A DNA stretch of 64,000 nucleotides, taken from positions 965 through 64,964 of the forward strand of contig JACOZN010000012.1 of assembly GCA_016181305.1 (NCBI GenBank). Direction: 5' to 3'. The translations under genes and the position numbers were made by a program. Of the stretch, positions 1-64,000 are shown one piece after another. The notes beneath the pieces are model-generated. The model ran no database searches and was not told the origin of the DNA. It worked only from the letters and a program-made list of their open reading frames with translations. The first letter of the stretch is position 1; every line of letters begins with the position of its first letter. This stretch comes from Candidatus Woesearchaeota archaeon. GTDB taxonomy: Archaea; Nanobdellota; Nanobdellia; Woesearchaeales; GW2011-AR4.

Positions 1-904
1 CATCAATTTCAATCTCAAAATCATCAAAACCCTGTATTTTCACAATGCGCTCCAACAGCTTTTTCAGTATGCCTTTAGGCATGAACTGGGTTTCAAGTAT
101 TGCCTGCAGCGACTCGTTTCCAAGCCTGCTTGTCTTCAGCAGCCTGTTTATAACTCCTGGATTAAGCCTGTTGCCCCTTATGATTTCTGCAAGCTCTGCA
201 TCGCTTATCTGCCCTTTCTCGACAAGCTTTGGAAGATTCTGAAAGCCCCTGTCAAATCTTGAAGCGTTTGCGGATTTGTTGTGGTTAAAAATTGAGGTCT
301 GGTTTACTGAAAAGCTCACAAATTCAGAGTCCGACAGGTTGCCTGAAGTGGCGTTCACAATCAGGGAATGCTGCCCGTCTCGCAGCTTTACAGGCGATGA
401 AAACCAGGTGCAAAGGCTGCATGCTGTGTAATTCAGCCCGTCCAGCGAATATTTTATTGTGGCATTCATGCTTGTTGAGAAATTAAAACGCACTTTCCTG
501 CTGGTATAATTCTTTGGCTCAGGGCTGTGGATTGTCAGATTAAGCTCTTGGACTTGAAGCTGCTCGGTCTGGTTTGTCCCGTTTGTCAAGTTCTGCCCTA
601 TGGAGAATGAGATGCTGTCTGCAAAAGACTCGTTTCCAATGCTGCCAACAACTTCTATTGTATGGTTGCCAAAGCTGAGGTTCAGCACTTTATCAGCCTC
701 TGTGCAATTGCTGCACATTAAGATGGATGGGCTGCTGTCAACAGAATAAGTCATGTTATCAAGACTCTGGTTAGAGTTTATATCTAGCAGTATGCTGCTG
801 TTGAGGTATGTCTGCGCTAAAGGCGATATTATTTCCAAGGCAAAAGCTGAAACTGCCAATAATGCAAGTATCGCCAACCCGGCCAAAAATTTCTCAATCT
901 TCAT
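1..904 (-). CDS. secreted/cell-surface protein, 3' end cut by window edge (absent from ORF track)
   Basis: My own minus-strand translation from the ATG at 904 gives MKIEKFLAGLAILALLAVSAFALEIISPLAQTYLNSS... and stays open to position 1. A GGAGGTG motif lies 6 nt upstream. It has an N-terminal signal peptide and many N-x-S/T sequons. Confidence 0.55.
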   Translation of the reverse strand, partial: MKIEKFLAGLAILALLAVSAFALEIISPLAQTYLNSSILLDINSNQSLDNMTYSVDSSPSILMCSNCTEADKVLNLSFGNHTIEVVGSIGNESFADSISFSIGQNLTNGTNQTEQLQVQELNLTIHSPEPKNYTSRKVRFNFSTSMNATIKYSLDGLNYTACSLCTWFSSPVKLRDGQHSLIVNATSGNLSDSEFVSFSVNQTSIFNHNKSANASRFDRGFQNLPKLVEKGQISDAELAEIIRGNRLNPGVINRLLKTSRLGNESLQAILETQFMPKGILKKLLERIVKIQGFDDFEIEID

Positions 905-1050
905 CTGCAACACCTCCAATCCAGCTTATTTATCTTTTAGTCTTCATTCCTTGCTGCGGCAAAATACTATATGTATCTTTCCCGCATATTATGCATATTG
1001 TGCATATGGTTTATTCAGATGATATTTGAGATAGGTTGAAAACCACCCCG

Positions 1051-1365
1051 TCAATAAAATGCCTCAAACAGGCCGGAAATTCCGAGCTCCTTGCATGCTA
1101 TGGCAAAATTGTTTGCTATATTCATTTCATCTTCCGGAAATTTCCTCTCGGCTGTCACCAAAATGCTGTTTGGGATTCCAAGCGCGTCGTCATATGCAAT
1201 CTCAATCCTGAAGCCCTTTTCATTCAATCTTTTTGACAAACCGGCAATCAGGGCTGCTACCTCAAAAACTCTCCGGGGGGAATCGCTGTAATTATCCACC
1301 ACAACATCCATGTCAATGCCGAACTCTTGCCTGGCCAATTGCTGCTGCATTAGCTCTGTGCTCAT
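1051..1365 (-). CDS. hypothetical small protein
   Basis: The ORF track gives 1051..1374. I prefer the ATG at 1365 (MSTELMQQQ...) because GAGGTGG sits 5 nt upstream of it. No recognisable motif. Confidence 0.5.
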   Translation of the reverse strand: MSTELMQQQLARQEFGIDMDVVVDNYSDSPRRVFEVAALIAGLSKRLNEKGFRIEIAYDDALGIPNSILVTAERKFPEDEMNIANNFAIACKELGISGLFEAFY

Positions 1366-1498
1366 TTTTACCACCTCATTTTTGCAGTTTTACTCAAAAG
1401 TTGTTGACTTATAAATAATCTGTGAAGCTTTGTTAGGGGCTTGGGTTATGGTACTGAGTTTCACAAATTTTATAAAGGGCATTTAAAGATGCATTCCT

Positions 1499-2203
1499 AT
1501 GGTGGTGGCAGTCCCGAGCTGGTTTTTTGGGGAGGATGTACTGATAGATGCCATAAGCATATTCGTTCTTGCCCTGATAGCATATTTTAACATTAAATAT
1601 TACAAAATCAAAAAAAACAAGAAAAGCCTTAATTTGACTGTGGCGTTTATTTTGCTGGCTATTTCTTTCACCCTAAATATATTCATCAATTCAGGTGTGC
1701 ATTACAACATAATGCAGATGAGCACCCTGGGCTATGGGAAGCTGGCGCTTGAAGACATTGGCTCGAATAGCTCTATTGTCTTCATCACTTACTTTTTGTA
1801 CCGCGCAGTAACCCTCATAGGGCTTTGCTTTTTTTACTCAATCTATGAGAAACAGTCAAAATCAAACATTTTTTTGCTTAGCTTTCTCATAATCTCGTTG
1901 CTGTATTTCAGCAATTCTTCCTATGTAATGTTCCACCTTGGTTATTTTGTCATACTGATGCTGGTAACACTGCAATCAATTAGGGGGTACGGGGTTAAGA
2001 AGTATCCTGCAACCAGGCTGCTGGTTTTTAGCTTGGGAACCATTACTATAAGCCAGTTTTCGCTGCTTTTTGCGGCTTTGGATGAAAAAATTTATGTAGC
2101 AGGAGAGCTGATACAGCTTGTCGGATACGTAGCTTTGCTGATAACCTTCATTGCGGTGCTTATTTATGGCAGAAAAAAGGACCAAAATAGATATTATTGG
2201 TGA
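1499..2203 (+). CDS. polytopic membrane protein, unknown function
   Basis: 234 aa ORF with about 7 hydrophobic segments. Confidence 0.6.
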   Translation: MVVAVPSWFFGEDVLIDAISIFVLALIAYFNIKYYKIKKNKKSLNLTVAFILLAISFTLNIFINSGVHYNIMQMSTLGYGKLALEDIGSNSSIVFITYFLYRAVTLIGLCFFYSIYEKQSKSNIFLLSFLIISLLYFSNSSYVMFHLGYFVILMLVTLQSIRGYGVKKYPATRLLVFSLGTITISQFSLLFAALDEKIYVAGELIQLVGYVALLITFIAVLIYGRKKDQNRYYW

Positions 2204-2438
2204 TATGCTGATGTCCGTCATTGACAAAGGAGGGCATATTAAGCCAACCCACCTGATGTACAAGTCCAACCTTTCCCACAGGCAGATGAAAGTTTACCTT
2301 GAAGAATTGCTGCAAAGGGAATTCGTCAAAAGGACGAAAAACAAGGACAGGGACTATGTGACAATTACTGAAAAAGGGCATGATTTTGCCAACAAGCTCC
2401 GGGAGATAAAGGAATTCGAGAGGGTGTTTGGGTTTTAA
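2166..2438 (+). CDS. winged helix-turn-helix DNA-binding protein (archaeal small wHTH type)
   Basis: MAEKRTKIDIIGDMLMSV...HLMYKSNLSHRQMKVYLEELLQREFV...ITEKGHDFANKL follows the pattern of small archaeal wHTH regulators. I chose the internal ATG at 2166. It overlaps the upstream gene's end. Confidence 0.65.
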   Translation: MAEKRTKIDIIGDMLMSVIDKGGHIKPTHLMYKSNLSHRQMKVYLEELLQREFVKRTKNKDRDYVTITEKGHDFANKLREIKEFERVFGF

Positions 2439-2453
2439 TATAATTGGGGGATA

Positions 2454-3728
2454 TCACAAAAACTCCCCCAATCCTTTCTGCTCAACCTTTGCCTTTATCT
2501 TTTCCTTCCCTTTATTATATTTTTCCAGATCCTTCTCCTCAAAAATCGGCACTCCGTAAACCCCGTCATAGCCGGGCTTGAAAGGGATTTTCTGGTTTCT
2601 GTTTCTTATGATGTTTTCAGCAATTTTTTCTGATGTTATTTTTTTCAATTTGTTTTCATCGGCATTTAACACAACTTCAAACTCGTTTCCAAATGCATTC
2701 GTTAATTTATAATATTCTTCCCAGACTTTTTTTGACTCGACTTTTTCCACGATAGTGCCGCCAATCACTTCTGACAAAGGAATCAGGTTCCTGAAAGAAA
2801 CTGCGTCTTTTGGCATAAATCCTTCTTCCCTGTCTGCAAGCTCCTCAACTCTCTGTGCAACCCCGACAGTCAATGGCTTTCTGCATTTGGGGCAGATGTT
2901 TTTCAGTTTAATTGATTCTCTTGGCGACAAAACAACATTGCAGTTCCTGTGCCCGGTGTAATGATATTTTCCCTCATGAGGCCACATTTCAATTGTCTCG
3001 ACAAACCCTTTTCTTTTCCTGACTGCGCCAAGCAATGCGTCATAGCTTAAGCCAATGTCAAAAATATTTGCCTCCCTTCCAAGCCGCCATGGCCAGAATG
3101 AATGTGCGTCAGAGCTGCTCAATAAGGTATATTTGTCAAGCCTTGAAAGCCGCCAGTTCATTGCAGGGTCTGAAGAAAGCCCTGTCTCAATCGCATGAAT
3201 GTGCTTTGACTGCTCCTTGAAGCACTCTTCTACAGAATCAAACCCCGACATCGAGCCGAATATCCCGTACCATGGAGTCCATGCATGCGCAGGTATTATT
3301 TCAATATCATCGTCAATTTCTTTCATCATGTCAACCAATTCAATGCATGAAAAGCCGAAAATCGGCCTGCCGTCATAATCCAGCCTGCCTTTTTTCAGCA
3401 GCGCTTTGTTTATCTGCTCAACAATATCAAAATTTCTTGCCAAAAGCAAAGTGTGTATTCTTCTTGCCTTTCCATCCTGAGTGTAAATGTTTGAAATCTC
3501 ACCCTGAAGGACAAAATTGAATCCTAATCTTGAAGTCAATATTCCAGAACCATCTTCTTTCAACTCACTTTTCAATTCAGCAAGCCATTTTGGATGCGTA
3601 AAATCTCCTGTCCCGAGAAGGTTTATTCCTTTCAATCTTGCATATTTTTCAAGATTCTGTATTGTGATGGCAGAGCTTGTGGCTCTTGAAAAGCGTGAAT
3701 GGATTTGTAAGTCTGCGATGAGGTTCAT
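2454..3728 (-). CDS. endoQ: endonuclease Q (PHP-domain, TIGR00375-type)
   Basis: Motifs: N-terminal DLQIHSRFSRA PHP motif, GTGDFTHP, PAHAWTPW, SSDAHSFWPWRLGRE, GKYHYTGHRNC, Zn-finger CPKCRKPLTVGV, C-terminal GYDGVYG. Confidence 0.8.
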   Translation of the reverse strand: MNLIADLQIHSRFSRATSSAITIQNLEKYARLKGINLLGTGDFTHPKWLAELKSELKEDGSGILTSRLGFNFVLQGEISNIYTQDGKARRIHTLLLARNFDIVEQINKALLKKGRLDYDGRPIFGFSCIELVDMMKEIDDDIEIIPAHAWTPWYGIFGSMSGFDSVEECFKEQSKHIHAIETGLSSDPAMNWRLSRLDKYTLLSSSDAHSFWPWRLGREANIFDIGLSYDALLGAVRKRKGFVETIEMWPHEGKYHYTGHRNCNVVLSPRESIKLKNICPKCRKPLTVGVAQRVEELADREEGFMPKDAVSFRNLIPLSEVIGGTIVEKVESKKVWEEYYKLTNAFGNEFEVVLNADENKLKKITSEKIAENIIRNRNQKIPFKPGYDGVYGVPIFEEKDLEKYNKGKEKIKAKVEQKGLGEFL

Positions 3729-3772
3729 AATAAGTGGGGTTTATTTGTTTTATTTAAACTTTTATAACAACA

Positions 3773-3780
3773 TTTAAATA
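3773..3780 (+). promoter_or_regulatory. TATA box (TTTAAATA) for 3803 gene
   Basis: TTTAAATA ends 22 nt before the ATG. The same octamer recurs upstream of several genes in the window. Confidence 0.45.
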
Positions 3781-3802
3781 ACCCCTTTCAAATATTTCAA
3801 TC

Positions 3803-4468
3803 ATGGCAAACAACGACATTCTGTCAGAGTTCAGCCCAAGCGATATTGCCCATTTCAAAAAAGACTTCATGCAGATGATTAAGGTAGGCGCTGAAATCGA
3901 CAGGTACTATGGAGAGGCGCAGCATGACTTGGATACCTTAATCCCGAAATATGAAAAATTGATTGAGCAGTTCAACAAAAAGTACAAAGGGATAAAAATC
4001 AAAGCCAAGAAAACGACAGAGTATTTTAAAGTAAGTGTTCTTGTAAGGGAAAAGAATGTCAAGGACTTTTTTGCCAATTCCGCATCGAGGATTTCGGGCC
4101 TGAAGGCAATCGGAAGAACCAGTTTCAACCAGGTTGACATCAGCGATGCAGAAAAATTTGCAAGGTTTCTTGACTCATTGCTGGGCAGGATTTACATATC
4201 GTACATAGAGCCTGAAAGCGGCACGAGCACAATCGCGGCTGTGGTTGACTCAAGGGAAAAGATGATTGAGATTGTTTACAATCCGGCAGAGATTATGAAC
4301 GAGAATTCCGCAGGCTTCAGGATATGCGCATTCTACGCATTGAAAGGCGGATTCAGCAGGAAAATCGAGATTTACGGCAGCGCATCGACATTCGGATTTT
4401 CAAATTTGCTTGATGAGATAGAGAAAAGGGAGTGGTATGACAGATTCAACCCGAGGTTTTTGGAGTGA
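3803..4468 (+). CDS. hypothetical protein
   Basis: 221 aa ORF with a TATA box upstream. No motif recognised. Confidence 0.5.
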   Translation: MANNDILSEFSPSDIAHFKKDFMQMIKVGAEIDRYYGEAQHDLDTLIPKYEKLIEQFNKKYKGIKIKAKKTTEYFKVSVLVREKNVKDFFANSASRISGLKAIGRTSFNQVDISDAEKFARFLDSLLGRIYISYIEPESGTSTIAAVVDSREKMIEIVYNPAEIMNENSAGFRICAFYALKGGFSRKIEIYGSASTFGFSNLLDEIEKREWYDRFNPRFLE

Positions 4469-4519
4469 CCAAACCCGCAATAAGTTTTTAAATATAAGTT
4501 GATTCTAGGCAAAAATAAA

Positions 4520-4861
4520 ATGGAAAAGTCACTTGGCGAAAGGCTCACAGAATATGTTGTAGAAGGCGCTGAAAAATTTAAAGTGGTATTAGGGCAGCTT
4601 AAAGGCAAAGTCAATGACACCCATTACGCCAGAATGGAAGATATTTATGGCGCATTAAAAAATGGCATACCGGATATCCTGAAAAATGGTGGCATATACC
4701 GCCAAATTACACAAAAGGTCATATGGAATGATGCAGATTTGATACGTATGCTTGCTGAAAAATTATATCAAGATAGAGGGGCGTATGATATTTTATTAAC
4801 AGCAAAAGGTGTGCTTGAGGAAATTGTAAACATGATGATAAAAGCAAGCCCTAAAAACTGA
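4520..4861 (+). CDS. hypothetical protein
   Basis: The ORF track starts at a TTG (4499). I prefer the first ATG at 4520 (MEKSLGERL...). No motif recognised. Confidence 0.4.
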   Translation: MEKSLGERLTEYVVEGAEKFKVVLGQLKGKVNDTHYARMEDIYGALKNGIPDILKNGGIYRQITQKVIWNDADLIRMLAEKLYQDRGAYDILLTAKGVLEEIVNMMIKASPKN

Positions 4862-4864
4862 TGT

Positions 4865-6214
4865 TTACCCGCCCATCGGCAGCCTTCCCCCGAACTTCTT
4901 CATGAACTTTGACATGTCGCCCTTGCTGCCCTTGAACATCTTTACCATTTTTTTTGACTGCCTGTACTGCTTCAGCAATTCCCTGACCTCGCTCGCCGGA
5001 ATTCCCGAGCCTCTTGAGATCCGCTCAATCCTGCCCGAGTCCACAATTTCGGGGTCTTCCAGTTCTTCTTTGGTAAAGCTGTTCATCGCAACTTTCCACT
5101 TTTTGAGCTTGCCTTCCTGCACTTGAAGCATCTCTTTTGGCAGCTTTAATGAAGAAAAGCCAGGTATCATCTCGACAATCTGCGACAAAGGGCCCATTTT
5201 TGACATCGCTTCCATCTGCTCGTACAAGTCAATAAGATTAAATTCGCCTTTCAGGAATCTTTTGCCCAAATCCTCCGCATCTTCAGCCTTTATCACATCC
5301 TTGGCTTTTTCTAGCAATGCTTCCAAGTCTCCCATGCCGAGCATTCTGCCAACAAAGCCTGCTGGATTAAAATGCTCCAAGTCATCAATCTTTTCCCCGA
5401 CACCTATGAATTTTATTGGCGCGCCTGATACAGAGCATGCAGTCAAGGCTCCCCCGCCTTTTGCAGTGCCGTCCATTTTCGAGACAACAACTCCTGTTAT
5501 GCCGCAGCTCTTGTGGAACTGCTCTGCCTGCTTCTGGGCTGCCTGCCCTATGTCAGCAGAAATAACCAAAAGATTTTCATCTGGCTCGGCTCTTTTATTT
5601 ACTTCCTCGATTTCAGCAATCAAGTCATGCGATAAAGCGTCCCTTCCGGAAGTGTCTATGATTAAAACATCAAAATCATTCAGTTCATTTTTTACATTTT
5701 CCCATATCTCAACAGCGTCTTTTGTTTTCCTGTCGGAGAATACTTTTACATTTGCTTGCTTCCCAACCTGCTCAATCTGCTCCATTGCAGCTGGCCTATG
5801 CACATCCAAGCCGACAAGAGCAGCCTTTAAGCCTCTTTTTGAGAAGTACTTCGCAAGCTTTCCAGCAGTTGTTGTTTTTCCCGAGCCGAACAGGCCGACA
5901 AGCATGATTTTGAAGGGCTTTTGCTTAACCTCAATTTTATGCTGCTCTTTCCCGAGAAAATTAACCAATTCTTCATAGACAATGTTGATTAGCTGCTCTT
6001 TTTTTGTCAGCCCTTTCGGAGATTCCTCTCCAAGAGCCCTTTTCTTTATCTTTTCAGTCAGGTCAAACACGAGTTTTACATTGACATCTGCCTGCAATAA
6101 GGCCCTTTGTATATCTTTGATTAGCTCATTGATTAGCTTCTCGTCTACGAACAATGATTTGGCTATCTTTTGCAAAGTGTTTTTCAATGAATCGCTTAAT
6201 CTTTCCAGCACCAT
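4865..6214 (-). CDS. srp54: signal recognition particle protein SRP54
   Basis: GLFGSGKTTTAGKLA P-loop, DTSGR, and a Met-rich M-domain (MEAMSKMGPLSQIVEMIPG) with a basic C-terminus. Confidence 0.95.
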   Translation of the reverse strand: MVLERLSDSLKNTLQKIAKSLFVDEKLINELIKDIQRALLQADVNVKLVFDLTEKIKKRALGEESPKGLTKKEQLINIVYEELVNFLGKEQHKIEVKQKPFKIMLVGLFGSGKTTTAGKLAKYFSKRGLKAALVGLDVHRPAAMEQIEQVGKQANVKVFSDRKTKDAVEIWENVKNELNDFDVLIIDTSGRDALSHDLIAEIEEVNKRAEPDENLLVISADIGQAAQKQAEQFHKSCGITGVVVSKMDGTAKGGGALTACSVSGAPIKFIGVGEKIDDLEHFNPAGFVGRMLGMGDLEALLEKAKDVIKAEDAEDLGKRFLKGEFNLIDLYEQMEAMSKMGPLSQIVEMIPGFSSLKLPKEMLQVQEGKLKKWKVAMNSFTKEELEDPEIVDSGRIERISRGSGIPASEVRELLKQYRQSKKMVKMFKGSKGDMSKFMKKFGGRLPMGG

Positions 6215-6250
6215 AGTAATCAGGATAAGAAAATGGTTTATAAAGATTGC

Positions 6251-7117
6251 TTATCCAAAATTCTCCATCCCGTTGCCGGTGTTAACGGCAACAACCACAT
6301 CAGAAGGCTTGAAATTATGCCTTTGCAGTGCAACAAAAGCTGCTGCTGCGCTGGGCTCCATATTTACTCCTGTTTTGCATTTCTGATAAGCGTTGTTTAT
6401 CTCTGTTTCGCTTGCTTTTATTATTTCATATTTTTGAGGATTTCCGTGTTTAAGTATCACTTCCATTATCGGGCGGTATTTTGCATAAAGCATTGCTGCT
6501 ATTGTGCTCCTGAAATCAGTTGTCACTCCGATTATCTTTGTGTTGGAAAGATGGTAATACCTCAATGCAGCAGCAAAAAGCTCTCCGCTTCCAATCGGCA
6601 ATGCAATATAGTCCGGCTTTTTGCCGTTTTTGTCAAGTTCCCTCTTTATTTCCGTGAAAATGTCCAGATAGGCATCGTCATAGAAATTTGTTGCATTTAT
6701 CCCTTTGCCTTCAAATCCCAATGTGGCTGCAATGCTCTTCATTCTTTCAGTTGTAAGTTCGCCCGACTCCAAATCAGCAGGAATGACTTTTGCTTTTTCC
6801 CCCAATCTGCTTGCAATTGCAGGATTTATGTTTTCAGGAACATAAAGCAAGGTCTGCACACCAACAGAATCCAAAAAATTCGACAGTGAATAGCCGTAAT
6901 TCCCTGAGGTTATAGCCATGACATAATCAATTCCGGCATCATAGGCATATTGCGCCACATCTTTTGCTTTCCTGCCCTTGAAAGTGCCAAAAGTATTCCT
7001 GCTTTCATCCTTAACCAGTATTGACTCTAATCCAAGCTCACTTCCATCAAGCTCTACTAAAGGAGTTTTGCCAACCTTGAATTTGCTTAGAGCTTCCACT
7101 AAGTCATGCTTTTTCAT
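6251..7117 (-). CDS. PLP-dependent enzyme, fold type II (Trp-synthase beta/threonine dehydratase-like family)
   Basis: KTPLVEL...NTFGTFKGRKA resembles the Lys-containing PLP motif, followed by ITSGNYGYS and GSGELF loops. At 288 aa the exact activity cannot be determined. Confidence 0.65.
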   Translation of the reverse strand: MKKHDLVEALSKFKVGKTPLVELDGSELGLESILVKDESRNTFGTFKGRKAKDVAQYAYDAGIDYVMAITSGNYGYSLSNFLDSVGVQTLLYVPENINPAIASRLGEKAKVIPADLESGELTTERMKSIAATLGFEGKGINATNFYDDAYLDIFTEIKRELDKNGKKPDYIALPIGSGELFAAALRYYHLSNTKIIGVTTDFRSTIAAMLYAKYRPIMEVILKHGNPQKYEIIKASETEINNAYQKCKTGVNMEPSAAAAFVALQRHNFKPSDVVVAVNTGNGMENFG

Positions 7118-7331
7118 TTTTAGATTTGATAATTACAATTCCAACGTAAATTTATTACTTAACAATAGTGTCTTGATAAATATATAAACTTTGCTATCAT
7201 TTTTTTTAATTTTAACTAGAATATTGTCTAAATTTACATTTTTATTAAAATTTTTATATGATAATTTTATTAGTTATTTATTTTTTAATAAAACAGAAAG
7301 ATTTATATAAAAATACGTATTTATTAAAAAT

Positions 7332-8300
7332 ATGGAGCAGGATTTAAAAATAGACGCTTATGACAGAAAGCTTTTGTATGAGCTTGACAAGAACTCAAAA
7401 ATTCCTTTGCAGGAGCTTTCAGCCAAGCTGAGGAAGTCAAAGCAGTTTATATTGTACCGCATGAAGCAATTGGAAGAATCCAACATCATAACAGGCTACA
7501 ATGCGATTGTTGACATGTCAAAGCTCGGATTCTTCACTTTCAGGGTTTACTTCAAGTTCCAGCAGACAACAGAAGATGATGGCAAAAAATTTATTGATTA
7601 TGTCAGGGGCAACTTAAAGCAGGTTTGGACAATAACTGACATGCACGGCAAATGGGATTATGCACTGTTTCTTGGCGTAAGGGCAATTTCAGAGTTCCAC
7701 ACAATCTGGGACGGGATAATGCTTGAATACAAGCCAAAGATCAAGACTTACAACGTCGCTGTTTATGCGCCTGTCTACAATTTCAACAGGAAATTCTTTA
7801 TTGACAATCCGCAGGATGCCATTGAAAGGGTTTACGGCGCAGGCGAGAAAGAGGACATTGATGATTTGGACTGGAGAATAATAGAAACATACTCAAATAA
7901 TGTAAGGCAGTCATCTCTTGAGATAGCAAGAAAGCTTGGTGTATCCTCTGATACAATAAGGGCAAGGATAAAAAAGCTCGAGGAAAAGAAAGTAATAACA
8001 GGCTACAAGATCGGTCTGAATCTTGAGCCCCTTGGCTTTGTTTCTTACAGGGTTGATCTGCAATTGCTATCAACTAAAAGAAACAGGGAAATCTTTGAGT
8101 TCTGCAAGAGGCACAAAAACATCTACCAGATAAACAAGTCAATCGGGGGGGCGGATTTTGAAATCGAGGTTATTATAAAGGACCTGGGCCATCTGCTGGA
8201 TTTGATAGACGAAATAAAAACTAAATTCAAAAATGTTGTCAATGATGTTGATTACTTCGGCTTTTCTACTTTCCATATTCTGCAGTACATCCCTGACTGA
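7332..8300 (+). CDS. Lrp/AsnC-family transcriptional regulator, duplicated module
   Basis: There are two HTH_AsnC-like segments (DAYDRKLLYELDKNSKIPLQELSAKL... and DDLDWRIIETYSNNVRQSSLEIARKLGVSSDTIRARIKKLEE), each followed by an effector-domain-like region. Confidence 0.8.
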   Translation: MEQDLKIDAYDRKLLYELDKNSKIPLQELSAKLRKSKQFILYRMKQLEESNIITGYNAIVDMSKLGFFTFRVYFKFQQTTEDDGKKFIDYVRGNLKQVWTITDMHGKWDYALFLGVRAISEFHTIWDGIMLEYKPKIKTYNVAVYAPVYNFNRKFFIDNPQDAIERVYGAGEKEDIDDLDWRIIETYSNNVRQSSLEIARKLGVSSDTIRARIKKLEEKKVITGYKIGLNLEPLGFVSYRVDLQLLSTKRNREIFEFCKRHKNIYQINKSIGGADFEIEVIIKDLGHLLDLIDEIKTKFKNVVNDVDYFGFSTFHILQYIPD

Positions 8301-8362
8301 TAGCTTCCAACACATTCAAACCTATCAAAAGGTATTTAAAAGAGATTAATACACTATTTGCT

Positions 8363-8968
8363 ATGCCATCCAAAAACTTCCTATTGCTGTCTATGGAAGA
8401 TGACAAGATTAAGAAAGTGTCGAATGTAATAAGCAACGACTCCTGCAGGAAGATTCTGGACTATTTGTCAGGCAAAGACGCGACAGAATCCGAGCTTGCA
8501 AAAACACTTCAGCTGCCTATATCAACGGTAAGCTATAACCTCAAGCAATTGATGGAAACAGGCTTGATTGAGTCAAAAGAATTCCACTACAGCGAGAAAG
8601 GCAAGGAAGTAAATCATTTCAGATTAGCAAACAAGTATATTATAATAGCTCCAAAAAAGACTTTCGGCATAAAGGAAAAATTAAAGGGCATCCTGCCAGT
8701 TGCATTGATTGCGTCAGGAGCAGCTTTTATTGTGCAGTTAATGAACAGGTATCTTTCGAAAACAATCGAGGCTCCGCAGCAGATGATGGCTGCAAAATCA
8801 GCTATGGCTGAAAGGGCAGCAGACTCCGGAGTTGCGTTTATGGAAGCAACAGAGCCGGCAACAGTACCAATCCTGTCCCAGAACATCGCATTGTGGTTTT
8901 TCGCAGGCGCCATATTCGCATTGCTTGTATATTTGATGATAAGTTTATTTAGGAAGAGGTTTGATTGA
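8363..8968 (+). CDS. ArsR-type HTH protein with C-terminal membrane segments
   Basis: SNDSCRKILDYLSGKDATESELAKTLQLPISTVSYNLKQLMETGLIE is an ArsR-like wHTH. Two hydrophobic segments lie near the C-terminus. Confidence 0.7.
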   Translation: MPSKNFLLLSMEDDKIKKVSNVISNDSCRKILDYLSGKDATESELAKTLQLPISTVSYNLKQLMETGLIESKEFHYSEKGKEVNHFRLANKYIIIAPKKTFGIKEKLKGILPVALIASGAAFIVQLMNRYLSKTIEAPQQMMAAKSAMAERAADSGVAFMEATEPATVPILSQNIALWFFAGAIFALLVYLMISLFRKRFD

Positions 8969-9029
8969 TAACTTCAACTCCATTTGAAGCTATCGCTGGG
9001 TATTTATATATGGGCACCTTACCGGCAGA

Positions 9030-11237
9030 ATGATGAAAATGAAAACAAACAAACTAAGTGTTGGGTTTTATCTTTGGATGGTTTTAGTAATTGGAATACT
9101 TACTGCATCATGCGTTCCAAAAATTTGGGAAAAAGGAGCGATAAAAATAGAGGCTTCTCAGGAATTAAAAAAGTTCTCGTCTGCAAATGAATTGAGGGAG
9201 TACCTGCAGAAAAACGCGCAGGCAAGCTACGGCACCAAATATTTTGGCGGCATTTCAAGAGTCATGGCAATGGGGGTTGCCGAAAGCGCGGCTCCGTCAG
9301 CCCAAAAAATGGCATCTGATTCAGGCGCATCGCAATACTCAACAACAAATATACAAGTTGAGGGAGTTGACGAGGCGGATTTTGTAAAGAACGACGGCAG
9401 GTATATTTACACGCTCACTCAAAACAGGCTGGTTATTGTCGATGCCTACCCTGCCGATAATGCAAAAATAGTCTCTGAAACGGAAATCGGCGGAATGCCG
9501 AGAAACATGCTAGTCAACAAGGACAGGCTTGTTGTGTTATCAGACGACAACGCCCAGGTGCCTTACTTTGCAGAGTTTGACTTCGTGCCAAGGCCGAGGT
9601 ACACCCAAAAAACCCATGTTTTTGTTTATGACATAGAGGACAGGAGCAGCCCGAAGCTCGTAAATGACTACAGCATAAACGGCTATTACTTTGAATCCAG
9701 GATGATTGGAGACTTTGTTTATTTCATTGCAAAGGACAATGTTTATTTTGACGGACCGATAATGCCATTGCCCGCAATAAGGGAGTCCTCAAGAATCATA
9801 GCAAAGCCTGACATTTATTATTTTGACAACCCCGAGCAGAACTATGTTTTCCACACAATTGCTTCATTCAATATCTTCAGCGATGAAGACGAGGTTAACG
9901 CAAAAACCTTCATGATGGGCTACTCCAACACGCTTTATGTCTCGCAGGATAATATTTACATTGCATACCAGAAGAACCTGCCATGGCGATATTATGAAGT
10001 GCATAACGAGGAAAGGTTTTATGATGTTGTAGTGCCGTTGCTGCCTTCTGATGTGCGCAGCGAAATAAGCAAAATCAAGGATGATTCCAGCCTAAACTCC
10101 CAGGAAAAATGGGACAAGATTTCCTCAGTTTTGGAAGACATGTACAATAATATGGAAGATGGTGGGAGGCAGGAGCTTATTGAGAAAATTGAAAAGGCCA
10201 TTGACGAGTACGAGATAAAGCTTGAAGCAGAGAGAAGAAAGACTGTAATCCATAAAATAGGCATTGACAACGGCGAGATTGAGTACAAGGCAAAAGGCGA
10301 AGTGCCCGGCTATCTGCTAAACCAGTTTTCAATGGACGAGCATGACGGCAATTTAAGGCTTGCAACCACAACCGAGATATGGGCAAGAAAATCTGTGATG
10401 TACAACAATGTCTTTGTGCTGGATGAAGGCATGAAAACAATCGGAAAGCTTGAGGCAATCGCGCCTGATGAAAGGATATATTCAGCAAGGTTCATAGGAG
10501 GCAGATTGTACATGGTTACATTCAAGAGGATTGATCCCCTGTTCGTGATAGACTTGTCATCTCCTGAGGAGCCTGAAATACTTGGCGAACTTAAAATACC
10601 GGGCTTTTCAGATTATTTGCATCCTTACGACGAGAATCACATTATAGGCATTGGAAAGGAGACAGAAGGCAATGAATGGGGCGGAGTTTCTGTCAAGGGA
10701 GTGAAGCTTGCATTGTTTGATGTTTCAGACGTGGAAAATCCAAAACAACTTGACAAGTACGAAATTGGAGACAGAGGAACTGACTCTGAGGCATTAAAAG
10801 AGCATAAGGCATTTTTATTCGACAAAGGCAAGAACCTGCTTGTTATTCCAGTCACAGAAGCCAAGGGCAAGATGGAATACGACTCAAGGCTTGGTTATTA
10901 CAGGCAGAGGCTGTGGCAGGGAGCTTATGTCTTTGGATTGACTTTGGAAGGCTTTGAAGTGAAAGGGAAAATAACCCACAATGAAGGTGATGAACAACAG
11001 GATTATTACTATTATGGCTCTCCTAATGCAGTCAGAAGAAGCCTTTACATGGATGAAGTGCTTTACACAATCTCAATGGGTAAAATAAAGGCAAATGACT
11101 TGAACGACATAGCTAACGAGATAAAAGAAGTAAAACTGCCTTACGAAAAGCAAAGATATGATTATCCTTATCCAGTCAAGGCAGTTGGAAGCCCGGGTGT
11201 TGCTGTGCCTGAAACCGAAGCTGCAGAGAGAGGATAG
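9030..11237 (+). CDS. secreted beta-propeller domain protein (COG4880/PF09826-like)
   Basis: N-terminal anchor or signal peptide. Family-typical strings: TNIQVEGVDEADFVKNDGRYIY, RIYSARFIGGRLYMVTFKRIDPLFVIDLSSPEEPEILGELKIPGFSDYLHPYDENHIIGIGKE. Confidence 0.8.
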   Translation: MMKMKTNKLSVGFYLWMVLVIGILTASCVPKIWEKGAIKIEASQELKKFSSANELREYLQKNAQASYGTKYFGGISRVMAMGVAESAAPSAQKMASDSGASQYSTTNIQVEGVDEADFVKNDGRYIYTLTQNRLVIVDAYPADNAKIVSETEIGGMPRNMLVNKDRLVVLSDDNAQVPYFAEFDFVPRPRYTQKTHVFVYDIEDRSSPKLVNDYSINGYYFESRMIGDFVYFIAKDNVYFDGPIMPLPAIRESSRIIAKPDIYYFDNPEQNYVFHTIASFNIFSDEDEVNAKTFMMGYSNTLYVSQDNIYIAYQKNLPWRYYEVHNEERFYDVVVPLLPSDVRSEISKIKDDSSLNSQEKWDKISSVLEDMYNNMEDGGRQELIEKIEKAIDEYEIKLEAERRKTVIHKIGIDNGEIEYKAKGEVPGYLLNQFSMDEHDGNLRLATTTEIWARKSVMYNNVFVLDEGMKTIGKLEAIAPDERIYSARFIGGRLYMVTFKRIDPLFVIDLSSPEEPEILGELKIPGFSDYLHPYDENHIIGIGKETEGNEWGGVSVKGVKLALFDVSDVENPKQLDKYEIGDRGTDSEALKEHKAFLFDKGKNLLVIPVTEAKGKMEYDSRLGYYRQRLWQGAYVFGLTLEGFEVKGKITHNEGDEQQDYYYYGSPNAVRRSLYMDEVLYTISMGKIKANDLNDIANEIKEVKLPYEKQRYDYPYPVKAVGSPGVAVPETEAAERG

Positions 11238-11313
11238 GCATTTATTTAATGTGCTGAGGAAATGTTTATAAATTGAATTCTGTTTCTACGCAAGAGTTGG
11301 GCTAGTGGCGTAA

Positions 11314-12318
11314 ATGGATATTGGAAGATTGGTAGCTGAGGAAGGGCAATATTATAGTAGACTAGATGATGTGCCCTTTGGGCAAGCGCCTGAAGATGGA
11401 GTGGTGGCGAGGATTTTTCAGCCTGATACATTGCTGCCAGAACAATACCTTGAAACTTTTAGAAGAAAAACTCCCAAGGAGCCTGGAGATAAATTAAGAC
11501 TTGCTGTTCTTGAAGATGCAATAATGAATTTTCAAAAATATTTAAAAGCAAGAGATAAAAGAGGGAGAGACTTAGACAGCGAAGCCGAAGGATGGATTTT
11601 AGATCAAGATGGTGATTCTCCGTTTTCTTTTGAAACTGTATGTGAAGTTTTTGGGATGAATCCAGATTATGTCAGGCAAGGGCTTATGAAGTGGAAAGAA
11701 CGCCAATTAAAAGCGCATCCGCATTATCATTCCAAGCCCAAAAAAAGCAAGCAAGACATTGGCAGCCTTCTTACGGATATGCAAAAAGATGCTTTAAGGG
11801 AGTTTATGATTGCGGCATGCAATCCAACCATTAAATACAGCCAGATAATAAAACGGGCTAAGTCAGAGATTGGCGCAAGAACCAACAGGGGTGTTGAATA
11901 TTTTCTTCGTGAATCTTACTATCGCTTTAGAGCCAATAGGATGCCATGCTATGACATGCCCTCGGCAATATATATTGCGTTGCATTATGGTATTTTAAAT
12001 CTGAACGATATCCAAAGCCAAAAACTAAAGAGCCTCGAAAAAGGTGTGGAAATGCTAACTCGTGATGAAAAAAGATTTGTTAGAGCCTACGGGAAGCTTG
12101 CATTGAGTAAAGGACGCACAGGAAACCAGTATGTTAAAGTATTTTTAAGAATCTCAAGAAAGAAATTTGCCACTCGCACAAAAGATATCTATGAAAAATT
12201 CGGAGTAGATGTTAAGAAAAAATTTGAAGCAAATACAGCATATTTGGCAATTGCCGCTTACTATCTTGATTCAAAAAGTCAGGTTAAAAAACCTTGTCCA
12301 GCAAATTGTCAACTTTGA
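11314..12318 (+). CDS. hypothetical protein
   Basis: 334 aa ORF. Its 3' end overlaps the convergent thrS 3' end by 35 nt. No assignable motif. Confidence 0.45.
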   Translation: MDIGRLVAEEGQYYSRLDDVPFGQAPEDGVVARIFQPDTLLPEQYLETFRRKTPKEPGDKLRLAVLEDAIMNFQKYLKARDKRGRDLDSEAEGWILDQDGDSPFSFETVCEVFGMNPDYVRQGLMKWKERQLKAHPHYHSKPKKSKQDIGSLLTDMQKDALREFMIAACNPTIKYSQIIKRAKSEIGARTNRGVEYFLRESYYRFRANRMPCYDMPSAIYIALHYGILNLNDIQSQKLKSLEKGVEMLTRDEKRFVRAYGKLALSKGRTGNQYVKVFLRISRKKFATRTKDIYEKFGVDVKKKFEANTAYLAIAAYYLDSKSQVKKPCPANCQL

Positions 12319-14173
12319 CGTCAAAATAAACCTTGTTGTCAATTGTCCTTAATGCAACCGCACCTTTGCTTTCTTCCTTCTCGCCAACCGTTAAGATGAG
12401 CGGGATTTTCTGCGCCTGCGCTTCCCTTACCTTGTAGCCGACGCTTTCTGTTCTTGCATCAACCTCAACTCTTAAATTATTTTCATCAAATTCTTCTTTT
12501 ATTTTATTTGCATATTTTTCAAACCTGTCGGCAACTGTCAGTATCCTGGCTTGTACAGGCGCAAGCCATAATGGAAGCTTTCCAGCATAATGCTCAACCA
12601 AAATCCCAATGAATCTTTCAAGGGAGCCAAGCAAAGCCCTGTGTATCATGACAACACTATGCTTTGCATTGTCAGCGCCGACATAAGTTGCATCAAATCT
12701 TTCAGGCAGTTGAAAATCAAGCTGGATTGTTGCAAGCTGCCACCCTCTTCCAAGGGCATCTTTTATGTGGAAGTCAATTTTTGGCCCGTAAAAAGCCCCT
12801 TCGCCTTCTTTTATTTTATATTTTATCTTGTTGTTTTCAAGGGCGTGCTTCAGGGAATTTTCTGCCTTTTCCCAATCCTCAATTTTTCCCATGAATTTCT
12901 CGGGCTTTGTGCTTAGCTCAACCTCAAAATCAAAATCAAACACCTTTTTGTAGATAAAATTCGTGAAATCCAGCACTCTGGATATTTCGCCTTCAATCTG
13001 CTCCAATGCAACAAAAATATGCGCGTCATCCTGCGACATTTTTCTCACTCTCGTAAGCCCTGCAAGAGTTCCTGAAAGCTCGTTCCTGTGCAACGGGGCA
13101 AAGTCTGCAATCCTCAATGGCAGGTCCTTGTAGCTTCTTGACTTTGACTTGTAAATCAGAAGATGTGAGGGGCAGTTCATGGGCTTGATGGCAAATTCCC
13201 TGCCTTCTGACTCAAGAGTGAACATGTGCTCCCTGAAATGCTCCCAATGCCCTGATGTCACCCACAATGACTTGTCATAAAGCAATGGGGTTATGACTTC
13301 CTGGTATCCTCTTTTCTTGTACTCTGCCCTGATAAAATTCAGCAATTGGTTGTAGATAACCGCGCCTTTCGGGTAGAAGAACGGCGCTCCCGGGCTTTCC
13401 TCAAAGAAATTAAACCATTCAAGCTCTTTTCCAAGCTTTCTATGATCCCTTTTCTCAGCCTCTTCAATTAGCTTTAAATGCTGCTCCAGCATGCTTTTAT
13501 CAGGAAAGCTTATGCCATAGATTCTCTGCAATTGCTGTTTTGTCTGGTCTCCGTGCCAATAAGCTGATGAAATCTTTGTAAGCTTGAAAGCCTTTATCTT
13601 TCCCGTACTTGGAATATGCGGTCCCCTGCACAAGTCAATGAAATCGCCCTGCCTGTATGCGCTCAGGGGCTGTTTTTCCTTGTGGAATTCCTCAACCAGC
13701 TCGATTTTGTATGGATTGTCTTTGAACAATTTTTTTGCCTCGCTTTCTGTCAATTCAATCCTCTCAACCTTGTAGTCCTTTTTCACTATTTCGTGCATTC
13801 CCTGCCCTATCCTTTCCATGTCTTCAGGAGTGAAATGGTGCGCAATGTCAAAGTCATAGTAAAATCCTTCCTCAACCAGAGGGCCTATTGTAAGCTTTGC
13901 ATCAGGAAAAAGCTCAATGACTGCCTGTGCAAGCAAATGCGCTGTGCTGTGCCTGAAAACCTCTAATCCTTCCTTGTCCCTGAAAGTCAGAATCTGCAGT
14001 GTCGAGTCTTCGTTAATGGGAACAAATAAATCTTTTAGTTTGCCGTTTACCTTTGCCACTAATGCGTCTTCCCCAAGCCTTTTGCCTATGCTGAATGCAA
14101 TTTCCCCTGCGGTTATGCCTTTTGCATACTCTCTTGCGCTGCCGTCAGGCAAAGTTATCTTGATTTTTGTCAT
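12284..14173 (-). CDS. thrS: threonyl-tRNA synthetase (with N-terminal TGS and editing domains)
   Basis: TGS-like MTKIKITLPDGSAREY, HSTAHLLAQA editing motif, class II core (FRHEQSG-like NELSGTLAGLTRVR), and an anticodon-binding C-terminus. Confidence 0.95.
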   Translation of the reverse strand: MTKIKITLPDGSAREYAKGITAGEIAFSIGKRLGEDALVAKVNGKLKDLFVPINEDSTLQILTFRDKEGLEVFRHSTAHLLAQAVIELFPDAKLTIGPLVEEGFYYDFDIAHHFTPEDMERIGQGMHEIVKKDYKVERIELTESEAKKLFKDNPYKIELVEEFHKEKQPLSAYRQGDFIDLCRGPHIPSTGKIKAFKLTKISSAYWHGDQTKQQLQRIYGISFPDKSMLEQHLKLIEEAEKRDHRKLGKELEWFNFFEESPGAPFFYPKGAVIYNQLLNFIRAEYKKRGYQEVITPLLYDKSLWVTSGHWEHFREHMFTLESEGREFAIKPMNCPSHLLIYKSKSRSYKDLPLRIADFAPLHRNELSGTLAGLTRVRKMSQDDAHIFVALEQIEGEISRVLDFTNFIYKKVFDFDFEVELSTKPEKFMGKIEDWEKAENSLKHALENNKIKYKIKEGEGAFYGPKIDFHIKDALGRGWQLATIQLDFQLPERFDATYVGADNAKHSVVMIHRALLGSLERFIGILVEHYAGKLPLWLAPVQARILTVADRFEKYANKIKEEFDENNLRVEVDARTESVGYKVREAQAQKIPLILTVGEKEESKGAVALRTIDNKVYFDVKVDNLLDKVF

Positions 14174-14176
14174 TTT

Positions 14177-14230
14177 TTGATTGTTTGAATTTTACTTGAT
14201 TTACGCTTGATTTAAATATTTTGTTGAATT
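14177..14230. repeat. five TTGAWTT direct repeats in thrS upstream region
   Basis: Units start at 14177, 14185, 14196, 14207 and 14224 (spacings 8, 11, 11, 17 nt). They flank a TTTAAATA at 14210-14217. Confidence 0.4.
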
Positions 14231-14621
14231 TTTAAAACAAAGGAAAAATTTAATTAAACAATGAGCAGCTTTCAAGCTGTTGTTGTAGTTGTAGAAGCAG
14301 TCAAAAGAGAAGTTGCGGAATTTAAAGTTAGTTTTGCATTCATAACTAAAACAATTAATATCAACTATTTAAAGTTTTCTGAAAAATTGAATAAACATCA
14401 AATTACCCCCAATAAAATTAAAACACTGGCGACCCTTTTTCTTGCTTCGCTATAATGGGGTGCCCCGCACTGCTGTTGCACTAACTCACTTTATTTTAAA
14501 GTGCAAGAATAACAAGCGGGTTTCCTCAATCACTCTGCTGAAAGAGGACGCTCTCGTGATTTTTTAATAAATTTTATATTGGACGATTTGATGTAAAAAG
14601 AACTAAGTGTAATGAATTAGA

Positions 14622-15173
14622 CTAACTTTGCTCTGATGCGCATTTCTCGCAGAGCAGTGCGCCCTTGACTTTGGTTATGTCCTCGGAATATGCCCCACAG
14701 CCCTGGCAGATTGCCTCTCGGGATATGATTCTGTCAATGGGCTTTCTTGTTTCCTCCCTGAGCTCAAATTTCTCGACCAGAAGCTCGAACAGCTGCGGCT
14801 CGATTTTCAGGATGTCCTTTAGGGTGAGCAATCCAACCATCTTGCCGTTCTCGACGGCAGGCAGGTGCCTTATGTTGGAGTCGCGCATTTTTATCAATGC
14901 GTCATAAATGTCGTCATTCGGGCTTATTGTCATAATCTCTGTCTCCATGAAATCACTTACTTTCTTTGTCAATGGATTTATGCCCTTTGCAATGACTTTC
15001 CTCACAATGTCCTGCTCTGTTATGAGCCCTTTTGACTGGTGGTTGTCCTTGATTACCAGTGCGCCGACATGGTTTTTTGCCATCATCTTCGCGCATTCCT
15101 CTAAAGAAACATCTGAAGGGACAGAAATAGGCTTTGTAGTCATGCAGTCATAAACTTTATATCCTGTTTTCAT
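14622..15173 (-). CDS. CBS-domain pair protein with C-terminal zinc ribbon
   Basis: Two CBS-like repeats (ITEQDIVRKV..., LLTLKDILK) and a C-terminal CQGCG...CEKC. Confidence 0.8.
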   Translation of the reverse strand: MKTGYKVYDCMTTKPISVPSDVSLEECAKMMAKNHVGALVIKDNHQSKGLITEQDIVRKVIAKGINPLTKKVSDFMETEIMTISPNDDIYDALIKMRDSNIRHLPAVENGKMVGLLTLKDILKIEPQLFELLVEKFELREETRKPIDRIISREAICQGCGAYSEDITKVKGALLCEKCASEQS

Positions 15174-15288
15174 AGAAAAAGAATTGTTTTTGGAGTATAT
15201 TAAGTTTTCTAATCTGATATATTTTAGAAAGGATAGGTTGGAGGTTTTAGGTTTTAATTATTAATTCCTAAAGAATAAAATGAGATTA

Positions 15289-15894
15289 TTATTTCTTGGA
15301 AAGAATAGTCCTAGTTAGTGCAATGAAATAATCTCCAAGTACGCCACGCTGTATTATTGGATCGATTTTGTACTCAGTTAATGGCATAGTCTCAATTTCT
15401 ATTCTTGTGCCACCTCTTTGTCCTAAATTCATTGTTGTTGTTTTTTCAATTCCGACGGATTCTGGTTTTCCATCTACAGGGCTTTGCCCTCCTTCGTATA
15501 TAAATAAAGAATAATCAAGACTTAGCTCATTATTTTTTCCAAAGCTAACACTTTTAGGGACAAAAGGTGATTTTCTAATTCTAGTTTTTAACATCCCATT
15601 TCCAATCGGAAGAAAATAAAAATCAACAAAGTCTTTTAAATCTGGGTTGTATCCGCTAAGCCTGTAGCCTATTGCTACCTCTTCACTTCCATCATCTTTT
15701 TGGATTCTTACTGGAAAAGTGTCTTTGCTAGCTTTAATCTGTTCTATCAGTTTATCATAATCTATATTTTGTTCTGCATAAACAGCAGGTGGATTCAACA
15801 TGTCAGCAGTTGGAATAATAGCGGTGCCTGCACCAATGATAACAGAAGCTGATTTTCCTATTCCAGAGTTTGCAATTTTTGACATTAGCCCCAT
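15289..15894 (-). CDS. hypothetical protein
   Basis: 201 aa ORF with a weakly hydrophobic N-terminus. It looks AT-richer than its neighbours by eye. Confidence 0.45.
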   Translation of the reverse strand: MGLMSKIANSGIGKSASVIIGAGTAIIPTADMLNPPAVYAEQNIDYDKLIEQIKASKDTFPVRIQKDDGSEEVAIGYRLSGYNPDLKDFVDFYFLPIGNGMLKTRIRKSPFVPKSVSFGKNNELSLDYSLFIYEGGQSPVDGKPESVGIEKTTTMNLGQRGGTRIEIETMPLTEYKIDPIIQRGVLGDYFIALTRTILSKK

Positions 15895-16003
15895 TTGTAT
15901 CAGTATGCATTAAGCTTAATTTCTATTTAAATCTTTTCTTTTTTATCACTTTATTGTAGCTACAACAGAAAAATTTATAAACTGTCATTTTATCCACCCT
16001 AGT

Positions 16004-16465
16004 ATGGAAACTAATTGCGTTTCATACGAAAATTTGATGGGTTCGCTACGTGAAATTTCCAGAAGCAAGCATGTCAACCCAACAATGCACCATTATGCAG
16101 ATGAGTCTGTTAAATTTCTTCAAAAACACCCAAAAACATCAGAATTGCTGGAAGAAGCGCTTTCTAATACGCCATGCAAAGACATTGCGGAAATAGTTCA
16201 AAGACTTGCCGCAGGAAGAAGAGATTTGGTTATAGCTGATGAGGCTATTAAATTGGAAAAAGGATTATCATTTTACTCAAGAGAAATTGAAAAAGCAGCA
16301 AACATGGCAGCTAACACCGTTGAAGGTGTAGGTATTATTGTAGGTACGGAAATTAGTAGTTCGTGGAAAAGCTTCAAAGAAAATGTTTATTATGGTGCAA
16401 CAGGCGCAGGTGTTTTAGCAGCATTAGTTCTTGCAGCACTCGCAGTTAAGTGGTATAGGAAATAA
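16004..16465 (+). CDS. hypothetical tail-anchored protein
   Basis: 153 aa with a single C-terminal hydrophobic segment (GAGVLAALVLAALAVKWY). Confidence 0.45.
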   Translation: METNCVSYENLMGSLREISRSKHVNPTMHHYADESVKFLQKHPKTSELLEEALSNTPCKDIAEIVQRLAAGRRDLVIADEAIKLEKGLSFYSREIEKAANMAANTVEGVGIIVGTEISSSWKSFKENVYYGATGAGVLAALVLAALAVKWYRK

Positions 16466-16501
16466 AGGCAAGCGAAAATTGCCAACAATTAGAGAAAATA
16501 T

Positions 16502-18484
16502 TTACCCCATCAAAATCTCAACGTCTTTTCCAAAAACCCTCTTCAAGTCCTCGAATATCGGCTCTTTTATAGACGGCTTTTGAGGCGCTTGCGCATTTGC
16601 CAGCGCTTTTTCCAACTCTTCCAAAGAACTCTTCTCGATAGTATCTAAAGAGCCATCATCATTTATCTTTGCCTTGCTCAGTTCCTTCTCCTCGTTGTCA
16701 ATGTCATGGATTATGTAAGCAGTATTATTAAGCAGAATAACCTCTCCGAACTTGCTGCCGTGCTTCACCCTTATCTTAACCCTTTCAAGCTCCCTCGCCC
16801 TTTTTCTCTGCATGTGCTCGACAAGGAATTTTATCAAGGAGCCTGCCTCCTGATGCACCTTTTCTATCTCAACCTTTGAAAGCCTTTTCTCGTCAAAATC
16901 CTTTTTTGCCTTTACAATATCCTGTATTGTCCTGAAAAACTTTGCAGGCAGTTTGCCTTCCGAAACAAGCTTGTCCTCGGCAAAATGTATGAGCTCGTTG
17001 TCTTTCGCCTTTTCAACCCCCTCGAGCTTTAGAACATCCCTCAGCACGGTAGTTATTGTATCGTAAAGATTGAGCATCTCCCTCTCGTCCCTTATCCTTT
17101 CTATCTGAGTGAACAATCTTTTTATTCTTTTCAGGTACTTGTCGCCGTCGCTGAGCAGCTCGTCAATCTCCTTGCCTGAAAGCTCCTTTTTCTCCCCGTG
17201 CTCTATGGCTTTTCTTGTCTCTACAACCCTCTCCATAATCTTTACAAACTTCTCTTCAAGCAGCTTTTCCTTCTGCACGAAAATCTGCCTCATTAATTGC
17301 CCTGTTTCCTTTGGGCTTGGAGGGGCTACTCCATAAAGCATTAAAGCTGCCTGGCTTGGCGTCAATAATGCATAGTAAATGTCTTCCATTCCAATTTCAT
17401 TTAGCTTTAATTGTACTCTTCTTATAACCTGCTCGCCTGAACCCATGAACATGTCAATGGCTTCCGCACTTGGCTTTATTTTGCCCATTTTCAGCAGCTG
17501 CTTCCAGGGCATGAAAATGCCCCTGTCAAAAAATGGCACTCCGTCTCGGAGCAATGTGAATATTACCGGGTTTGCCTCTCTCAAAGAATCCCAGAAATCA
17601 GTCAAAATGTAAACCTGGATGTTGATCTTATTTTTTATTCCTGTAAGCTCGCCTGCCTCGATTCCCATTCCTATGATTATTGCCCTCAGCTTGTCTTTTA
17701 GCTCCGCCCTTGTCATCTTCTTGACATCGGTATCGTCTATGACAATCCAGACATCAATGTCGCTTGAAGGAGTGGCTTTGCCCTGAACAAGCGAGCCGGC
17801 AAGCACATAGCTTACAATGTACTTCTCGAATTTCTTCAGCACCATTGTCTTGTGGACTTCTGCTATTTTAATTGCCTGGAGCATTCCTGTGTCATGTATA
17901 GGCGCCGACAATGCTATAAGCTGCAGCAGCTCATATTTAGCGTCAAAGCAGTTCTGCCATAGCTCTGAAAGAATCAGGGTTTGAGGCGTTAAATTATGGT
18001 CGATTTCCTTTGAGATGCTTTCAACTATTGCAGTTAATTTGTCTTTCAGCTCTATTTTTGACATTGTCCTGCTGTCCGAGTCATCAACCAAAACAAGAAC
18101 ATGGATTTTGTCTTTGTCTTCGGGCTTTGGCTCTGCCTTTTGTGGCTGCATCTCTGCCTGAGACGGCTGTATCTGCTGCAGTTGCTGCATCTCCTCGGGC
18201 TTTGGAGGCGGCATCAATGCAATGCCGATAATATACTTGTCAAATTTCTCAAGAACTCTTTTCTGGAATTTCTCCAGCTTTGACTTTATGGCTTTAAGCT
18301 TTTCCTGCACATCGCCCGGAAGCTTTGAAAGAGCCTCTGCTTCTTTAGCATCAGGCGGAGGGCTTTCACTGCTCTCTTTTTCCTTATACTGCTTCTTGTC
18401 TTTCTTAGCCATTCCAACCCCATTTTTGATAATTTTGTTTGCTTTATAAATGTTTGCCTTGATGAATCCAGAGCTTATTTTCAA
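16502..18484 (-). CDS. nucleotidyltransferase (Pol-beta superfamily) domain protein, tandem NTase-like halves
   Basis: GSLVQGKATPSSDIDVWIVIDD matches the G-S...D-x-D NTase motif. It is preceded by a degenerate copy (IHVLVLVDDSD). The start could instead be the ATG at 18412 (MAKKDKK...). Confidence 0.6.
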   Translation of the reverse strand: MKISSGFIKANIYKANKIIKNGVGMAKKDKKQYKEKESSESPPPDAKEAEALSKLPGDVQEKLKAIKSKLEKFQKRVLEKFDKYIIGIALMPPPKPEEMQQLQQIQPSQAEMQPQKAEPKPEDKDKIHVLVLVDDSDSRTMSKIELKDKLTAIVESISKEIDHNLTPQTLILSELWQNCFDAKYELLQLIALSAPIHDTGMLQAIKIAEVHKTMVLKKFEKYIVSYVLAGSLVQGKATPSSDIDVWIVIDDTDVKKMTRAELKDKLRAIIIGMGIEAGELTGIKNKINIQVYILTDFWDSLREANPVIFTLLRDGVPFFDRGIFMPWKQLLKMGKIKPSAEAIDMFMGSGEQVIRRVQLKLNEIGMEDIYYALLTPSQAALMLYGVAPPSPKETGQLMRQIFVQKEKLLEEKFVKIMERVVETRKAIEHGEKKELSGKEIDELLSDGDKYLKRIKRLFTQIERIRDEREMLNLYDTITTVLRDVLKLEGVEKAKDNELIHFAEDKLVSEGKLPAKFFRTIQDIVKAKKDFDEKRLSKVEIEKVHQEAGSLIKFLVEHMQRKRARELERVKIRVKHGSKFGEVILLNNTAYIIHDIDNEEKELSKAKINDDGSLDTIEKSSLEELEKALANAQAPQKPSIKEPIFEDLKRVFGKDVEILMG

Positions 18485-18516
18485 TATAGAAAATAAATAA
18501 CGAGCATATATCGAAC

Positions 18517-18648
18517 CGAAAGATTTAAATACAAGTTACATTACTAAGTAGTAGTAACAAATTAGCTTCTTAGGGGTGAATAAAATATAGATACTCCAGA
18601 AGCGAAAAGCTTAAATACAAGTGTTATTATGATAAAGTAGTAACAAAT
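18517..18648 (+). repeat. two 46-nt imperfect direct repeats, each carrying a TATA-like box
   Basis: 18517-18562 and 18603-18648 match at 35/46 positions by my alignment, sharing TTAAATACAAGT and AGTAGTAACAAAT blocks. Confidence 0.6.
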
Positions 18649-18703
18649 CATAAACAAAGTTAATAAAAACCAAAGTTATACCAAAACAAAGGGGGAAAAG
18701 AAA

Positions 18704-19396
18704 ATGGGAGAAGCTGCAAAGAATCTTGAACAGATGGTGGGTCTTGACGAATTGACAACCAAGGTAAAGGACTTTCAGGATAGTCCTTCTTTTAGGCTTT
18801 TGCAGAATAGCTTGCATAAGGTTGCCACTGATTATTATGATGCTGTTGATGGAAAAGCAGAAACTAAAGAGCTTGTTCTTGATGAAACCAGGGCAAGGGA
18901 TTTGGCAAACAAGCTGTGGGACACTGCTGCAGAGCAGATTGTGGTTAACTATCTAGCTAAAGGAAAACCAAGCAAAATCAAGGAATTAATGAGCTTAAAG
19001 GACGAGAAAGACCCGGCAACCGGCAAGCCACAATGGGAGTCTTTTATCAGGGAGCATTTGGGAATGAACAGGGATGAATTGTATGAAGCCCTCAAGACAA
19101 GAAGTGTAGTGAAGCGCGGTGAAATAGACGCTGTCATAGTAAAGCCGATTTATGATGCGCATGCAAATGCATTTACATCAAAGGCTGTCGCTACAAAAAT
19201 TGACTCAATAGAAAAGGCAAATGCAGCTCTGGACTACTTGAAGCAGCTGAAAAATGCAAATCCAAAGACATACGAAGCATTCAATATTCCGACAACGGTG
19301 AACAGCGTAGAGCAGGCGCAAAGGCTCTATGTAAGCGCAACACAGCTGTTGTCAAAAGACTACAAGCCAAAAGTAGCTGAAACGTATAAAAAGTAG
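18704..19396 (+). CDS. hypothetical soluble protein
   Basis: 230 aa, preceded by AAGGGGGAAAAG. No motif recognised. Confidence 0.55.
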   Translation: MGEAAKNLEQMVGLDELTTKVKDFQDSPSFRLLQNSLHKVATDYYDAVDGKAETKELVLDETRARDLANKLWDTAAEQIVVNYLAKGKPSKIKELMSLKDEKDPATGKPQWESFIREHLGMNRDELYEALKTRSVVKRGEIDAVIVKPIYDAHANAFTSKAVATKIDSIEKANAALDYLKQLKNANPKTYEAFNIPTTVNSVEQAQRLYVSATQLLSKDYKPKVAETYKK

Positions 19397-19464
19397 CCTG
19401 AAAACCGATTTCTTTTATTTTTTAATTTTTCTTTTCAATCTTACAGGCAGGACTAAAGAATAAA

Positions 19465-20835
19465 ATGCCGTTAGGAAGCTACAGGGTTTTGAGCGAGAAG
19501 TACATAAGGCCTCTTTCTGATAGCCCTGCCCCTGAAATTGCTCTCAAAGATAGGAAGTCAATGCAGATTGACGAGCCAAATACAACAGGCTCTTACGGGC
19601 ACGCTGCTCCAATTATGCTTATAGCCAAAGACGGGCTTATAAGCAGGACTTCAAACAACAGGTTCAGGTTTTCTGCAGACGACGTGGACAAAAACGGCAC
19701 GGGCTTCACAAATGATGATTATGGGCAGGGGAAATGGAAATTCGCAGGCGAAGGCAACTATTCTGCCAGGCACAATATAATCCAGAAAATGCCTGAGGTT
19801 GCATATTTTACAGGAATCACTCCTTTGGGCTTGTACATGCATGAAAAGGATACACACCCTAATTTGTTTGCAACTCCAAGAATTGTTGAGGCTGTTGATC
19901 CCAATAGAATAGGGTTTTATGATTATAGAAAACCATCGCAGGATAACAGAAACTTAATGTTTGACAGCATAAACAGGCTGAATTATGAGTCATCTGAATG
20001 GATTAGTTTTCTTGCAGGGAAAGGCATCTCAATTGACACATCAAAAAATCCAGGAGTGCTCGGATTGGGAGTGGAGCAGAGTCCATTTGCAGCAGGATAC
20101 TATCCAAAGCAGGGCTATTTGATGACTGAAATGAATTTCCACAACACAGCCAAAAGAATTATTTCAAGGTATGGACTGGAAGATAAGCCTGAAGCAATTG
20201 AAGCCATGAAGCGCTCAATACTGCTCCATGAGATTGCGCATGTCCTCGGTGTTGGGGGCAAGAAGAGGGATGAAGCATTTCAAGGCAGGCTGCAGTATGA
20301 ATTCTACTCAAGGATGGCTGAAAAATTCAAAGGCACAAAGATGGCAAGAGTTTACAGGGCGCTTGCAGAGGAAGGCGCGGACTATGCAGCATGGTATTCA
20401 AGGACAAGATGGGGAGAACTTTTTGACATAAAGGAAAAAGAAAGCCCGATAGAGTTTTTGATTGCAAAGCTTGAGGCTGACGGAATTGCACTTGAATTAA
20501 GGGGCGAAAAGCTTGAGAGTTATGTAAGCGCAAGGTTTAAGGAAACTTATGGCGCCCTCCGTAACGGCGAGCCGTCCCATAAGAAATCAGCAGGCAGGGG
20601 CTCAAAATCAAGCCAGAAGGCAAAAAATCTGGAAGTTATTGTAGAAGACGACAGCAATTCAAAAGAAGAAATCAGCGAGAAAGGAAGCAATCAAAAAAGA
20701 TACAGCAAAGTAGTCAGCCTTTCAGAATACAAAAGCATGAACGACGCCAAGAAATACGCAAAGGAAGATTCAAAAGAGTCAAAAGAGCAGGAAGAATCTG
20801 AATCACAGCAGTCTGAAACTGCCGAGGCTGCATAG
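19465..20835 (+). CDS. hypothetical protein with HExxH motif and acidic/lysine-rich tail
   Basis: LLHEIAHVLG contains HExxH. The last ~90 aa are low-complexity K/E/S-rich. The metalloprotease call is inference from one motif only. Confidence 0.45.
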   Translation: MPLGSYRVLSEKYIRPLSDSPAPEIALKDRKSMQIDEPNTTGSYGHAAPIMLIAKDGLISRTSNNRFRFSADDVDKNGTGFTNDDYGQGKWKFAGEGNYSARHNIIQKMPEVAYFTGITPLGLYMHEKDTHPNLFATPRIVEAVDPNRIGFYDYRKPSQDNRNLMFDSINRLNYESSEWISFLAGKGISIDTSKNPGVLGLGVEQSPFAAGYYPKQGYLMTEMNFHNTAKRIISRYGLEDKPEAIEAMKRSILLHEIAHVLGVGGKKRDEAFQGRLQYEFYSRMAEKFKGTKMARVYRALAEEGADYAAWYSRTRWGELFDIKEKESPIEFLIAKLEADGIALELRGEKLESYVSARFKETYGALRNGEPSHKKSAGRGSKSSQKAKNLEVIVEDDSNSKEEISEKGSNQKRYSKVVSLSEYKSMNDAKKYAKEDSKESKEQEESESQQSETAEAA

Positions 20836-20863
20836 AAAAATTTATATTTGGAAAAAATAATAA

Positions 20864-21691
20864 TTAAGCAAGTTTCTCAACAACTTTAGCCATAAACATT
20901 CTTCCAAACACAAGGCTGGACAGTATGAGAATTATAGACATTGGCATGATAAGCACGCTTTTTTCCATGAAATAGTACAGCAAAAACGCCGACATAAAAA
21001 ATAAAAAAATATTGATAAAATAAACAGCCAGAATGTAGTGTATTTTCTTTATTCCAATAATCAAAGTCCTTTGAATTACATTTTTTAGTTCAGTCTTCTG
21101 CGCTAATGCTATTGAAACAAGCATAAAGTAGGCAAGGATTATGGAAAGTATCAAAAATGGAACGTATTTCGTGAGCAGTTTTGCGCTCACTTCCGCAATG
21201 CCTGTAATTGGAATGTTAAGCAGCGAGTAGAAGAAAATGAAAACCAAGCCCAAATAAGCCAATGAAATGACAAATATTTTTAAAAAATTCCTTGTTAGCT
21301 GATTAAGGCTGGTTTTATGGATTACCTTATGCACAACAGCCCATTCAATTGACATAAAAAGTATTGGCAATATAAAAATATAAACCAAATAAATCCTAAA
21401 ATTCTTCACTATCTCATTAAAATTCCTGCTTATGAGCAAGGGGTCGTCTCCCAGAATGCTTTTCTGCTCCAGAATGCTCGATGCAACTGACTCTTCGTCA
21501 AGCCTTAAGCTGCTTAGGTATTCGTCAATTGCCCTCTGGCTTTCAATCATTTTGGGGACATAAATGTAGCTGATTTGAAACATTGCTGCGAAAAACCCAG
21601 CCTGCAGGGCTAGCATCAAAAAAAACATCAGCTTGTTTTTCCAAACCAAAGCAAATGATTCTTTCAGAGAATTATAAATTATTTTTGGCAT
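20864..21691 (-). CDS. polytopic membrane protein, terminal gene of island module A
   Basis: The ORF track gives 20864..21712. I prefer the ATG at 21691 (MPKIIYNSL...), which lies 1 nt after the stop of the 2179-aa gene. About 6 TM segments. It resembles the 252-aa protein of module B in size and topology and shares a K-I-H motif. Confidence 0.6.
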   Translation of the reverse strand: MPKIIYNSLKESFALVWKNKLMFFLMLALQAGFFAAMFQISYIYVPKMIESQRAIDEYLSSLRLDEESVASSILEQKSILGDDPLLISRNFNEIVKNFRIYLVYIFILPILFMSIEWAVVHKVIHKTSLNQLTRNFLKIFVISLAYLGLVFIFFYSLLNIPITGIAEVSAKLLTKYVPFLILSIILAYFMLVSIALAQKTELKNVIQRTLIIGIKKIHYILAVYFINIFLFFMSAFLLYYFMEKSVLIMPMSIILILSSLVFGRMFMAKVVEKLA

Positions 21692-21692
21692 T

Positions 21693-24600
21693 TTATGTTT
21701 TGCAGCACACAACGCTGGATGTAGCCTGTTCTTCTATAGCCCCTAAGCACGGGAAGCCTGCAGTCACAAACTGCTTTGAAGTACATGATGTGATATCTTT
21801 GCATGAGCCATATCCATTATCCTTGTCGCCGCACAGCACCTCAAATTTTGTATTAAATGTATCCTGCCCTGCCCGGCTTTTGCTTGTGGCAGTAACCTTT
21901 CCCTGGTATTCTCCGGCAATGCTAAACTCGCTTGTCTGGATTGTGCCTTCAAACACATTCTGCACGGTGGTGGGATTAAAAGTTGCAGTCTTTTCGATTG
22001 AATCAGGACTTGTGTAATAAAATATTATGTCTTTCACGTCACTTGGATTTTTCATTGTTGTGGATATTTTAACAGCTTCTATCTGGTCTTTGCTTACCTG
22101 GGAAGGCTCGACTTTTGCGTCTTTTATAAGAGCGCCCTGCAAGCCGACTCCCTGCGGCCTTTTTGTCTCAATCCTTATAGGTATTATTTTCTGCTGCGGC
22201 TTGTCTGGGTAAAGCACAGGGTCGTTAAAGGAGCATTCCTCAGGATTGCTGAATGAATCAACATTTTGCTTTAAGTGGTACAAAGCAAGCACTAAATTTC
22301 TCGGCGTTGATTGCGGAGTTGCTGCTGTTGTCTGCCTCACTGGCCTTACCTCCAGAGTTCCGCCTACAACGCCGACAGGCTTGTCTGCTCCCTGCGGCTT
22401 TTCCTTCCGCAATGCTGTCCTGCCGTCAGCTGCAAGCTGCAGATTCGCGCTTTTAATCTTCAGCTTAACCCCCTCTTTCTGGATTATAAATGCGCCTTCA
22501 TCCCTGTTTAAATATTCGGACTCTGATATTTTCTTAATGGCTGAGGGGTCTAAAACGCTTACGGAATCCTCGTCGCCGAAGAAGTTTATTGCGCCGTCAT
22601 TATTCATGTCGTAGAACTTAACAAAAACGCGCACTATCTGCTCATTGCTCAATTCCACCGGCTCGATATCCAGGCCCCTTTTGTCGCCAACAATCTGCTC
22701 TACCTGCAAGTCAGACGGCAGGCTTATTGTAACCCTGTACTGATGCGTGCCGTTTGATACTATGGGAACAATATCCTTTTCAACGCCGTCCAAAGTAGCC
22801 CTCAGGCATTTATCCTGCCCTATTTTGTTTACTGTGGCGTCTATGCCTATTGCACTGCCAACGCTGAAAACGAGCTCTTCTCTTTTGTTTATGTCAACGC
22901 CGTCTATCCTCACGTCAGTGAAATAGGCAATTCCCTTCCTGTTTGCAAATGTCGCTCCGTCGCCGCATATGAACGATCCTGACAATTCATCAAGCCTGCA
23001 GTCTAAAATGTCCCTTGCAGTCCTGTCTATCAACGGAAAGTAAAACACTCCGTCATCGTAGCCTTGAGGATAGCAGTTCGGCTTGATGTTTGCCTGTATC
23101 TTCCTGTCAGTCCTTAGCGTGAATTTCAGATGATCATACCTAACATTGTCGTCTATAACTCGCCTGCCTGAAGGAATTGCCTTTTCCTCAAGGACATTCT
23201 GCTTAAGCCTTCCATTAAACACCAATGGCCCTTTTCTTTCATCTGCAAGATTTATGCAGTCGCACTGGCTGTAGGCAGCTGACGTGCCCAAAGCGCCTGT
23301 ATAGGCAATTGAAGGCGCCCCCAATGCCCCGCAGTTTATCTGGTTGGGGTACAAGTCAAGCTGCTTTCTTCCAACGCATGCCAATTGAACATCATACCTC
23401 TCAAAGTCGCAGCCCGGGTTGATTATCCAGGACGCCCTGTACTCGTATTTTGGGGTAAACCTGACTGGATCAACAGTCAGAAATTCCCTGCTTCTTGTTA
23501 TCGGCTGCACCAATGTTGCAAATGGAGTTGCGTATGCGGCATCAACAATGTTTTTCACATTGATTTCCCAGTCATAGCCGAAAGCCCCAAGGCATATTTT
23601 TCTTGCAACGCTTTCCTCTCCTGTGCCGAGGATTTCGTTAAGCTTCGCATTTCCATACTCGTTTCTTAGCTGCTGCTGCAAGTCAGTAATGCCTTCATGA
23701 ATTCCCTTGAATCCTGACTTTACATATTCTATTATGCTGTCGCTCTGCGCATTGACGTCTGTGCCAGACTCTTGCGGAGTGCAGCCGTCTACAAACCACC
23801 TTATAACCTGCCATATCGCGCTGCACAGGTATTGCGTGAACAATTCCTTGCACGCCCCTGAGTCTCCCCTTCCTGTTGTTCTCACTTGTATTAAGCACGT
23901 TGACATTGATGTCATAAGATTCTTGATGAACTGTATCCTGTTGCTTATCCCTGCAAGGTGCACGCATTGCACCGCAGCCCAGTGGTCCTTGAAAGGGTCA
24001 ACTGCCATCACAGTCTCGGGCTTGAACGGCTCGTAAATCCAGTGGTTCTGCCCGAAGCATGCAGGCAGGTCTCTTCCCTCAATGTATCTTTTCGGGTTGT
24101 ATTCATTATGCACAACAGACGTGTCATCCACATCTCTTGCCTCAAACTTTTCCTTGAAATACCTGTAGCTCCATTTCATCTGTTCAAAATCAGTTGAGCC
24201 AAGCCCTTGTGTCTCCGCAGATGCGCTGGCTTTTTTTGGCTCATGGACTGGGCTTTGGGTTTCATACACTGCCTTGTCATCAGGGCTGTAGTAATTTGTT
24301 GTCAGTTTTGTTTCCTTTGCATTTATGCAGCAGCATTCCTCCCTTGTTGCAGTCAAGTCGCTTACTGCTTCGGCATTATTGCCTGTGTAGAAGCAGTCAT
24401 TTGTGTAGCCTGCTGTAAGCGCAGATTGGATGGAGTATATACTGCCATTAATTGCCGAAATTTGCTTATTTTGGTTGAATGACCTGCAAGTGTCGACTTT
24501 TGTGCACGCATACCCAATTTTATTTGATGATTTTGATTTTGGGTCTGGCTCTATTTGAATTGGGGTTCCTCCAAGATTTACTTTATTCTTTTTTTGCTGG

Positions 24601-27600
24601 TCTTGCGGCTTTACCCCGCAAATCTCTGCACAGCTCTTTTGCTGGGCGGTTATATAATGGAATTCATCTTTTTTGACTGCATAACTTATTGTAATTTCAG
24701 ATGGGCCAGTCAAGCGCTCTAATTCATATAGGTTGCCAGTAGATTGTTTTCCCAGCCTGAAAAGCGCTTTCTTTCCTCCTTTTTCCACCTTAAAGCACTT
24801 ATCATCAATGTTGTATATTTCTTTATTTAGCTGAAACGAAGCTGCCACATCCCTGCATTTCTCTGGATTTAAAGGCAGCCCTCTTACGCTCTGGTCAACT
24901 CCGCACCCTTCAATGCTTGTAACTTTATTGTATAAATCCGTATCATCCTTCTTCTCAGTCCATTTTGCAGGGGCTGCATGCCCGAACACCCTGTCGCAGC
25001 TCCACCTGAACCAGTTGTATGCGCTCGCCTCTGACTCCCATGCGCCTGCAGACGCAGGGAAGCACTTTCTCAGGTCAGCGTCAGTGACATATTTCATCTG
25101 GAAGCTGCCTTTCTTCTCGGCAATGTCCTCCATCATCCTCTGGCAGTCATCCTTGTCGCCTTTGTTGGCAGGCTTCAAAGGCTTTTTCTCAAAAAGCTCG
25201 AAAATCTCCGAGGCTCCCAGCCCCCTTTTCAGAATCAAAAACGGCTTTTCCTCCCAGAAAGCAATCCATCTCCTGTAAATGCCAAGAACCAGGTTCAATC
25301 CGAATGATGCAATGCAGCCGACTGCTGCAAAATCAAGCAGCTTGTCAATCTGCTCCTGCACTGAAGTCAAAGTCTTTATGGAGCTCTGCAAAAAATTTAC
25401 AAAGTCAAAAAGCAGCCAGTCAGGCAAAAATTTCCTGGGATCTATTATGGTGCTGTCAACAACATAGCTTACCTGCTCGCAAGTTGTCTGCGTTTCTGTC
25501 TCCAGAACACCGTCATTGTCCATGTCGTGCTGGTATGTTATTTTCACCTTCACAGGGAATGTGAGTTCCTTGTTGATAGCCTTCAGGAAGCTTTTCCAGT
25601 CCTTTTCCAAAAATGAGTCCATGCCCGGGAATCTTGAAAGCGTCATAGCCGAGTAAGAAACCGTGTTGTCAGGCGGGTTGAGCAGCTTCGGGCTATTGCT
25701 TGAAGGCATAATCTGGCAGCTTATATTGAACCTCGGGTCAAGCAGCTCCCTTGTGCTGCACGCCTTTGATAATAAGACTCCTTTTATCTTTGGATTTATG
25801 CCTCTTCCTATGTAAGAGTAATTAAAGATAAAGTAAATGGTTTCTGTGCCTTCTGCCATCCTTTCAGTGCTGAGGAATGGCGGGCTCTGGTAATTGGCAA
25901 GGGGAATCACGTCCCAGCTTTGGTTGCCGCTCCAGCATGTGCCAATCCTGACGCTTCTTGTCGCAAAGCCCCTCTGCCCCGTGGCGTCAGTTGCAATCAC
26001 AACAAGCGTTGTTGTTTTTGAATCCTTGGCTTCCTCAAGGCTTGTGTCCCTGAAATCCGAGACAGGCACCTCCCTGAGGCGGGCAGCGCCGCCGAAAATT
26101 GCAGTCAAATCCACATTCTCAAACTTGAAATTCCCGCTGCTGTCCGATGTTGTCGAGAAATCAGCCCCTGTGCTGCATAAAGATTTTGAAGCGACATTGA
26201 ACCTGCATTTTGCATCAAGCTGGGGCTCTGCAATATTTTGGACTTCATTAGCCAATCCGCTTAATTCAAAAGTGGCGTTGAAGCTGCTGAAAGGGGTCCT
26301 GTCAACAAACAGATGAACTCTGGCATTCGGCTTTGTTGTCCCAATAACGTTAACTTCGTTGGCTGCATTCTCGAAAAGCAGGGCGCCGCTTGGGGGGCTT
26401 GTTATCTTTACATCAGGCTTCTTTGTATCAAGCACAACATTCCTTTCAAAAACAACGCTGTTTTCAGCCCTGTCTTCGAATACAAGCTTTATGAAATAAT
26501 TTCCATCGCCTTTGTTCAGCCTTATTCCAAAATTAAAGACTCCGCTGCCGTTGAGCACGAGGACAGGTTTTCTGAAGTCCTCAAGTATGTCGACTTCAGG
26601 ATATTTGAGGTTCAATATCGCTCCCCCTTTCAGGGTGGTTGCTGCAACAGGCCCTGATTTCGGCCCTTCGTTTGCAAAGTTATTGACTGCTGAAACCTCG
26701 TATGTGTAGGTTTTCCCGCTGTCAACCAAGGCATCTATGAACAGGTTAAAATTTGCCGGCTTTGTCAGCGCAATCGGGCTCGAATCCTCCCTATAAACAA
26801 CATAATGGCTGAAATCCTTGTCTTTGGACTCGTCCCAGTGCAGCTCGACAAAATTCTGCCCTATCCTGGTGGCATTCAGCCCTGCAATCCTTGAGGGCAC
26901 TGCAGTGTCGTTGGCTTTTGCGTCGACAAAAACCTTTATCAGCGCCTGCTCGTTCACAAAGCCGCTTATTGTAAGATTCTGTTTTGATGTGAGGGACGGA
27001 ATGTCGTCAAGCTGCACAACAGGCTTTTCAGTGTCGACACTAACCTCGAATATTTTCTGGTTTCTGTTGCCTGACTTGTCAGCAACTGTTATCTTTACAA
27101 TATTGTCATTGTTCAGCTGAATCTGGCTGAAGACAAACCTGCCTGAGCTTCCGACTTCGTTCCCGCTGAGGCTTCTTTTTGGGATTCCCATGTCATTGAC
27201 GAACAGGCTTACGGACGAGAAAGGCTCTGTGGAGCCGACTATGTCAATCACCCTCCTGTTTACAAACCTGGGGATTGAGGCATTGATGAAAGGAGGGGTT
27301 ATGTCCCTTCCCGCAGTGAAGTTCCGGCCTGAGGAGTTTGCGCAGTTGCCTGATGCGTCGCACGACTTGACAATGAAAATGTATCTTGTATTTTTTACAA
27401 GCCCGTCTATCACAATTGAATGGTTGGTTACAAGCTGGGTTGAGCTTTTGATTTTGTCGGTCCTGTTGGTGCCGTAAAGCACTATCGTTGTTGCATTCTC
27501 GTCAGTCAGCCATGTTGCCCTTGCAGTTGTATCAGCCACAGGAAGTATGTCTACGCTTGTTATTGCAGGAGCAGAAGAATCAACTGCGCCTGTCGAGGCT

Positions 27601-28232
27601 GCCAAGGTGTTTGACTGGGCGCCTTCATTGCCGCTGGCATCAACCGCAGAAACCCTGTAGCTAAAGGAGCTTTTTGCCTGCAATCCCGTGTCATTAAATG
27701 TGTTTGCCGTTGAATTGCCCACAACTGCAAAATTCCTGTAAATCAAATAGTGGCTCAGGTCTGGGATATTCATGCTGTTCCATGAAATAGATATCGAATC
27801 CTGTGTTGAAGACAATGCGCTCAGGCCAGTGACTTGCGGAGGAGGCGTTATGTCTGCTGTCCTGAAAGTGTAAAAGCTGTTTGAGTTGTTGTCTGTTGCT
27901 GAGCTGCCCGCCAAGTTCATGGACTCAACTGCAAAAAAGTATGTTGTATCGCTCTCAATCCCGCTTATTACCGTCACCGTGTGGTTATTGACGAAGTTGT
28001 CATGGACTTGCTTGAATCCCAGGGCCGATGTCTTGCCGTAATGCACTTTTCCGTCTGCCATCTCGTCTGTAGTCCACTCGATTGTTGCGGAGTTTGAGGT
28101 TACCTTTGTAGCCCTTGCATTGGATATTGTAAGTCCATAAACATTTGCAGTGTAGAAAGGCAGCGTCAGAACCAGCTGTATCATGAGCACGGTCATCAAT
28201 TCAGTTATTTTTAACTTGGCTTTTGAATTCAT
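21693..28232 (-). CDS. giant secreted Cys-rich surface protein (2179 aa), FN3/Ig-like N-terminal repeats
   Basis: Uninterrupted 6.5 kb ORF. The signal peptide ends LVLTLPFYTANVYG. At least 4 FN3-like units are present (ATIEWTTDE..., ISISWNS...YLIYRN, ARATWLTDE..., VELHWDES...YVVYRE). There is one internal hydrophobic segment and many Cys in the C-terminal ~1300 aa. Confidence 0.85.
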   Translation of the reverse strand: MNSKAKLKITELMTVLMIQLVLTLPFYTANVYGLTISNARATKVTSNSATIEWTTDEMADGKVHYGKTSALGFKQVHDNFVNNHTVTVISGIESDTTYFFAVESMNLAGSSATDNNSNSFYTFRTADITPPPQVTGLSALSSTQDSISISWNSMNIPDLSHYLIYRNFAVVGNSTANTFNDTGLQAKSSFSYRVSAVDASGNEGAQSNTLAASTGAVDSSAPAITSVDILPVADTTARATWLTDENATTIVLYGTNRTDKIKSSTQLVTNHSIVIDGLVKNTRYIFIVKSCDASGNCANSSGRNFTAGRDITPPFINASIPRFVNRRVIDIVGSTEPFSSVSLFVNDMGIPKRSLSGNEVGSSGRFVFSQIQLNNDNIVKITVADKSGNRNQKIFEVSVDTEKPVVQLDDIPSLTSKQNLTISGFVNEQALIKVFVDAKANDTAVPSRIAGLNATRIGQNFVELHWDESKDKDFSHYVVYREDSSPIALTKPANFNLFIDALVDSGKTYTYEVSAVNNFANEGPKSGPVAATTLKGGAILNLKYPEVDILEDFRKPVLVLNGSGVFNFGIRLNKGDGNYFIKLVFEDRAENSVVFERNVVLDTKKPDVKITSPPSGALLFENAANEVNVIGTTKPNARVHLFVDRTPFSSFNATFELSGLANEVQNIAEPQLDAKCRFNVASKSLCSTGADFSTTSDSSGNFKFENVDLTAIFGGAARLREVPVSDFRDTSLEEAKDSKTTTLVVIATDATGQRGFATRSVRIGTCWSGNQSWDVIPLANYQSPPFLSTERMAEGTETIYFIFNYSYIGRGINPKIKGVLLSKACSTRELLDPRFNISCQIMPSSNSPKLLNPPDNTVSYSAMTLSRFPGMDSFLEKDWKSFLKAINKELTFPVKVKITYQHDMDNDGVLETETQTTCEQVSYVVDSTIIDPRKFLPDWLLFDFVNFLQSSIKTLTSVQEQIDKLLDFAAVGCIASFGLNLVLGIYRRWIAFWEEKPFLILKRGLGASEIFELFEKKPLKPANKGDKDDCQRMMEDIAEKKGSFQMKYVTDADLRKCFPASAGAWESEASAYNWFRWSCDRVFGHAAPAKWTEKKDDTDLYNKVTSIEGCGVDQSVRGLPLNPEKCRDVAASFQLNKEIYNIDDKCFKVEKGGKKALFRLGKQSTGNLYELERLTGPSEITISYAVKKDEFHYITAQQKSCAEICGVKPQDQQKKNKVNLGGTPIQIEPDPKSKSSNKIGYACTKVDTCRSFNQNKQISAINGSIYSIQSALTAGYTNDCFYTGNNAEAVSDLTATREECCCINAKETKLTTNYYSPDDKAVYETQSPVHEPKKASASAETQGLGSTDFEQMKWSYRYFKEKFEARDVDDTSVVHNEYNPKRYIEGRDLPACFGQNHWIYEPFKPETVMAVDPFKDHWAAVQCVHLAGISNRIQFIKNLMTSMSTCLIQVRTTGRGDSGACKELFTQYLCSAIWQVIRWFVDGCTPQESGTDVNAQSDSIIEYVKSGFKGIHEGITDLQQQLRNEYGNAKLNEILGTGEESVARKICLGAFGYDWEINVKNIVDAAYATPFATLVQPITRSREFLTVDPVRFTPKYEYRASWIINPGCDFERYDVQLACVGRKQLDLYPNQINCGALGAPSIAYTGALGTSAAYSQCDCINLADERKGPLVFNGRLKQNVLEEKAIPSGRRVIDDNVRYDHLKFTLRTDRKIQANIKPNCYPQGYDDGVFYFPLIDRTARDILDCRLDELSGSFICGDGATFANRKGIAYFTDVRIDGVDINKREELVFSVGSAIGIDATVNKIGQDKCLRATLDGVEKDIVPIVSNGTHQYRVTISLPSDLQVEQIVGDKRGLDIEPVELSNEQIVRVFVKFYDMNNDGAINFFGDEDSVSVLDPSAIKKISESEYLNRDEGAFIIQKEGVKLKIKSANLQLAADGRTALRKEKPQGADKPVGVVGGTLEVRPVRQTTAATPQSTPRNLVLALYHLKQNVDSFSNPEECSFNDPVLYPDKPQQKIIPIRIETKRPQGVGLQGALIKDAKVEPSQVSKDQIEAVKISTTMKNPSDVKDIIFYYTSPDSIEKTATFNPTTVQNVFEGTIQTSEFSIAGEYQGKVTATSKSRAGQDTFNTKFEVLCGDKDNGYGSCKDITSCTSKQFVTAGFPCLGAIEEQATSSVVCCKT

Positions 28233-28249
28233 TTTATTGCTTATTTATC

Positions 28250-30178
28250 TCATTTTAATTCAGGGGCGGGGACATTTTTTGAGTACGAGCTGAGCCCGGA
28301 AACAAACAAAAGCATCTCATCCTCTGATGCAGGCCCCTGCTCCACCACATGGAACACGATTTCATTTGCATTTAACAATGCGCTTTTGCTTGCCTTCAGC
28401 TCGCCGATGTAGCCTGCTACAATACTTTCTTCGTCTGTGACATAAATTTCCACGTCATAAGACGCGTCCCTGTCCGCAATCTTGAGCGGGAATTGCGACT
28501 CCTGCGGGTAGGCTGCAAAGCTCTCGAATCCAAAGTCCTTTCCTTTTATTGATATAGAGGCTTTTTCATTCGGAGCCAGGCTGCTTGAAACAGATGGATT
28601 TGAAAGCAGGTGCTTCACAACCATGTAGTTATTGAATTCTTTTACTGGGTTGAGCGCCAGCACATACGAGCGCCCGTCAACATCAGTCTGTATAAAGGAT
28701 GCAGCATCGCCAAAGCCTCCCTTTTCGCCCTTTATGACGCCGTAGACGCAGTACGGGAACAATCTTGTTATGCCTGCTGCAGCTCCGAGGCTGAGCCAGT
28801 CGCTCTGCCCCATGCCGCAATAATAGCGCCCGCATACAAAGGTCAAATTCACGCCTTTTATGTCATCTCCCGTCGAATTGTCGACGGTAAAAATCGTCAC
28901 CTCATTCTGCACATTGCTGCAGTAGTCATCCTGGCTTAAGTCCGGGGGAATATCAAACAATGTCGCGCCTGACTTAAGCCTGTTGGGCTGGTTGTGGTCA
29001 ATGGAAGCCCTGAATGCAAAGCTGAACTGGTAAGGCTTGTTTGACTCAGTCTCCTGGTCAAAGATTGAGGCAACAACAGGGAAATTTATGTCGTATGTGA
29101 AATGCCATATCTGTAGGCAGAAGAACGAAAGCTTGTCAGTCCCTTTTTGCGCATTGCTCCTCAAAATGCCGTTTTCGCTGGGCCTCGCGTAAATACTCAT
29201 TGGCCAGCCTTCATAGGCAAACGAGACTTTCATATTGCTGTATTTTCCCGGGTCTTTGTCTATCTCCCATATGTAATGCTGCTGGAAATAAGTGTCTGAG
29301 TAGACACTCCTGCCGGCAGGGTTCGGAACATACAAATTTGGGTTGTAGTCTGTGCCCTTTACCCTTATGTAAGGCAGGTTGATCCTCAGCAAATTCTTTA
29401 ATTTCTCTTTTATGCTGCTAAGCTGCCATGTCTTCGGGCTGCAGCCCGCCTCTACATCTGTGGTAGGAATGTCCACGTCCATGGACATCAGGTCTATTGC
29501 CTTTCTCTCTATAAAATAATCCTTGTTCTCCCTTTCCATAATCAGCTTTGCAGCCTCGTACACTTTCTTAAATCTTATTGGAAGCGTGTAGCCAAACCTT
29601 TCAAGAAGCGCCTTGAAATTGCCTTCCTTTCCAATGACCTCCACATGGTAATCCAGCTCTACAGAGACATCATTCTCGTTGAACTTCACTGCGGCAACCG
29701 GCTTTTTCAATTCGTTTATCTCGAATCTTCCGCTGAACGGCTCGAAATCACTGATGCAGCTTTTCAATTCCGACTCTATGTGGCTTGCGAGCTGCTGGTT
29801 TATGAATTCCTCTGTCGGGACAGCCTCAATGCCGTCATGCCACCAGTACGGCATTTTGAAGCCTCCGGCGGGAAATGCCGCCAGATACGCCCTTTGGTCG
29901 CTTTTTATACTTTCAGGCACGCTTATGTAGCCGCCGCCCAGCCCTATTCTTTCCAGGCCGTCCTGCGCAACACTTTTTATGCAGTCTTCTATATAGACTT
30001 TCACGGGAAGCGCCTCGGGCTGCACAACTTCCACAATATCCCGGAATATCTGCCTCTGGTAAAGAAAATAAACAACCCCTGAAAGCAGGATTACCATGGC
30101 TATTATTATGAAAATTGCCGCCTGTGATTTTGAACTGCGGATTAATGCAGTGAATTTACCTCTTTTTTTTATGCTCAT
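28250..30178 (-). CDS. KxQ-anchor / GGY-domain family protein (642 aa), paralog 1
   Basis: N-terminus is ...RSSKSQAAIFIIIAMVILLSGVVYFLY, then CIKSVAQDGLERIGLGGGY, LKSCISDFEPF, VSVELDYHVEV, LPIRFKKVYEAA. These motifs are shared with 3 other ORFs. Confidence 0.8.
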   Translation of the reverse strand: MSIKKRGKFTALIRSSKSQAAIFIIIAMVILLSGVVYFLYQRQIFRDIVEVVQPEALPVKVYIEDCIKSVAQDGLERIGLGGGYISVPESIKSDQRAYLAAFPAGGFKMPYWWHDGIEAVPTEEFINQQLASHIESELKSCISDFEPFSGRFEINELKKPVAAVKFNENDVSVELDYHVEVIGKEGNFKALLERFGYTLPIRFKKVYEAAKLIMERENKDYFIERKAIDLMSMDVDIPTTDVEAGCSPKTWQLSSIKEKLKNLLRINLPYIRVKGTDYNPNLYVPNPAGRSVYSDTYFQQHYIWEIDKDPGKYSNMKVSFAYEGWPMSIYARPSENGILRSNAQKGTDKLSFFCLQIWHFTYDINFPVVASIFDQETESNKPYQFSFAFRASIDHNQPNRLKSGATLFDIPPDLSQDDYCSNVQNEVTIFTVDNSTGDDIKGVNLTFVCGRYYCGMGQSDWLSLGAAAGITRLFPYCVYGVIKGEKGGFGDAASFIQTDVDGRSYVLALNPVKEFNNYMVVKHLLSNPSVSSSLAPNEKASISIKGKDFGFESFAAYPQESQFPLKIADRDASYDVEIYVTDEESIVAGYIGELKASKSALLNANEIVFHVVEQGPASEDEMLLFVSGLSSYSKNVPAPELK

Positions 30179-30194
30179 TTTTACACCATATTTA

Positions 30195-30350
30195 TCATTT
30201 GGATTTCTTATTCAGCGCCTTCACGTCAATCTTGCTCAGGTCAATCTCCACATAGTCCTTCTCCGTCAGATTAAGAACCTTGACTATATCAGAAGGCACC
30301 CTTACAACAAGCCCTCCGCTTGTCTTCATCAGCTTTTTTGTGTACTTCAT
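30195..30350 (-). CDS. AbrB/SpoVT-like small DNA-binding protein (51 aa; absent from ORF track)
   Basis: My own translation: MKYTKKLMKTSGGLVVRVPSDIVKVLNLTEKDYVEIDLSKIDVKALNKKSK. The G-x-V-x-(I/V)P...L-x-L...D-x-V pattern is typical of the swapped-hairpin AbrB fold. It ends 16 nt before the 642-aa gene. Confidence 0.6.
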   Translation of the reverse strand: MKYTKKLMKTSGGLVVRVPSDIVKVLNLTEKDYVEIDLSKIDVKALNKKSK

Positions 30351-30457
30351 TTCATATATGAAATATAGATATTTTATATATTTTTTATATATTTCTCAAT
30401 ATTAAAAAGGATAGATTTATATATAAATTATATATGAGATTTATAAATATTGCGGTT

Positions 30458-31216
30458 TTACAGCCTCTGGGCTTCCTCAGCCAGAGTGGAGGCGTAGTAC
30501 CTTGCAAAAGCTATGTACGCCAGCAGGATCAGCGCCTGAAAAACTTCCGAGTACCTGTATTTGGCTGAATTTGTTATCCTTGAAATTGCATAAAGCAGGG
30601 AGAGCATCGCAGCGTAAGGCAGAAGAAAAAGATGAATCTTCGCGAAATTAAGCTTGACCGCCTCGATTATCGACTTCAAATTCCGCCTCTTCATGAAAAT
30701 CGTGTACAGCGTGTTGGTGAGGTAAAGCGCCAATATTGCAATTATAACTACAAACACCTGGACAGCCGCGGGCTCCACAAGCCAAAAAATTGCAGAAACC
30801 AGCAGAAGCCAAAACCCCATCCAGGCCAAGTTCAAGCCGAGAAACCTTGAGATCAGCGCAAGGCTTATTCTTGTTTTTGTAGTTTTTGCCCATATGATTC
30901 CCTTGAGGATGCTTGCGGTGAATATTATGGCAACCATTAGGAGTATGGCTGAAAAAATAATGAGGTAATAGAACTGGGACAGCAGCTGGTAAGCTTTGTC
31001 ATAGCCGATGGCAGCCAAATCAGAAGGAGACTGCAGCGGTATTGAGTAGCCTTTTTCTTTTATCCTCTGCAGCCAGAATAGGATGAAATAGCCTGACAGG
31101 AAATAGAACAGCGCATCAAGTATTATTACCAGTATAATTTCCAGGCCGATTTTTTTGACCGATGAAACAAGGACATTGGTGTTCCATTCAAGAAAATCCG
31201 CTTTTTTATTCTTCAT
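30458..31216 (-). CDS. polytopic membrane protein, terminal gene of island module B
   Basis: 252 aa, about 6 TM segments. It starts 5 nt after the 1455-aa gene and parallels the 20864..21691 product. Confidence 0.7.
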   Translation of the reverse strand: MKNKKADFLEWNTNVLVSSVKKIGLEIILVIILDALFYFLSGYFILFWLQRIKEKGYSIPLQSPSDLAAIGYDKAYQLLSQFYYLIIFSAILLMVAIIFTASILKGIIWAKTTKTRISLALISRFLGLNLAWMGFWLLLVSAIFWLVEPAAVQVFVVIIAILALYLTNTLYTIFMKRRNLKSIIEAVKLNFAKIHLFLLPYAAMLSLLYAISRITNSAKYRYSEVFQALILLAYIAFARYYASTLAEEAQRL

Positions 31217-31221
31217 TTTGG

Positions 31222-34200
31222 CTAAAAGTCATTTATGTCGCTGCTGCCGCCTGTTCCGGTAGATGTTGTGGCAGTTGCTGTTGTGCCTGAAATCGGTGTT
31301 GGCTCTCCTGAAGACTCGACTATTGTGTTGCACAATTCCTTGTCCTCGAGCTTCCATCTCAGCGGTATCTCGTCAAACACTATGCAGACTTGGGTGTACA
31401 AAAACGCGCTTTCCTGAACTATTGCATTTCTGCCCATCCTGCCGAAAGTCGAGCCTCTTTTTATTTCCACATCGCTCTTGAAAACATTCACTCTCCTCTC
31501 GCCTTTCAGGAGAACATTGACGTTCATCTCCTCAGGCGCCCTTGGGTCCTTGTCATAGTCGCCGTTCCTGATATTGAATGTTATCATGTAAATGAATTCC
31601 TGCCCGGTACCTGTTTCGATTGCCTCTGTCCTTCTGGCTTCGATATGCGCTCCTATCTGCGCCAAGCCTTGCGGAGTTTCTGCAAAGGCAACTCCCTCGT
31701 CTTCGCCGTCAATATACTGGCTGCAGATTGCGCTGCTCCAGTACTCTGTTCCCAGGTACAGGGTAGCAAATGCCCTGTCAATCTTGTCGCGCCACTGCAT
31801 CAGGGAATCCTCGTCGAAGAACAATGTTGCATAGTATCCCAGGCCCCTGAATTCTGTAAATATTCTTTCCACTTCTGCAAAGAAGCGCTGCGAGTTCAGC
31901 TGCTTTAATGTGAAGCCCTCCTTGCCTTTTTTGCCGTGAACCATCTGGTTGTCGGCTGCTGTTTGCATCAAAGCCAAAATCTCAGAGTCTGCATCTACAA
32001 ATTTTTTCTTCCCCTCTGAATCCAGGTAGTATAAAGTTGGACCGGATAGCAAACCACTTCCTTCAAAGATGCATTCATCCACTGGACATATAGCAGTGAA
32101 AACTTTAATCTTGCCATAGTTAGTGTCAGTAGGATCAAAGCCAAAGGTTTTGTCTATTTCCATGTAACCGCGCGGGGTATCAATTTTTATTCTGTCCTTA
32201 TCGCTATAATCAAATTCGTATTTTTGGCCATCTTTCACAAATTTAACCTCCTGAAGTTCCCCTTTGCTGTTGAATGTTCTTGAAGTAGCGCCTTCTCCAA
32301 GCGTAGGAACACCATCTTCGAGCTTAACACTACCTTCATAAACTTTTTCTATGCCATCTTTAGTTACCTCTCTTTTTACCAAGTCTTTCTGCATTGTCAA
32401 AATATTTTCGCCTTCGAAATTCAGATGCAATCCGCTTTTGTCGCCTATAACGCCTTGCTGGGTTTTGGTTAAATCAACGCCTGCCTTCACAGCCTCAGTT
32501 AATATCTGGTTGCGCCTGTTTTCGTCAGTTACAAGATTTGGGTTTGTGCTTTGCAACTCACTAAATGATTTTCCGCTGAGTTGTGTGGTTTTGCCGTCAA
32601 CAGTGACTTTTACTTCAGCCTTGTCTGTGAGCTGTGCTTGCTTTGGCTCGTATTTTACCTCTATCCTTGAGCCGTCTGCAAGGGTTGTTGTTTCTATCTT
32701 CTGGAATTTCTCCGGATTTAGGGGGTTGTCTGTTATTGTGGTTTTTGTCCGCCTGTCTTCAAATATTTCTGTTCTTGTTTCCTTAATTAAAGACTTGTCT
32801 TTTCCGTATTTTCTGTCTGTAGCAATTTCTGTAGCGCCATCTTTTACAATAACCCTTTGGTCTCCGCCAGGCGCTGTAACTGTTATTGCTCCAGTTTGGG
32901 CATTGTAACTAAATCCCTTCTTGAAGTCAACGCCTTTTAATAATGAAGCATCCGTTGTTATTTCCACGCCGCCATAAACAATCTTCTGTTTGCCTTCAAC
33001 AGGGTTGAAAATTTCAAGCTCATACTGCTTATTGTCTCTTCCTAAAACCAGAATTTTTTCTTTGACAGCAGGCGAAACTGTTCTAGCAGGCGCTGAAACT
33101 GAGAGTATATCAGGCGGTGCGCCCTCCTTTATTTCTTTTGTTGTGCTTCTGACATCTTCTTCGCCCTGAACCAAAACTCTGCCATATTCAACCCTGACAC
33201 AGCTTATTGTTGGCGGGCATTTTCCAACTGGATATTTTTCGAGAGTTTGTGGGTTCACGTCCCTTGCTTTTTGGTCGTCCTCTTGATTAATATAAGTTTG
33301 TTTAGCCAAAGGCTGCGGTTGTTGTATTTGGCGTGGAGCAGGAGAAGGTGCTGAACGCTGTTCCACTAGTGCAGTGGATGCATACTTTTCCAAAAGTACA
33401 AGCTGCCCATTTGGCTCTACCCTGTAAACTTCACTTTCAGTAGTAATATAGTATTTATTATCGGCATCTTTGTAATTAAAACCGACAATATTGCCACTTT
33501 CTTCATCAATTACCGGGCTGGCTTTTAACTCACGATTTCCTGAGAGTATGTAATATTCCCCTCCTTTTTTAATTGCAGGGCCTATTGTTGCTTGTAGTTG
33601 GGTTTCAGTCGCTGGCGTTTCTGGAATTGTTGTAGACTTTTCTTCAATTATATTTACAGTCGCTCTTGATAAGCCATCTGTTAGTCTTACTTCTATTTTT
33701 TTACCCTTATACTTCTCCAATTCTCCCCCTTCTAATGCTCCAACAACCTGATTATTATTGTTGACAATAGTTCCATCTTCTCTTACATTGTATTCTCCCA
33801 ATGTTGTATCTGGATTGTCAGCGAAATCTTGTATTCTTTGATATTTCGGCTTTTCTTGCGAATCTGGTTTACTTGCATCAGCTGGCGCTTGTGCTTCTTG
33901 TATTAAACGAAGAGCTTCACTATGAATTTCATTATATTCATCGGGAGAAACAGTTTCATCAGGATAACAAAGATCGCAGCCCCCCAGTGTTCTAACCCTC
34001 ATTAATTTCAAATTCTCTATGCTGTCTCCGTCAAGATAATACTCCTCTGAGCCTATTTGTATATATTCATTTTTCTGTGCAATCTCAAGAAGCTCAGTAT
34101 CGTATTGCTCTTGGGTTTTTCCCTGTGTTGATACATCAAAAATTTTTCCTAATGGGTTTTCAATGACTTGTGATTCTACAACGCTCTTGATTTCAACATC

Positions 34201-35589
34201 ATAGCTATATGAACCCCTTGGATCTCCTTGTACATTTTTTACAAGAAATTCTTTACTTTGACTTCTGAAAACTTCACCTTCAAGAGGTATGACAAAAATA
34301 CCTTTGGGTACGCCAGTTTCATAAAATCCATAAGCCTCGTCATAATAATACCCTCTTAATCCTGATAAAGTTCCGTAGAAATCCTCTGGTGGTGGATTGT
34401 AAAGTCTGAATGTGTGAACTTCACCATCTTTATCGGTAAATGTTAAAGTTTCCGGAGCTTCCCTTATATCAACTATACCCAATTTTCTGTAGTTTAGGCT
34501 ATTTGACTTTCCAATTTCGGTATTAAGTTTTTCTGGCTCTTGAGTTGCTGAAATTTGTGATATGCTTGCACCAAAATCTTCATTTTGCTGGTAGTCTGTA
34601 TTTTTTCCCAAGTAGCTAAGGTAAACACCTTTGTCGACATTTATGCCGTCTATTATTCCGTACCAATCATCAACTTTTGGATCAAATTTTCCATCACCAT
34701 CAATATCTACCCAGTCTATATAACCCCTGCCTTCAAATTCCCTCCTATATTGGACAGTTTTTATTGTTCCTTGTTGCTGTGTTTCCGAAATCGTACTAAT
34801 CCCCGGAAAACTTGAGCTTTTTTTGATACCCTGGAGATATTCCTGATATGCTTCCTGTGCTTCTTCATTTTCAGGAGGGGCTCCGATTTCAGTCAGTTGC
34901 TGAGCTACATCCTCTAGCTCGGGATTGACAAAAGAAAGCTTATGCACGTCCTTGGCAGGGTACTCCTTTTTGCCGAATAGGCCATAGAATGTAACCTTCC
35001 ATTCTTTTGCGTTATTATCCCAAATGAATATTGCTTTGTCATATAAAAATGGGTCACGCACTTCAGAACGGAAGTAATAGGCTTGATTTTTTGTGGCTCT
35101 TTGCAGTGACTCTGATTTCTTGTCGCTTAAAATCTGGAATCCTGTTATGCGGGCAAGTTTTGAAATTATTGTTATTTCTTCTTCCACAAACTCCCCTTCA
35201 TCCGCAACCTCGCTTTCAGGCAGCCCTGTGAAAGTCTTGTCAAGCCTTGCTGTCCCGTCTGCTTCAACAATCAACAGCCCATTCTGTTCCTCCGGGTTCC
35301 TTACTTTTATGTACAATGAAACATAAGAGTTGAAGCTGTCGAGGTAATACACATAGCCGTTGATTATCTGGTACCATCCCTCGTTTAAATGGCTTAGCTC
35401 ATTCACATTTCTGACTTCAATGGTTTTCAGCCCAAACCCATTTTCGCTTATTGCAGTTTCCTTAGCAACATTGGCTGTTATATTATTTTCATAAACAATA
35501 GATGTTGCCAGTACAAGAGACAAAATTATAATTATGGTTGTGAATACAAGCAGCGCTTCTGCCATTTTACCTGGGATTTTTTGCTTCAT
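31222..35589 (-). CDS. giant anchored/secreted protein (1455 aa)
   Basis: Uninterrupted 4.4 kb ORF with an N-terminal signal anchor (ALLVFTTIIIILSLVLATSIVY). The C-terminal ~250 aa resemble part of the 2179-aa protein. The tail is Thr/Gly-rich. Confidence 0.85.
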   Translation of the reverse strand: MKQKIPGKMAEALLVFTTIIIILSLVLATSIVYENNITANVAKETAISENGFGLKTIEVRNVNELSHLNEGWYQIINGYVYYLDSFNSYVSLYIKVRNPEEQNGLLIVEADGTARLDKTFTGLPESEVADEGEFVEEEITIISKLARITGFQILSDKKSESLQRATKNQAYYFRSEVRDPFLYDKAIFIWDNNAKEWKVTFYGLFGKKEYPAKDVHKLSFVNPELEDVAQQLTEIGAPPENEEAQEAYQEYLQGIKKSSSFPGISTISETQQQGTIKTVQYRREFEGRGYIDWVDIDGDGKFDPKVDDWYGIIDGINVDKGVYLSYLGKNTDYQQNEDFGASISQISATQEPEKLNTEIGKSNSLNYRKLGIVDIREAPETLTFTDKDGEVHTFRLYNPPPEDFYGTLSGLRGYYYDEAYGFYETGVPKGIFVIPLEGEVFRSQSKEFLVKNVQGDPRGSYSYDVEIKSVVESQVIENPLGKIFDVSTQGKTQEQYDTELLEIAQKNEYIQIGSEEYYLDGDSIENLKLMRVRTLGGCDLCYPDETVSPDEYNEIHSEALRLIQEAQAPADASKPDSQEKPKYQRIQDFADNPDTTLGEYNVREDGTIVNNNNQVVGALEGGELEKYKGKKIEVRLTDGLSRATVNIIEEKSTTIPETPATETQLQATIGPAIKKGGEYYILSGNRELKASPVIDEESGNIVGFNYKDADNKYYITTESEVYRVEPNGQLVLLEKYASTALVEQRSAPSPAPRQIQQPQPLAKQTYINQEDDQKARDVNPQTLEKYPVGKCPPTISCVRVEYGRVLVQGEEDVRSTTKEIKEGAPPDILSVSAPARTVSPAVKEKILVLGRDNKQYELEIFNPVEGKQKIVYGGVEITTDASLLKGVDFKKGFSYNAQTGAITVTAPGGDQRVIVKDGATEIATDRKYGKDKSLIKETRTEIFEDRRTKTTITDNPLNPEKFQKIETTTLADGSRIEVKYEPKQAQLTDKAEVKVTVDGKTTQLSGKSFSELQSTNPNLVTDENRRNQILTEAVKAGVDLTKTQQGVIGDKSGLHLNFEGENILTMQKDLVKREVTKDGIEKVYEGSVKLEDGVPTLGEGATSRTFNSKGELQEVKFVKDGQKYEFDYSDKDRIKIDTPRGYMEIDKTFGFDPTDTNYGKIKVFTAICPVDECIFEGSGLLSGPTLYYLDSEGKKKFVDADSEILALMQTAADNQMVHGKKGKEGFTLKQLNSQRFFAEVERIFTEFRGLGYYATLFFDEDSLMQWRDKIDRAFATLYLGTEYWSSAICSQYIDGEDEGVAFAETPQGLAQIGAHIEARRTEAIETGTGQEFIYMITFNIRNGDYDKDPRAPEEMNVNVLLKGERRVNVFKSDVEIKRGSTFGRMGRNAIVQESAFLYTQVCIVFDEIPLRWKLEDKELCNTIVESSGEPTPISGTTATATTSTGTGGSSDINDF

Positions 35590-38500
35590 TTTTTTGTTTT
35601 AACCGGCGTAAAGCCAGAATCTCCTGTTGTCTTTTTTGGCTTTGACTTGTCCTTCAAGTCCAATCTCGAGCAATAATCTTCCCTTACCTTAAATCCTTCA
35701 TCTATAATATTTTTCACATTGCCTATGACTTCCCCTGTTTTCGCCAATAGCCTCCAGCCTTCGCATGCTGTGAATACTGCAGTAGAGGTTGGCGCCGGTG
35801 CAGGGCAAGTCGTCTTGCACAGCAATGCAACTCCGACTCCCAAGGCTGAAAAGGGGTTTGACAAGGCGTCCTTTATTATTCCGGTAAAGTGGTCGAACAC
35901 GGCAGTGTAGGGAATCAGTGCAAAAAGCTCTCCGTAAACATACTTGCAGGTTGAAAATGCTTTCAGGTCCTCGCATGCGGTCACTGGCAGCCCATCCTGC
36001 GCAACAGCGTTTTCCAAACAATCAGCATACAGGCATTTAATCTGCCTGTACTTGTCCAATCCGTAAATTATTCCGGGAATGCACGCAAACAAAGTAGCAA
36101 CTATGAGGTTTCTCTGCGGGTTCATGTATTCTGCAAAGCCTCCTTTGATTTGGTCGCCCACTTTAACCTGCCCTCCAAGAGAATACTTTCCTTCCCCTCC
36201 AGAAACATATTCAGGACTTGGTGTAGGCAGGTATTTTGCTCCGGGCAGGCTGTTAATCATGCCCTTTACGTTATTCTGCCAATATCCTAAAACCCATGGC
36301 GCCCATTGGCAGTTGACAAACTTGCAAGCCTTGACTCCAAAGTCTATGAAGGCATTTTGTGCAGCTTCTTCCCCGGCTTGCTGCGCCCCGCATTGGGCTG
36401 TCTTGGCGTTATAAGCTGCAGTACAAACCGGAATTCCTATTATAGGCAGTCCCCCTTTATAACAATTGTCAGTGAAAATTCCAAGAAGTACTGTTATGGT
36501 GTACATCACAGTAATAATATTGTACAGCGTAGCAAACAATTGGCATATCTTTTTTGCAATGGTGAAAAACTTGTTAAGGCTGGAGATAGCCTTGAAAATG
36601 CCCTCTGCATCATCCTTTGCGTCTTTTATCTTGCGCTGGATTTCGCTGCTTACCTCCCCTAATGGAAGATTTGAAAACAGGAGATTTATCTTTGCAGTTT
36701 CTATCTCCGGGTTTCGTGTTATGTCTGTACCGCTTCCAATCTTCGAGAATATGTTGAAAGAGCAGCTTAGGCTTGCATTGCTGAGCTTGAAGTCATCTTT
36801 CTTCAACGTTATCTTTATGACAGGCGACGTGCTTCCTGGCTCTGTGTTGAAAGTGTCAACGCTGTCCACGATTGATGTGTCGCCTGAGCAGCTTGCAGAC
36901 CCAATGAAAACAGTCGAGACAGCCTTTGTTGCTGATTTCTGGCTTAAGTCAACTTCGCAGAAAACCCTTTGGTTTATCAGCGGACCAAGCTGCCTGTCAA
37001 TTGTTTCAGGAGAGCACTCGGCTTCGCTCGTCCAGAAATTAGGCACAGTGGCGTTTTCCAGGCCATAAGTCTTCAATGACTTTGTAACAATAAGCGTGTT
37101 GCCTGCATTGTCGCTGAAGTTGAACGTTATGAAATCAGAGGCTTCAAGGTTTATGGGGTCAGTAAGCCATATGCATATGTTCTCGTCTGCCTGTATCTTT
37201 TCGCATTCTCCCTTGGCATCCGAGGCATCGCTTATGAAGCTGGAAAAGTCGGCTGATACAAAAACATCGTTGTCTTCTGTGACATTTGCAACTACAGCAA
37301 TCTTGTCGCCTATCTTGAAAAAGCCTGCAAATGCCTGGGCTAAGCCGCCTACATTGGTTATGTTCATGCTCTTCAACTGAGGGGCATCCTGGTCAAGCTT
37401 TACCTCAAGCTGCGTCTCTTCAGCAACTGAGTTTCCAAGCAAATCCGTTGTGTCAGAGCCTATGGAAATTGTGGAAACTGGCCTGAACCTGACATCTTCC
37501 CAGATGCATGTCCATCCTGACTCCTGAATGCAATTTGACGCTTTGAGCTTGGCTCCGTCAACAACAAGTATTGCGTCTTCCGGGCTCAAGCCCGTTGAGT
37601 CGTCGAAAACAGCTGTTACAACATTGCCTGATGCTTTGCCTATCAGCTGCCCGTCTGCCAAAGTGGACGTTGACAAGAGCTGCAAAACAGGCCCTTCCTC
37701 GTCCAAAGAAAGAAGCTTTGTAATTGTGACGCTTCCTTTGTTTCCTGACTTGTCAGAAGCATTGATTATGATATTCTTGAAGCCGCCAGTGCCTGGCTTG
37801 AGCTCAACAGCCCATGCGCATGCGCTTGTGCCGCCTTGCAGTGTGCACGATGCCTTTGCATTTTTTAAGGCTTGGCTGGGGTTTAATGCTGACAAATCAG
37901 CTGTTACTGAACTCAGGCTTAAGTCATCCCCAGATATATTGACAGCCACAACTGCGTCCGAGCCAACAGAGGAATAGGTGCTAATTGCTATGTCTTTTAC
38001 AAAAATGCCAAAAGTGCCGGGCAATGCCAAAGGAGGAGTGTTGTCTATTGTAAATGTTGCCGATGCATCGTCTGAAACCTGGCTGAATTTGTCGGTTGCC
38101 TTTGCAAACACAGAATTCAGGCCGTCGTCAAATACGCCGGAGTTAATGGATATGTTGGAGCTGTAAATGCACTCGCTTGAAGAAATGTCAACCTTTTGGC
38201 TGAGCGAGCTGTCCAGCGTGAAAAACTCTATGCTTTTTATTCCTGCGCACTTGCCGCCGCAGGACGGCTCGTCGCATGCAAAGTCCGCAATGCTGTAAGT
38301 GATGTTAATGTTCTGTCCTGAGGAAAACTTGCTCTTTGGAATGGTTAGCTTAACTTCAGGCGGCTTGTTGTCTATAGCCAATGAGCTTTGCTTTGAGTCG
38401 TCAAGAGTTTTGTCGTCCCTGTAAAGGTTTATTGTGACAGGGAATGATGTTGCATCAAATAATTCTGTGCCGCTGCTTGGGTATCTCAGCGTGCACAAAA

Positions 38501-38774
38501 AGCTTCCATTGGACAATGCATCGCACTTGTCAAACTGAATTCCTGGATCTGCCCCTACAACAATCTGCTCCGGAGTTATCGTGTCTCCGGCAATTGAAGC
38601 CTGCGCTTCCAAGTTGATGAAGTCCTCTTCGCGCGCAAATCCCTGGATATTGTCGCTTCCCTTCACAGACACTGTGCCTATGCCTGCATAGGCGCTTGTA
38701 GTGTAAAAAGGAATTGTCAGCACTAAGACTATCAGGAACGATGCAACAAACTGCATGTATTTTTCATTGCTCAT
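35586..38774 (-). CDS. giant secreted Cys-rich protein (1062 aa)
   Basis: The signal peptide ends LVLTIPFYTTSAYA, the same motif as the 2179-aa protein. It has Ig-like repeats, then hydrophobic segments and a Cys-rich C-terminal region (ACEDLKAFSTC). ATGA overlaps occur at both ends. Confidence 0.85.
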   Translation of the reverse strand: MSNEKYMQFVASFLIVLVLTIPFYTTSAYAGIGTVSVKGSDNIQGFAREEDFINLEAQASIAGDTITPEQIVVGADPGIQFDKCDALSNGSFLCTLRYPSSGTELFDATSFPVTINLYRDDKTLDDSKQSSLAIDNKPPEVKLTIPKSKFSSGQNINITYSIADFACDEPSCGGKCAGIKSIEFFTLDSSLSQKVDISSSECIYSSNISINSGVFDDGLNSVFAKATDKFSQVSDDASATFTIDNTPPLALPGTFGIFVKDIAISTYSSVGSDAVVAVNISGDDLSLSSVTADLSALNPSQALKNAKASCTLQGGTSACAWAVELKPGTGGFKNIIINASDKSGNKGSVTITKLLSLDEEGPVLQLLSTSTLADGQLIGKASGNVVTAVFDDSTGLSPEDAILVVDGAKLKASNCIQESGWTCIWEDVRFRPVSTISIGSDTTDLLGNSVAEETQLEVKLDQDAPQLKSMNITNVGGLAQAFAGFFKIGDKIAVVANVTEDNDVFVSADFSSFISDASDAKGECEKIQADENICIWLTDPINLEASDFITFNFSDNAGNTLIVTKSLKTYGLENATVPNFWTSEAECSPETIDRQLGPLINQRVFCEVDLSQKSATKAVSTVFIGSASCSGDTSIVDSVDTFNTEPGSTSPVIKITLKKDDFKLSNASLSCSFNIFSKIGSGTDITRNPEIETAKINLLFSNLPLGEVSSEIQRKIKDAKDDAEGIFKAISSLNKFFTIAKKICQLFATLYNIITVMYTITVLLGIFTDNCYKGGLPIIGIPVCTAAYNAKTAQCGAQQAGEEAAQNAFIDFGVKACKFVNCQWAPWVLGYWQNNVKGMINSLPGAKYLPTPSPEYVSGGEGKYSLGGQVKVGDQIKGGFAEYMNPQRNLIVATLFACIPGIIYGLDKYRQIKCLYADCLENAVAQDGLPVTACEDLKAFSTCKYVYGELFALIPYTAVFDHFTGIIKDALSNPFSALGVGVALLCKTTCPAPAPTSTAVFTACEGWRLLAKTGEVIGNVKNIIDEGFKVREDYCSRLDLKDKSKPKKTTGDSGFTPVKTKK

Positions 38775-40894
38775 TTTAACTGGAATGACGGCTGCAGGGC
38801 AGCCTGGTATGTTTTTGAGTAATCCTCAACCCTGTTCATCTGCTCAATGTCCTCTATCACCCTCTGGCTTTCAGGCACATCTGCAATGCCTATGCTGACT
38901 GCATAAAGCACGATTGTATTGTGCTTTTCAAGCTCGTTTGCGCCAATCGTGAAATTCAGCTTAAGCCCTCCCTCATTGAAATTCTCTCCATAATCAATTT
39001 TTTGTATTGTAAAGCATTCTTTGCCTCCGAAAAATCCCTTCTTGACGCACTTCTGCCTTTCGGGAATCACTATCATTTCGTTGAGCAATAGTGTTATGTC
39101 AGCCGAGTAAGCGCCTGGCGCAATTTCTATTTCGCTTGACTCTTTCTGCTGCCCTTCGTAGCCGGCAATTGAGGAAAAATCAAGCTCGGTGCCGTCGCTG
39201 ATTCTTGTCAGTACAACAGATGCCGACTCTTTGCTGCTCAAATCAGCAGCGGCATCGGAAAACTGCCATCCTTGCGGAGTCTTTACGACACTTTTTTTCC
39301 TGACAATCAGGTTTTTTGTGTAGATTGGGGTGAGCTGCGCCTCAACAGAATCTTCCCTGCCTGCTTTCGGGTCATACTCAACAGCCTTTCCTATGTAGCC
39401 GTCTTTGACTATGCTGACACTTCCGCCAACTCCAACAGGGAACTGCTCCTTCAAAATCCCGTTTGCATCTGTTGCGCCTATAAAGCAGCTTTCTCCTATA
39501 ATAGTGTAAAGCACCTGCGCATCTTCAACTGATTTTTTTGCTGCCGCATCAGCAGCATGTATTGTTATGTTGCCGCTTGTCCTTGAGTCGCAGAGCAGTG
39601 TCCTTTCCGACAATGAAGCCCTTTCCAAAGGAGCAAATCCAGCAGGCATGGGCTTGTTGTTCCTTATGTTGCCTTCAAGGAAGAAATTAAATGAGTAGCC
39701 CTGCCCGTTCAGCGCAAGGGGGTCCTGCACTTCAACCATCACAGGAAACGACAAGTCATACACAAACCTGTACTGCTGTATTCCGAAAAATGAAATCAGG
39801 CTGTTTGCAGAACTCGGCATGCACCGCTCGCCATTGCAGTTGAGCTCAAAGTACGCAGGCCAGAAATCAAGGTAAGTGAAATAAGCTGCAAGGTTTCTGA
39901 ATGAGCTGTTCGCAACAGGGATTATGGTTGAGTCGTAAAGCCTTTGGGCAAGCTCCGACTCAAATTCGTTCCTCTCGTAATTGTAAGTTCCGTCAACCTG
40001 GAAAAGAGGTATGTAAGATGTAAGCAGCCCGGTAACCTTATTTTTAACGTCGCTTTTCCTCCAGCTTGTTGACGAGCCGAACTTGAACTGCAGGTCCGAC
40101 ATGGGAGGCAGTTTTGACTTGTCAGTGCCTGAAAAAGCCACAAGCAAATTCAGGGCGTGCTTCTCAATGTAGCGGTGCTTTATCTCCATGTTTGTAATCT
40201 TTGTAGCCAGGTCATAGATTTTGTCAAGATTTATCGGAATTCTTGCAACGGACTGGCTCAGCCTTGTATTTGCAGCTTCTTTTTCTATATCCAGCGGATA
40301 GTCCACTATGACCAAAACATCGCTGGACGCTATTGTGACATCCGCATTTAATTTTCCGGCTTCGCTGATTTTGAATCCCTGGTCTGCAAATGGCTCGAAA
40401 TTTCTTGTGCATTCCCTGAACTTCAGGTTGATATGCCTTTCCAGCTGCTTTTCAATCGAATTGTCAGTTTGCCTGAGCTCGGGCCTTTTGGAAGAAAACC
40501 TGCAGTCGCCTTTGCAGCTGTTCGCCGACTTTAAATACCACCAGTACGCAGTTTTCAGCCCGGAGCCTTTTGTGAACTCGACAGCATCGCTTTCTGTGGG
40601 GTTTTGTGTTATTATGAACGCCTCCCTGTTCAGGCTCTTGTCTGCAAAGCTTATGTAGCCGCCCTGCTTTCCTATTATATTCAGCCCTTCCACTGCAACA
40701 GAATAAGCGCAGTCGTCCAGGTATTTTTTCACAGGGTCAAATTCAAGAGGCACCTGCTCCTGCACAATCCTCACTTCAGGCTCGAGCGGCTTGGCAATCT
40801 TCTGGGTGGTGTAGAAAAATATAGCGCCTCCGAGTATTATGACCAAGCCGACTATCATGAAAATTGTCGTCTGTGATTTTCTATTCAATTTCAT
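38771..40894 (-). CDS. KxQ-anchor / GGY-domain family protein (707 aa), paralog 2
   Basis: MKLNRKSQTTIFMIVGLVIILGGAIFFY, CAYSVAVEGLNIIGKQGGY, FRECTRNFEPF, VLVIVDYPLDI, IPINLDKIYDLA. Confidence 0.8.
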   Translation of the reverse strand: MKLNRKSQTTIFMIVGLVIILGGAIFFYTTQKIAKPLEPEVRIVQEQVPLEFDPVKKYLDDCAYSVAVEGLNIIGKQGGYISFADKSLNREAFIITQNPTESDAVEFTKGSGLKTAYWWYLKSANSCKGDCRFSSKRPELRQTDNSIEKQLERHINLKFRECTRNFEPFADQGFKISEAGKLNADVTIASSDVLVIVDYPLDIEKEAANTRLSQSVARIPINLDKIYDLATKITNMEIKHRYIEKHALNLLVAFSGTDKSKLPPMSDLQFKFGSSTSWRKSDVKNKVTGLLTSYIPLFQVDGTYNYERNEFESELAQRLYDSTIIPVANSSFRNLAAYFTYLDFWPAYFELNCNGERCMPSSANSLISFFGIQQYRFVYDLSFPVMVEVQDPLALNGQGYSFNFFLEGNIRNNKPMPAGFAPLERASLSERTLLCDSRTSGNITIHAADAAAKKSVEDAQVLYTIIGESCFIGATDANGILKEQFPVGVGGSVSIVKDGYIGKAVEYDPKAGREDSVEAQLTPIYTKNLIVRKKSVVKTPQGWQFSDAAADLSSKESASVVLTRISDGTELDFSSIAGYEGQQKESSEIEIAPGAYSADITLLLNEMIVIPERQKCVKKGFFGGKECFTIQKIDYGENFNEGGLKLNFTIGANELEKHNTIVLYAVSIGIADVPESQRVIEDIEQMNRVEDYSKTYQAALQPSFQLK

Positions 40895-40960
40895 TTTATT
40901 GTTTTATTTTTTAATGAATTTTTTTATTATGTTTTATTCTAAATCTATTTTTAATTTAAA

Positions 40961-41131
40961 TCATTCCTTTTTATCGTTACTTAATTCCCTCTGTATCAGC
41001 TCCAAGTCGTACATCTTCTGCTCCATCAGCTCCCTGGCTAGCATTGACTTCTTCTTGCCAAGCTTTCTGGAAACCTTTTCCAGCAGCTCGTTGATTTCTT
41101 TTGATACAGTAATGCGTATTTGAATACTCAT
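40961..41131 (-). CDS. ribbon-helix-helix (CopG/Arc-like) small DNA-binding protein (56 aa; absent from ORF track)
   Basis: My own translation: MSIQIRITVSKEINELLEKVSRKLGKKKSMLARELMEQKMYDLELIQRELSNDKKE. It shows a beta-strand (IRITVS) followed by two helices. It is the first gene of module B. Confidence 0.65.
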   Translation of the reverse strand: MSIQIRITVSKEINELLEKVSRKLGKKKSMLARELMEQKMYDLELIQRELSNDKKE

Positions 41132-41155
41132 TTTTACCTATTAGTATACATTTTT

Positions 41156-41173
41156 TATACTTATTTAAGTATA
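41156..41173. promoter_or_regulatory. 18-bp palindrome TATACTTATTTAAGTATA in RHH-gene promoter
   Basis: Perfect 8-bp arms around a TT centre, 25-42 nt upstream of the RHH ATG. It overlaps a TATA-like TTAAATAAG on the minus strand. Confidence 0.45.
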
Positions 41174-41237
41174 ACTATTTAAAGTTTCCTATTAAAAAAC
41201 AGCCATAAATTCAATAATTTATACATAAAATAGTATA

Positions 41238-41266
41238 AATAAAGTATTAATAAAGAATTAATAAAG
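41238..41266. repeat. three AATAAAG units at exact 11-bp period in divergent promoter region
   Basis: Units at 41238, 41249 and 41260. The extended form is ATTAATAAAG x2. Confidence 0.5.
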
Positions 41267-41299
41267 TATATATAAGGCTTACAAAACAAAATAACAAAC

Positions 41300-41307
41300 T
41301 TTAAATA
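41300..41307 (+). promoter_or_regulatory. TATA box for 41331 gene
   Basis: TTTAAATA ends 23 nt before the ATG. Confidence 0.45.
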
Positions 41308-41330
41308 CAATATGCTTCAAAAAAGCATTA

Positions 41331-42557
41331 ATGGCTGAAAAAAGTCTGGCTGATTACATTAAAAGCATGTCCCAAAAGGGCTACGATTCTTCCTCAATAA
41401 GGAACATATTGCTAAGGTATGGCTACAGCCAAAGGGATATTGACAGCGCAATGGGCTCTGCCACAAGCCATACCATAAGGCATGAAATTCATTTGTCCCA
41501 TACAACTGCATTGGTGATTATATTCCTCATTGTTTCTGCTGTGGGGGCTGTATCACTCATTTACCACAGCCCGTCAAAAACTCCCTCAAAGCTGCTGGAC
41601 CTGAACCTTGAGCCTGTGGCAACTACAGTCGAGGCGGGGCAAAACATTGTTTTTCTCAAGGAGCTTTCCAACCTAGGCTCTTCAGAAAGATATGATGTTG
41701 TCATAAAGCAGGATCTCATAGATCCGTTGACAAGCAGGATAATAACCCAAAAAATCGAGACAAGGGCAATAGAAACTTTCGGCTCGACACAGACAAGGAT
41801 TCTCGTGCCAAAAGAAGCAAAGCCTGGCGACTATATTTTAAGGGCTGTGGTAGAATACGGGGATAAAAAGGCAATTGCCACCCTGCCTGTAAAAATCGTG
41901 TCTTTTGCCGCTGAAACCTGTTTTGACGGCATAAAAAACCAGGACGAATCGTCTGCTGACTGCGGCGGAGCCTGCAAGCCCTGCGAAACCCAGGCAATTG
42001 AATGTGATGACAACAACCAATGCACGAATGATGTCGTGGAAAACGGCGCTTGCATAAACAAGCCGATAGCGCCATGCTGCGGGAACAAGGTATGCGAAGC
42101 TGAGGAGCAGGGCAGCTGCAGTGCAGACTGCATAAAAATTGAGCAACCCGCAATATCAAGCGAAACTCTGGACGACATAAAAGAGCTTGCAAGAGTTGAT
42201 CCGGCTAAGGCGCTGCAGCAGTGCATGAGGCAGGAGCTCCCCGACTATAAGGACGAGTGCATAAGCAACATTGCAGAGGTCCAGCGCAGCAAAGGCTACT
42301 GCCCGCAGATAACAAGCCCGAGGGCGAGGGATGTGTGCTATTTGAACATCGCAAAGCTTGCCAACGACAACTCAATATGCAGGGACATATCCACAGAAGG
42401 CAGGCGTGATTCATGCTACATGACATTTGTGCTCGACAACAAGGATTATTCAGTCTGCGGCAGCATAACAAACAAGCAGCTCAGGCAGTCATGCGAGTCA
42501 TTGAGGCAGCTGAATGACTTGAATCAAGCATCACAAAATCAAGCAGAGATTAGTTAG
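41331..42557 (+). CDS. membrane-anchored Cys-rich extracellular protein (408 aa)
   Basis: Small N-terminal helical domain, one TM, an Ig/CARDB-like segment, then Cys-rich modules (CFDGIKNQDESSADCGGACKPC; CDDNNQCTNDVVENGACINKPIAPCCGNKVC) and repeated C-x-D/N-x-C units. Confidence 0.75.
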   Translation: MAEKSLADYIKSMSQKGYDSSSIRNILLRYGYSQRDIDSAMGSATSHTIRHEIHLSHTTALVIIFLIVSAVGAVSLIYHSPSKTPSKLLDLNLEPVATTVEAGQNIVFLKELSNLGSSERYDVVIKQDLIDPLTSRIITQKIETRAIETFGSTQTRILVPKEAKPGDYILRAVVEYGDKKAIATLPVKIVSFAAETCFDGIKNQDESSADCGGACKPCETQAIECDDNNQCTNDVVENGACINKPIAPCCGNKVCEAEEQGSCSADCIKIEQPAISSETLDDIKELARVDPAKALQQCMRQELPDYKDECISNIAEVQRSKGYCPQITSPRARDVCYLNIAKLANDNSICRDISTEGRRDSCYMTFVLDNKDYSVCGSITNKQLRQSCESLRQLNDLNQASQNQAEIS

Positions 42558-42590
42558 AAAACAATTAAAAAAATCATTAAAATTAAATAA

Positions 42591-42672
42591 AATCACGAGA
42601 GCGACTTTATCGAAAATCCATTGGATTTTCGGAAATGATCGGAAATGCAAAGCATTTGCCGACATTGTGATT
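42591..42672 (+). other. structured intergenic element (nested hairpins) between the 408-aa and 613-aa genes
   Basis: Outer arms are AATCAC(42591-96)/GTGATT(42667-72). Inner hairpins are CGAAAATCC-att-GGATTTTCG (42611-42631) and CGGAAATGC-aaa-GCATTTgCCG (42640-42661). Confidence 0.45.
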
Positions 42673-42733
42673 AACAGCAAGATGAAAGTGAACCGCTTTT
42701 AATGAGTTTAGTAAATCAGTAGGCGAGGCAAAT

Positions 42734-44575
42734 ATGTATATATTCAAGCACAGGCAAAAACTGCGGAAAAAGAGGATTTACAGCAAAGCCCAGATGTCTG
42801 TATTCTGGATTATGGGCTTGGTTATGTTTATAGCGCTGGTTGCAGGCTTGTTCGTCTATAACGACTTAAGGACGGCTAAGATTAAGGAAGGGGCAAAAAA
42901 TGACCTGAGCTCGCAGGCAGAGGAAATTGAGAAATTTGTGAACGACTGCATAAGAAAAGAGGCGTTTGAGGGATTGAAAAGGCTTGGGCAGACTGGCGGC
43001 TATCTTGAAATCCCGAAAATCATAAGCTTCAAGGGCACAGGCTATTGGTACCTGGATGAGGTTAACATACAGCCAATCCTCAACCAGACTCAGGAAAGGC
43101 TGCTCGAGCACATCAGTGCAAACGTGCCAAAATGCGTTGACGACGAAAGAATAAAAGAGCTTGGGTTTGCAGTCCAAAAAGGGGCTATAAAAACGACAAT
43201 CGAGTTCGGAAATGCCGATGTGACAGTGAAGATAGAGTATCCAATAAGGCTTGAGAGGGAAAAATTCACAAAGGATTTCTCTGGTTTTTTCAACTCTTTT
43301 GACATAAGGTACAGGGCTGTGTTCGAGGCTGCCACAGAGGTGAATGAAAGGCTTTTCGACGCTGACTTCGACATCAAGAACCCATTGAAAAAATTGGATT
43401 ACCTGAAAAGCCTTGAATTTGATGTGTCATACAAGAGCCCTGAAACTGATGTAATGGTGTTTACAGTAACAGACAAGAAATCAATTCTGCCGACAAATGA
43501 GCTTTATACTTTCAGCTTTGCTGCGAGGCTCGGCACCTCTGACTTGAAGAAGTTCATTGACTTGCAGGACAACAGCGCCACAAATCCGGTATTTTTGCCC
43601 TACACAATTTATTCTGTTGACAAGAAGGCTCAGCTTGACATTTCATCAGGAACAACAATAAGCCTTGAAGGGCAGCCTGTAAAGGCGATAAGCGTTGAGC
43701 AAGCTTATCCAAATGAAGTCACAACAAAAGACGTCCCTGTCTACAAGAAAAACGACAAGATAATGCAAAAGCAGGACATAATCTATGTGATAGACAATCC
43801 CATATATACCTTTGAGCCTTCCGGGATTTTATTCAACAAGCACCAAAAGCTGGCTTTGTATTATGAGGATGAAATAAAGGCGAGCAAAGGCGTTGGAATT
43901 CTAATGGGAAAGAATGGCTTCTGGATTCCTATTCCGTCAAAGCACGAGCCTGAGCAGAAAAGGGTGTTTGCCAGCATACTAGGGTTTACTGAATTTACTG
44001 CTGTGAACTGCGCATCGCAAAAACTCAAGACAACAATTGCAGAGCATTTCTTTGAGCCAGCCCCTCCATGTTTTATATTCGGGGCATTGAGCATAATTGC
44101 TGTATTGGCAGTGGTTGTTACGCTTATCGGTGGTGGGCCTGTATTATTCGGACTTTTTGGCGGTCCAACTGCTGCTGAAGGTGGAATTATAAGTGCCATA
44201 GGCCAAGGCTTTATTAGCGGTTCAGAAGCTATCGGCATCGGCGGCATTACTTTTGGTGCTACCGCTGCCACAGTTGGAACTGTCCTTACAGGGCTAACAT
44301 TAGTTACTATAGCAGGCTCTATACTCGGAGCCACAACAGACGTCTTCTACGAAAAATCCCCTGAAAACTGCGAAACTTTCTATCCAGTCTGCGACCAGAA
44401 CATAAATATAGAAAAAGAGCTGAAAGACGGCACAGGGGACTGCATTCCGGACAGCGGCGCAAGGGTTGCCGCAGGAGCGCCTGCAAACGTATGCGCCCAG
44501 GTGAAGAAATGCGACTCATTGAGCAAGTTCTTCTGCAAGCCGTGCAGCGTGAAGTGTAGTGCGCAGTTTTATTGA
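42734..44575 (+). CDS. KxQ-anchor / GGY-domain family protein (613 aa), paralog 3, with Gly-rich membrane region and Cys-rich tail
   Basis: ...IYSKAQMSVFWIMGLVMFIALVAGLFVY, CIRKEAFEGLKRLGQTGGY, VPKCVDD, VTVKIEYPIRL, FDIRYRAVFEAA. The C-terminus has a ~90 aa G/A/I/T-rich hydrophobic stretch followed by 8 Cys in the last ~70 aa. Confidence 0.8.
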   Translation: MYIFKHRQKLRKKRIYSKAQMSVFWIMGLVMFIALVAGLFVYNDLRTAKIKEGAKNDLSSQAEEIEKFVNDCIRKEAFEGLKRLGQTGGYLEIPKIISFKGTGYWYLDEVNIQPILNQTQERLLEHISANVPKCVDDERIKELGFAVQKGAIKTTIEFGNADVTVKIEYPIRLEREKFTKDFSGFFNSFDIRYRAVFEAATEVNERLFDADFDIKNPLKKLDYLKSLEFDVSYKSPETDVMVFTVTDKKSILPTNELYTFSFAARLGTSDLKKFIDLQDNSATNPVFLPYTIYSVDKKAQLDISSGTTISLEGQPVKAISVEQAYPNEVTTKDVPVYKKNDKIMQKQDIIYVIDNPIYTFEPSGILFNKHQKLALYYEDEIKASKGVGILMGKNGFWIPIPSKHEPEQKRVFASILGFTEFTAVNCASQKLKTTIAEHFFEPAPPCFIFGALSIIAVLAVVVTLIGGGPVLFGLFGGPTAAEGGIISAIGQGFISGSEAIGIGGITFGATAATVGTVLTGLTLVTIAGSILGATTDVFYEKSPENCETFYPVCDQNINIEKELKDGTGDCIPDSGARVAAGAPANVCAQVKKCDSLSKFFCKPCSVKCSAQFY

Positions 44576-46149
44576 GGGTTATTTTTAAAATGATTGTAGT
44601 AAGCCATAACTTCTTTTACATAATCCCTCGTAGTGTAACCTGGCACAATAACTACATCAGGAACTGAGCGCTCTTTGGCGACTCTGGTGGGGCCAGCCTT
44701 GCTGTAACCTGCAGCAATCAATTGTAAGTTCCCGTTAAAGCGTTCTGTAAGATATGTGAGGACAGCCATTGATGCATCAGTAGCTGTATACTTATCCTTT
44801 TTAACTTCATTCCAGTCGTATGTCCCATATACTTCCCTTTGATTGACATCCTTCACAGCTATGTAGTTTAAGTGTCCTATCCCGTGATTTCCTTGGCTTG
44901 GTCCTACATAAGGGTCAAATTTTGACTCAACTGCAAATATGGCTTTGACAAGATTTTTATCAACTTTTAAGCTGGACAATTCTATCCTATTCACAATATC
45001 CTGATTTTTCGGAATATTTGTTTTTTCAACTAATCCTATATCCCTCTTAAACCTCTCACTTTCTCCCGATGGTATTTCAGCGTTGAACTTTACGCCCCTA
45101 ATTACAACTTCAGCATTTGTATTTGACTCAGTATTAGGCGGAATATTGGGATTCCATTTTACATTCGGCACCCTTATCTGCACATTCGAGTCTTTGTATT
45201 GAATCTCTGCATCGCCGTTTTTCAGGGCATTTAATAGCTTGATATTCTGGTCCGCATTATTTGCGCTCCTGTATGTTTCTCCCGGGAAAGTTTCTTCATA
45301 TTTTATTTTCCTCGCCTCGAAATTATTGCTGCCATAGCCTGCCTCCTTGAATACATCAGATATGGATTTGTCAGTGCCCAAAACAACAAAATTCCTTACA
45401 GGAGTAAGTGTATAGCCCAAATCATCCTCGACAAAAGAAAACCTGACCGGGCGGTTTTCAGCCATCAATTTAATGCCGTCAAATATCGTCTCTTCCTGCC
45501 GCGGCAGCACATATATATTGCTGTTTGCAAAGTCTATATAACGTTTATCGGATTTGCTAAATTTGTATCCTTTGCCGTCAAAGACTATGTCTGCTCCGGG
45601 AAGAGTTGTTGTCTTAGAATCGCCCTCAAACCTTATTGTATTTGTCTTTTCGTTATAGAAAAACTTGGTGTTTTTCCCTATTTTCTGCTCTAAAACCCTG
45701 GAGTTGTCGCCAGCAACGCCGCTAATCTCGCTGGAATATTGGTTGTATTTAACCCCATTGGAGTTTTCTATGGGCAAGCCATTAAACGGGCTATTTTTAA
45801 TTGAAAACACACCCTTTTCAATTGAAAAGCCGTCCAGTTGTTTGGAGTATGTGCCCTTGCCGGTAAACACTGCTCCGCTGTCTTTAAGAGTGGCAGTTGC
45901 ATCAACAACGCGAACCTTGCCGAGAAAATCAGCTGGAATTTCAGCAGAGCTTCCGAAAGTTAATGTCAGGGAATTTGATTCTTTATTGTAGTAAAAACTA
46001 TCGCCCACTATTTTAATGCCTATATTTTTATCAATCCATTTTGCCCTGTCTTCTTGTGTTCCACACTTGTCATAGTCGTCGCATGCGCCCTGCACAAAGG
46101 CACCAAGCGCAAAAAGTGCAATAATCCAGACCAAAATTATTTTTTTCAT
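44569..46149 (-). CDS. secreted protein with C-terminal SLT (lytic transglycosylase / GH23-like) domain
   Basis: I prefer the ATG at 46149 (MKKIILVWIIALFALGAFVQGA signal peptide), 1 nt after the stop of the 256-aa gene. The C-terminus reads LVKAIFAVESKFDP...GNHGIGHL...AVLTYL...LIAAGYSKAGPTRV, which fits the SLT pattern (A-I-x-x-x-E-S, G-L-M-Q-like, Y-L, A-Y-N-A-G). Confidence 0.7.
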   Translation of the reverse strand: MKKIILVWIIALFALGAFVQGACDDYDKCGTQEDRAKWIDKNIGIKIVGDSFYYNKESNSLTLTFGSSAEIPADFLGKVRVVDATATLKDSGAVFTGKGTYSKQLDGFSIEKGVFSIKNSPFNGLPIENSNGVKYNQYSSEISGVAGDNSRVLEQKIGKNTKFFYNEKTNTIRFEGDSKTTTLPGADIVFDGKGYKFSKSDKRYIDFANSNIYVLPRQEETIFDGIKLMAENRPVRFSFVEDDLGYTLTPVRNFVVLGTDKSISDVFKEAGYGSNNFEARKIKYEETFPGETYRSANNADQNIKLLNALKNGDAEIQYKDSNVQIRVPNVKWNPNIPPNTESNTNAEVVIRGVKFNAEIPSGESERFKRDIGLVEKTNIPKNQDIVNRIELSSLKVDKNLVKAIFAVESKFDPYVGPSQGNHGIGHLNYIAVKDVNQREVYGTYDWNEVKKDKYTATDASMAVLTYLTERFNGNLQLIAAGYSKAGPTRVAKERSVPDVVIVPGYTTRDYVKEVMAYYNHFKNNPQ

Positions 46150-46150
46150 C

Positions 46151-46921
46151 CTATTTTTCCATCGCAAAGCTGAATATGTAGTCATCTCCATCCACTTTAG
46201 TTGCATTGTCAAAAATAGTGAAAATCATAGAATCTTTCTCTGAAACAACATCAATAAAGACATTGTTTTCCGAGGCCAAGTCGATGAGGCAGTCTATGCA
46301 CAAGGCTCCATTGTCCCTTATTTTGCCTTCTGTTATGTTTGAAGCTAGGATGTATATTGTATTGAGCCTGACAGGGACCTCCGCCCTGAAATAGGGTATT
46401 TGAGTTTCTGCGCCTTCCTTGGAAATTGTAATTGGATAATTAATGTCAACTAAAACGCTTTCAGTGCCTATGGTTGATTTGACAGAGATGGCGCCTCCTT
46501 CAATCCTTGCCCCCTGGAAGTCCTGAAGCCCCTCAATGCATTGCGGCAGCTGCTCCGCTACATAGCCCGATATCTGCATCTCGACAGAGCTTCTTGAAGG
46601 CATTGTATTCCTGCTTTGATAGGCATAGTAAGGCACCTCGTCGTAGAAATAGGTTAGCTTTGGTTCAGGCACCTTGTAGTATCCCCCGTACAATCCCGTG
46701 TAAACAACTGAGTCTTTGGCTGTTTCACTCACGCAGAAATCAATGTTCAGCTTGGCAGGCAGCAGCGAGGAGGGCGCGTCTGCAACATTGACAATTTCGC
46801 TTGCTGCTTCAGCCTCCGCCCTTGTTTTGTTTATAGCAACATAGCTGATGAAAGAAGCAGCTATCACCAGCACTAGCCCAAATATAAGAAACAATGCAAC
46901 TTGGGTTTTTTTGCTCGCCAT
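46151..46921 (-). CDS. KxQ-anchor / GGY-domain family protein (256 aa), minimal paralog 4
   Basis: MASKKTQVALFLIFGLVLVIAASFISY, CVSETAKDSVVYTGLYGGY, LPQCIEGLQDF, VLVDINYPITI, VPVRLNTIYILA. It consists of little more than the shared domain. Confidence 0.75.
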   Translation of the reverse strand: MASKKTQVALFLIFGLVLVIAASFISYVAINKTRAEAEAASEIVNVADAPSSLLPAKLNIDFCVSETAKDSVVYTGLYGGYYKVPEPKLTYFYDEVPYYAYQSRNTMPSRSSVEMQISGYVAEQLPQCIEGLQDFQGARIEGGAISVKSTIGTESVLVDINYPITISKEGAETQIPYFRAEVPVRLNTIYILASNITEGKIRDNGALCIDCLIDLASENNVFIDVVSEKDSMIFTIFDNATKVDGDDYIFSFAMEK

Positions 46922-47515
46922 CTTTTTTGCCCGTTATTTCTTTATCTTAAATCATACTTAATAAATCTTTTGCGGAGCCCTGATTTTGCCGTATTTGCCT
47001 AAGAAATTTTATATAAAATATATAATGTAAAAACAAAAGCTTTAAATATAACATCGTTATAAGTAGCTCAATAAAATGGCAAATGGCATAAAGTGGATGG
47101 AAGTGAGTATTCTAAGTCTAATTAGGACTATCCACACAACAGCTACAACAGCTGTGATGTGCTGATTGCCAATTTTAACCTTAATTTTCTAAAACAAGAT
47201 TGGAGGTGTTAAAATTGGTACAAAAGACTAAACTAAGCAATGCGGAAAAGAAAGATTTTGAAGAATTCCTTCAAAATTTGTTGGTAGTAGACTTCAACAA
47301 CCGAAATGAAGAATCGAAATACAAGTGAAAATGGGATATAAACATTTAAATATCCACTGGCTTGACAGCCATTTCATGATTAGGCAAGATTATTATAGAT
47401 GCTGTTATTGTTGCTAGTTCTGGTTGTTTTTACTTAAGCGAGGCGGTATATCCCTAAAAATATATCCAAATTATTTTTTCACAAAATTTGTGTTTTCCAA
47501 AAAAATGGTTTTATT

Positions 47516-48277
47516 ATGAAAACAAAATATTATACTCAAAAATTGAATTTTTATGAATTGGTAGGTATAATTTTAGGAGATGGCTGCATCTACAATTACC
47601 CCACTAAAGGGATATACGGGCTTGAAATTTCAGGAAATGCTGAAGAAGATCATGAATATTTTTTGAAAATTTCAAGTTTTATTGAAAATTTAATCGGCAA
47701 AAAACCTAGGATAGTTACAAAAATTGAAAAACTTGGCAAAAGTCTAAGGCTGGTAGTTTATAGCAAAAAATTTGCTGAATACCTAATTAATGATATCGGC
47801 ATAACGTGTCAAAATAAAACTTTTGAGGGGGCTATCCCGAGAAGGTTTTTAGATTGGAAATATATCCGACATATTATAAGGGGACTCTTTGAAACGGATG
47901 GTTCGTTATATTTTTCAAAAGTTAAAGGGGTTTCTCGCTATCCAAGAGTCGAAATTAAAACCTCCAGCAAGATACTTGCAAATCAAATCATTGATATTTT
48001 AGAGCAAAAATCTTTTAAACCACATAAAAGAACCAATACATCGGATAGCACAATTGGAATATACGTGAGTGGCCCAATAATGTTAGAAAAATGGGTTCAA
48101 GAAATCGGGTTTGGAAGCAATAAAAATTTAAGTAAATACTTAGTTTGGAAGAAACTAGGATATTACATACCTAAAACCTCCTTAAATGAGAGAATAAACA
48201 TATTAAATGATGAAAATCATATTCAAGCGAGGGTGCCCAAGCGGCTAATTGTTACAGCAGAATGTACAAGTCGGTAG
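47516..48277 (+). CDS. LAGLIDADG-family homing endonuclease, double-motif, free-standing
   Basis: Two LAGLIDADG-type motifs (LVGIILGDGCI and IIRGLFETDGSLY). The ORF looks AT-richer than its surroundings by eye. Its last 51 nt run into the tRNA-Cys 5' exon and first intron. Confidence 0.8.
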   Translation: MKTKYYTQKLNFYELVGIILGDGCIYNYPTKGIYGLEISGNAEEDHEYFLKISSFIENLIGKKPRIVTKIEKLGKSLRLVVYSKKFAEYLINDIGITCQNKTFEGAIPRRFLDWKYIRHIIRGLFETDGSLYFSKVKGVSRYPRVEIKTSSKILANQIIDILEQKSFKPHKRTNTSDSTIGIYVSGPIMLEKWVQEIGFGSNKNLSKYLVWKKLGYYIPKTSLNERINILNDENHIQARVPKRLIVTAECTSR

Positions 48278-48371
48278 GGGAGCGGCTGCAAAGCAGCCAT
48301 ACGAGCTTTTCAAGCGATGAAATGATTGCGCCAAGCCCGCTTTATCATGGGTTCGAGTCCCATCCCTCGCT
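48227..48371 (+). tRNA. tRNA-Cys(GCA) with two introns (48242..48270 in D-loop; 48292..48335 at 37/38)
   Basis: Hand fold: acceptor GCGAGGG/CCCTCGC, U8, D-stem CCC/GGG with A13-A22, D-loop AGUCGGU, anticodon stem AGCGG/CCGCU, loop CUGCAA+C, variable UUAUC, T-arm AUGGG-UUCGAGU-CCCAU, discriminator U73. Lengths are 72 nt mature plus 29 plus 44, which equals the 145 nt span. Confidence 0.7.
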
Positions 48372-48376
48372 TTTTT
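48371..48376 (+). terminator. oligo-T tract after tRNA
   Basis: TTTTTT starts at the discriminator position. This resembles the oligo-T signal typical of archaeal termination. Confidence 0.4.
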
Positions 48377-48417
48377 AATAAAAACAATTAAAAACATGCA
48401 AAATAATTTCTTGTAAA

Positions 48418-49818
48418 ATGCCGTTAAAACTTTACAATACCTTAACAAGAAAAAAGGAAGTGTTCAAGCCGATAAAAAATAAGGCTGTCCATCTCTATTC
48501 CTGCGGGCCAACGGTTTATGACTATGCCCACATCGGCAATTTCAGGGCTTATGTCTGCAGCGACATTCTTAAGCGCTATCTAAAATACAAGGGCTTCAAG
48601 GTAAAGCATGTGATGAATATAACAGATGTAGATGACAAGACAATAAAAGGCGCAAATCAGCAAGGAATTTCTTTGAAGGAGTATACAAAAAAATTTGAAG
48701 AAGCTTTCCTGAATGACATTGGGGCATTGAACATTGACAAAGCAGAAATTTTTCCAAAAGCGACCGAGCACATAAAAGATATGGTTGTAATAGTAAAAAA
48801 ATTATTAAAAAATAATGTTGCCTATAAAAGCGATGACGGCAGTATTTATTACGATATTTCAAAATTTAAAAATTATGGAAAACTGTCTCATGCAAAAATA
48901 AAGTCGCTGAAAGAAGGCGCAAGGGTAAGGCAGGATTCTTATGAAAAAGAGGAAGCTCACGATTTCGCATTGTGGAAGGCTTATGACAAGGAAGATGGAA
49001 ATATTTTCTGGAACACGGAGGTTGGCAAAGGGCGCCCGGGATGGCACATTGAATGCAGTGCAATGTCGATGAAGTATCTTGGCAGTCATTTTGATATCCA
49101 TGCAGGCGGGGTTGACTTGGTTTTCCCGCATCACGAAAATGAGATTGCCCAAAGCGAGGCTTTTACAGGAAAAAAATTCGTGAATTACTGGTTCCACAAC
49201 GAGCACCTGCTTGTTGGCGGACACAAGATGTCTAAGTCTTTGGGGAATTTCTACACTTTGAGGGACTTGCTGCAAAAAGGCTACAATCCAAAGGCAATAA
49301 GGTATCTTTTGCTTTCTGTCCATTACAGACAACAGCTCAATTTCACAGAAGAGGCTGTAAAAGCGGCGGAAAATTCCATTCGAAGATTGGAAGATTTTAT
49401 GATTAAATTAAAGGAGCTTAAAAGTGATATAAAAAATGAAAACATTGAAAAATTAATAAAAAAGACAAAAAAAGAATTTGAAAAAGAGATGGACGATGAC
49501 TTGAACATTTCAAATGCGCTGGCCCATGTTTTTGAATTTGTGAAAGAAATTAATACATTGATGATGGAAGGCAAAATAGGCAAGGGTGATGCAAAAAAAA
49601 TTATGAGTTTTGTGGGGGTTTTTGATAAAGTCCTTGGCGTTCTCGAAAAAAAAGAAGAAAAACTAAGCACTGAACTGAAAAAATTAATTGATGAGCGGGA
49701 GAAGGCAAGAAAGGAAAAAAATTATGAGAAAGCGGACAGAATAAGGCAGCAGTTAAGTGAAAAAGGGATAATTCTTGAGGATACAAGGGATGGTGTTAGG
49801 TGGAAGAAGGCAGGTTAA
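48418..49818 (+). CDS. cysS: cysteinyl-tRNA synthetase
   Basis: HIGN (HIGH-type) and KMSKSLGN motifs, with CGPTVYD and WHIECSAM strings typical of CysRS. Confidence 0.95.
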   Translation: MPLKLYNTLTRKKEVFKPIKNKAVHLYSCGPTVYDYAHIGNFRAYVCSDILKRYLKYKGFKVKHVMNITDVDDKTIKGANQQGISLKEYTKKFEEAFLNDIGALNIDKAEIFPKATEHIKDMVVIVKKLLKNNVAYKSDDGSIYYDISKFKNYGKLSHAKIKSLKEGARVRQDSYEKEEAHDFALWKAYDKEDGNIFWNTEVGKGRPGWHIECSAMSMKYLGSHFDIHAGGVDLVFPHHENEIAQSEAFTGKKFVNYWFHNEHLLVGGHKMSKSLGNFYTLRDLLQKGYNPKAIRYLLLSVHYRQQLNFTEEAVKAAENSIRRLEDFMIKLKELKSDIKNENIEKLIKKTKKEFEKEMDDDLNISNALAHVFEFVKEINTLMMEGKIGKGDAKKIMSFVGVFDKVLGVLEKKEEKLSTELKKLIDEREKARKEKNYEKADRIRQQLSEKGIILEDTRDGVRWKKAG

Positions 49819-49821
49819 ACC

Positions 49822-52245
49822 TCAAAAATCAACCATAATTTCAACATCCTTCTCAGGAGCTTTCCCTCTTGTCGGCTCGAAAATTATCTGCTCTGCCGCT
49901 GTCGCTGCCTTTATCTCTGCTTCAACCCCGTCAAAGTCAATCTCTTCTATCTTTGCCTTTATCGTAAGTTTTTTTATCGGGGTTTTCAGTGAAAGCTGCT
50001 TTTCTGATTTCTTTTTTCTCACAAACTCTATGACTTCGACAACAAAGTCCCCGATTCTTTCTGCATGTTCGTCAATAATATTAATGTCAGGCCATTTTGT
50101 AAGATGCACGCTCTTGGTTTTTTCATGCTTCTTGTAGTAAATCTGGTACAATTCTTCTGTTATGAACGGCATTATGGGCGCCATCAGTTTTATGATTGTC
50201 AATAAAGTGTTGTACAAGCCGTATTGCGCAGACAATCTTGCATCCGAGCCTCTTTTTTCTGCATTGTAAATCCTGTCTTTTATTATTTCAAGGTAATTGT
50301 CGCAAAATGTATGCCAGAAGAATGTTTCTGTTGCGAGCTTTGTATGGGAGTACTCGTAGTTCATGAAATTTTCAGTGCTTTCCTTCACAACTTTGCTGAG
50401 CTTTGACAGAATCCACCTGTCCATCATTTCTATTTTGCCCGGGCGTTCCCCTTTATAGTCAGAAAGGTGCATGAATGCAAACTTTGAGGCATTCCATATC
50501 TTTGTAGTGAACTTCTGCCCCGTCACCAAGTCTTTTTCCTGGAACGGCAGGTCGTCTCCCAAGCGCGAGCCTGCTGCCCAGAATCTCAGCGAGTCTGCGG
50601 AATATTTCTTTATCATCTCTCTCGGGTCGATGACATTGCCCTTGCTCTTGCTCATCTTCTTTCCTTTTGGGTCCAAAGCCCAGCCTGAAATCATCACATT
50701 ATGCCATGGAATGTTCTTGTGGTGAAAATAGCTTTTTACAACAGTGTTGAAGAGCCAGAAAGTGATTATGTCGTGAGCCTGCGGGCGCAAGCTCATTGGG
50801 TGCAATGATTTTTGCAGTTTTTTGTCTTCAAATAATTCAATTGCAATGTCCGGTGTCAATGAAGAAGTTGCCCATGTGTCCAGAACATCTTTTTCTCCTA
50901 TAAATTCATTGGAACCGCACTTGCACTTTTTCAAAGGCTTGTCAACTAAAGGGTCAACAGGCAATTGTTTTTCATCTGCCGCAATTATTGCATTGCACTT
51001 CTTGCAGTACCACACAGGAATCGGAATTCCAAAATGCCTCTGCCTTGAAATGTTCCAGTCCCACTTCAGGCCCTGAATCCAGTTCTCGTACCTTGCGCGC
51101 ATGTGCCCCGGATACCATTTTATTTTCCTGCCGTATTTTATGAAATCATCTTTCAGGTCAAGGTATTTTATAAACCATTGGTCCACTGCCACATATTCTA
51201 TATCCGTTTCGCATCTTTCATGGGTATTGACAACGTGTTTTATTTTTTCAAGCTTTGCTATCGCACCTTCTTTTTGCAGGTCTTCTATGACTTTCTTCCT
51301 TGCTTCCTCGCTTCTCATTCCCTTATACCGCCCGGATAGCTCATTGTATTTTCCATCGAGCCCCATCACCTCCACAGGCTTGATGCCAGGATGCCTCTGC
51401 AGCCATTCAATGCAGTCAAGGCTTCCATAAGTGCAGTAGTAAACAAGCCCTGAGCCGTATTCAATATCTGTAAATTCATCAGGGATGATTTCCACAAGCC
51501 TGCCTGTGATGGGCATTCTTGCCTTTTTCCCGCTTATATGCCTGTATCTTTTGTCATCAGGATGGAATGATATGCCGACGCATCCGTAAATAAGCTCGGG
51601 CCTTGTTGTTGCAAAGACTATTTTTTCGCTGCTGCCTTCAACTTCAACTTGAATATGGACAAGCTGCGATTCCCTTTCAGCGTCTTTAAGCTCCACCTGA
51701 GCTATCGCTGTAAGGCAGTTTGGGCAGAACATTATGGGGTATTTTTTTTTCTCCAGCCTTCCCATTTTATAAAGCTCTATAAAGCTTTTTTGTGATATTC
51801 TCTGTGAATGCTTGTTTATGGTTGAATAAAAGATATTGAAATCGGCACTGGTGCCCAGCCGCCTCCAATCATAAACAAAGTCACTTCTTAGTTCTTCAAC
51901 AGTTGTATAGCACAATTTAACAAATTCCTGCCTTGGCATGAATTGTCCCTTCACATTTTTCATCTTTTCAATCATTCTCTCTGTGGCTAGCCCGTTATCA
52001 TCAACTCCAAAAGGATAAAACACATTCTTGCCGATCATCCTCTGGAACCTTACAACAAAGTCCTGCTGCGAATATGAGAAAGAATGCCCGAGGTGCATCT
52101 TGCCGCTTACTGTAGGAGGCGGAGTGTCAACAGAATAAATCTCTGCCTTGCTTTCGGGGTTAAAAGCATACACTTTTTCTTTTTCCCAGAACTCAAGCCA
52201 TTTGGGCTCTGAAACCTTGGCGTCATAATTCTTTGGAAGTTCCAT
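49822..52245 (-). CDS. valS: valyl-tRNA synthetase (archaeal type)
   Basis: TPPPTVSGKMHLGH, the GVDDNGLATE region, KMSKSKGN, and a CP1 editing insertion. 807 aa. Confidence 0.85.
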   Translation of the reverse strand: MELPKNYDAKVSEPKWLEFWEKEKVYAFNPESKAEIYSVDTPPPTVSGKMHLGHSFSYSQQDFVVRFQRMIGKNVFYPFGVDDNGLATERMIEKMKNVKGQFMPRQEFVKLCYTTVEELRSDFVYDWRRLGTSADFNIFYSTINKHSQRISQKSFIELYKMGRLEKKKYPIMFCPNCLTAIAQVELKDAERESQLVHIQVEVEGSSEKIVFATTRPELIYGCVGISFHPDDKRYRHISGKKARMPITGRLVEIIPDEFTDIEYGSGLVYYCTYGSLDCIEWLQRHPGIKPVEVMGLDGKYNELSGRYKGMRSEEARKKVIEDLQKEGAIAKLEKIKHVVNTHERCETDIEYVAVDQWFIKYLDLKDDFIKYGRKIKWYPGHMRARYENWIQGLKWDWNISRQRHFGIPIPVWYCKKCNAIIAADEKQLPVDPLVDKPLKKCKCGSNEFIGEKDVLDTWATSSLTPDIAIELFEDKKLQKSLHPMSLRPQAHDIITFWLFNTVVKSYFHHKNIPWHNVMISGWALDPKGKKMSKSKGNVIDPREMIKKYSADSLRFWAAGSRLGDDLPFQEKDLVTGQKFTTKIWNASKFAFMHLSDYKGERPGKIEMMDRWILSKLSKVVKESTENFMNYEYSHTKLATETFFWHTFCDNYLEIIKDRIYNAEKRGSDARLSAQYGLYNTLLTIIKLMAPIMPFITEELYQIYYKKHEKTKSVHLTKWPDINIIDEHAERIGDFVVEVIEFVRKKKSEKQLSLKTPIKKLTIKAKIEEIDFDGVEAEIKAATAAEQIIFEPTRGKAPEKDVEIMVDF

Positions 52246-52283
52246 TTCAAGTAGTAGTTTTTATTTGGTATTTAAAAGTTTAA

Positions 52284-52505
52284 TTATTCAAGAAACATCT
52301 TTTTGCCTAAACTGCAGAGGAGCGCGCTTAACTTCTGCCTTGCTTTTTCATAATTTCCCTGTTTTATGTCAGAATAAACATCAATATTTATGCTCCCGGG
52401 GACAGTGCTTGCGCTGAATTTGCCGTCATCCCTGATGTCAAGCATCAATAAGCCGTATTTCCCGCTTTTGGCAAGTTCTTCCGCAGTTATAAACTTCATT
52501 TTCAC
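52284..52505 (-). CDS. rhodanese-like domain fragment (73 aa)
   Basis: LLMLDIRDDGKFSASTVPGSINID resembles the rhodanese N-terminal half. A possible C-x-x-G-x-x loop (CSLGKK) sits right before the stop. It overlaps the rfcL stop by 4 nt. Confidence 0.4.
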   Translation of the reverse strand: MKMKFITAEELAKSGKYGLLMLDIRDDGKFSASTVPGSINIDVYSDIKQGNYEKARQKLSALLCSLGKKMFLE

Positions 52506-53713
52506 TTAGCCTGTTTCAGCCACCCAACCTCTTCGTCATTTAAATCAAGCTGGCTTATAATATTGCCCCTCATCTCCTTATTTTTGAACATTATCGGGAG
52601 ATAAGGCATTGTGCTTTTCAGGATGTCTTTTTGCGAGGCATGGGTTTTCTCGGCTATTTTGCCTGCAATCGCCTTTTTCTTCAATGACTTCTGCTTTGCC
52701 CACCATAATTTCAGGATCCTCCCGGTCGGCTTGTACTCAACAAGGTTCTTGTGCTTCTCCTTTTTTGCAGAGGCTATTCCAGCCGTAATCAGTGCATTTA
52801 TGTAAATCAAAAACCTATAATGCTGCCATCTCCTTATCCTCCTGTTGAAGACATCGGCTTTGCTCAGCATGTCATATGCCTTTGCAAGCTCTTCGGGCTT
52901 TGTGTACTCTTTCGGAAGGTTCTCGTCAATCCACAACAGTTGCTCGTTCAAGTCCTCTTCAACGCTGTCAAATGCGGAAATTGCGATCTTCAGGTCTGTT
53001 GTCTTGAACACCTTGTTCAATGCCGTCATTATGCTGTCAGTCTTGTTCCTGTCAGCAAGCTCTTCAAGGCTCTCTTTTGTCAGCTCTTTTTTAGCTTGGG
53101 TTAATGTTTGCAAATCATTTATGGCTGCTCTTGCATCGCCCCCTCCCCTTCTTGAAAGCGCTTTTAGGACATCTTCATCATACTTTATTTTTTCATTATC
53201 GCAGATGCTCTTTAATATTTGGAAAATTGACAGGTAACCAAGCTGCTTAAACTCGATTAAATTTGACTTGCCTCTCAAGGAGCTGAATTTGTTGTCAAAT
53301 GGGTTTGTGGCTGTCAAAATTATTGGGAATGCGGAATCTTCAATTAATTTTGTTATGGCCTGTATGCCGCCCCGGTCCTCGTGCCCTGACAAGCCGTCAA
53401 TCTCGTCAACAAGAATTATCTTGCCCTTTGCAAAAAGGCTTTGCTGCTTTATGGCATTGCCGACCTTTTGGTTGATTTGCTCTGCATTCCTGAAATCAGA
53501 TGCATTGACTTCTATAACCTCAAAGCCAATCTCATTTGCAATTGCATAAACCGAGCCTGTCTTTCCAGTTCCGCTTGGCCCGTAGATTAATGCAGAATTC
53601 TTTTTCTCATTCCTGAAATTGAGTATAAACTTCTTTAACTGCTTAACAACATCATCCTGCCCGATTATGTCTTTTTCAGTTTTCGGGATGTATTTGCGGA
53701 TTAAAGGCTGCAT
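52502..53713 (-). CDS. rfcL: replication factor C large subunit
   Basis: LIYGPSGTGKTGSVYAIANEIGFEVIEVNASDFRN Walker A context, ILVDEIDG Walker B, and a basic C-terminal PCNA-interacting-like tail. Confidence 0.85.
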   Translation of the reverse strand: MQPLIRKYIPKTEKDIIGQDDVVKQLKKFILNFRNEKKNSALIYGPSGTGKTGSVYAIANEIGFEVIEVNASDFRNAEQINQKVGNAIKQQSLFAKGKIILVDEIDGLSGHEDRGGIQAITKLIEDSAFPIILTATNPFDNKFSSLRGKSNLIEFKQLGYLSIFQILKSICDNEKIKYDEDVLKALSRRGGGDARAAINDLQTLTQAKKELTKESLEELADRNKTDSIMTALNKVFKTTDLKIAISAFDSVEEDLNEQLLWIDENLPKEYTKPEELAKAYDMLSKADVFNRRIRRWQHYRFLIYINALITAGIASAKKEKHKNLVEYKPTGRILKLWWAKQKSLKKKAIAGKIAEKTHASQKDILKSTMPYLPIMFKNKEMRGNIISQLDLNDEEVGWLKQAK

Positions 53714-53752
53714 AGCAGCTAGTGTTATTTTTGGTTTTATTAAGGTATTGGT

Positions 53753-54589
53753 TTATCTATTCTGATAATCTCCAAATCTAGCTCTTGTCTCTTTAACATA
53801 ATTGTAGGTTTCATTCACTATAAAGCTTATTGCTTCAGTCGCCTGCTTTTCATTCAAGTCTTTTGTCATAACGCAGTAGAATACCCTGCTTTCGTCAATG
53901 TAAATTATGCCGCAGTCATGAAAATACCTGTAACCGACATAATATGTCTCGCCGAACTTATGGGCTATAGCAATATCGCTGGGTATGTTAGCGGCTTTTT
54001 TAACATCAAAGGCTGAATCAGAAAGGAATGACAGCAGGCGCTCTGAATTCTCGGGCTCAAGAACCGTGGAAAAATACAGGCTGGAGAATAAGGTAGACAT
54101 TGCCTTCGGGCTTAATAAATTTGGGCGCTCTGCTGTTTCGCCTTCCTCAAAGTCTGCATTAACATCAATGCCGTAATAGTCCAGAACCAGCTGAAAATCC
54201 CCAGTATCGATTTGATGGAGCAATACCCTATAAGCCGTATTGTCTGACTCTTTCAGCATTTTTTCAAGCAAAACTCCGACAGGCAGCTGCTTTTCCTTGG
54301 TTTTGTAAAGCTCTCCAAAGCTGCTTGTCCTGTCCGAATCATCAATCTTAAGCAGGGTATCAAAGCTCAGCTCGCCGCTTTCAATCTTTTTTGTTATCAG
54401 GATTGCAACAGGCAGCTTAATCAGGCTTGCCGGGAAGAATCCTGTCCTTTCATTTATTCCCATGTATGCGCCGTTGCGGAAGTTCTCAACATATACTGAT
54501 ACGTTAAGGTTATTTTTTTTGATATAATCATTGATTTCTTCTTTCAATGGCGCAAAGCTCACTATCAGAAAACTCTTTGGCTCAAGCAA
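53753..54589 (-). CDS. serine hydrolase of class A beta-lactamase / PBP-like fold
   Basis: S-x-x-K (PASLIK), S-D-N (ESDNTA) and a K-x-G-like motif (HKFGE) occur in the canonical order. The listed start is non-ATG, so the N-terminus is uncertain. Confidence 0.6.
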   Translation of the reverse strand: MLEPKSFLIVSFAPLKEEINDYIKKNNLNVSVYVENFRNGAYMGINERTGFFPASLIKLPVAILITKKIESGELSFDTLLKIDDSDRTSSFGELYKTKEKQLPVGVLLEKMLKESDNTAYRVLLHQIDTGDFQLVLDYYGIDVNADFEEGETAERPNLLSPKAMSTLFSSLYFSTVLEPENSERLLSFLSDSAFDVKKAANIPSDIAIAHKFGETYYVGYRYFHDCGIIYIDESRVFYCVMTKDLNEKQATEAISFIVNETYNYVKETRARFGDYQNR

Positions 54590-54711
54590 TCCTGCATATA
54601 TTCTAGTCGATAAAAGCCCTTGGCTTCCGGCTTTTTCCAGCTTTATTATATTTTTCTGAGCTATTTAAAACAGAATTATGTCATCACTTTAAAATAAACA
54701 CAATCAAAACC

Positions 54712-54719
54712 TTTAAATA
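54712..54719 (+). promoter_or_regulatory. TATA box for transporter gene
   Basis: TTTAAATA ends 22 nt before the ATG at 54742. Confidence 0.45.
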
Positions 54720-54741
54720 ATGCATTGGTGAATTTATAATT

Positions 54742-56208
54742 ATGGGGGCAAATAACACAAGGCTTTTTGTATTATTGCTGACAGTTGCAGCAGCATTGGG
54801 CATAGGCAACATGTGGATTTACCCTTATCATTCCTTTAATTACACGGGATTGTTTTTCATCCCATACATCATTGCATTGATTGTTTTGGGAATGCCTTTG
54901 CTTATGCTTGAGCTTTCTATGGGGCAGTATTTCAACAAGAACATAGTTGACTTGTTTGCTTCGGTAAGAAAATGGTTCAGCAGCATCGGCTGGCTCATGC
55001 TGTTTAATGCTTTCATTGCAATGAGCTTCTCTGCAGTCATACTTTCATGGCACATCATTTATCTTTTTGTGTCTTTTGGCTTGCAGTGGAAAAATGGCGC
55101 TTCAAAATACTTTTTCAGCAATGTAATTCAGGCTTCTGACGGGTTTCATGGATTTGCAAGTTTTTCTTTGCCTGTGTTCATAGCTTTGATTATGGCTTGG
55201 CTTATAATATTTTTTTATATTAGGAAAGGCTTTGCAACCATAAAAAAGGCTTTTCTAGCCACATTTCCGGTTTTTGCCTTTTTGATGCTGCTGTTTTTTG
55301 TTTATTCTCTAAGTTTGGACAATGCTCTTCATGGTGTTTATTCATTTTTGAAGCCTAATCTAAAGGGCTTGCTTAAAGGAGAGGTTTGGCTTGCGTCTTT
55401 TGCACTTGCGCTGACTTCGCTTGGGCTTTCGTTTGGCATTTTTCATGCCTTAGGAAGCAAGAGTGAAAAGGGCTTTTTGGCTGGGTATTCTTTAATAGCT
55501 ATTGCTTCCAAGCTTCTTGTCAGCATTGCTATTGGATTTATTATGTTTTCAATTCTTGGTTTTTTAAGCATGAAGCAGTCAGTTGAATTGAGCCAGATTG
55601 TGTTTGCGGATTTCAGCTCTTTTTTTACAATATTGGCTCAGGCACTGCCTTTCTTTTACAAGCCAACCTTGCTTAGCTTCTTGTTTTTTGCGTTTTTTTC
55701 AGTGTTTTTTATATTTGGCGCTGCATCGCTTGGCTATGCAATCTCTCATGTGCTTGTGCACAAGTTTAACACAAAGCAGGTGAATGCTGCAATCCTTGTT
55801 TCTGGATTCGGCTTTTTGCTTGGCTTGATTTTTGTGATAAAGCCAGGCATTTACATTATGGAATTAGTAACGCATTTTTTCTATTATAATGTGCTGATTG
55901 CCATTCTGCTTGAAGTTGTCGCAATCGGCTGGTTTTTTAACATTGACAAGCTGTCGCAGCACATAAACCAGCATTCAATCCTGAAGATTGGCGGGCTGTG
56001 CAAGCTCATTGCAAGGTATATTGCGCCTTTGACCATAATTTTGCTTCTTTTTCTCCAGATAAGGGCTGATTTACTTGTGAATTACGGCTTTTTTGTCAAT
56101 TACAGCAAATACCAGTTGTGGGCTTTGCTTGCTTTCGGTATTGGAACTGTTGCAGCTCCTTTGGTTGCTGCATTTTTAATGCCGCAGAGGCTGCTGGATA
56201 GGGGATAG
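54742..56208 (+). CDS. sodium-dependent transporter, NSS/SNF family
   Basis: GIGNMWIYPY...FFIPYIIALIVLGMPLLMLELSMGQY matches the NSS TM1-TM2 signature. About 11-12 TM segments. Confidence 0.85.
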   Translation: MGANNTRLFVLLLTVAAALGIGNMWIYPYHSFNYTGLFFIPYIIALIVLGMPLLMLELSMGQYFNKNIVDLFASVRKWFSSIGWLMLFNAFIAMSFSAVILSWHIIYLFVSFGLQWKNGASKYFFSNVIQASDGFHGFASFSLPVFIALIMAWLIIFFYIRKGFATIKKAFLATFPVFAFLMLLFFVYSLSLDNALHGVYSFLKPNLKGLLKGEVWLASFALALTSLGLSFGIFHALGSKSEKGFLAGYSLIAIASKLLVSIAIGFIMFSILGFLSMKQSVELSQIVFADFSSFFTILAQALPFFYKPTLLSFLFFAFFSVFFIFGAASLGYAISHVLVHKFNTKQVNAAILVSGFGFLLGLIFVIKPGIYIMELVTHFFYYNVLIAILLEVVAIGWFFNIDKLSQHINQHSILKIGGLCKLIARYIAPLTIILLLFLQIRADLLVNYGFFVNYSKYQLWALLAFGIGTVAAPLVAAFLMPQRLLDRG

Positions 56209-56251
56209 TAACCATAACCTTTTTATTCTAAGTTTTTTAACTCAGTCTAAA

Positions 56252-57169
56252 ATGGACTTCCTCTCAATAGTTTTGATAATCTTGGGATTGAGCCTTTTTG
56301 AGATAATAATAAGCATAGACAATGCAGTCATAAATGCCGATGTCCTGGGCACAATGTCCAAGAGAAGCAGGAGATGGTTTTTAATCTGGGGCATTATAAT
56401 AGCGGTTTTTCTTGTTAGGGGACTGTTGCCGTGGCTTATAATATGGATGAGCAATCCAAGCCTTGGCGCAATTGGCGCCTTGACTGCCTCTTTCAGCTCT
56501 GACCCAAGGGTTGCTGAAACTATAAAAGAGTCAGCTCCCATATTGCTTGCCGGCGGAGGCACTTTCCTTGTGTTTTTGTTCTTCCACTGGATATTCCTTG
56601 AGCCAAAGCACTATGGATTAGTTGGAGAAGAGTTTATACACCGGCAGGGGGTTTGGTTTTTTGCAGTTGTTTCTGTTTTGCTTTCATTCATTGTCTGGCA
56701 GGCTATAAAAATCAATCCACTGATGGCTTTCGGCGCTGTGATTGGCTCGACTGCGTTCTTCATAACGCATGGATTCAAGGAGAATGCCGAGAAGATGGAG
56801 AGGGAGATGATTGAAGGCGCCAAGATGACTGATTTGGCGAAGATATTTTACCTTGAGGTTATTGACGCAACCTTCTCAATTGACGGTATTTTGGGTGCTT
56901 TTGCCTTCACATTCTCCATACCTTTGATTTTGATAGGCAATGGGATTGGCGCTTTGGTTGTAAGGCAGCTTACAATAAGCAACATAGAGAATGTCAAGAA
57001 GTACAAATATTTGAAGAACGGCGCAATGTACTCAATATTCGCGCTTGGTGTTGTAATGCTTGCAGACAGCTTTGGAATGCACATTCCCCAATGGGTTTCG
57101 CCGGTAGTGACTTTTGCCATAATCGGGTTTTTCTTCTGGAAGTCTTATAAAGAGGCTAAAAAAGGATAA
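56252..57169 (+). CDS. DUF475/TerC-related integral membrane protein
   Basis: EIIISIDNAVINA and EVIDATFSIDGILGAFA are the paired SxDN/SxDG motifs of this family. Confidence 0.65.
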   Translation: MDFLSIVLIILGLSLFEIIISIDNAVINADVLGTMSKRSRRWFLIWGIIIAVFLVRGLLPWLIIWMSNPSLGAIGALTASFSSDPRVAETIKESAPILLAGGGTFLVFLFFHWIFLEPKHYGLVGEEFIHRQGVWFFAVVSVLLSFIVWQAIKINPLMAFGAVIGSTAFFITHGFKENAEKMEREMIEGAKMTDLAKIFYLEVIDATFSIDGILGAFAFTFSIPLILIGNGIGALVVRQLTISNIENVKKYKYLKNGAMYSIFALGVVMLADSFGMHIPQWVSPVVTFAIIGFFFWKSYKEAKKG

Positions 57170-57202
57170 ATTAAAAAACACTATAAGGAATTTTAATAGA
57201 AA

Positions 57203-58741
57203 ATGGAAAAGCCCAAACTAACCATTGATGAAATGGCAGCCTTCTGCAAGAGGAAGGGCTTTGTGTACCCAAGTGCCGAGATATACGGCGGAATAGCGGG
57301 CTTCTATGACTTTGGGCATCTTGGGATTGAATTAAAGAACAACATCAAGCAGGAATGGTGGAAAACCTTTGTGCAGCGGCGTGACGACATTGTGGGCATA
57401 GACGGCAGCATTGTGACTCATCCAATGGTCTGGAAAGCATCCGGGCATATTGACGGCTTCACAGATATTCTTGTTGACTGCAAAAAATGCGGAATGAGGT
57501 ACAGGGCAGACACTCTTATAGAGGACAAGCTGAAGATTGCAGCAGACGGCATGCAAATCCAGGAAATAAGCAAAAGGATAAAAGAAAGCAGAATAAGATG
57601 CCAGAAGTGCGGAAGCGAATTAGGCGAGCCGAAAAGATTTAATTTGATGTTCACAACAAATGTGGGGCCTGTGCAGAGTTCAAGCTCTGCCGCTTTCCTG
57701 CGCCCTGAGACAGCCCAGCTTATTTTTGCCAACTTCAGGTTAGTTCAGGAAAATGCAAGATTGAAATTGCCGTTCGGAATTGCGCAGACGGGCAAGGCTT
57801 TCAGGAACGAAATATCACCAAGAGACTTTCTTTTCAGGATGAGGGAGTTCGAGCAGATGGAGATGGAATACTTCGTGCATCCTGAAAAATATGATGAATG
57901 CAATTTCATTGACGATGTGATTGAATATGAATTGAATGTCCTGTCAGCAGAGATGCAGAAAAAAAGCCAGAATATGCAAAAAATGGCTATAAAAGAGTGC
58001 TTGAGCAGAAAAATCATAAAGACAAAGTGGCATGCCTACTGGCTTGCCCTGATGCACAAGTGGTTTGTTGACCTGGGCGCGGATTCAAGCCATTTCAGGG
58101 TAAGGCAGCATGTAAAGGATGAATTGTCGCATTATGCCCTGGACACATGGGACTTGGAGTATGAGTTTCCATTCGGGTGGAAGGAATTGCAGGGGCTTTC
58201 CAACAGGACAGACTTTGACCTGAAGCAGCACATCCAGCATTCAAAAACTGACCTGAGCATTTTTGATGAGGAAACAAAGAAAAAGATAATTCCCCATGTC
58301 ATCTGCGAGCCTTCACAGGGAGTTGAAAGGGCATTCCTTGTTTTCATGTTTGACGCTTACCACTATGATAAGTCAAGGGATAATGTAGTGCTGAAACTGC
58401 ATCCAAAGCTGTGCCCTGTAAAGTTTGGAGTTTTTCCATTGGTTTCCAACAAGGCCGATATTGTTAAGAAAGCAAGGGACATTTATGACGAACTGAAGCA
58501 GGAGTGGGCTTGCATTTTTGACTTGGGAGGAAGCATTGGAAGAAGGTATGCAAGAGCCGATGAAGCAGGAGTTTATGCCTGTGTTACAATTGACCATGAA
58601 AGCCTTGAGGACGAAATGGCTACAGTAAGAAGCAGGGACACGACAGAGCAGGTAAGGGTCAAGATTTCTGAAGTGAAAGATATTTTAAAGAAATTTATGG
58701 AAGGGGAGAAATTAAGTAAATTAGGGAAGAGTGTGGAGTAA
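57203..58741 (+). CDS. glyS: glycyl-tRNA synthetase (archaeal/eukaryal alpha2 type)
   Basis: RKGFVYPSAEIYGGIAGFYDFGHLG, FLRPETAQ, GKAFRNEISPR, EPSQGVERA motifs. Confidence 0.95.
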   Translation: MEKPKLTIDEMAAFCKRKGFVYPSAEIYGGIAGFYDFGHLGIELKNNIKQEWWKTFVQRRDDIVGIDGSIVTHPMVWKASGHIDGFTDILVDCKKCGMRYRADTLIEDKLKIAADGMQIQEISKRIKESRIRCQKCGSELGEPKRFNLMFTTNVGPVQSSSSAAFLRPETAQLIFANFRLVQENARLKLPFGIAQTGKAFRNEISPRDFLFRMREFEQMEMEYFVHPEKYDECNFIDDVIEYELNVLSAEMQKKSQNMQKMAIKECLSRKIIKTKWHAYWLALMHKWFVDLGADSSHFRVRQHVKDELSHYALDTWDLEYEFPFGWKELQGLSNRTDFDLKQHIQHSKTDLSIFDEETKKKIIPHVICEPSQGVERAFLVFMFDAYHYDKSRDNVVLKLHPKLCPVKFGVFPLVSNKADIVKKARDIYDELKQEWACIFDLGGSIGRRYARADEAGVYACVTIDHESLEDEMATVRSRDTTEQVRVKISEVKDILKKFMEGEKLSKLGKSVE

Positions 58742-58879
58742 TTGGTGAAACGGCTCGGGCTCTGGTAATAATAAACATATCTGAAAAGGTCACTTACCAC
58801 TGGACATCCTTGCCCAAACTATTTAAACCCCAAAATTATGCTAATTTTTATATAATCTTTATAATCTAAAACCAAAATC

Positions 58880-58887
58880 TTTAAATA
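58880..58887 (+). promoter_or_regulatory. TATA box of nrdJ promoter
   Basis: TTTAAATA lies 20 nt upstream of the first NrdR-like box. Confidence 0.45.
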
Positions 58888-58906
58888 TAACTACTCCCTC
58901 AAAAAT

Positions 58907-58922
58907 ACACTACATATAGTGT
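58907..58922. promoter_or_regulatory. NrdR-box-like palindrome 1 (ACACTACATATAGTGT)
   Basis: 15/16 match to the published NrdR box consensus acaCwAtATaTwGtgt, as I recall it. Confidence 0.55.
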
Positions 58923-58938
58923 ATAGACGACACCCAAT

Positions 58939-58954
58939 ATACTACCTATTGTGT
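58939..58954. promoter_or_regulatory. NrdR-box-like palindrome 2 (ATACTACCTATTGTGT)
   Basis: 13/16 match to the same consensus. The start-to-start distance to box 1 is 32 bp, the usual tandem spacing. Confidence 0.45.
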
Positions 58955-59025
58955 TTTCGGCAAAGTGGTAAAAATAGGGAAAAAAGCAGAATCAGCGTCT
59001 AAAAACATAAAAAAGAGGTTAGAAA

Positions 59026-60765
59026 ATGGAAGCAATACAAAGAATCAGGAAAAGGGACGGCACGGTAGTTGTATTTGACCAGAACAAAATAACAAATGCC
59101 ATATTCAAGGCAGCCCAGTCAGTAGGCGGCAAGGACAGGAAAATTGCACAGCAGCTGAGCGACAGGGTAGTTGAAGAGCTTGAAAAGCTTGGAAAAACAG
59201 CCCCTTCTGTTGAGGAAATCCAGGACATTGTGGAAAAGGTCCTTATTGGGCAGGGTCATGCCTCTACAGCAAAAGCTTACATTCTTTACAGGCAGCAAAG
59301 GTCCGAAGTCAGGAAAGAAAAGCAGCTGGTTCTGGAAAAGGAAGAGATTGACGAGGTTGACAAAAGGTTTGATGTAAACGCGTTGAGGGTTTTAAAGGCA
59401 AGATACCTGAGAAAAGATGCGACTGGAAAATTGACAGAAACCCCAAAGCAGCTGTTCACAAGGGTTGCTGTCCATGCTGCACTGCCTGACTTGTTCTATG
59501 ACAAGAGAGTTTTTGATATCGAAAGCAGGCAGCCGGAAAACGAGCCGGAAAGCTTCAGCCCTGTTGCAAACGAAGATAAATACAGCATTGGCAATTACAT
59601 TCTGAACAGGTATCATCTCGAAGCGCTGAAGAGAATGTACGACAGGTTCAACGACAACAAACAAATGCGTGTTTCATGGAGCAAGTTCTTTGACATGATT
59701 AAAAAAGGTGAATTCAACAATTACGAGAACAATGTTGACGAGCTTTACAATCTGATGACTCACAAGCTCTTCATGCCAAACACCCCTGCAATTGCAAATT
59801 TTGGCAATCCCTTGGGCATGGGATCCGCTTGTTTTGTGCTCCGTGTGCCAGATTCAATCGAAGGTATAATGGAAGCCCTAAAGAGCACCGCAATTGTTTT
59901 TAAAGCTGGTGGCGGAATGGGCTACAACTTCAGTGAATTAAGACCAGAAGGAGACTTTGTGTCCTCAACAGGAGGAGTAGCTTCAGGACCATTGAGCTTT
60001 ATGCGATTGTTTGACACAATGACAGAGGTGATAAAACAAGGCGGCATCAGGAGAGGCGCAAATATGGGCATTTTAAACTCCAACCATCCTGACATTGAGA
60101 AATTTATAACAGCAAAGGACGGCAACAAGGCATTGAGAAACTTCAACATAAGCGTATTGATAATGTCTGACTTTTGGGACTATTATGGCAAGAACGAGCC
60201 ATATCCATTGGTTAACCCGAAAGACGGCAAGGTTGTAAAGTATGTAAATCCAAGAGTGCTGTTTGACAAGATTGTCTACCAGGCATGGGAATCAGCAGAG
60301 CCCGGGGTCATCTTTTTTGACAAGGTGAATGAGTACAACCCTTTCTTTGAGCATCTTGGACCAATTGTAACAACTAATCCCTGCGGAGAAGTTTTATTGT
60401 ATCCAAACGAGCCATGCAACCTAGGCTCAATCAATGTGTGGGCTTTTGCAAGGACTGACTATGACGGAAACAATTATGTTGACTGGGAAAGCTTAAAGAT
60501 TGTTGTAAAAAGTTGCACAAGGTTCCTCGACAATGTCATTGATGTCAATAACTTCCCGTTAAAAGCAATTGAGGGGATGAGCTTAGCCACAAGAAAAATT
60601 GGGCTGGGGGTTATGGGTGTTGGCGACTTGCTTTACGAATTAAGATTGCCTTATAATACAGAGGAAGGCAGGAAGTTCATGGAGCAGTTGATTGAATTCA
60701 TAGCCTATTGGAGCAAAGTTGAAAGCATTGAGCTTGCAAAAGCAAGTAAGGGGGGCTTACCTTAA
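59026..60765 (+). CDS. nrdJ: adenosylcobalamin-dependent (class II) ribonucleotide reductase, N-terminal fragment with ATP-cone
   Basis: ATP-cone (IRKRDGTVVVFDQNKITNAI), then NTPAIANFG, CFVL, GGGMGYNFSELRPEGD, TNPCGE. It terminates just after a G6 run. Confidence 0.85.
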   Translation: MEAIQRIRKRDGTVVVFDQNKITNAIFKAAQSVGGKDRKIAQQLSDRVVEELEKLGKTAPSVEEIQDIVEKVLIGQGHASTAKAYILYRQQRSEVRKEKQLVLEKEEIDEVDKRFDVNALRVLKARYLRKDATGKLTETPKQLFTRVAVHAALPDLFYDKRVFDIESRQPENEPESFSPVANEDKYSIGNYILNRYHLEALKRMYDRFNDNKQMRVSWSKFFDMIKKGEFNNYENNVDELYNLMTHKLFMPNTPAIANFGNPLGMGSACFVLRVPDSIEGIMEALKSTAIVFKAGGGMGYNFSELRPEGDFVSSTGGVASGPLSFMRLFDTMTEVIKQGGIRRGANMGILNSNHPDIEKFITAKDGNKALRNFNISVLIMSDFWDYYGKNEPYPLVNPKDGKVVKYVNPRVLFDKIVYQAWESAEPGVIFFDKVNEYNPFFEHLGPIVTTNPCGEVLLYPNEPCNLGSINVWAFARTDYDGNNYVDWESLKIVVKSCTRFLDNVIDVNNFPLKAIEGMSLATRKIGLGVMGVGDLLYELRLPYNTEEGRKFMEQLIEFIAYWSKVESIELAKASKGGLP

Positions 60766-61531
60766 GGATGAGCAGCACTTTGACTGGGGCAGGCTCGCTG
60801 AAGATGTAAAAAAGTATGGAATAAGGAATGGCTACACAACAATAATTGCGCCGACAGGCAGCATTTCAATGATTGCAGGCTGCTCGTCAGGCATGGAGCC
60901 AGTCTACTCACTTGTTTTTGAGAAAAATGTCAAGGTTGGAAGCTTTTATTATGTGGACCCTGCTGCTGAAAAAGTGCTGAGGGAAGAAGGCCTGCTCAAC
61001 GACAAGCTGATGGAAGACATCAACGAGCACAAAGGCAGCATACAGATGATTGAGTACGTGCCTGAAACTATAAGAAGGGCATTGGTGACAGCAATGGATA
61101 TAACTCCTGAAGAGCATATAAGGGCGCTTGCCTCATTCCAGAAATGGGTTGACTCAAGCATTTCAAAAACAAACAACTTCCCTGCAGACGCAACTCTGGA
61201 GCACATGAGGGACAGCTACATTTTGGCTTACAAGCTTGGCTGCAAGGACGTAACTGTCTTCAGAGACAGCAGCATAAAGGATCAGGTGCTTGTTGCCCCA
61301 AAAGCCAAGGAGAAGAAGGAAGAATCCAAAATGGAAGTTGACATAAAGCCTGAAATGAAAAAAATGATAAAGGAATCCGAAAGCGGGCTGGTTTTTGCTA
61401 ACGGCAACGGAAGTGAGGCAAAGCCCACATCAAAATATACAATAAAGAACTGCCCTGAATGCGGCACAAAACTTGAGTTAAAAGAAGGCTGCCTGCACTG
61501 CCCGGGCTGCGGCTGGGGCTTGTGCATTTAA
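60719..61531 (+). CDS. nrdJ: class II ribonucleotide reductase, C-terminal fragment (continues previous ORF after a frameshift near 60750-60755)
   Basis: GIRNGYTTIIAPTGSISMIAGCSSGMEPVYSLVF, KTNNFP, and a C-terminal Zn ribbon CPECG...CPGCG. The true continuation starts at ...GAYLKDEQ. Confidence 0.8.
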   Translation: MKALSLQKQVRGAYLKDEQHFDWGRLAEDVKKYGIRNGYTTIIAPTGSISMIAGCSSGMEPVYSLVFEKNVKVGSFYYVDPAAEKVLREEGLLNDKLMEDINEHKGSIQMIEYVPETIRRALVTAMDITPEEHIRALASFQKWVDSSISKTNNFPADATLEHMRDSYILAYKLGCKDVTVFRDSSIKDQVLVAPKAKEKKEESKMEVDIKPEMKKMIKESESGLVFANGNGSEAKPTSKYTIKNCPECGTKLELKEGCLHCPGCGWGLCI

Positions 61532-61533
61532 CT

Positions 61534-61554
61534 TTTTGTTCTATTTTTTATTTT
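61534..61554 (+). terminator. oligo-T tracts after nrdJ
   Basis: T5, T6 and T4 runs lie within 25 nt of the stop. Confidence 0.35.
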
Positions 61555-61854
61555 AAACCCTGAAAAAGAGATGCTATTTTGTTGGATATAACAGCCAACT
61601 AGATTAATTTATGGGATTTAAAGTTAGATAATAATCATAAAAACAATTCAAAAACTAATAAAAAATCAAAAAACGTCGCTTCCCAGCATCTGCAACAACG
61701 GCATAAATCCGTTGACACTTTGAGGGTTTCGCTTCGCTCAAGCCCTCAATGGGAACCTAGCTCAGGACTGAACGCCTAGCTGTTTGAAATGAATAGGCGA
61801 AGCGGAGAGGCTGGGCAAGTAAGGTAATAACAATCACATTGCCTGCCGTGCCGA

Positions 61855-61972
61855 CGAAATCAAGAGATTTCGCGGACACAATCAAAATCGAAGATTTTGA
61901 TGTGCAGAAAATTTGAAAAATTTTCTCGCACAGAAAATTGGAAAGCAATTTTCTTGTGCCGCCGAGCACAAG
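61855..61972 (+). repeat. array of five contiguous short hairpins/palindromes upstream of adenosyltransferase gene
   Basis: CGAAATC-aaga-GATTTCG (61855-72); ATCAAAATC-gaa-GATTTTGAT (61881-901); TGTGCAGAAAATTT-gaa-AAATTTTCTcGCACA (61901-32); AGAAAATTG-gaaag-CAATTTTCT (61932-54); CTTGTGC-cgccga-GCACAAG (61953-72). Confidence 0.6.
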
Positions 61973-62016
61973 ATTTGCGAAGCGGATTGAAAAAATTAAA
62001 ACAAATTTCAAATAAA

Positions 62017-62622
62017 ATGGCTTTAACAAAAATAAAGAATGAAATCAAGGTGAAGGGCGATGACAGCAGGGAAAGCCTCGGGCTAGTCCATGTCATAACA
62101 GGCGACGGCAAGGGCAAGACAACCTCTTCACTTGGAATTGCCGTTAGGGCAGTCGGCAGCAATCTAAGGGTCCATATGATCCAGTTCCTGAAAAGCGGGT
62201 TCACAGGAGAGATTTACTCTGCAAAAAAGCTGGGCTTTGATATAGAGCAGTTCGGCGTTGACGCTATAAAGCAAAAGCAACTGAGCCAGTTTAAGGACGC
62301 AACTGGCACTTTTGTGTTTCATCCTGATGTGCAGGAAAAAGAGGCTGCATTGCTTGGCTGGGAGCATGCAAAAAACACTATCAAGAGCGGAAAATATGAT
62401 GTTGTTATCCTGGATGAGATAAACTGCGTGCTTGCGAAGGAACTTGTGCCGCTGCATGAAGTTCTTGACATTGTAAAAAGCCACGGAAAGGTTGAGATTG
62501 TAATGACGGGAAGGGACGCCCCAAAAGCATTGATTGACGCTGCCGATTACGTCAACATCGTGCAGGGCATAAAGCATCCGTGGCAGAAGGGGATTGTTGC
62601 GAGGAAAGGGATTGAGTATTAA
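62017..62622 (+). CDS. cobA: ATP:cob(I)alamin adenosyltransferase (CobA/CobO/BtuR type)
   Basis: GLVHVITGDGKGKTTSSLGIAVRAVG P-loop, MIQFLKSG, VVILDEINCVL. I chose the internal ATG at 62017 (MALTKIK...), because the ORF track extension upstream covers the hairpin array. Confidence 0.85.
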   Translation: MALTKIKNEIKVKGDDSRESLGLVHVITGDGKGKTTSSLGIAVRAVGSNLRVHMIQFLKSGFTGEIYSAKKLGFDIEQFGVDAIKQKQLSQFKDATGTFVFHPDVQEKEAALLGWEHAKNTIKSGKYDVVILDEINCVLAKELVPLHEVLDIVKSHGKVEIVMTGRDAPKALIDAADYVNIVQGIKHPWQKGIVARKGIEY

Positions 62623-62874
62623 TTTGATTACTTCTTTTTAAATTGGAAATAAGAGTATACAAAATAATAAATAATGGGTATTATTATTGCCAATACTAAA
62701 ATAATAAAATCATAGTAACAATAACTTGGTACAGCTCATTCTATTTCAGAAGTGCATCCTATCACAGTGCAATTTCTTAACAGATTTAAAATTAGACGAT
62801 ATAATATAAAGAGCACTATTAATGTAGAAATTGTTTTAAATATAGTTGGTTTTAAAAATCCTTTCCACTCCATT

Positions 62875-63153
62875 TCAGATCATCTGCTCAATAACCCTAG
62901 CCATCTTGAAATCATCATGAGTCAAGCCGTTTGCCTCGTAAGTTGTTAGATGGATGGCCACTATGGTGTTTTTAATGGTGATGTCGGGAAAATGGCGCTG
63001 CCTTTCAGCTTCTTCGCCAACCTTATGAACAAATTCCATTGCCTCGTTGAAGCTGTTGAAATGAAACTCTTTGGTTATGCCGTTGCCAAACATTTCCCAT
63101 CCTTGAAGCTCTTCAAGCCTTTCATGGATGTCCTTGATGGATAAGTGCTCCAT
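62875..63153 (-). CDS. pterin-4-alpha-carbinolamine dehydratase (PCD/DCoH family)
   Basis: 92 aa. LQGWE..., FNSFNEAMEFV, RHFPDITIKNTIVAIHLTTYEANGLTHDDFKMA matches the HHPD...L-T-H...G-L-T-x-x-D pattern. Confidence 0.85.
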   Translation of the reverse strand: MEHLSIKDIHERLEELQGWEMFGNGITKEFHFNSFNEAMEFVHKVGEEAERQRHFPDITIKNTIVAIHLTTYEANGLTHDDFKMARVIEQMI

Positions 63154-63237
63154 ACTGCACCCTTTAAATTGATTTTATATAAATTTTGTGATAATATTTA
63201 TAAACAAAAATAGATAATCTATACTAATGTATTTGGT

Positions 63238-63597
63238 TTGAAGGTGTCTGAGCGTGTTGCAAACTATTTATTCCTCACTTTTGGAAAAGAGCACCATGAC
63301 TTGGCTTTGCAAGAGATAAAGGAAGCCAAAAATCCAGAAGAAAATACGGCTGGATTGTACCATTTTGCTGTTGAGTTTGAGAATCTTAAGCAATTGGCGG
63401 AGATTTACTTCAGGCTGAAAAGATTAAAAGTCCGATTCTCGCCTGTCAACCATGGGATAAGCAAAACTATTTATTTTGAGGACCCTGACGGCAACGGAAT
63501 AGAGGTTTATGTTGATACTAGGAATGAAAGAAAGGAGTGGAAAGGAATGTCATCTTTCATACAAGAAGAGGATTTTGAAAAATGGCTGAAAAAATAA
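63238..63597 (+). CDS. VOC (glyoxalase/extradiol dioxygenase-like) family fragment
   Basis: GKEHHDLAL, GLYHFAVEF, IYFEDPDGNGIEVY. It has a TTG start and appears to lack the N-terminal beta-alpha-beta module. Confidence 0.5.
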   Translation: MKVSERVANYLFLTFGKEHHDLALQEIKEAKNPEENTAGLYHFAVEFENLKQLAEIYFRLKRLKVRFSPVNHGISKTIYFEDPDGNGIEVYVDTRNERKEWKGMSSFIQEEDFEKWLKK

Positions 63598-64000
63598 AAC
63601 TATCAAAAAATGCATTGATGATACTTGAGCAGCGCTATCTGAAGAAAAACGATAAAGGCAAAGTAATTGAAAAGCCCGAAGACTTGTTCAGGAGGGTCGC
63701 CAACAACATAGCGCAGGCAGATTCAAAATACAAGAATAGTAAAAAAAACATAAAACAAACAGAGAATGAATTCTACAATTTGATGGCTTCTCTGGACTTT
63801 TTGCCGAACTCTCCAACCTTGTTCAATGCAGGGAGAAAACTGCAGCAATTGGCAGCCTGCTTTGTATTGCCAATTGAGGATGATATACATTCAATCTTCA
63901 AGACTTTGCACGATGCTGCCCTAGTCCACAAGACAGGCGCAGGCACAGGCTTTAATTTCTCAAAATTAAGGCCAAAAGGCGACATGATAGAAAGCGCAGG
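63582..64000 (+). CDS. nrdJ: second class II ribonucleotide reductase (no ATP-cone), 3' end cut by window edge (absent from ORF track)
   Basis: My own translation from the ATG at 63582: MAEKIKLSKNALMILEQRYLKKNDKGKVIEKPEDLFRRVANNIA...LPNSPTLFNAG...ACFVLPIEDD...GAGTGFNFSKLRPKGD. It stays open to the window end. Confidence 0.8.
   Translation, partial: MAEKIKLSKNALMILEQRYLKKNDKGKVIEKPEDLFRRVANNIAQADSKYKNSKKNIKQTENEFYNLMASLDFLPNSPTLFNAGRKLQQLAACFVLPIEDDIHSIFKTLHDAALVHKTGAGTGFNFSKLRPKGDMIESA

What the first reader, a model, noticed from the sequence alone, without database searches (positions are those of the whole stretch)
44569..46149. Secreted SLT (lytic-transglycosylase-like) domain protein inside the island of an apparent archaeon
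The C-terminal ~130 aa follow the SLT/GH23 pattern (AIFAVESKFDP ... GIGHL ... LTYL ... AAGYSKAGPTRV), behind a signal peptide and a ~380 aa N-terminal region. The gene is coupled by a 1-nt spacer to the minimal KxQ/GGY paralog. Archaea of this type are not expected to make murein. A murein-cleaving enzyme tied to a surface apparatus could therefore target bacterial cell walls (a bacterial partner or prey) or pseudomurein-like polymers. Alternatively it could work like the specialised transglycosylases of bacterial secretion and pilus systems. The gene also looks AT-richer than the rest of the island by eye.
Basis: partly seen in the sequence, partly recalled or inferred. Interest (0 to 1): 0.6.

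Follow-up and report, generated by a model that had tools for sequence, protein, structure and literature searches.

The report
Small wall-cutting enzyme of Woesearchaeal surface cluster
A tiny DPANN (Woesearchaeota-type) archaeon with no detectable cell-wall (murein) synthesis genes encodes a secreted protein ending in a bacterial-type wall-cutting domain; such enzymes are already known in these archaea, but here the domain sits on a small new carrier protein instead of inside the giant surface proteins that carry it in sister species.

Summary
Window 44569-46149 (-) encodes a 526-aa protein with a Sec-type signal peptide, a ~370-aa N-terminal region and a C-terminal SLT/GH23 domain. The SLT match is Pfam PF01464, 28.6 bits against a cut-off of 21.3, and the catalytic Glu-Ser is kept. 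One nucleotide separates it from the upstream 256-aa 'GGY' gene. The contig is archaeal, and no PBP or Mur-ligase gene was found in the 78%-complete genome.

The general idea, extracellular SLT proteins in Woese-/Pacearchaeota that may attack bacterial walls, is already published (PMC8204110, PMC9723730).

Three points are specific to this locus:
1. This is a rare architecture found only in this genus: a beta-rich module with no fold match, a 55-aa helical module and SLT. It follows a ~250-aa gene (shown to be a GGY homolog in six) in all eight SLT loci examined.
2. In six sister species the orthologous cluster carries SLT inside its giant proteins. In three genomes with the small carrier, the giants lack SLT. 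The two patterns are complementary.
3. The linker+SLT cassette (window 44585-45157) was replaced by recombination. Against the closest relative, amino-acid identity is 92% N-terminally and 31% in the cassette, where synonymous sites are saturated.

This copy's SLT is also atypical: Q→H in GLMQ, and N→S plus an insertion in AYNAG.

Verdict: a new variant of a known kind, of moderate interest.

The parts
44569..46149 (-). Gene for the 526-aa secreted SLT-domain protein (P0001)
46087..46149 (-). Sec-type signal peptide, aa 1-21 (MKK, a hydrophobic core, then VQG|A). It is not a class III (pilin) signal.
   Evidence: sequence inspection; helix 2-24 in the model
45385..46083 (-). N-terminal beta-rich module, aa 23-255. 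It has no Pfam, PDB or BFVD match. In relatives it is followed by an SLT C-terminus, with one exception (G018/P0023).
45190..45372 (-). Helical module of about 55 aa, aa 260-320 (SISDVFKEAGYG...QNIKLLNALKNG). It is the best-conserved part of the protein (pLDDT about 90) and also occurs in non-SLT proteins (P0017, P0021; genomes G308, G179).
44585..45157 (-). Replaced cassette (linker plus SLT domain, aa ~331-526). No DNA alignment to the closest relative L020, although both flanks are 89-90% identical. Synonymous sites are saturated.
44572..44979 (-). SLT/GH23 domain, aa 391-526. The catalytic Glu408 codon is at 44926-44928. Motif II reads GIGH (Q→H) and motif III reads GYSKAG (N→S plus an inserted K). 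The motif IV Tyr is kept (TRDYVKEV).
46151..46921 (-). Upstream 256-aa 'KKTQ/GGY' protein with an N-terminal anchor or pilin-like helix. It is translationally coupled to the SLT gene (1-nt spacer). A ~250-aa gene sits at the same tight junction in all 8 SLT loci examined; in six it is shown to be a GGY homolog.
42734..44575 (+). Convergent 613-aa GGY paralog. Its stop overlaps the 3' end of the SLT gene. It is present in L017 and L020 and absent from the more distant loci (L001, L019, G036, G001).
41331..42557 (+). 408-aa membrane protein with a Cys-rich ectodomain. It is conserved next to the SLT gene or the cluster in relatives.
21693..40894 (-). Core of the conserved surface cluster: 707-aa GGY, 1062-aa, 1455-aa, 252-aa, 642-aa GGY and 2179-aa (FN3) proteins. 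None has an SLT domain in this genome. Orthologs of the 1455- and 2179-aa proteins carry SLT in sister species.

Best explanation
The gene encodes an exported, probably active, murein lytic-transglycosylase-type enzyme. I propose that it is the wall-cutting component of a lineage-specific Woesearchaeal cell-surface apparatus.

Proposed layout. The apparatus consists of N-terminally anchored (pilin-like) 'GGY' proteins and giant secreted proteins. The SLT protein is made together with the 256-aa GGY protein from a tightly coupled two-gene unit. Its conserved N-terminal beta and helical modules would dock it to that partner or to the target surface. A roughly 60-aa disordered linker holds the SLT head, which would locally cleave the glycan strands of a bacterial partner's peptidoglycan at the contact site.

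Relation to sister species. In sister species the same activity is built into the giant proteins of the same cluster. Here it has been moved onto a small dedicated carrier, and the enzyme cassette itself has been exchanged by recombination.

Shown: the domain identity, catalytic Glu, export signal, archaeal host, no detectable murein synthesis genes, conserved operon and cluster, complementary placement of SLT, and cassette replacement.

Inferred: catalytic activity, murein as substrate, docking to the GGY partner, and a bacterial target cell.
For: Domain and activity:
- SLT domain above the Pfam cut-off, in all family members.
- Glu-Ser is invariant in 78/78 and 77/78 aligned SLT domains. The Tyr of motifs III and IV is kept.
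- Foldseek top hits are Slt, Slt70 and MltC.
- Purifying selection acts on the N-terminal part (dN/dS about 0.19 against L020) and on the SLT domain of a related pair (about 0.16).

Host:
- Archaeal contig in a 1.07-Mb genome in which no PBP, Mur ligase or AnmK was found.

Linkage to the cluster:
- The ~250-aa upstream gene is joined by a 1-nt spacer or 4-nt overlap at seven junctions (unreadable in L001) across eight SLT loci spanning 29-67% identity; six of the upstream genes are shown GGY homologs.
- The orthologous cluster in G011, G003, G027, G006 and G007 carries SLT inside the 1455-type giant. In G031 it sits in the 2179-type giant. These genomes lack the small carrier.
- In the window, G036 and G001 the giants lack SLT and the small carrier is present.

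Cassette swap.

Literature: proposes the same target for the giant proteins.
Against: - No biochemical evidence exists for any DPANN SLT protein.
- Every cultivated DPANN host so far is an archaeon (my own knowledge, not checked here).
- This copy is the only one of 78 aligned SLT domains with His for the Gln of GLMQ, and the only one with Ser plus an inserted Lys in AYNAG. Its activity or specificity may therefore be altered.
- The SLT part of the structure model is of low confidence (pLDDT 45-70).
- The protein has a Sec signal, not a pilin signal. Its physical link to the GGY proteins rests on gene order only.
- No prepilin peptidase was found and no pilus ATPase lies on the contig.
- The complementary distribution rests on 9 related genomes, without phylogenetic correction.
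- The genome is only 78% complete, so the absences are provisional.
Confidence: 0.5

Rival explanations
1. It is a freely released bacteriolytic or scavenging enzyme. It digests bacterial cells or wall debris in the surroundings for nutrients or competition, and works independently of the neighbouring surface proteins.
For: It has a Sec signal and no membrane anchor or pilin signal. Archaeal peptidoglycan hydrolases that kill bacteria have been shown in other phyla. Its nearest non-family SLT relatives are small stand-alone bacterial proteins and a phage protein.
Against: The tight junction with a ~250-aa upstream gene (a GGY homolog where checked), and the fixed position beside the same cluster, persist down to 29% identity. 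The complementary placement of SLT inside the cluster's giant proteins in sister species points to one shared function. No AnmK for using anhydro-MurNAc was found, although the genome is incomplete.
Confidence: 0.15
2. The SLT-fold domain acts on a glycan other than bacterial murein. Candidates are pseudomurein of a methanogen partner, chitin-like or other GlcNAc polymers, or the archaeon's own envelope glycans during assembly of the apparatus.
For: Motifs II and III, which I recall as substrate-contacting, are uniquely altered here (Q→H, N→S plus an insertion). From my own knowledge, GH23 also contains chitinases, and Woesearchaeota have been proposed to partner with methanogens.
Against: The other family members and the giant-protein SLT domains keep canonical GLMQ/AYNAG-type motifs. 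Pseudomurein has beta-1,3 links and lacks MurNAc, and is not a known SLT substrate (my own knowledge). No Mur-ligase homolog, which pseudomurein synthesis would need, was found in the genome.
Confidence: 0.15
3. The domain in this copy is catalytically weak or dead and serves as a murein-binding (adhesin) head.
For: Q→H and N→S plus an insertion occur at two of the four conserved motifs, uniquely among 78 domains. The branch is very long (1.56) in the SLT tree. The AF2 confidence for the domain is low.
Against: The catalytic Glu-Ser pair and both conserved Tyr residues are intact. The 190-codon cassette is open with no stop codon. His could still donate the hydrogen bond that Gln provides (inference).
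Confidence: 0.12
4. The gene is bacterial contamination or an assembly chimera, not an archaeal gene.
For: SLT is near-universal in bacteria and absent from the four archaeal control genomes. Two relative contigs carry odd NCBI labels.
Against: The same gene order (RFC large subunit, ValRS, CysRS, GGY, SLT, further cluster genes) recurs in independent assemblies from ENA, NCBI and Logan. The gene's GC equals the genome mean. RFC large subunit lies on the same contig. PF01464 occurs in 48 of 61 relatives.
Confidence: 0.01

Closest known systems
[quoted passage not shown] 2021, PMC8204110; GH23 genes of Vigneron et al. 2022, PMC9723730; first noted by Rinke 2013 and Castelle 2015, as cited there)
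   Same: Same lineage, same SLT domain, exported, and the same proposed target (bacterial murein). In sister species the giant SLT proteins are orthologs of the 1455- and 2179-aa proteins of this very cluster.
   Different: This protein is only 526 aa. It has a different N-terminal module, restricted to this genus and without a fold match, plus a helical module. It is a separate gene coupled to a small GGY protein. It occurs where the giants lack SLT. Its cassette has been swapped and carries atypical motifs.
Family 1 bacterial lytic transglycosylases (E. coli Slt70, MltC, MltE; P. aeruginosa Slt)
   Same: Sequence-profile and fold matches. The catalytic Glu-Ser and the Tyr of motifs III and IV are shared.
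   Different: There is no superhelical or other known accessory domain. The host shows no murein pathway. Motif II Gln is His, and motif III Asn is Ser with an inserted Lys.
Specialised lytic transglycosylases of bacterial envelope-spanning machines (VirB1, EtgA, FlgJ-type; named from my own knowledge)
   Same: An SLT enzyme encoded inside the gene cluster of a surface apparatus and conserved with it.
   Different: Those enzymes open the producer's own sacculus. This producer has no detectable sacculus, so any wall that is cut must belong to another cell. No secretion or pilus ATPase is in the cluster.
Phage virion-associated and tail lysins, and modular (domain-swapping) cell-wall hydrolases
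   Same: A carrier module with an exchangeable enzymatic head, and recombinational replacement of the head between close relatives. One of the nearest SLT domains (P0020) sits among T4-like tail and baseplate genes. One family member (G018/P0023) carries a non-SLT C-terminal domain.
   Different: The gene is chromosomal, at a fixed position next to cysS/valS in a cellular genome. There are no phage genes nearby.

Membership tests
SLT / GH23 family-1 lytic transglycosylase domain (Pfam PF01464) | Profile match above the curated gathering score | tested here: met
   28.6 bits against a cut-off of 21.3, E=1.1e-6. 7 of 7 relatives match. The family profile hits Slt70, Slt and MltC at 1.5e-6.
SLT / GH23 family-1 lytic transglycosylase domain (Pfam PF01464) | Catalytic Glu in the E-S motif (motif I) | tested here: met
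   E408-S409. E is present in 78/78 and S in 77/78 aligned domains. It aligns to the QES motif of Slt70.
SLT / GH23 family-1 lytic transglycosylase domain (Pfam PF01464) | Motif II G-L-M-Q | tested here: not met
   The sequence is GIGH. Gln is found in 76 of 78 aligned domains and His only here.
SLT / GH23 family-1 lytic transglycosylase domain (Pfam PF01464) | Motif III A-Y-N-x-G | tested here: inconclusive
   The sequence is GYSKAG. Tyr is kept. Asn (73/78) is replaced by Ser, and a one-residue insertion is unique to this copy.
SLT / GH23 family-1 lytic transglycosylase domain (Pfam PF01464) | C-terminal Tyr motif (T-R-x-Y-V-x-x-V) | tested here: met
   TRDYVKEV aligns to TRGYVKNV of Slt70.
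SLT / GH23 family-1 lytic transglycosylase domain (Pfam PF01464) | Lysozyme-like alpha-helical fold | tested here: inconclusive
   Foldseek top hits are Slt, Slt70 and MltC with probability about 1.0 but E of 2e-3 to 4e-2. The domain's pLDDT is only 45-70.
SLT / GH23 family-1 lytic transglycosylase domain (Pfam PF01464) | Cleaves MurNAc-GlcNAc bonds and forms 1,6-anhydroMurNAc | not testable with these tools
   This needs an enzyme assay.
DPANN large extracellular SLT proteins (fam00969, PMC8204110) | Encoded by Woese-/Pacearchaeota and exported | tested here: met
   The closest relative contig is titled Candidatus Woesearchaeota. RFC large subunit lies on the contig. A signal peptide is present.
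DPANN large extracellular SLT proteins (fam00969, PMC8204110) | Giant multidomain protein (up to about 3000 aa) containing the SLT domain | tested here: not met
   This protein is 526 aa. The giants of this cluster (1062, 1455 and 2179 aa) have no SLT. Their orthologs in sister species do.
Specialised transglycosylases of pilus and secretion systems | The producer has its own peptidoglycan layer that the machine must cross | tested here: not met
   No PF00905 and no PF08245 in the genome, while the bacterial controls are positive. The genome is 78% complete.
Specialised transglycosylases of pilus and secretion systems | Encoded with the assembly ATPase and platform genes of the machine | tested here: not met
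   T2SSE-family ATPases lie on contigs C2, C1 and C19, not on C18. No Peptidase_A24 was found.
Modular type IV pilins with an enzymatic head | Class III (prepilin) signal peptide on the enzyme-bearing protein | tested here: not met
   The N-terminus is a Sec-type signal (MKK, hydrophobic core, VQG|A). The K-[S/A/T]-Q type N-termini are on the neighbouring GGY proteins, not on this one.

The most novel reading that the evidence does not exclude
The SLT head is a mobile, exchangeable 'warhead' of a so far undescribed contact apparatus of Woesearchaeales, built from GGY anchor proteins and giant scaffold proteins. These archaea would use the apparatus to open the walls of bacterial partners. Within one genus the head has moved between two different giant scaffolds and a small dedicated carrier. 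It has also been replaced by recombination between near-identical carriers. This is the pattern expected if the head determines which bacterial walls can be breached, that is, a host-range determinant under an arms race.
Probability: 0.3. Interest if true: 0.7.

Novelty: new variant of a known kind. Interest (0 to 1): 0.4.

Why it matters
No DPANN archaeon of the Woesearchaeota/Pacearchaeota type has been cultivated with a known partner, and whether any archaeon lives on bacteria remains open.

The published clue is the giant SLT proteins, which are too large and too poorly understood to handle at the bench. This locus offers a small, soluble-looking 526-aa version of the same function that could be expressed. 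It also offers a defined candidate partner (the 256-aa GGY protein) and a natural experiment: sister species that carry the domain on different scaffolds or with a different cassette. Together these make the hypothesis 'these archaea cut bacterial walls at a surface apparatus' directly testable.

If the enzyme proves inactive on murein, that would equally weaken a widely repeated genomic inference.

Tried and rejected
1. Fold or family for the N-terminal region. Pfam and NCBIfam gave nothing. PDB sequence and profile searches hit only the SLT part. A good N-terminal-only AF2 model (pLDDT 81.5) found no Foldseek match at E≤1e-3 in PDB or BFVD. The weak LptA, TamB and chorein-N (beta-taco) resemblances have probability ≤0.4 and TM ≤0.42, and I do not rely on them.

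2. Helical module as a Cpl-7/CW_7-type murein-binding repeat. This was my own recollection of a similar motif. A profile search of the PDB and a Pfam scan of 8 copies gave no support. Rejected as untested resemblance.

3. C-terminus of P0017 as a 3D/MltA-like domain, and C-terminus of the G018 variant (P0023) as an M15/VanY-like peptidase. Both guesses came from motifs. Neither got a Pfam, PDB or homolog hit. Left as orphan domains.

4. Phylogeny to show bacterial origin or a foreign donor of the cassette. The 132-column SLT tree is mostly unresolved, and P0001 is a long branch. The AU test does not reject a P0001+P0002+P0003 clade (p=0.60). Cassette replacement therefore rests on the DNA and codon evidence, not on the tree. 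No donor closer than 40% identity exists among 1.84 billion representative proteins.

5. Archaeal markers. No SSU rRNA and no ribosomal protein S3Ae were found in this incomplete MAG. ARAGORN found no tRNA in the window. Archaeal identity rests on RFC large subunit, on synteny and on the named relatives.

6. Pilus reading of the cluster. No prepilin peptidase was found, and the pilus ATPases lie on other contigs.

7. The sigma-70 promoter and terminator scan was uninformative for an archaeon.


Full report
**1. What is there**

The minus-strand ORF at window 44569-46149 encodes 526 aa. It starts with a Sec-type signal (MKKIILVWIIALFALGAFVQG|A).

Pfam places an SLT domain (PF01464) at aa 395-493, with E=1.1e-6 and 28.6 bits against a gathering score of 21.3. 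NCBIfam gives only weak partial matches to murein transglycosylases.

The junction with the upstream gene reads AAA TAG G ATG, so exactly one base separates the two genes. The gene ends 7 nt inside the convergent 613-aa gene.

The gene is 40.4% GC, close to the genome mean of 41.1%. The other island genes are 44-48% GC, apart from the 1455-aa gene at 41.4%.

**2. The host is an archaeon with no detectable murein genes**

The window is contig C18 of a 1.07-Mb assembly of 22 contigs, 78% complete.

- Six kb from the gene lies a replication factor C large subunit (NF003229, 388.9 bits, cut-off 280).
- The closest relative contig is titled 'Candidatus Woesearchaeota archaeon RIFCSPHIGHO2_02_FULL_40_54'. 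It is the same contig as G015:C57, listed as the same genus.
- The genome has no match to the PBP transpeptidase domain (PF00905), the Mur-ligase domain (PF08245) or AnmK (PF03702). The bacterial controls are positive for each.
- No SSU rRNA or S3Ae was found in this incomplete MAG.

The same gene order (SNF transporter, beta-lactamase-like, RFC, ValRS, CysRS, GGY, SLT, next cluster gene) recurs in an independent ENA assembly (L020). Shorter parts of it (CysRS, GGY, SLT and the next cluster genes) recur in NCBI and Logan contigs. This rules out a chimera.

**3. The general phenomenon is published**

Castelle et al. [quoted passage not shown] They propose that it binds or degrades bacterial walls. 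Vigneron et al. 2022 and an oxygen-deficient-zone study repeat the inference. Strock et al. 2025 show active peptidoglycan hydrolases in other archaea.

In my own census, PF01464 is present in 48 of 61 relatives of the same genus or order. An SLT domain in this kind of archaeon is therefore expected, not surprising.

**4. What kind of SLT protein this is**

*Family size and spread.*
- The word-index search found only six relatives (35-67% identity), all with SLT.
- The exhaustive search of 1.84 billion representative proteins found 77 hits. Fourteen of them match the N-terminal region or the whole protein.
- Every relative that matches the beta-rich N-terminal module and was scanned ends in SLT. 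The one exception is noted in section 9.
- The 313-aa N-terminal piece is found in 7 of 43 genomes of the genus.
- In a 401-genome sample of the order, only the window's own genome has it. Two other genomes carry just the helical module, in unrelated proteins.

*Structure.*
- An N-terminal-only AlphaFold model is confident (pLDDT 81.5, pTM 0.70). It shows a beta-rich module (aa ~45-255) followed by a three-helix module (aa ~263-310).
- Foldseek finds nothing at E≤1e-3 in PDB or BFVD.
- Pfam and PDB profile searches of the helical module are empty.
- In the full-length model, aa 325-388 form a disordered linker. The SLT part matches Slt, Slt70 and MltC.

**5. Is the enzyme intact?**

Aligned to Slt70, Glu408 falls on the catalytic Glu of the QES motif, and TRDYVKEV aligns with TRGYVKNV.

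Across 78 aligned SLT domains:
- The Glu is invariant.
- Ser409 is present in 77.
- Both Tyr residues are kept.
- This copy is the only one with His in place of the Gln of G-L-M-Q (76/78 have Gln).
- It is the only one with Ser plus an inserted Lys in A-Y-N-x-G (73/78 have Asn).

I read this as probably active, but possibly with changed specificity.

Selection is purifying on the N-terminal part (dN 0.045, dS 0.233 against L020). It is also purifying on the SLT domain of the P0004/P0005 pair (dN 0.154, dS 0.97).

**6. The enzyme cassette was replaced**

I compared the window with its closest relative, P0002 on locus L020.

| Measure | N-terminal part (aa 23-330) | Cassette |
|---|---|---|
| Amino-acid identity | 92% | 31% (aa 391-526) |
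| DNA alignment | 89.6% identity over window 47421-45158 | none over 45157-44585; resumes at 89% from 44584, within 15 nt of the stop |
| Same codon among identical amino acids | 88% | 42% |
| Same third base at fourfold sites | 65/81 | 7/25, about random |
| Synonymous difference (pS) | 0.20 | 0.76 |

This is ancient divergence inside a young gene. It indicates recombinational replacement, not fast local evolution.

The linker of this copy (VKWNPNIPPN...IRGVKFNA) resembles the P0004/P0005 type rather than the P0002/P0003 type.

No donor closer than 40% identity exists in the representative library. The SLT tree cannot place the cassette: it is a long branch, and the AU test for a clade with P0002/P0003 gives p=0.60.

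The nearest non-family SLT domains (36-40% identity):
- P0018, in a Gram-negative bacterial chromosome context with LptE, MurJ, SecA and Lnt.
- P0019, a protein labelled Burkholderiales.
- P0020, among T4-like tail and baseplate genes.

Bacterial or phage ancestry of the domain is therefore plausible, but it is not shown by the tree.

**7. Link to the surface cluster**

*Coupling to the upstream gene.* In all eight SLT loci I could examine, the SLT gene directly follows a co-directional gene of about 250 aa. At seven junctions it is joined by a 1-nt spacer or a 4-nt overlap. The eighth junction, in L001, is unreadable because of Ns. These loci are the window, L020, L021/L022, L019, L001, the P0003 contig, G036 and G001. 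In six of them the upstream product is a demonstrated GGY homolog; for L021/L022 it was only seen to carry the KxQ start and GGY motif, and for the P0003 contig it was not examined. Identity of the SLT protein's N-terminal part to the window's falls to 29% across these loci. The P0007 contig and the non-SLT variant in G018 (section 9) show the same kind of junction.

*The GGY family.* It is present in 43 of 43 genomes of the genus, with several copies in each.

*The cluster.* Next to the pair lie:
- a 408-aa membrane protein;
- the core cluster 707(GGY)-1062-1455-252-642(GGY)-2179.

This arrangement is conserved in sister species.

*Complementary placement of SLT.*

| Genomes | Where SLT sits | Small carrier family |
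|---|---|---|
| G011, G003, G027, G006, G007 | inside the ortholog of the 1455-aa protein; at aa ~160-350 in the first four, with total lengths of 1171-3407 aa | absent |
| G031 | near the C-terminus of the ortholog of the 2179-aa protein | absent |
| Window | none in any cluster giant | present |
| G036, G001 | no SLT match inside the cluster interval | present |

That is six genomes against three with no overlap. The pattern is suggestive of functional equivalence. The sample is small and not corrected for phylogeny.

The giants are evidently the published fam00969 type.

*Limits of the 'pilus' reading.* The K-[S/A/T]-Q N-termini of the GGY proteins look like class III signals. However, I found no Peptidase_A24 in the genome. 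The T2SSE-type ATPases are on other contigs. 'Pilin-like' therefore remains a description, not a finding.

**8. Mechanism and rivals**

*Best reading (confidence about 0.5).* This is an exported lytic-transglycosylase-type head on a small carrier. It is produced with, and probably docked to, a GGY protein of a lineage-specific surface apparatus. It would cut the peptidoglycan of a bacterial partner where the two cells touch.

*Shown:* domain identity, catalytic residues, export signal, archaeal host with no detectable murein genes, conserved operon and cluster, complementary placement, and cassette swap.

*Inferred:* activity, substrate, docking, and the bacterial target.

*Rivals:*
- a freely released lysin or scavenging enzyme (0.15);
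- action on a non-murein glycan (0.15);
- a binding-only head (0.12);
- contamination (0.01).

A role like VirB1 or EtgA, which open the producer's own wall, lacks a substrate here.

**9. Other observations**

- One family member (G018, P0023) has the same upstream gene and the same N-terminal and helical modules. It ends in a 165-aa Cys-rich domain with no detectable relatives, instead of SLT.
- A second SLT protein lies on contig C15. It is a multi-pass membrane protein with an extracellular region and canonical GLMQ and GYNCG motifs. Frames of similar length (about 1030-1255 aa) that carry SLT recur across the genus.

**10. Verdict**

What is new here:
- a small architecture restricted to this genus, on an unassignable carrier fold;
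- tight coupling to a GGY protein;
- complementarity with the SLT-bearing giants of the same cluster;
- a clean recombinational swap of the enzyme cassette;
- an atypical active-site neighbourhood.

I class it as a new variant of a known kind, with interest about 0.4.

Noticed in passing
window 47421-48276: The LAGLIDADG endonuclease gene region is an insertion relative to the closest relative. L020 has about 44 nt where the window has about 855 nt, between two blocks that align at 80-90% identity.
   Followed up: partly
window 53753-54589 (-): A class A beta-lactamase-family protein (PF13354, E=7e-41; NCBIfam bla_class_A only 81 bits against a cut-off of 200). It has intact S-x-x-K (SLIK) and SDN motifs, and KFG in place of KTG. 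It sits in an archaeon with no detectable murein genes. It is conserved at the same position in L020 and might act on murein peptides.
   Followed up: partly
G000:C15:145495-148764 (-) (L003): A second SLT protein of the same genome, in a ~1090-aa open frame. It has a charged N-terminus, about 10 membrane helices, an extracellular region, an SLT domain with canonical GLMQ and GYNCG motifs but E-N instead of E-S, and a C-terminal tail. SLT-bearing frames of similar length (1030-1255 aa) recur in many genomes of the genus.
   Followed up: partly
L042:1058-2737 (G018:C52; P0023): A member of the same carrier family, with the same upstream gene, beta module and a variant helical module. It ends in a 165-aa Cys-rich domain instead of SLT. 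That domain has no Pfam, PDB or sequence relatives.
   Followed up: yes
L018 / L019 (CAZJBR010000012.1, CAZFEZ010000091.1): These two contigs are titled 'uncultured Methanosarcinales archaeon'. By length and gene content they match G032:C12 and G035:C91, which are listed as the same genus as the window's Woesearchaeota-type genome. The NCBI labels look wrong.
   Followed up: partly
window 44112-44292 (inside the 613-aa gene): The Gly/Ala-rich membrane segment of the 613-aa GGY paralog does not align at DNA level with L020, although both flanks are 89-93% identical. This is a second local hypervariable or replaced segment next to the SLT cassette.
   Followed up: no
P0017, P0021; G308:C65:23790-23966; G179:C45:2574-2744: The 55-aa helical module (S-I-S-D-V-F-K-x-A-G-Y-G ... 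Q-N-x-K-L-L-N-A-L-K) also occurs, at 51-65% identity, in 560-650-aa proteins without an SLT domain, from another family of the same order. It is a mobile module of unknown function.
   Followed up: partly
L001 vs L019 (P0004/P0005): Synonymous divergence is more than twice as high in the SLT domain (dS 0.97) as in the N-terminal part (dS 0.40) of this closely related pair as well. This hints that the head diverges or recombines separately in other lineages too.
   Followed up: no
P0007 contig (ENA ERZ27297570, no DNA held): Here the pair of upstream ~244-aa gene plus SLT gene is followed by a PemK/MazE toxin-antitoxin pair instead of the usual cluster genes. The two-gene unit can therefore occur in another context.
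   Followed up: no

What the first reader, a model, noticed from the sequence alone, without database searches (positions are those of the whole stretch)
48227..48371. tRNA-Cys(GCA) with two introns, one in the D-loop, directly upstream of cysS
Removing 29 nt (48242-48270) and 44 nt (48292-48335) yields a fully canonical 72-nt tRNA. It has the GCA anticodon in a CUGCAAC loop, an A13-A22 mismatch and a U73 discriminator. U73 and GCA are the classical CysRS identity elements. The gene ends 47 nt before the cysS start codon, an unusual pairing of a tRNA with its cognate synthetase. There are caveats. The D-loop intron boundary is ambiguous over 4 nt because CAAG is repeated at both junctions. Position 38 could be C or A depending on a 1-nt shift. 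I could not draw a canonical bulge-helix-bulge by eye. Instead, a perfect alternative hairpin GGCTGC-aaa-GCAGCC (48284-48298) pairs the anticodon region with the intron 5' end. The first intron also duplicates a D-loop-like string (AAGCGGCTAA versus AAGTCGGTA).
Basis: partly seen in the sequence, partly recalled or inferred. Interest (0 to 1): 0.65.

Follow-up and report, generated by a model that had tools for sequence, protein, structure and literature searches.

The report
Two-intron archaeal tRNA-Cys gene
This is a real cysteine tRNA gene of a tiny DPANN (Woesearchaeota-like) archaeon, interrupted by two short protein-spliced introns; this kind of gene is known, but here a homing-endonuclease gene runs into it and a cysteine-rich mini-gene lies upstream.

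Summary
The finding is essentially right, with one error. Window 48227-48371 (+) encodes tRNA-Cys(GCA) with two introns, 47 nt upstream of cysS. Intron 1 is 48248-48275 (28 nt, position 21/22), not 48242-48270.

The corrected boundaries give the D-arm seen in relatives that lack this intron. They also give a central 4/4-bp helix with a 3-nt 5' bulge, a relaxed bulge-helix-bulge (HBh') motif. Nine distinct versions of this intron keep that geometry through compensatory changes.

Relatives show a mosaic of tRNA-Cys introns at five sites (8/9, 21/22, 30/31, 37/38, 59/60), up to four per gene. Intron-less alleles confirm both junctions. Unaided ARAGORN and Rfam miss the gene.

It is a new member of a known kind: a multi-intron archaeal pre-tRNA.

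The surroundings are less ordinary:
- An intact LAGLIDADG homing-endonuclease ORF (47516-48277) reads through exon 1 and stops at the end of intron 1. It sits between an orphan copy of the tRNA 5' end and the intact gene.
- A promoter plus a leaderless polycysteine mini-ORF (47376-47417) precedes the unit. In relatives such mini-ORFs precede tRNA-Cys, cysS, and cysE-like and cysK-like genes.

The parts
48227..48371 (+). tRNA-Cys(GCA) gene: three exons and two introns. No CCA is encoded. U73 is the discriminator and a T-run follows.
   Evidence: ARAGORN calls tRNA-Cys after in-silico splicing. Orthologues are called directly in relatives. The intron-less orthologue L088 matches Rfam tRNA RF00005 at 65.4 bits.
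48227..48247 (+). Exon 1, tRNA nt 1-21: GCGAGGGTGCCCAAGCGGCTA (acceptor 5' strand, U8 G9, D-stem 5' strand, D-loop).
   Evidence: Spliced alignment to relatives. Identical in L003, L006, L008, L011 and L020.
48248..48275 (+). Intron 1, 28 nt, at position 21/22. Relaxed bulge-helix-bulge (HBh'). Central helix 48242-48245 (CGGC) pairs with 48270-48273 (GUCG). The 5' bulge is UA|A (48246-48248). The inner helix is 48249-48256 with 48263-48269. The 3' site GU|A (48274-48276) lies in a 3x3 internal loop closed by the D-stem.
   Evidence: Register test gives central helix 4/4 and inner helix 4 bp, plus 3 more after a 1-nt bulge. The MFE fold shows the same helices. Nine distinct homologous introns keep the geometry with compensatory changes. 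Intron-less alleles exist.
48276..48291 (+). Exon 2, tRNA nt 22-37: AGGGGAGCGGCTGCAA (D-stem 3' strand, nt 26, anticodon stem 5' strand, C32 U33 G34 C35 A36 A37).
48292..48335 (+). Intron 2, 44 nt, at the canonical position 37/38. The 5' bulge is AA|A. The inner helix is GCAG:UUGC. The central helix has only G34:C and C35:G here. An internal stem-loop covaries. There is a conserved GAUGA box.
   Evidence: ARAGORN places the intron at 37/38. Register test. Alignment A1 and pair counts. Intron-less alleles L010, L085, L092 and L097.
48336..48371 (+). Exon 3, tRNA nt 38-73: anticodon stem 3' strand, variable loop UUAUC, T-arm AUGGG-UUCGAGU-CCCAU, acceptor 3' strand, U73.
47516..48277 (+). Intact two-motif LAGLIDADG homing-endonuclease ORF (253 aa). 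Its last 17 codons are read from tRNA exon 1 and intron 1. The stop codon TAG (48275-48277) spans the 3' splice junction.
   Evidence: Pfam LAGLIDADG_3 1e-6. Translation shows LGDG and ETDG motifs. About 80 homologues, most ending in translated tRNA-Cys 5' sequence.
47431..47443 (+). Orphan copy of the pre-tRNA leader end plus tRNA nt 1-6 (TACTTAAGCGAGG). It is an imperfect direct repeat of 48220-48232, 789 nt downstream, and marks the left edge of the endonuclease cassette.
   Evidence: the repeat finder family D9. The sequence upstream of it is homologous to the pre-tRNA leader of endonuclease-less relatives L010, L011 and L020. No bulge-helix-bulge pairing is possible because the two copies are identical, not complementary.
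47376..47417 (+). Leaderless polycysteine mini-ORF MIRQDYYRCCYCC*. It is followed by a conserved T-rich motif.
   Evidence: Such ORFs number 34 on the cysS strand against 5 on the opposite strand across 91 loci.
47345..47352 (+). TATA-like box TTTAAATA, at a fixed 23-nt distance from the mini-ORF ATG in the 11 relatives aligned.
   Evidence: The promoter function is inferred, not shown.
48418..49818 (+). cysS, cysteinyl-tRNA synthetase (466 aa).
   Evidence: Pfam tRNA-synt_1e 7e-119, DALR_2, CysS_C. 84% identity to a Woesearchaeota genome.

Best explanation
Window 48227-48371 is the functional tRNA-Cys(GCA) gene of a Woesearchaeota-like DPANN archaeon, interrupted by two protein-spliced archaeal introns.

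Proposed pathway. The precursor folds so that each exon-intron junction lies in a 3-nt bulge next to a 4-bp helix. The tRNA splicing endonuclease cuts between the 2nd and 3rd bulge nucleotides, at 48247|48248, 48275|48276, 48291|48292 and 48335|48336. An RNA ligase joins the exons into a 73-nt tRNA. CCA is added afterwards. The CysRS encoded 47 nt downstream charges the tRNA using U73 and GCA.

Shown here: the gene, the exon boundaries, the motif geometry and its conservation. Inferred: the enzymes, the order of cutting and actual expression.

Intron 1 belongs to a widespread family of 21/22 introns of tRNA-Cys. Intron 2 is the canonical 37/38 intron.

The gene now lies downstream of a homing-endonuclease cassette of about 0.79 kb. 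That cassette was inserted at the very 5' end of the tRNA and left an orphan copy of the tRNA start upstream.
For: 1. In-silico splicing gives a canonical tRNA-Cys.
2. Each intron has natural intron-less alleles in relatives, with exactly the predicted junctions.
3. Using one fixed geometric rule, the splice sites inferred from exon alignment coincide with a 4/4-bp central helix plus an inner helix for almost every non-canonical intron in 20 or more loci. This includes window intron 1. The chance rate is about 4e-4 per candidate site.
4. Nine distinct 21/22 introns all keep the 4/4 central helix, the NA|A and NN|A bulges, and an inner helix of at least 7 bp with many compensatory changes.
5. 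The exons are identical in the window, L006 and L081, while the intron loops differ (GCAGAA, GCGTAT, GTTTAA) and cysS is only 73% identical to L006.
6. The rule matches the published definition: a 4-bp helix, 3-nt bulges, and the first two anticodon nucleotides inside the helix (PMC4090602).
7. tRNA-Cys next to cysS is the conserved arrangement in the clade.
Against: There are no RNA data. No splicing endonuclease or ligase gene was found among the window ORFs scanned, so the enzyme type is unknown.

Intron 2 has only 2 of 4 central-helix pairs in this window, and a competing 6-bp hairpin exists.

The 3' splice site of intron 1 lies in a 3x3 internal loop rather than a true bulge. It therefore needs an endonuclease with relaxed specificity.

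The promoter for the tRNA is uncertain, because the endonuclease cassette separates the ancestral promoter from the gene.

Another tRNA-Cys copy elsewhere in the genome cannot be excluded.
Confidence: 0.9

Rival explanations
1. The gene is a pseudogene: a tRNA-Cys inactivated by two insertions and by the endonuclease cassette.
For: Standard detectors find nothing in the raw sequence. A mobile-element gene overlaps the 5' end. The ancestral promoter is displaced by about 0.8 kb.
Against: The exons are perfectly conserved across diverged genomes, while intron loops vary and intron stems covary. Both insertions sit in splice-competent motifs. No other tRNA of any kind is found in the 64-kb window. 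The same interrupted architecture is the only tRNA-Cys seen next to cysS in many relatives.
Confidence: 0.05
2. One reading: intron 1 is 48242-48270 (or one of its 4-nt-shift equivalents), giving a 72-nt tRNA with D-loop AGUCGGU.
For: That splice also yields a cloverleaf that ARAGORN accepts.
Against: There is no bulge-helix-bulge at any of the five equivalent positions: central helix at most 3/4, inner helix 0. Relatives lacking the intron carry AAGCGGCTAA, not AAGTCGGTA. In L006 and L081 the alternative D-loop would read UCGAU and lose G19.
Confidence: 0.03
3. Origin hypothesis; it is compatible with the main explanation. Intron 1 came in with, or is kept by, the endonuclease element. The element would carry its own copy of the tRNA 5' part including the intron, and the intron would break the endonuclease target. 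This resembles the mobile-element model proposed for Caldiarchaeum tRNA-Thr.
For: The order is orphan 5' fragment, then mobile-element gene on the same strand, then an intact tRNA with an extra intron. That matches the Caldiarchaeum case (PMC3293823). In the cysS-linked and endonuclease-linked samples, the 21/22 intron was seen only in endonuclease-carrying loci: the window, L006, L081, L083 and L090. Orphan 5' copies co-occur 6 out of 6 with the 8/9 intron in L002, L004, L009, L010, L013 and L028.
Against: A pattern scan of metagenome contigs found the 21/22 intron in five distinct loci with no endonuclease upstream: L093, L094, L095, L096/L098 and L097. Endonuclease-carrying loci also exist without it: L085, L087, L088 and L091. 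The linkage is therefore not strict, and my first count was biased by how the loci were sampled.
Confidence: 0.2
4. The 0.79-kb endonuclease cassette is itself a giant spliced intron, with the orphan GCGAGG as the true exon 1.
For: Archaeal rRNA introns can carry LAGLIDADG genes (own knowledge; Woesearchaeota rRNA group I introns with LAGLIDADG are listed in PMC6125680). The orphan copy would give the same mature sequence.
Against: The two junctions are identical rather than complementary, so no central helix can form (sequence). There is no group I intron or other Rfam match in 46800-48500, even at E<=10. Other endonuclease-carrying loci have no orphan copy at all: L081, L085 and L087.
Confidence: 0.02

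Closest known systems
Multi-intron archaeal pre-tRNAs with non-canonical bulge-helix-bulge (hBHBh' or HBh') introns. Examples are Thermoproteales tRNAs and Methanopyrus kandleri pre-tRNA-Glu(UUC), which has one D-loop HBh' intron and one canonical intron (PMC5829648, PMC4090602).
   Same: Short introns defined by a 4-bp helix with 3-nt bulges. One intron is at 37/38 and one is in the D-loop region with a relaxed 3' side. Removal restores a normal cloverleaf. Detectors built for single introns miss the gene.
   Different: The host is a Woesearchaeota-like DPANN archaeon. The same tRNA in close relatives shows presence/absence at five sites and up to four introns per gene. The published maximum I found is three (PMC4090602; also own knowledge).
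Caldiarchaeum subterraneum tRNA-Thr(GGU) locus: tRNA 5' fragment, 1.8-kb mobile element with a recombinase gene, then a reconstituted tRNA with an extra 24/25 intron (Sugahara et al. 2012, PMC3293823).
   Same: [quoted passage not shown]
   Different: Here the element encodes a LAGLIDADG homing endonuclease, not an integrase-type recombinase. It is only about 0.79 kb, and its ORF runs into the tRNA. The repeat is only 8-13 nt. The extra intron also occurs without the element.
Free-standing and intron-associated LAGLIDADG homing endonucleases. These include archaeal rRNA-intron enzymes such as I-DmoI and phage 'collaborative homing' of a free-standing endonuclease with a nearby intron (own knowledge).
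   Same: A two-motif LAGLIDADG ORF sits next to a highly conserved RNA gene that carries an intron within about 20 bp of the ORF end.
   Different: The ORF lies outside the intron and upstream of the tRNA. There is no sequence match to any solved structure. Target site and activity are unknown.
Polycysteine leaderless short ORFs that attenuate cysteine-biosynthesis operons in mycobacteria (Canestrari et al., bioRxiv 10.1101/834739).
   Same: A leaderless mini-ORF ending in a run of Cys codons lies upstream of cysteine-related genes.
   Different: The domain is Archaea. The genes downstream include a tRNA-Cys gene and cysS. No terminator/antiterminator fold was found. No experimental data exist.

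Membership tests
Archaeal bulge-helix-bulge tRNA intron | Removing the insert restores a canonical cloverleaf tRNA. | tested here: met
   ARAGORN calls tRNA-Cys(GCA) after removal of 48248-48275 and 48292-48335.
Archaeal bulge-helix-bulge tRNA intron | A central 4-bp helix flanked by two 3-nt bulges, with cleavage between bulge nt 2 and 3 on each strand. | tested here: inconclusive
   Intron 1 has a 4/4 helix and a clean 5' bulge, but its 3' site is in a 3x3 internal loop (relaxed HBh'). Intron 2 has both bulges and the outer and inner helices, but only 2 of 4 central pairs here, against 3 of 4 in most relatives and 4 of 4 in L007. The strict motif is not met. The relaxed forms described in the literature are met.
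Archaeal bulge-helix-bulge tRNA intron | The structure is supported by covariation among homologues. | tested here: met
   Intron 1: nine versions with compensatory changes throughout the inner helix and G:U to G:C changes in the central helix. Intron 2: the internal stem covaries at 3 of 3 pairs, while the inner helix is invariant and so uninformative.
Archaeal bulge-helix-bulge tRNA intron | Orthologous genes lacking the intron have the predicted exon junction. | tested here: met
   Site 21/22: L003, L008, L011, L020. Site 37/38: L010, L085, L092, L097.
Archaeal bulge-helix-bulge tRNA intron | The genome encodes a splicing endonuclease able to cut relaxed motifs, plus an RtcB-type ligase. 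| not testable with these tools
   Neither was found among the window ORFs scanned with Pfam. The rest of the genome is not available. The literature reports alpha4 EndA with an extra loop in DPANN lineages rich in disrupted tRNAs (PMC5829648).
Archaeal bulge-helix-bulge tRNA intron | The spliced RNA and excised intron are observed. | not testable with these tools
   No transcript data.
tRNA-Cys | GCA anticodon in a 7-nt loop, U73 discriminator, and a cloverleaf with normal T-arm and D-arm. | tested here: met
   The orthologue L088 scores 65.4 bits on Rfam RF00005.
LAGLIDADG homing endonuclease | Two LAGLIDADG motifs with conserved acidic residues in a single chain of about 230-270 aa. | tested here: met
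   Pfam PF14528 at 29.4 bits against a cut-off of 22.5. Motifs LVGIILGDGC and IIRGLFETDGS. The family has about 80 members of 213-280 aa.
LAGLIDADG homing endonuclease | Site-specific cleavage of the allele that lacks the element, and homing. | not testable with these tools
   There is only indirect support: family members sit at the same place, immediately 5' of tRNA-Cys, in every context fetched.
Leader-peptide (ribosome-sensing) attenuator | A short ORF with a run of codons for the regulated amino acid. | tested here: met
   MIRQDYYRCCYCC* in the window. In relatives the Cys runs are kept while TGT/TGC usage and the other residues vary.
Leader-peptide (ribosome-sensing) attenuator | The ORF lies upstream of genes for the same amino acid. 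| tested here: met
   In relatives it is followed by tRNA-Cys, cysS, CysE-like and CysK-like genes. CysE and CysK identity rests on my reading of sequence motifs and on Pfam Hexapep/PALP labels, not on a dedicated search.
Leader-peptide (ribosome-sensing) attenuator | Mutually exclusive terminator/antiterminator structures, or another defined read-out. | tested here: inconclusive
   RNAalifold finds only a weak hairpin (-3.4 kcal/mol) without covariation. A conserved T-rich motif follows the stop codon.

The most novel reading that the evidence does not exclude
The tRNA-Cys gene is part of an archaeal cysteine regulon controlled by leaderless polycysteine mini-ORFs. These would sense charged tRNA-Cys through ribosome progress. 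I found no archaeal precedent for this in the held literature. A LAGLIDADG endonuclease family that specialises on the 5' edge of tRNA-Cys inserts between sensor and tRNA. Such elements would be one route by which archaeal tRNA genes gain and shuffle their small introns.
Probability: 0.35. Interest if true: 0.75.

Novelty: new member of a known kind. Interest (0 to 1): 0.5.

Why it matters
The two-intron tRNA itself is ordinary biology for archaea. It is also a practical warning. ARAGORN without help missed it, and it mislabelled several orthologues as tRNA-Arg, Ile, Gln, His, Leu, Gly, Phe or a stop-codon (tta) tRNA. Genomes of this group will therefore appear to lack tRNA-Cys.

The gene family around it is more useful. 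One tRNA shows presence/absence of introns at five sites among close relatives, orphan 5' fragments, and an adjacent mobile endonuclease. That makes it a natural data set for the open question of how archaeal tRNA introns are gained and lost.

The polycysteine mini-ORFs, if regulatory, would extend leader-peptide sensing to Archaea and to a tRNA gene.

Tried and rejected
- Plain ARAGORN, ARAGORN with its intron option, and Rfam at gathering and E<=10 thresholds found nothing on the raw window. The control shows that Rfam finds the intron-less orthologue and misses the intron-containing ones.
- The idea that the endonuclease cassette is a giant intron or a group I intron is rejected (sequence).
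- I first hypothesised that the 21/22 intron occurs only with the endonuclease (5 of 5 against 0 of about 20). I tested this with a metagenome pattern scan and rejected it as a strict rule: five endonuclease-less loci carry the intron.
- No splicing endonuclease gene was found among the window ORFs scanned with Pfam.
- A sequence search of the endonuclease against solved structures found no match.
- A conserved RNA fold between the mini-ORF and the tRNA was sought; only a weak hairpin appeared.
- I examined by hand whether the conserved GAUGA in intron 2 forms a K-turn or a box C'/D'-like guide for 2'-O-methylation of C32. It is possible (the 5th nt upstream of the NYGA box pairs with C32), but it was not tested and is left as speculation.
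Full report
**What is in the sequence**

Window 48227-48371 reads GCGAGGGTGCCCAAGCGGCTA-[28 nt]-AGGGGAGCGGCTGCAA-[44 nt]-CCCGCTTTATCATGGGTTCGAGTCCCATCCCTCGCT, followed by a T-run. ARAGORN finds no tRNA anywhere in the 64-kb window, with or without its anticodon-loop intron option. Rfam finds nothing at the gathering threshold, or at E<=10 in 46800-48500.

Once the first insert is deleted in silico, ARAGORN reports tRNA-Cys(GCA) with a 44-nt intron at 37/38. With both inserts deleted it reports a canonical cloverleaf. The downstream ORF 48418-49818 is cysS (Pfam tRNA-synt_1e, 7e-119). Its closest relatives are Woesearchaeota/Nanoarchaeota metagenome-assembled genomes, with 84% identity to the best one. 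The host is therefore a DPANN archaeon, where protein-spliced introns are expected.

**Comparative evidence**

I fetched 80 cysS loci. A tRNA-Cys gene lies upstream of cysS in many of them. A spliced alignment of the mature sequence to each locus shows the same tRNA interrupted at five alternative sites:
- 8/9: L002, L004, L009, L010, L013, L028.
- 21/22: the window and L006.
- 30/31: ten loci.
- 37/38: all loci except L010.
- 59/60 in the T-loop: nine loci.

Four loci carry four introns each (L002, L004, L013, L028). Every site therefore has natural intron-less alleles, and these fix the exon junctions without reference to any structural model. L003, L008, L011 and L020 read CCC-AAGCGGCTAA-GGG in the D-arm. 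That places the window's first insert at 48248-48275 (equivalently 48249-48276), not at 48242-48270.

**Structural test**

I used the published definition of the motif: a 4-bp helix flanked by 3-nt bulges, with the first two anticodon nucleotides inside the helix (PMC4090602). From it I wrote one fixed register:
- Exon nt x-5..x-2 pair with intron nt n-5..n-2.
- The bulges are x-1, x | i1 and n-1, n | y.
- The inner helix starts at i2:n-6.

Applied to the junctions from the exon alignment, almost every non-canonical intron in the family has a 4/4 central helix and an inner helix.

Window intron 1 scores a 4/4 central helix (C42 G43 G44 C45 with G70 U71 C72 G73; numbers are the last two digits of the window coordinates, 482xx). 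A motif of this quality occurs at about 4e-4 per candidate (start, end) pair in this window (436 in 10 kb x 108 lengths). The 3' splice site of intron 1 faces A39 A40 G41, so it lies in a 3x3 internal loop closed by the D-stem. This is the relaxed HBh' form.

I then collected further 21/22 introns. Some came from loci found through the endonuclease. Others came from a pattern scan of metagenome contigs. Nine distinct versions all keep the 4/4 helix, an NA|A 5' bulge and an NN|A 3' site. All have an inner helix of at least 7 bp that differs by many compensatory changes.

Window intron 2 has the 5' bulge AA|A, the inner helix GCAG:UUGC and the anticodon stem as outer helix. Only G34:C and C35:G pair in its central helix. 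Most relatives have three pairs there, and L007 has four. It has one pair that switches GC to UA together with the presence of the 30/31 intron. It is a conserved competing fold. An internal stem-loop of intron 2 covaries at 3 of 3 pairs.

**Is the gene functional?**

The exons are identical in the window, L006 and L081. The intron 1 loops differ (GCAGAA, GCGTAT, GTTTAA), and cysS is only 73% identical to L006. That is the pattern of a gene under selection, not of a pseudogene.

Rfam detects the intron-less orthologue L088 at 65.4 bits and misses the intron-containing L003, L010 and L085. This explains the negative results on the window.

No splicing endonuclease gene was found among the window ORFs scanned. 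The literature links DPANN alpha4 endonucleases carrying an extra loop with a marked increase in disrupted tRNA genes (PMC5829648). I could not test this for this genome.

ORF 47516-48277 (253 aa, intact) is a two-motif LAGLIDADG homing endonuclease. It reads through tRNA exon 1 and intron 1. Its TAG stop spans the 3' splice junction of intron 1.

It has about 80 homologues at 40-84% identity. Most of their C-terminal tails are translations of a tRNA-Cys 5' end in one of several frames. Every context I fetched has the order mini-ORF, endonuclease, tRNA-Cys. This is a family that lives immediately 5' of tRNA-Cys.

In the window, the sequence up to 47443 is homologous to the pre-tRNA leader plus tRNA nt 1-6 of endonuclease-less relatives. 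A 13-nt imperfect direct repeat (47431-47443 and 48220-48232, spacing 789) brackets the cassette. The cassette cannot be a spliced intron, because its ends are identical rather than complementary. No group I or other RNA family matches it.

The layout resembles the Caldiarchaeum tRNA-Thr case: a 5' fragment, then a mobile element with a recombinase gene, then a reconstituted tRNA with an extra 24/25 intron. Its authors argued that the intron came with the element (PMC3293823).

I tested the analogous idea here. In my first sample the 21/22 intron occurred only in endonuclease-carrying loci. The metagenome scan then found five distinct loci with the intron and no endonuclease. Four endonuclease-carrying loci also lack the intron. 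The link is at best loose. I keep it as a minority hypothesis.

A related regularity remains unexplained. Orphan 5' copies without any endonuclease occur in exactly the six loci that carry the 8/9 intron.

**Upstream context: the polycysteine mini-ORF**

A TATA-like box (47345-47352) lies a fixed 23 nt before an ATG in the 11 relatives aligned. That ATG opens a 13-codon ORF, MIRQDYYRCCYCC* (47376-47417), followed by a conserved T-rich motif.

Across 91 loci there are 34 short ORFs ending in a Cys run on the cysS strand and 5 on the other strand. These are not independent counts, but the sequences fall into several unrelated families. They precede tRNA-Cys or the endonuclease cassette, a protein of about 115 aa followed by cysS, CysE-like acetyltransferases, and CysK-like PLP enzymes.

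The closest precedent I found is the polycysteine leaderless ORFs that attenuate cysteine operons in mycobacteria (bioRxiv 10.1101/834739). My literature searches returned no archaeal case. I found no convincing alternative RNA fold, so the read-out mechanism is open.

**Verdict**

The object is a new member of a well-known class: a multi-intron archaeal pre-tRNA with a relaxed non-canonical intron.

What raises the interest above routine is the family context. One tRNA shows introns at five polymorphic sites and up to four introns per gene. A dedicated homing-endonuclease family sits at its 5' edge, with an orphan fragment in this window. A polycysteine mini-ORF system marks the cysteine genes of these archaea.

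Noticed in passing
window 47345-47430: A TATA-like box at a fixed 23 nt from a leaderless 13-codon ORF, MIRQDYYRCCYCC* (47376-47417), followed by a conserved T-rich motif. In relatives, similar Cys-run mini-ORFs precede tRNA-Cys, cysS, and CysE-like and CysK-like genes (34 on the cysS strand against 5 on the other strand in 91 loci). This may be a cysteine-sensing leader peptide in Archaea.
   Followed up: partly
window 47431-48277: A LAGLIDADG homing-endonuclease cassette (about 0.79 kb) inserted at the 5' edge of tRNA-Cys. It is bracketed by a 13-nt imperfect direct repeat that includes tRNA nt 1-6. The ORF has no stop codon of its own and terminates inside the tRNA gene. About 80 homologues sit in the same position relative to tRNA-Cys.
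   Followed up: partly
L002 2141-2338, L004 2364-2612, L013 2103-2298, L028 2121-2349: tRNA-Cys genes with four introns (8/9, 30/31, 37/38, 59/60), each with a splice-competent motif. The maximum I know from the literature is three introns per tRNA gene.
   Followed up: partly
L002, L004, L009, L010, L013, L028, just upstream of the tRNA start: An orphan copy of GCGAGGG(T) lies 2-34 nt upstream of the real tRNA start. It occurs in exactly the six loci that carry the 8/9 intron. It could be a footprint of past element insertions or a tandem duplication. Unexplained.
   Followed up: no
L020 2792-2946: The closest endonuclease-less relative has an 82-nt 37/38 intron. It arose by a 38-nt tandem duplication that repeats part of exon 2, including the anticodon, plus the intron 5' half. 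This may be an assembly artefact or a real duplication that offers two alternative 5' splice sites.
   Followed up: no
window 48314-48330 (within intron 2): A GAUGA box is conserved in most of the 37/38 introns (RUGAUGA in several relatives). It is preceded by an NYGA box and a covarying stem. This resembles a K-turn or box C'/D' arrangement. The fifth nt upstream of the NYGA box pairs with C32, so a cis guide for 2'-O-methylation of C32 is conceivable.
   Followed up: no
L006, L007, L017, L081, L083, L085, L087, L091: ARAGORN with its intron option mislabels multi-intron tRNA-Cys genes as tRNA-Arg, Ile, Gln, His, Leu, Gly, Phe or a stop-codon (tta) tRNA. It treats one intron as anticodon-loop sequence. 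This is an annotation hazard for these genomes.
   Followed up: yes
window 59026-61531: The ribonucleotide reductase large subunit is split into two overlapping ORFs (59026-60765 and 60719-61531). Both match the barrel domain in consecutive parts. This could be a frameshift, a sequencing error or a real split.
   Followed up: no
window 44569-46212 (-) and 53753-54589 (-): An SLT lytic-transglycosylase domain protein and a beta-lactamase-family protein, both in an archaeal genome. These are peptidoglycan-related functions, possibly linked to an episymbiotic lifestyle on bacteria.
   Followed up: no

What the first reader, a model, noticed from the sequence alone, without database searches (positions are those of the whole stretch)
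58880..58954. Bacterial-type tandem NrdR boxes in front of an archaeal nrdJ
ACACTACATATAGTGT (58907-58922) matches the NrdR-box consensus acaCwAtATaTwGtgt at 15/16 positions. A second, weaker box, ATACTACCTATTGTGT (13/16), starts exactly 32 bp downstream, which is the characteristic tandem spacing. Both lie just downstream of the TATA box (58880-58887), where a bound repressor would block initiation, and about 70-120 nt upstream of the nrdJ ATG. As far as I know, NrdR (Zn-ribbon plus ATP-cone) is a bacterial regulator. Finding its operator architecture on a TATA-box promoter suggests horizontal acquisition of both gene and regulon, or convergent use.
Basis: partly seen in the sequence, partly recalled or inferred. 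Interest (0 to 1): 0.6.

Follow-up and report, generated by a model that had tools for sequence, protein, structure and literature searches.

The report
NrdR operator on an archaeal promoter
A tiny groundwater archaeon (Woesearchaeota) carries a textbook binding site for NrdR, a repressor known mainly from bacteria, over the predicted start of transcription of a gene that makes DNA building blocks; it also has the repressor gene, so this is a real but largely expected control switch in an unusual host.

Summary
Box 1 (58907-58922) differs from the NrdR-box consensus at 1 of 16 positions and box 2 (58939-58954) at 3 of 16. The linker is 16 bp. A matrix built only from relatives scores the boxes at 25.2 and 22.5 bits; the next best site in the 1.07-Mb genome scores 14.2.

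The refutation conditions were tested and not met:
- The genome encodes a full NrdR: 150 aa, 197 bits against a cut-off of 125, 49% identical to E. coli NrdR, with the Zn cysteines and DNA-contact residues kept.
- The box pair sits in front of the orthologous reductase gene in 28 same-genus genomes. The six positions critical in bacteria are invariant or nearly so.

The host is an archaeon: it has TBP, and its closest named relatives are Woesearchaeota MAGs. The TATA box starts a fixed 26-27 nt before box 1. In this genome TATA boxes start 30 nt before leaderless ATGs, so the predicted transcription start lies inside box 1.

NrdR occurs in 192 of 251 sampled genomes of the phylum, often behind its own box pair. 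The literature already reports NrdR in 22% of archaeal genomes. This is therefore a new member of a known system, not a new kind. Binding and repression are inferred, not shown. As assembled, the regulated nrdJ carries a 53-nt frameshifting deletion.

The parts
58870..58879 (+). BRE-like purine-rich stretch (AACCAAAATC) directly upstream of the TATA box
   Evidence: Conserved as AAAAC[CA]AAAAT in 26 same-genus orthologous promoters. Calling it a TFB-recognition element is inference.
58880..58887 (+). TATA box TTTAAATA
   Evidence: TTTA[AT]ATA is kept at the aligned position across the genus. The genome encodes TBP. Genome-wide, this 8-mer peaks sharply 30 nt upstream of ATGs.
58909..58911 (+). 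Predicted transcription start (TATA start + 29 to 31), inside box 1
   Evidence: Inferred from the genome-wide TATA-to-ATG distance of 29-31 nt at leaderless genes.
58907..58922 (+). NrdR box 1, ACACTACATATAGTGT
   Evidence: 15 of 16 matches to the consensus. All six positions critical in bacteria (C4 A6 A8 T9 T11 G13) are present. Scores 25.2 bits on the leave-own-out matrix. A3 C4 A6 T11 G13 T14 are invariant in 26 relatives.
58923..58938 (+). 16-bp linker (ATAGACGACACCCAAT)
   Evidence: The length is 16 in all 34 strict pairs measured and lies within the 15-16 bp optimum (PMC13584703). Within this genus the sequence TAT[AT]GACGAYATCT is also fairly conserved, which is unexplained.
58939..58954 (+). 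NrdR box 2, ATACTACCTATTGTGT
   Evidence: 13 of 16 matches to the consensus and 5 of 6 critical positions (C instead of A8, a variant shared by 6 of 26 relatives). Scores 22.5 bits.
58955..58974 (+). Conserved leader block TTTCGGCAAAGTGGTAAAAA, function unknown
   Evidence: The consensus TTTTCGGnnAAGTAGTAAAAA is kept across the genus. No conserved RNA structure was found and there is no Rfam match.
59013..59018 (+). Shine-Dalgarno-like AAGAGG, 7 nt before the ATG
   Evidence: AAGAGG is conserved in the alignment just upstream of the start codon.
59026..60765 (+). nrdJ1, front part: ATP-cone plus class II RNR (579 aa up to a premature stop)
   Evidence: Pfam ATP-cone, Ribonuc_red_lgN and Ribonuc_red_lgC domains. 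NCBIfam NrdJ_Z scores 462 bits, above the 400-bit cut-off.
60747..61531 (+). nrdJ1, rear part in another frame. A 53-nt deletion relative to the orthologue lies between 60746 and 60747.
   Evidence: Alignment with the 93%-identical G015 orthologue, whose frame is open for 860 aa. Whether this is a real deletion or an assembly error could not be checked.
61897..62622 (+). ATP:cob(I)alamin adenosyltransferase (CobA/CobO type), which makes the AdoCbl cofactor of class II RNR
   Evidence: NCBIfam PRK05986 scores 157 bits and TIGR00708 scores 142 bits, both below their cut-offs.
63582..64000 (+). nrdJ2, a second class II RNR without an ATP-cone and without NrdR boxes; it runs off the window
   Evidence: NCBIfam PRK08665. 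It is 45% identical to nrdJ1. No matrix hit of 8 bits or more lies near it.

Best explanation
The two boxes form the operator of the NrdR repressor encoded elsewhere in the same genome (contig 3, 150 aa: Zn-ribbon plus ATP-cone).

By analogy with bacterial NrdR, a dATP/ATP-loaded NrdR tetramer would bind both boxes at once when dATP accumulates. Their centres lie three helical turns apart.

In this archaeon the boxes do not cover the TATA/BRE. They span roughly -3 to +45 relative to the predicted transcription start. Bound NrdR would therefore most likely leave TBP and TFB free to bind, but would stop RNA polymerase from being recruited or from clearing the promoter of the ATP-cone-bearing class II ribonucleotide reductase gene nrdJ1.

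In this genus the operator is the only NrdR site in the genome. The second, cone-less nrdJ2 and nrdR itself have no boxes.

Shown here:
- the sequence match and its statistics;
- the presence and intactness of NrdR;
- conservation of the boxes and of their distance to the TATA box;
- the co-occurrence of boxes and NrdR across the phylum.

Inferred, not shown:
- binding;
- dependence on nucleotides;
- the position of the transcription start;
- the step of initiation that is blocked.
For: 1. Match and uniqueness. Box 1 has 1 mismatch and box 2 has 3, with a 16-bp linker. These are the two best sites in the genome, 25.2 and 22.5 bits against 14.2 for the next.
2. Cognate regulator. NrdR scores 197 bits on TIGR00244 (cut-off 124.65) and has Pfam Zn_ribbon_NrdR plus ATP-cone domains. 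It aligns without gaps to E. coli NrdR (PDB 9fxk, E = 4e-39, 49% identity). C3, C6, C31, C34, D15, R17, R26-29 and R37 are invariant. D15 and R17 are the specificity residues in PMC9110341.
3. Conservation. In 26 same-genus orthologous promoters A3, C4, A6, T11, G13 and T14 are invariant or nearly so in both boxes; T9 is kept in 25 of 26 and A8 in 20 of 26. The 19-nt TATA-to-box spacer varies freely. These are the positions shown to be critical in bacteria (PMC13584703).
4. One site per genome. A strict 14-base pattern hits 32 of 41 genus genomes, one site each in all but two. In 28 relatives that site lies just upstream of the RNR gene.
5. Phylum level. NrdR is present in 192 of 251 genomes. 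The strict pattern hits 40 genomes, against about 10 hits for the reversed control. Of those 40, 39 have NrdR, and at least 20 sites lie 7-213 nt upstream of nrdR itself, again behind a TATA-like box.
6. Geometry. The TATA box starts 26-27 nt before box 1 throughout the genus. Genome-wide, TATA boxes start 29-31 nt before leaderless ATGs. The transcription start therefore falls at box-1 positions 3-5.
7. Established knowledge (my own). Archaeal repressors bound at or just downstream of the start site, such as MDR1, LrpA and Phr, block RNA polymerase recruitment without displacing TBP or TFB.
Against: - No binding, expression or 5'-end data exist for any archaeal NrdR.
- Box 2 has C at position 8, although bacterial work shows the central dinucleotide is tolerant (PMC13584703).
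- As assembled, nrdJ1 in this genome is frameshifted by a 53-nt deletion. In this particular organism the operator may therefore control a broken gene.
- nrdJ2 and nrdR have no boxes, whereas in the bacteria studied (E. coli, S. coelicolor, P. aeruginosa) NrdR controls every RNR operon, by literature report.
- The linker and a block just after box 2 are also conserved within the genus. A pure NrdR-operator model does not explain this.
Confidence: 0.82

Rival explanations
1. The conserved palindromes act at the RNA level, as hairpins or a riboswitch-like element (for example B12-sensing) in the roughly 116-nt leader of nrdJ1, and not as a DNA operator.
For: The boxes lie in the predicted transcribed leader. 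The leader is unusually long for a genome dominated by leaderless genes. A further conserved block follows box 2. The enzyme depends on AdoCbl.
Against: - There is no Rfam match in the window at gathering score.
- RNAalifold on 17 leaders gives -0.35 kcal/mol and 3 pairs, none compensatory.
- The variable palindrome pairs (2,15), (5,12) and (7,10) are complementary in under half of the sequences, while the invariant positions are exactly the protein-contact positions of NrdR boxes.
- The same box pairs occur in front of nrdR genes with quite different flanks.
Confidence: 0.04
2. The boxes are bound by a different, unidentified archaeal transcription factor that happens to recognise a similar palindrome. 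The NrdR homologue would then have another role.
For: No archaeal NrdR has been tested. nrdR in this genus has no boxes of its own and sits with dNMP-kinase-like and dCMP deaminase genes.
Against: The box consensus, the six critical positions, the 16-bp linker, the RNR target and the conserved D15/R17 recognition residues all match the bacterial system. In the phylum sample 39 of 40 genomes with strict box pairs have NrdR, against a base rate of 76%. At least 20 pairs lie directly upstream of nrdR.
Confidence: 0.06
3. In this particular genome the operator is a relic. nrdJ1 is a pseudogene (53-nt frameshifting deletion), dNTP supply rests on the unregulated nrdJ2, and the boxes persist only because the loss is recent.
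For: The deletion lies between 60746 and 60747 relative to the 93%-identical orthologue, whose frame is open for 860 aa. nrdJ2 lies 2 kb downstream.
Against: - The promoter, operator and both halves of the gene are otherwise intact and close to intact orthologues.
- The deletion is flanked by AAGGGG-like repeats, which is also what an assembly collapse would look like.
- This rival concerns only current use in this MAG, not what the element is.
Confidence: 0.3
4. The match is a chance AT-rich palindrome pair in a promoter region.
For: The region is AT-rich. The reversed-pattern control also gives an occasional hit.
Against: The boxes are the best and second-best sites in the genome, with the exact spacing, in front of an RNR gene, and conserved in 28 relatives while the neighbouring spacer diverges.
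Confidence: 0.01

Closest known systems
Bacterial NrdR and NrdR-box operators (S. coelicolor nrdRJ and nrdAB, PDB 7P3F; E. coli nrdAB, nrdHIEF and nrdDG; PMC9110341, PMC12176259, PMC13584703)
   Same: - Same regulator family, with a full-length match.
- Same 16-bp partial palindrome with C4 A6 A8 T9 T11 G13.
- Same 15-16 bp linker.
- Same kind of target, an RNR gene, here class II as in S. coelicolor nrdRJ.
- The operator overlaps the transcription start.
   Different: - The host uses TBP/TFB and a TATA box instead of sigma-70 -35/-10 elements.
- The operator lies wholly downstream of the TATA box.
- In this genus only one of the two RNR genes carries boxes, and nrdR is not autoregulated.
- Nothing has been tested experimentally in archaea.
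Haloarchaeal nrdR-nrdAB and nrdR-nrdBA operons acquired from bacteria (PMC3019208)
   Same: NrdR encoded in an archaeal genome next to RNR genes.
   Different: In haloarchaea nrdR came with a class I operon in recent, patchy transfers. Here nrdR is unlinked to the RNR gene, regulates a class II enzyme, and is present in about three quarters of a whole DPANN phylum.
Archaeal repressors that bind at or downstream of the start site (MDR1 of Archaeoglobus, LrpA and Phr of Pyrococcus; from my own knowledge)
   Same: The operator is placed between the TATA box and the coding region, over the start site. The expected effect is to block RNA polymerase recruitment while TBP and TFB stay bound.
   Different: These are unrelated protein families (DtxR, Lrp, wHTH). 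NrdR is a Zn-ribbon plus ATP-cone protein whose DNA binding is set by the dATP/ATP ratio.
NrdR-NrdD fusion reductases of archaea
   Same: The same Zn-ribbon plus ATP-cone module, and the same box pairs 32 bp apart in the promoter.
   Different: In the fusions the repressor module is part of the class III enzyme it presumably regulates. In this window the regulator is a free-standing protein acting in trans on a class II gene.

Membership tests
NrdR operator (pair of NrdR boxes) | Two 16-bp partially palindromic boxes with the conserved positions C4, A6, A8, T9, T11 and G13 | tested here: met
   Box 1 has 6 of 6 and box 2 has 5 of 6 (C at position 8). The criteria come from PMC13584703.
NrdR operator (pair of NrdR boxes) | Boxes separated by a 15-16 bp linker (alternatively 25-27 bp) | tested here: met
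   The linker is 16 bp here and in all 34 strict pairs measured.
NrdR operator (pair of NrdR boxes) | Located in the promoter of a ribonucleotide reductase (or nrdR) operon, overlapping core promoter or start site | tested here: met
   The boxes lie 72-119 nt upstream of the nrdJ1 ATG and start 27 nt after the start of the TATA box. The predicted start site falls inside box 1. The start site is inferred, not measured.
NrdR operator (pair of NrdR boxes) | Cognate nrdR gene in the same genome | tested here: met
   G000:C3:8070-8510, 197 bits against a cut-off of 124.65.
NrdR operator (pair of NrdR boxes) | Boxes conserved in related genomes at the orthologous gene | tested here: met
   26 of 27 aligned genus promoters keep the pair. 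The 27th (G001) has it 300 nt upstream. The strict pattern lies next to the RNR gene in 28 relatives.
NrdR operator (pair of NrdR boxes) | dATP/ATP-dependent binding of NrdR and repression of the downstream gene | not testable with these tools
   This needs protein-DNA binding assays and transcription assays.
NrdR protein (TIGR00244) | Score above the curated cut-off over the full model | tested here: met
   197 bits, model positions 1-147 of 147.
NrdR protein (TIGR00244) | N-terminal CxxC...CxxC Zn-ribbon followed by an ATP-cone | tested here: met
   PF22811 covers residues 1-42 and PF03477 covers residues 50-136. C3, C6, C31 and C34 are invariant.
NrdR protein (TIGR00244) | DNA-recognition residues D15 and R17 and backbone-contact arginines 26-29 and 37 (S. 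coelicolor numbering, PMC9110341) | tested here: met
   All are invariant in an alignment of 7 Woesearchaeal NrdRs with E. coli NrdR. R12 is Q here.
Archaeal TBP/TFB-dependent promoter | TATA box about 26-27 nt (centre) upstream of the start site, preceded by a purine-rich BRE; TBP encoded in the genome | tested here: inconclusive
   The TBP gene is present. The TATA 8-mer is conserved and, genome-wide, peaks 30 nt before ATGs. The start site of this promoter was not measured.
Cobalamin riboswitch or other Rfam leader element (considered) | Match to a covariance model at gathering score | tested here: not met
   No Rfam family matched anywhere in the window. No conserved structure was found in the leader.

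The most novel reading that the evidence does not exclude
NrdR is not an occasional bacterial import in archaea. It is the core regulator of DNA-precursor synthesis across the DPANN phylum that holds Woesearchaeota and Pacearchaeota. It is mostly vertically kept, was exchanged long ago with the co-occurring Patescibacteria, and has one conserved way of acting on archaeal promoters: a box pair placed a fixed distance downstream of the TATA box, so that it covers the transcription start. Together with the NrdR-NrdD fusions of other archaea, this would make NrdR the first widely distributed, dedicated regulator of dNTP supply described for archaea. It would also offer a clean system for asking how one nucleotide-sensing repressor works on both bacterial and archaeal transcription machineries.
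Probability: 0.5. Interest if true: 0.5.

Novelty: new member of a known kind. Interest (0 to 1): 0.4.

Why it matters
NrdR has been studied only in bacteria, partly as an antibacterial target said to be bacteria-specific. Some recent papers still state that it is absent from archaea (bioRxiv 10.1101/2025.03.28.645925), while others give 22% of archaeal genomes (PMC13584703). The published surveys of NrdR boxes that I read searched bacterial genomes (10.1101/2024.05.27.596032; PMC13584703).

This locus and its relatives give a concrete archaeal operator with a defined position relative to the TATA box and the predicted start site. That makes two questions directly testable: whether NrdR represses TBP/TFB-dependent transcription, and at which step. 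The locus also shows that ultra-small DPANN archaea keep a dedicated control over dNTP synthesis despite genome reduction.

The concept is not surprising, because most archaeal transcription factors are of bacterial type.

Tried and rejected
I therefore had no reads to map the transcription start or to check the 53-nt deletion.
- I used NCBIfam families NF005010 and NF006417 with the named control genomes to guess whether nrdJ1 or nrdJ2 is of archaeal or bacterial type. This was uninformative: both ring in 12 controls and none is over the cut-off.
- The NrdR tree (150 aa, quick method) is poorly resolved, and its bacterial sample is biased towards sequences most like the query. It shows intermixing of DPANN and Patescibacteria but no direction of transfer.
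- I suspected that in nrdR promoters the TATA box lies inside the linker. The alignment of 15 such promoters instead shows a conserved TATA-like box upstream of box 1, so I dropped the idea.
- I looked for a third box 16 bp after box 2 and found none.
- I tested whether the conserved GTAGTA block pairs with box 2. The changes are not compensated.
- I scanned for boxes at nrdR, nrdJ2 and the dCMP deaminase gene in this genome. Nothing scores 8 bits or more near them.
- tblastn for a class III reductase in this assembly found none. The assembly is only 78% complete.

Full report
**What is there.**
- TTTAAATA lies at 58880-58887.
- ACACTACATATAGTGT lies at 58907-58922.
- ATACTACCTATTGTGT lies at 58939-58954, 32 bp downstream start to start, which gives a 16-bp linker.
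- The ATG of a 579-aa open frame is at 59026.

That frame starts with an ATP-cone and continues as a class II (adenosylcobalamin) ribonucleotide reductase. NrdJ_Z scores 462 bits against a cut-off of 400, and Pfam finds ATP-cone, Ribonuc_red_lgN and Ribonuc_red_lgC. Downstream lie the rest of nrdJ in another frame, a CobA-type corrinoid adenosyltransferase, and a second nrdJ without an ATP-cone that runs off the window.

**Is it more than chance?**
- Against ACACWATATATWGTGT, box 1 is the only site in the whole 1.07-Mb genome with 1 mismatch or fewer. Block shuffles give about 0.2 such sites per genome.
- Box 1 and box 2 form the only pair at 3 mismatches or fewer per box that is 16-60 bp apart.
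- A weight matrix built from the boxes of 25 relatives, with this genome left out, scores the two boxes at 25.2 and 22.5 bits. The next best site anywhere in the genome scores 14.2.
- The assembly holds only two RNR genes, nrdJ1 and nrdJ2, and the pair sits in front of one of them.

**The host is an archaeon.**
- The genome encodes TBP. That search rings only in the archaeal control genomes.
- Its NrdR is 85-88% identical to proteins of MAGs titled Candidatus Woesearchaeota archaeon from groundwater. One same-genus genome (G034) is identical at this locus to MAG nzgw54.
- Earlier notes on this genome say the same.

**The regulator exists and looks functional.**
- TIGR00244 finds one full-length NrdR at G000:C3:8070-8510, scoring 197 bits against a cut-off of 124.65.
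- It is 150 aa, with a Zn_ribbon_NrdR domain at residues 1-42 and an ATP-cone at residues 50-136.
- It is followed by a kinase-like gene and a dCMP deaminase gene.
- It aligns without a gap to E. coli NrdR (PDB 9fxk, E = 4e-39, 49% identity).
- The four zinc cysteines are invariant. So are D15 and R17, the residues that PMC9110341 identifies as giving sequence specificity, and the backbone-contact arginines 26-29 and 37.

**The boxes are conserved.** I aligned 280 nt around the start of the orthologous nrdJ from 27 same-genus genomes and 3 from other families. Twenty-six genus sequences share one architecture:
- a purine-rich stretch AAAAC[CA]AAAAT;
- TTTA[AT]ATA;
- a 19-nt spacer that varies freely;
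- box 1, a 16-nt linker and box 2;
- a block TTTTCGGnnAAGTAGTAAAAA;
- a variable leader, AAGAGG and the ATG.

In both boxes A3, A6, T11, G13 and T14 are invariant, and C4 is invariant in box 1 and kept in 25 of 26 sequences in box 2. T9 is kept in 25 of 26 and A8 in 20 of 26. These include all six positions that mutational work in E. coli and S. coelicolor found critical: C4, A6, A8, T9, T11 and G13 (PMC13584703).

A strict 14-base pattern (ACNANNTNTNGT, 20 bases, ACNANNTNTNGT) hits 32 of 41 genus genomes, one site each in all but two. In 28 relatives the hit lies just upstream of the RNR gene located independently. The one promoter that seemed to lack boxes (G001) has them 300 nt upstream.

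**Position relative to the archaeal promoter.** The TATA 8-mer starts 26-27 nt before box 1 throughout the genus. One genome has a 10-nt insertion there, which is one helical turn.

To calibrate the start site without RNA data, I plotted where TTTAWATA lies upstream of the first ATG of 924 long ORFs of this genome. There is a sharp peak at 30 nt: 9, 29 and 14 cases at 29, 30 and 31 nt, against a background of 0-4. This is the signature of leaderless mRNAs that start at the ATG.

Applied here, the start falls at 58909-58911, which is box-1 positions 3-5. The operator then spans about -3 to +45, and the leader is about 116 nt, unusually long for this genome.

In archaea, repressors bound at this position (MDR1, LrpA, Phr; my own knowledge) let TBP and TFB bind but prevent RNA polymerase recruitment. 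I take that as the most likely mechanism. It is inference.

**How general is it?**
- NrdR is present at E <= 1e-20 in 192 of 251 high-quality genomes sampled across the phylum, 184 of them over the curated cut-off. It is over the cut-off in 47 of 61 close relatives.
- The strict box-pair pattern hits 40 of the 251 genomes, against about 10 hits for the reversed control.
- Of those 40 genomes, 39 have NrdR, compared with a base rate of 76%.
- By comparing coordinates, at least 20 of the pairs lie 7-213 nt upstream of nrdR itself.
- An alignment of 15 such promoters from other families and orders shows the same order of parts: a TATA-like box, a short spacer, box 1, a 16-bp linker, box 2, then the MKCPYC start of NrdR.

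The system is therefore old and widespread in this phylum. In many lineages nrdR is autoregulated, as in S. coelicolor. In this genus it is not, and the single operator sits on nrdJ1.

**Origin.** A tree of 110 NrdRs is poorly resolved. It places DPANN sequences (Woesearchaeota, Pacearchaeota, Nanohalarchaeota, Micrarchaeia) in one weakly supported cluster (SH-aLRT 85) together with Patescibacteria (Levyibacteriota, Woesebacteria, Gottesmanbacteria), Elusimicrobia, Spirochaetes and Chloroflexota. The clade of this genus (100) is sister (83) to a mostly Levyibacteriota group.

Levyibacteriota NrdRs are as similar to this protein (55-62% identity) as NrdRs of other Woesearchaeal families (55-60%). 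This fits an exchange between domains among co-occurring ultra-small organisms. The direction is not resolved, and the bacterial sample is biased towards the best matches.

Convergence is excluded, because the proteins are plainly homologous.

**Rivals.**
- An RNA-level element is not supported. There is no Rfam match and no conserved structure: -0.35 kcal/mol and no compensatory pair in 17 leaders. The variable palindrome positions are complementary in under half of the sequences.
- A different factor binding a look-alike site is unparsimonious, given the match in every defining feature and the co-occurrence with NrdR.
- One caveat is real. In this assembly nrdJ1 lacks 53 nt between 60746 and 60747 relative to the 93%-identical orthologue, whose frame is open for 860 aa. 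This shifts the frame.

**Known or new?**
[quoted passage not shown] - Haloarchaeal nrdR-nrdAB operons were described in 2010 (PMC3019208).
- Another group still writes that NrdR is absent from archaea (10.1101/2025.03.28.645925).
- The box surveys I read searched bacterial genomes only (10.1101/2024.05.27.596032; PMC13584703).
- I found no paper that combines NrdR with DPANN or Woesearchaeota, or that places boxes relative to a TATA box.

The element is therefore a new, well-supported member of a known system in a little-studied host. It adds a defined promoter geometry. It is not a new kind of system.

**In passing.** In other families of the order, NrdR is fused in one frame to a class III reductase: Zn-ribbon, two ATP-cone stretches and NRDD. 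A database search found 266 protein clusters matching the fused N-terminal module. All 120 listed carry the Zn-ribbon, ATP-cone and NRDD domains (four with an extra domain), and the named ones come from Woesearchaeota, Nanoarchaeia, Aenigmarchaeota and Asgard/Heimdallarchaeota. One such gene (G164) has a strict box pair 45 nt upstream. Earlier agents of this scan had already reported such fusions in other genomes. I found no description of them in the papers searched.

Noticed in passing
L081:337-2934 (-) = G164:C1; L083:123-2636 (+) = G075:C11 (not in the window): NrdR is fused in one open frame to a class III reductase (Zn_ribbon_NrdR, two ATP-cone stretches and NRDD; 865 and 837 aa). A database search gave 266 clusters at E <= 1e-10. 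All 120 listed have the Zn-ribbon, ATP-cone and NRDD domains (four with an extra domain), and the named ones come from Woesearchaeota, Nanoarchaeia, Aenigmarchaeota and Asgard/Heimdallarchaeota. The G164 gene has a strict NrdR box pair 45 nt upstream. Earlier agents of this scan reported such fusions elsewhere. I found no published description.
   Followed up: partly
window 60746/60747 (nrdJ1): nrdJ1 lacks 53 nt (about 18 codons, ...GNLPYYNKSFYKDGRLPI...) relative to the 93%-identical orthologue, which splits it into 579-aa and 270-aa frames. The junction is flanked by AAGGGG-like repeats.
   Followed up: partly
window 58955-58974 and 58923-58938: A block just after box 2 (TTTTCGGnnAAGTAGTAAAAA) and much of the linker (TAT[AT]GACGAYATCT) are conserved across the genus, although bacterial NrdR linkers are not sequence-conserved. 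No RNA structure or third box explains them.
   Followed up: partly
whole genome G000: TTTAWATA starts exactly 29-31 nt before the first ATG of about 52 long ORFs. This organism therefore appears to use mostly leaderless mRNAs. The roughly 116-nt nrdJ1 leader is an exception.
   Followed up: partly
G000:C9:2239-2478 (-) (L002): A stand-alone ATP-cone ORF of about 105-115 aa, with no Zn-ribbon and no reductase body. It is found in this genome and in most same-genus relatives as a weak second hit to the NrdR model. Its function is unknown.
   Followed up: no
window 61897-64000: nrdJ1, a CobA-type corrinoid adenosyltransferase, a small VOC/glyoxalase-fold ORF (63238-63597) and a second, cone-less nrdJ2 form a B12-dependent dNTP module. 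Only the cone-bearing copy carries NrdR boxes, so transcriptional and allosteric dATP control appear together on one paralogue and are both absent from the other.
   Followed up: partly
L001:1950-2944 (G000:C3): In this genus nrdR is followed, with overlapping stops and starts, by a P-loop kinase-like gene (185 aa) and a dCMP deaminase gene (145 aa). This looks like a small dNTP-metabolism operon without NrdR boxes.
   Followed up: no
L036-L058 (orthologues of nrdJ1): Several orthologous nrdJ genes have open frames of 1200-1830 aa instead of about 860 aa, presumably because of inteins. This was not examined.
   Followed up: no
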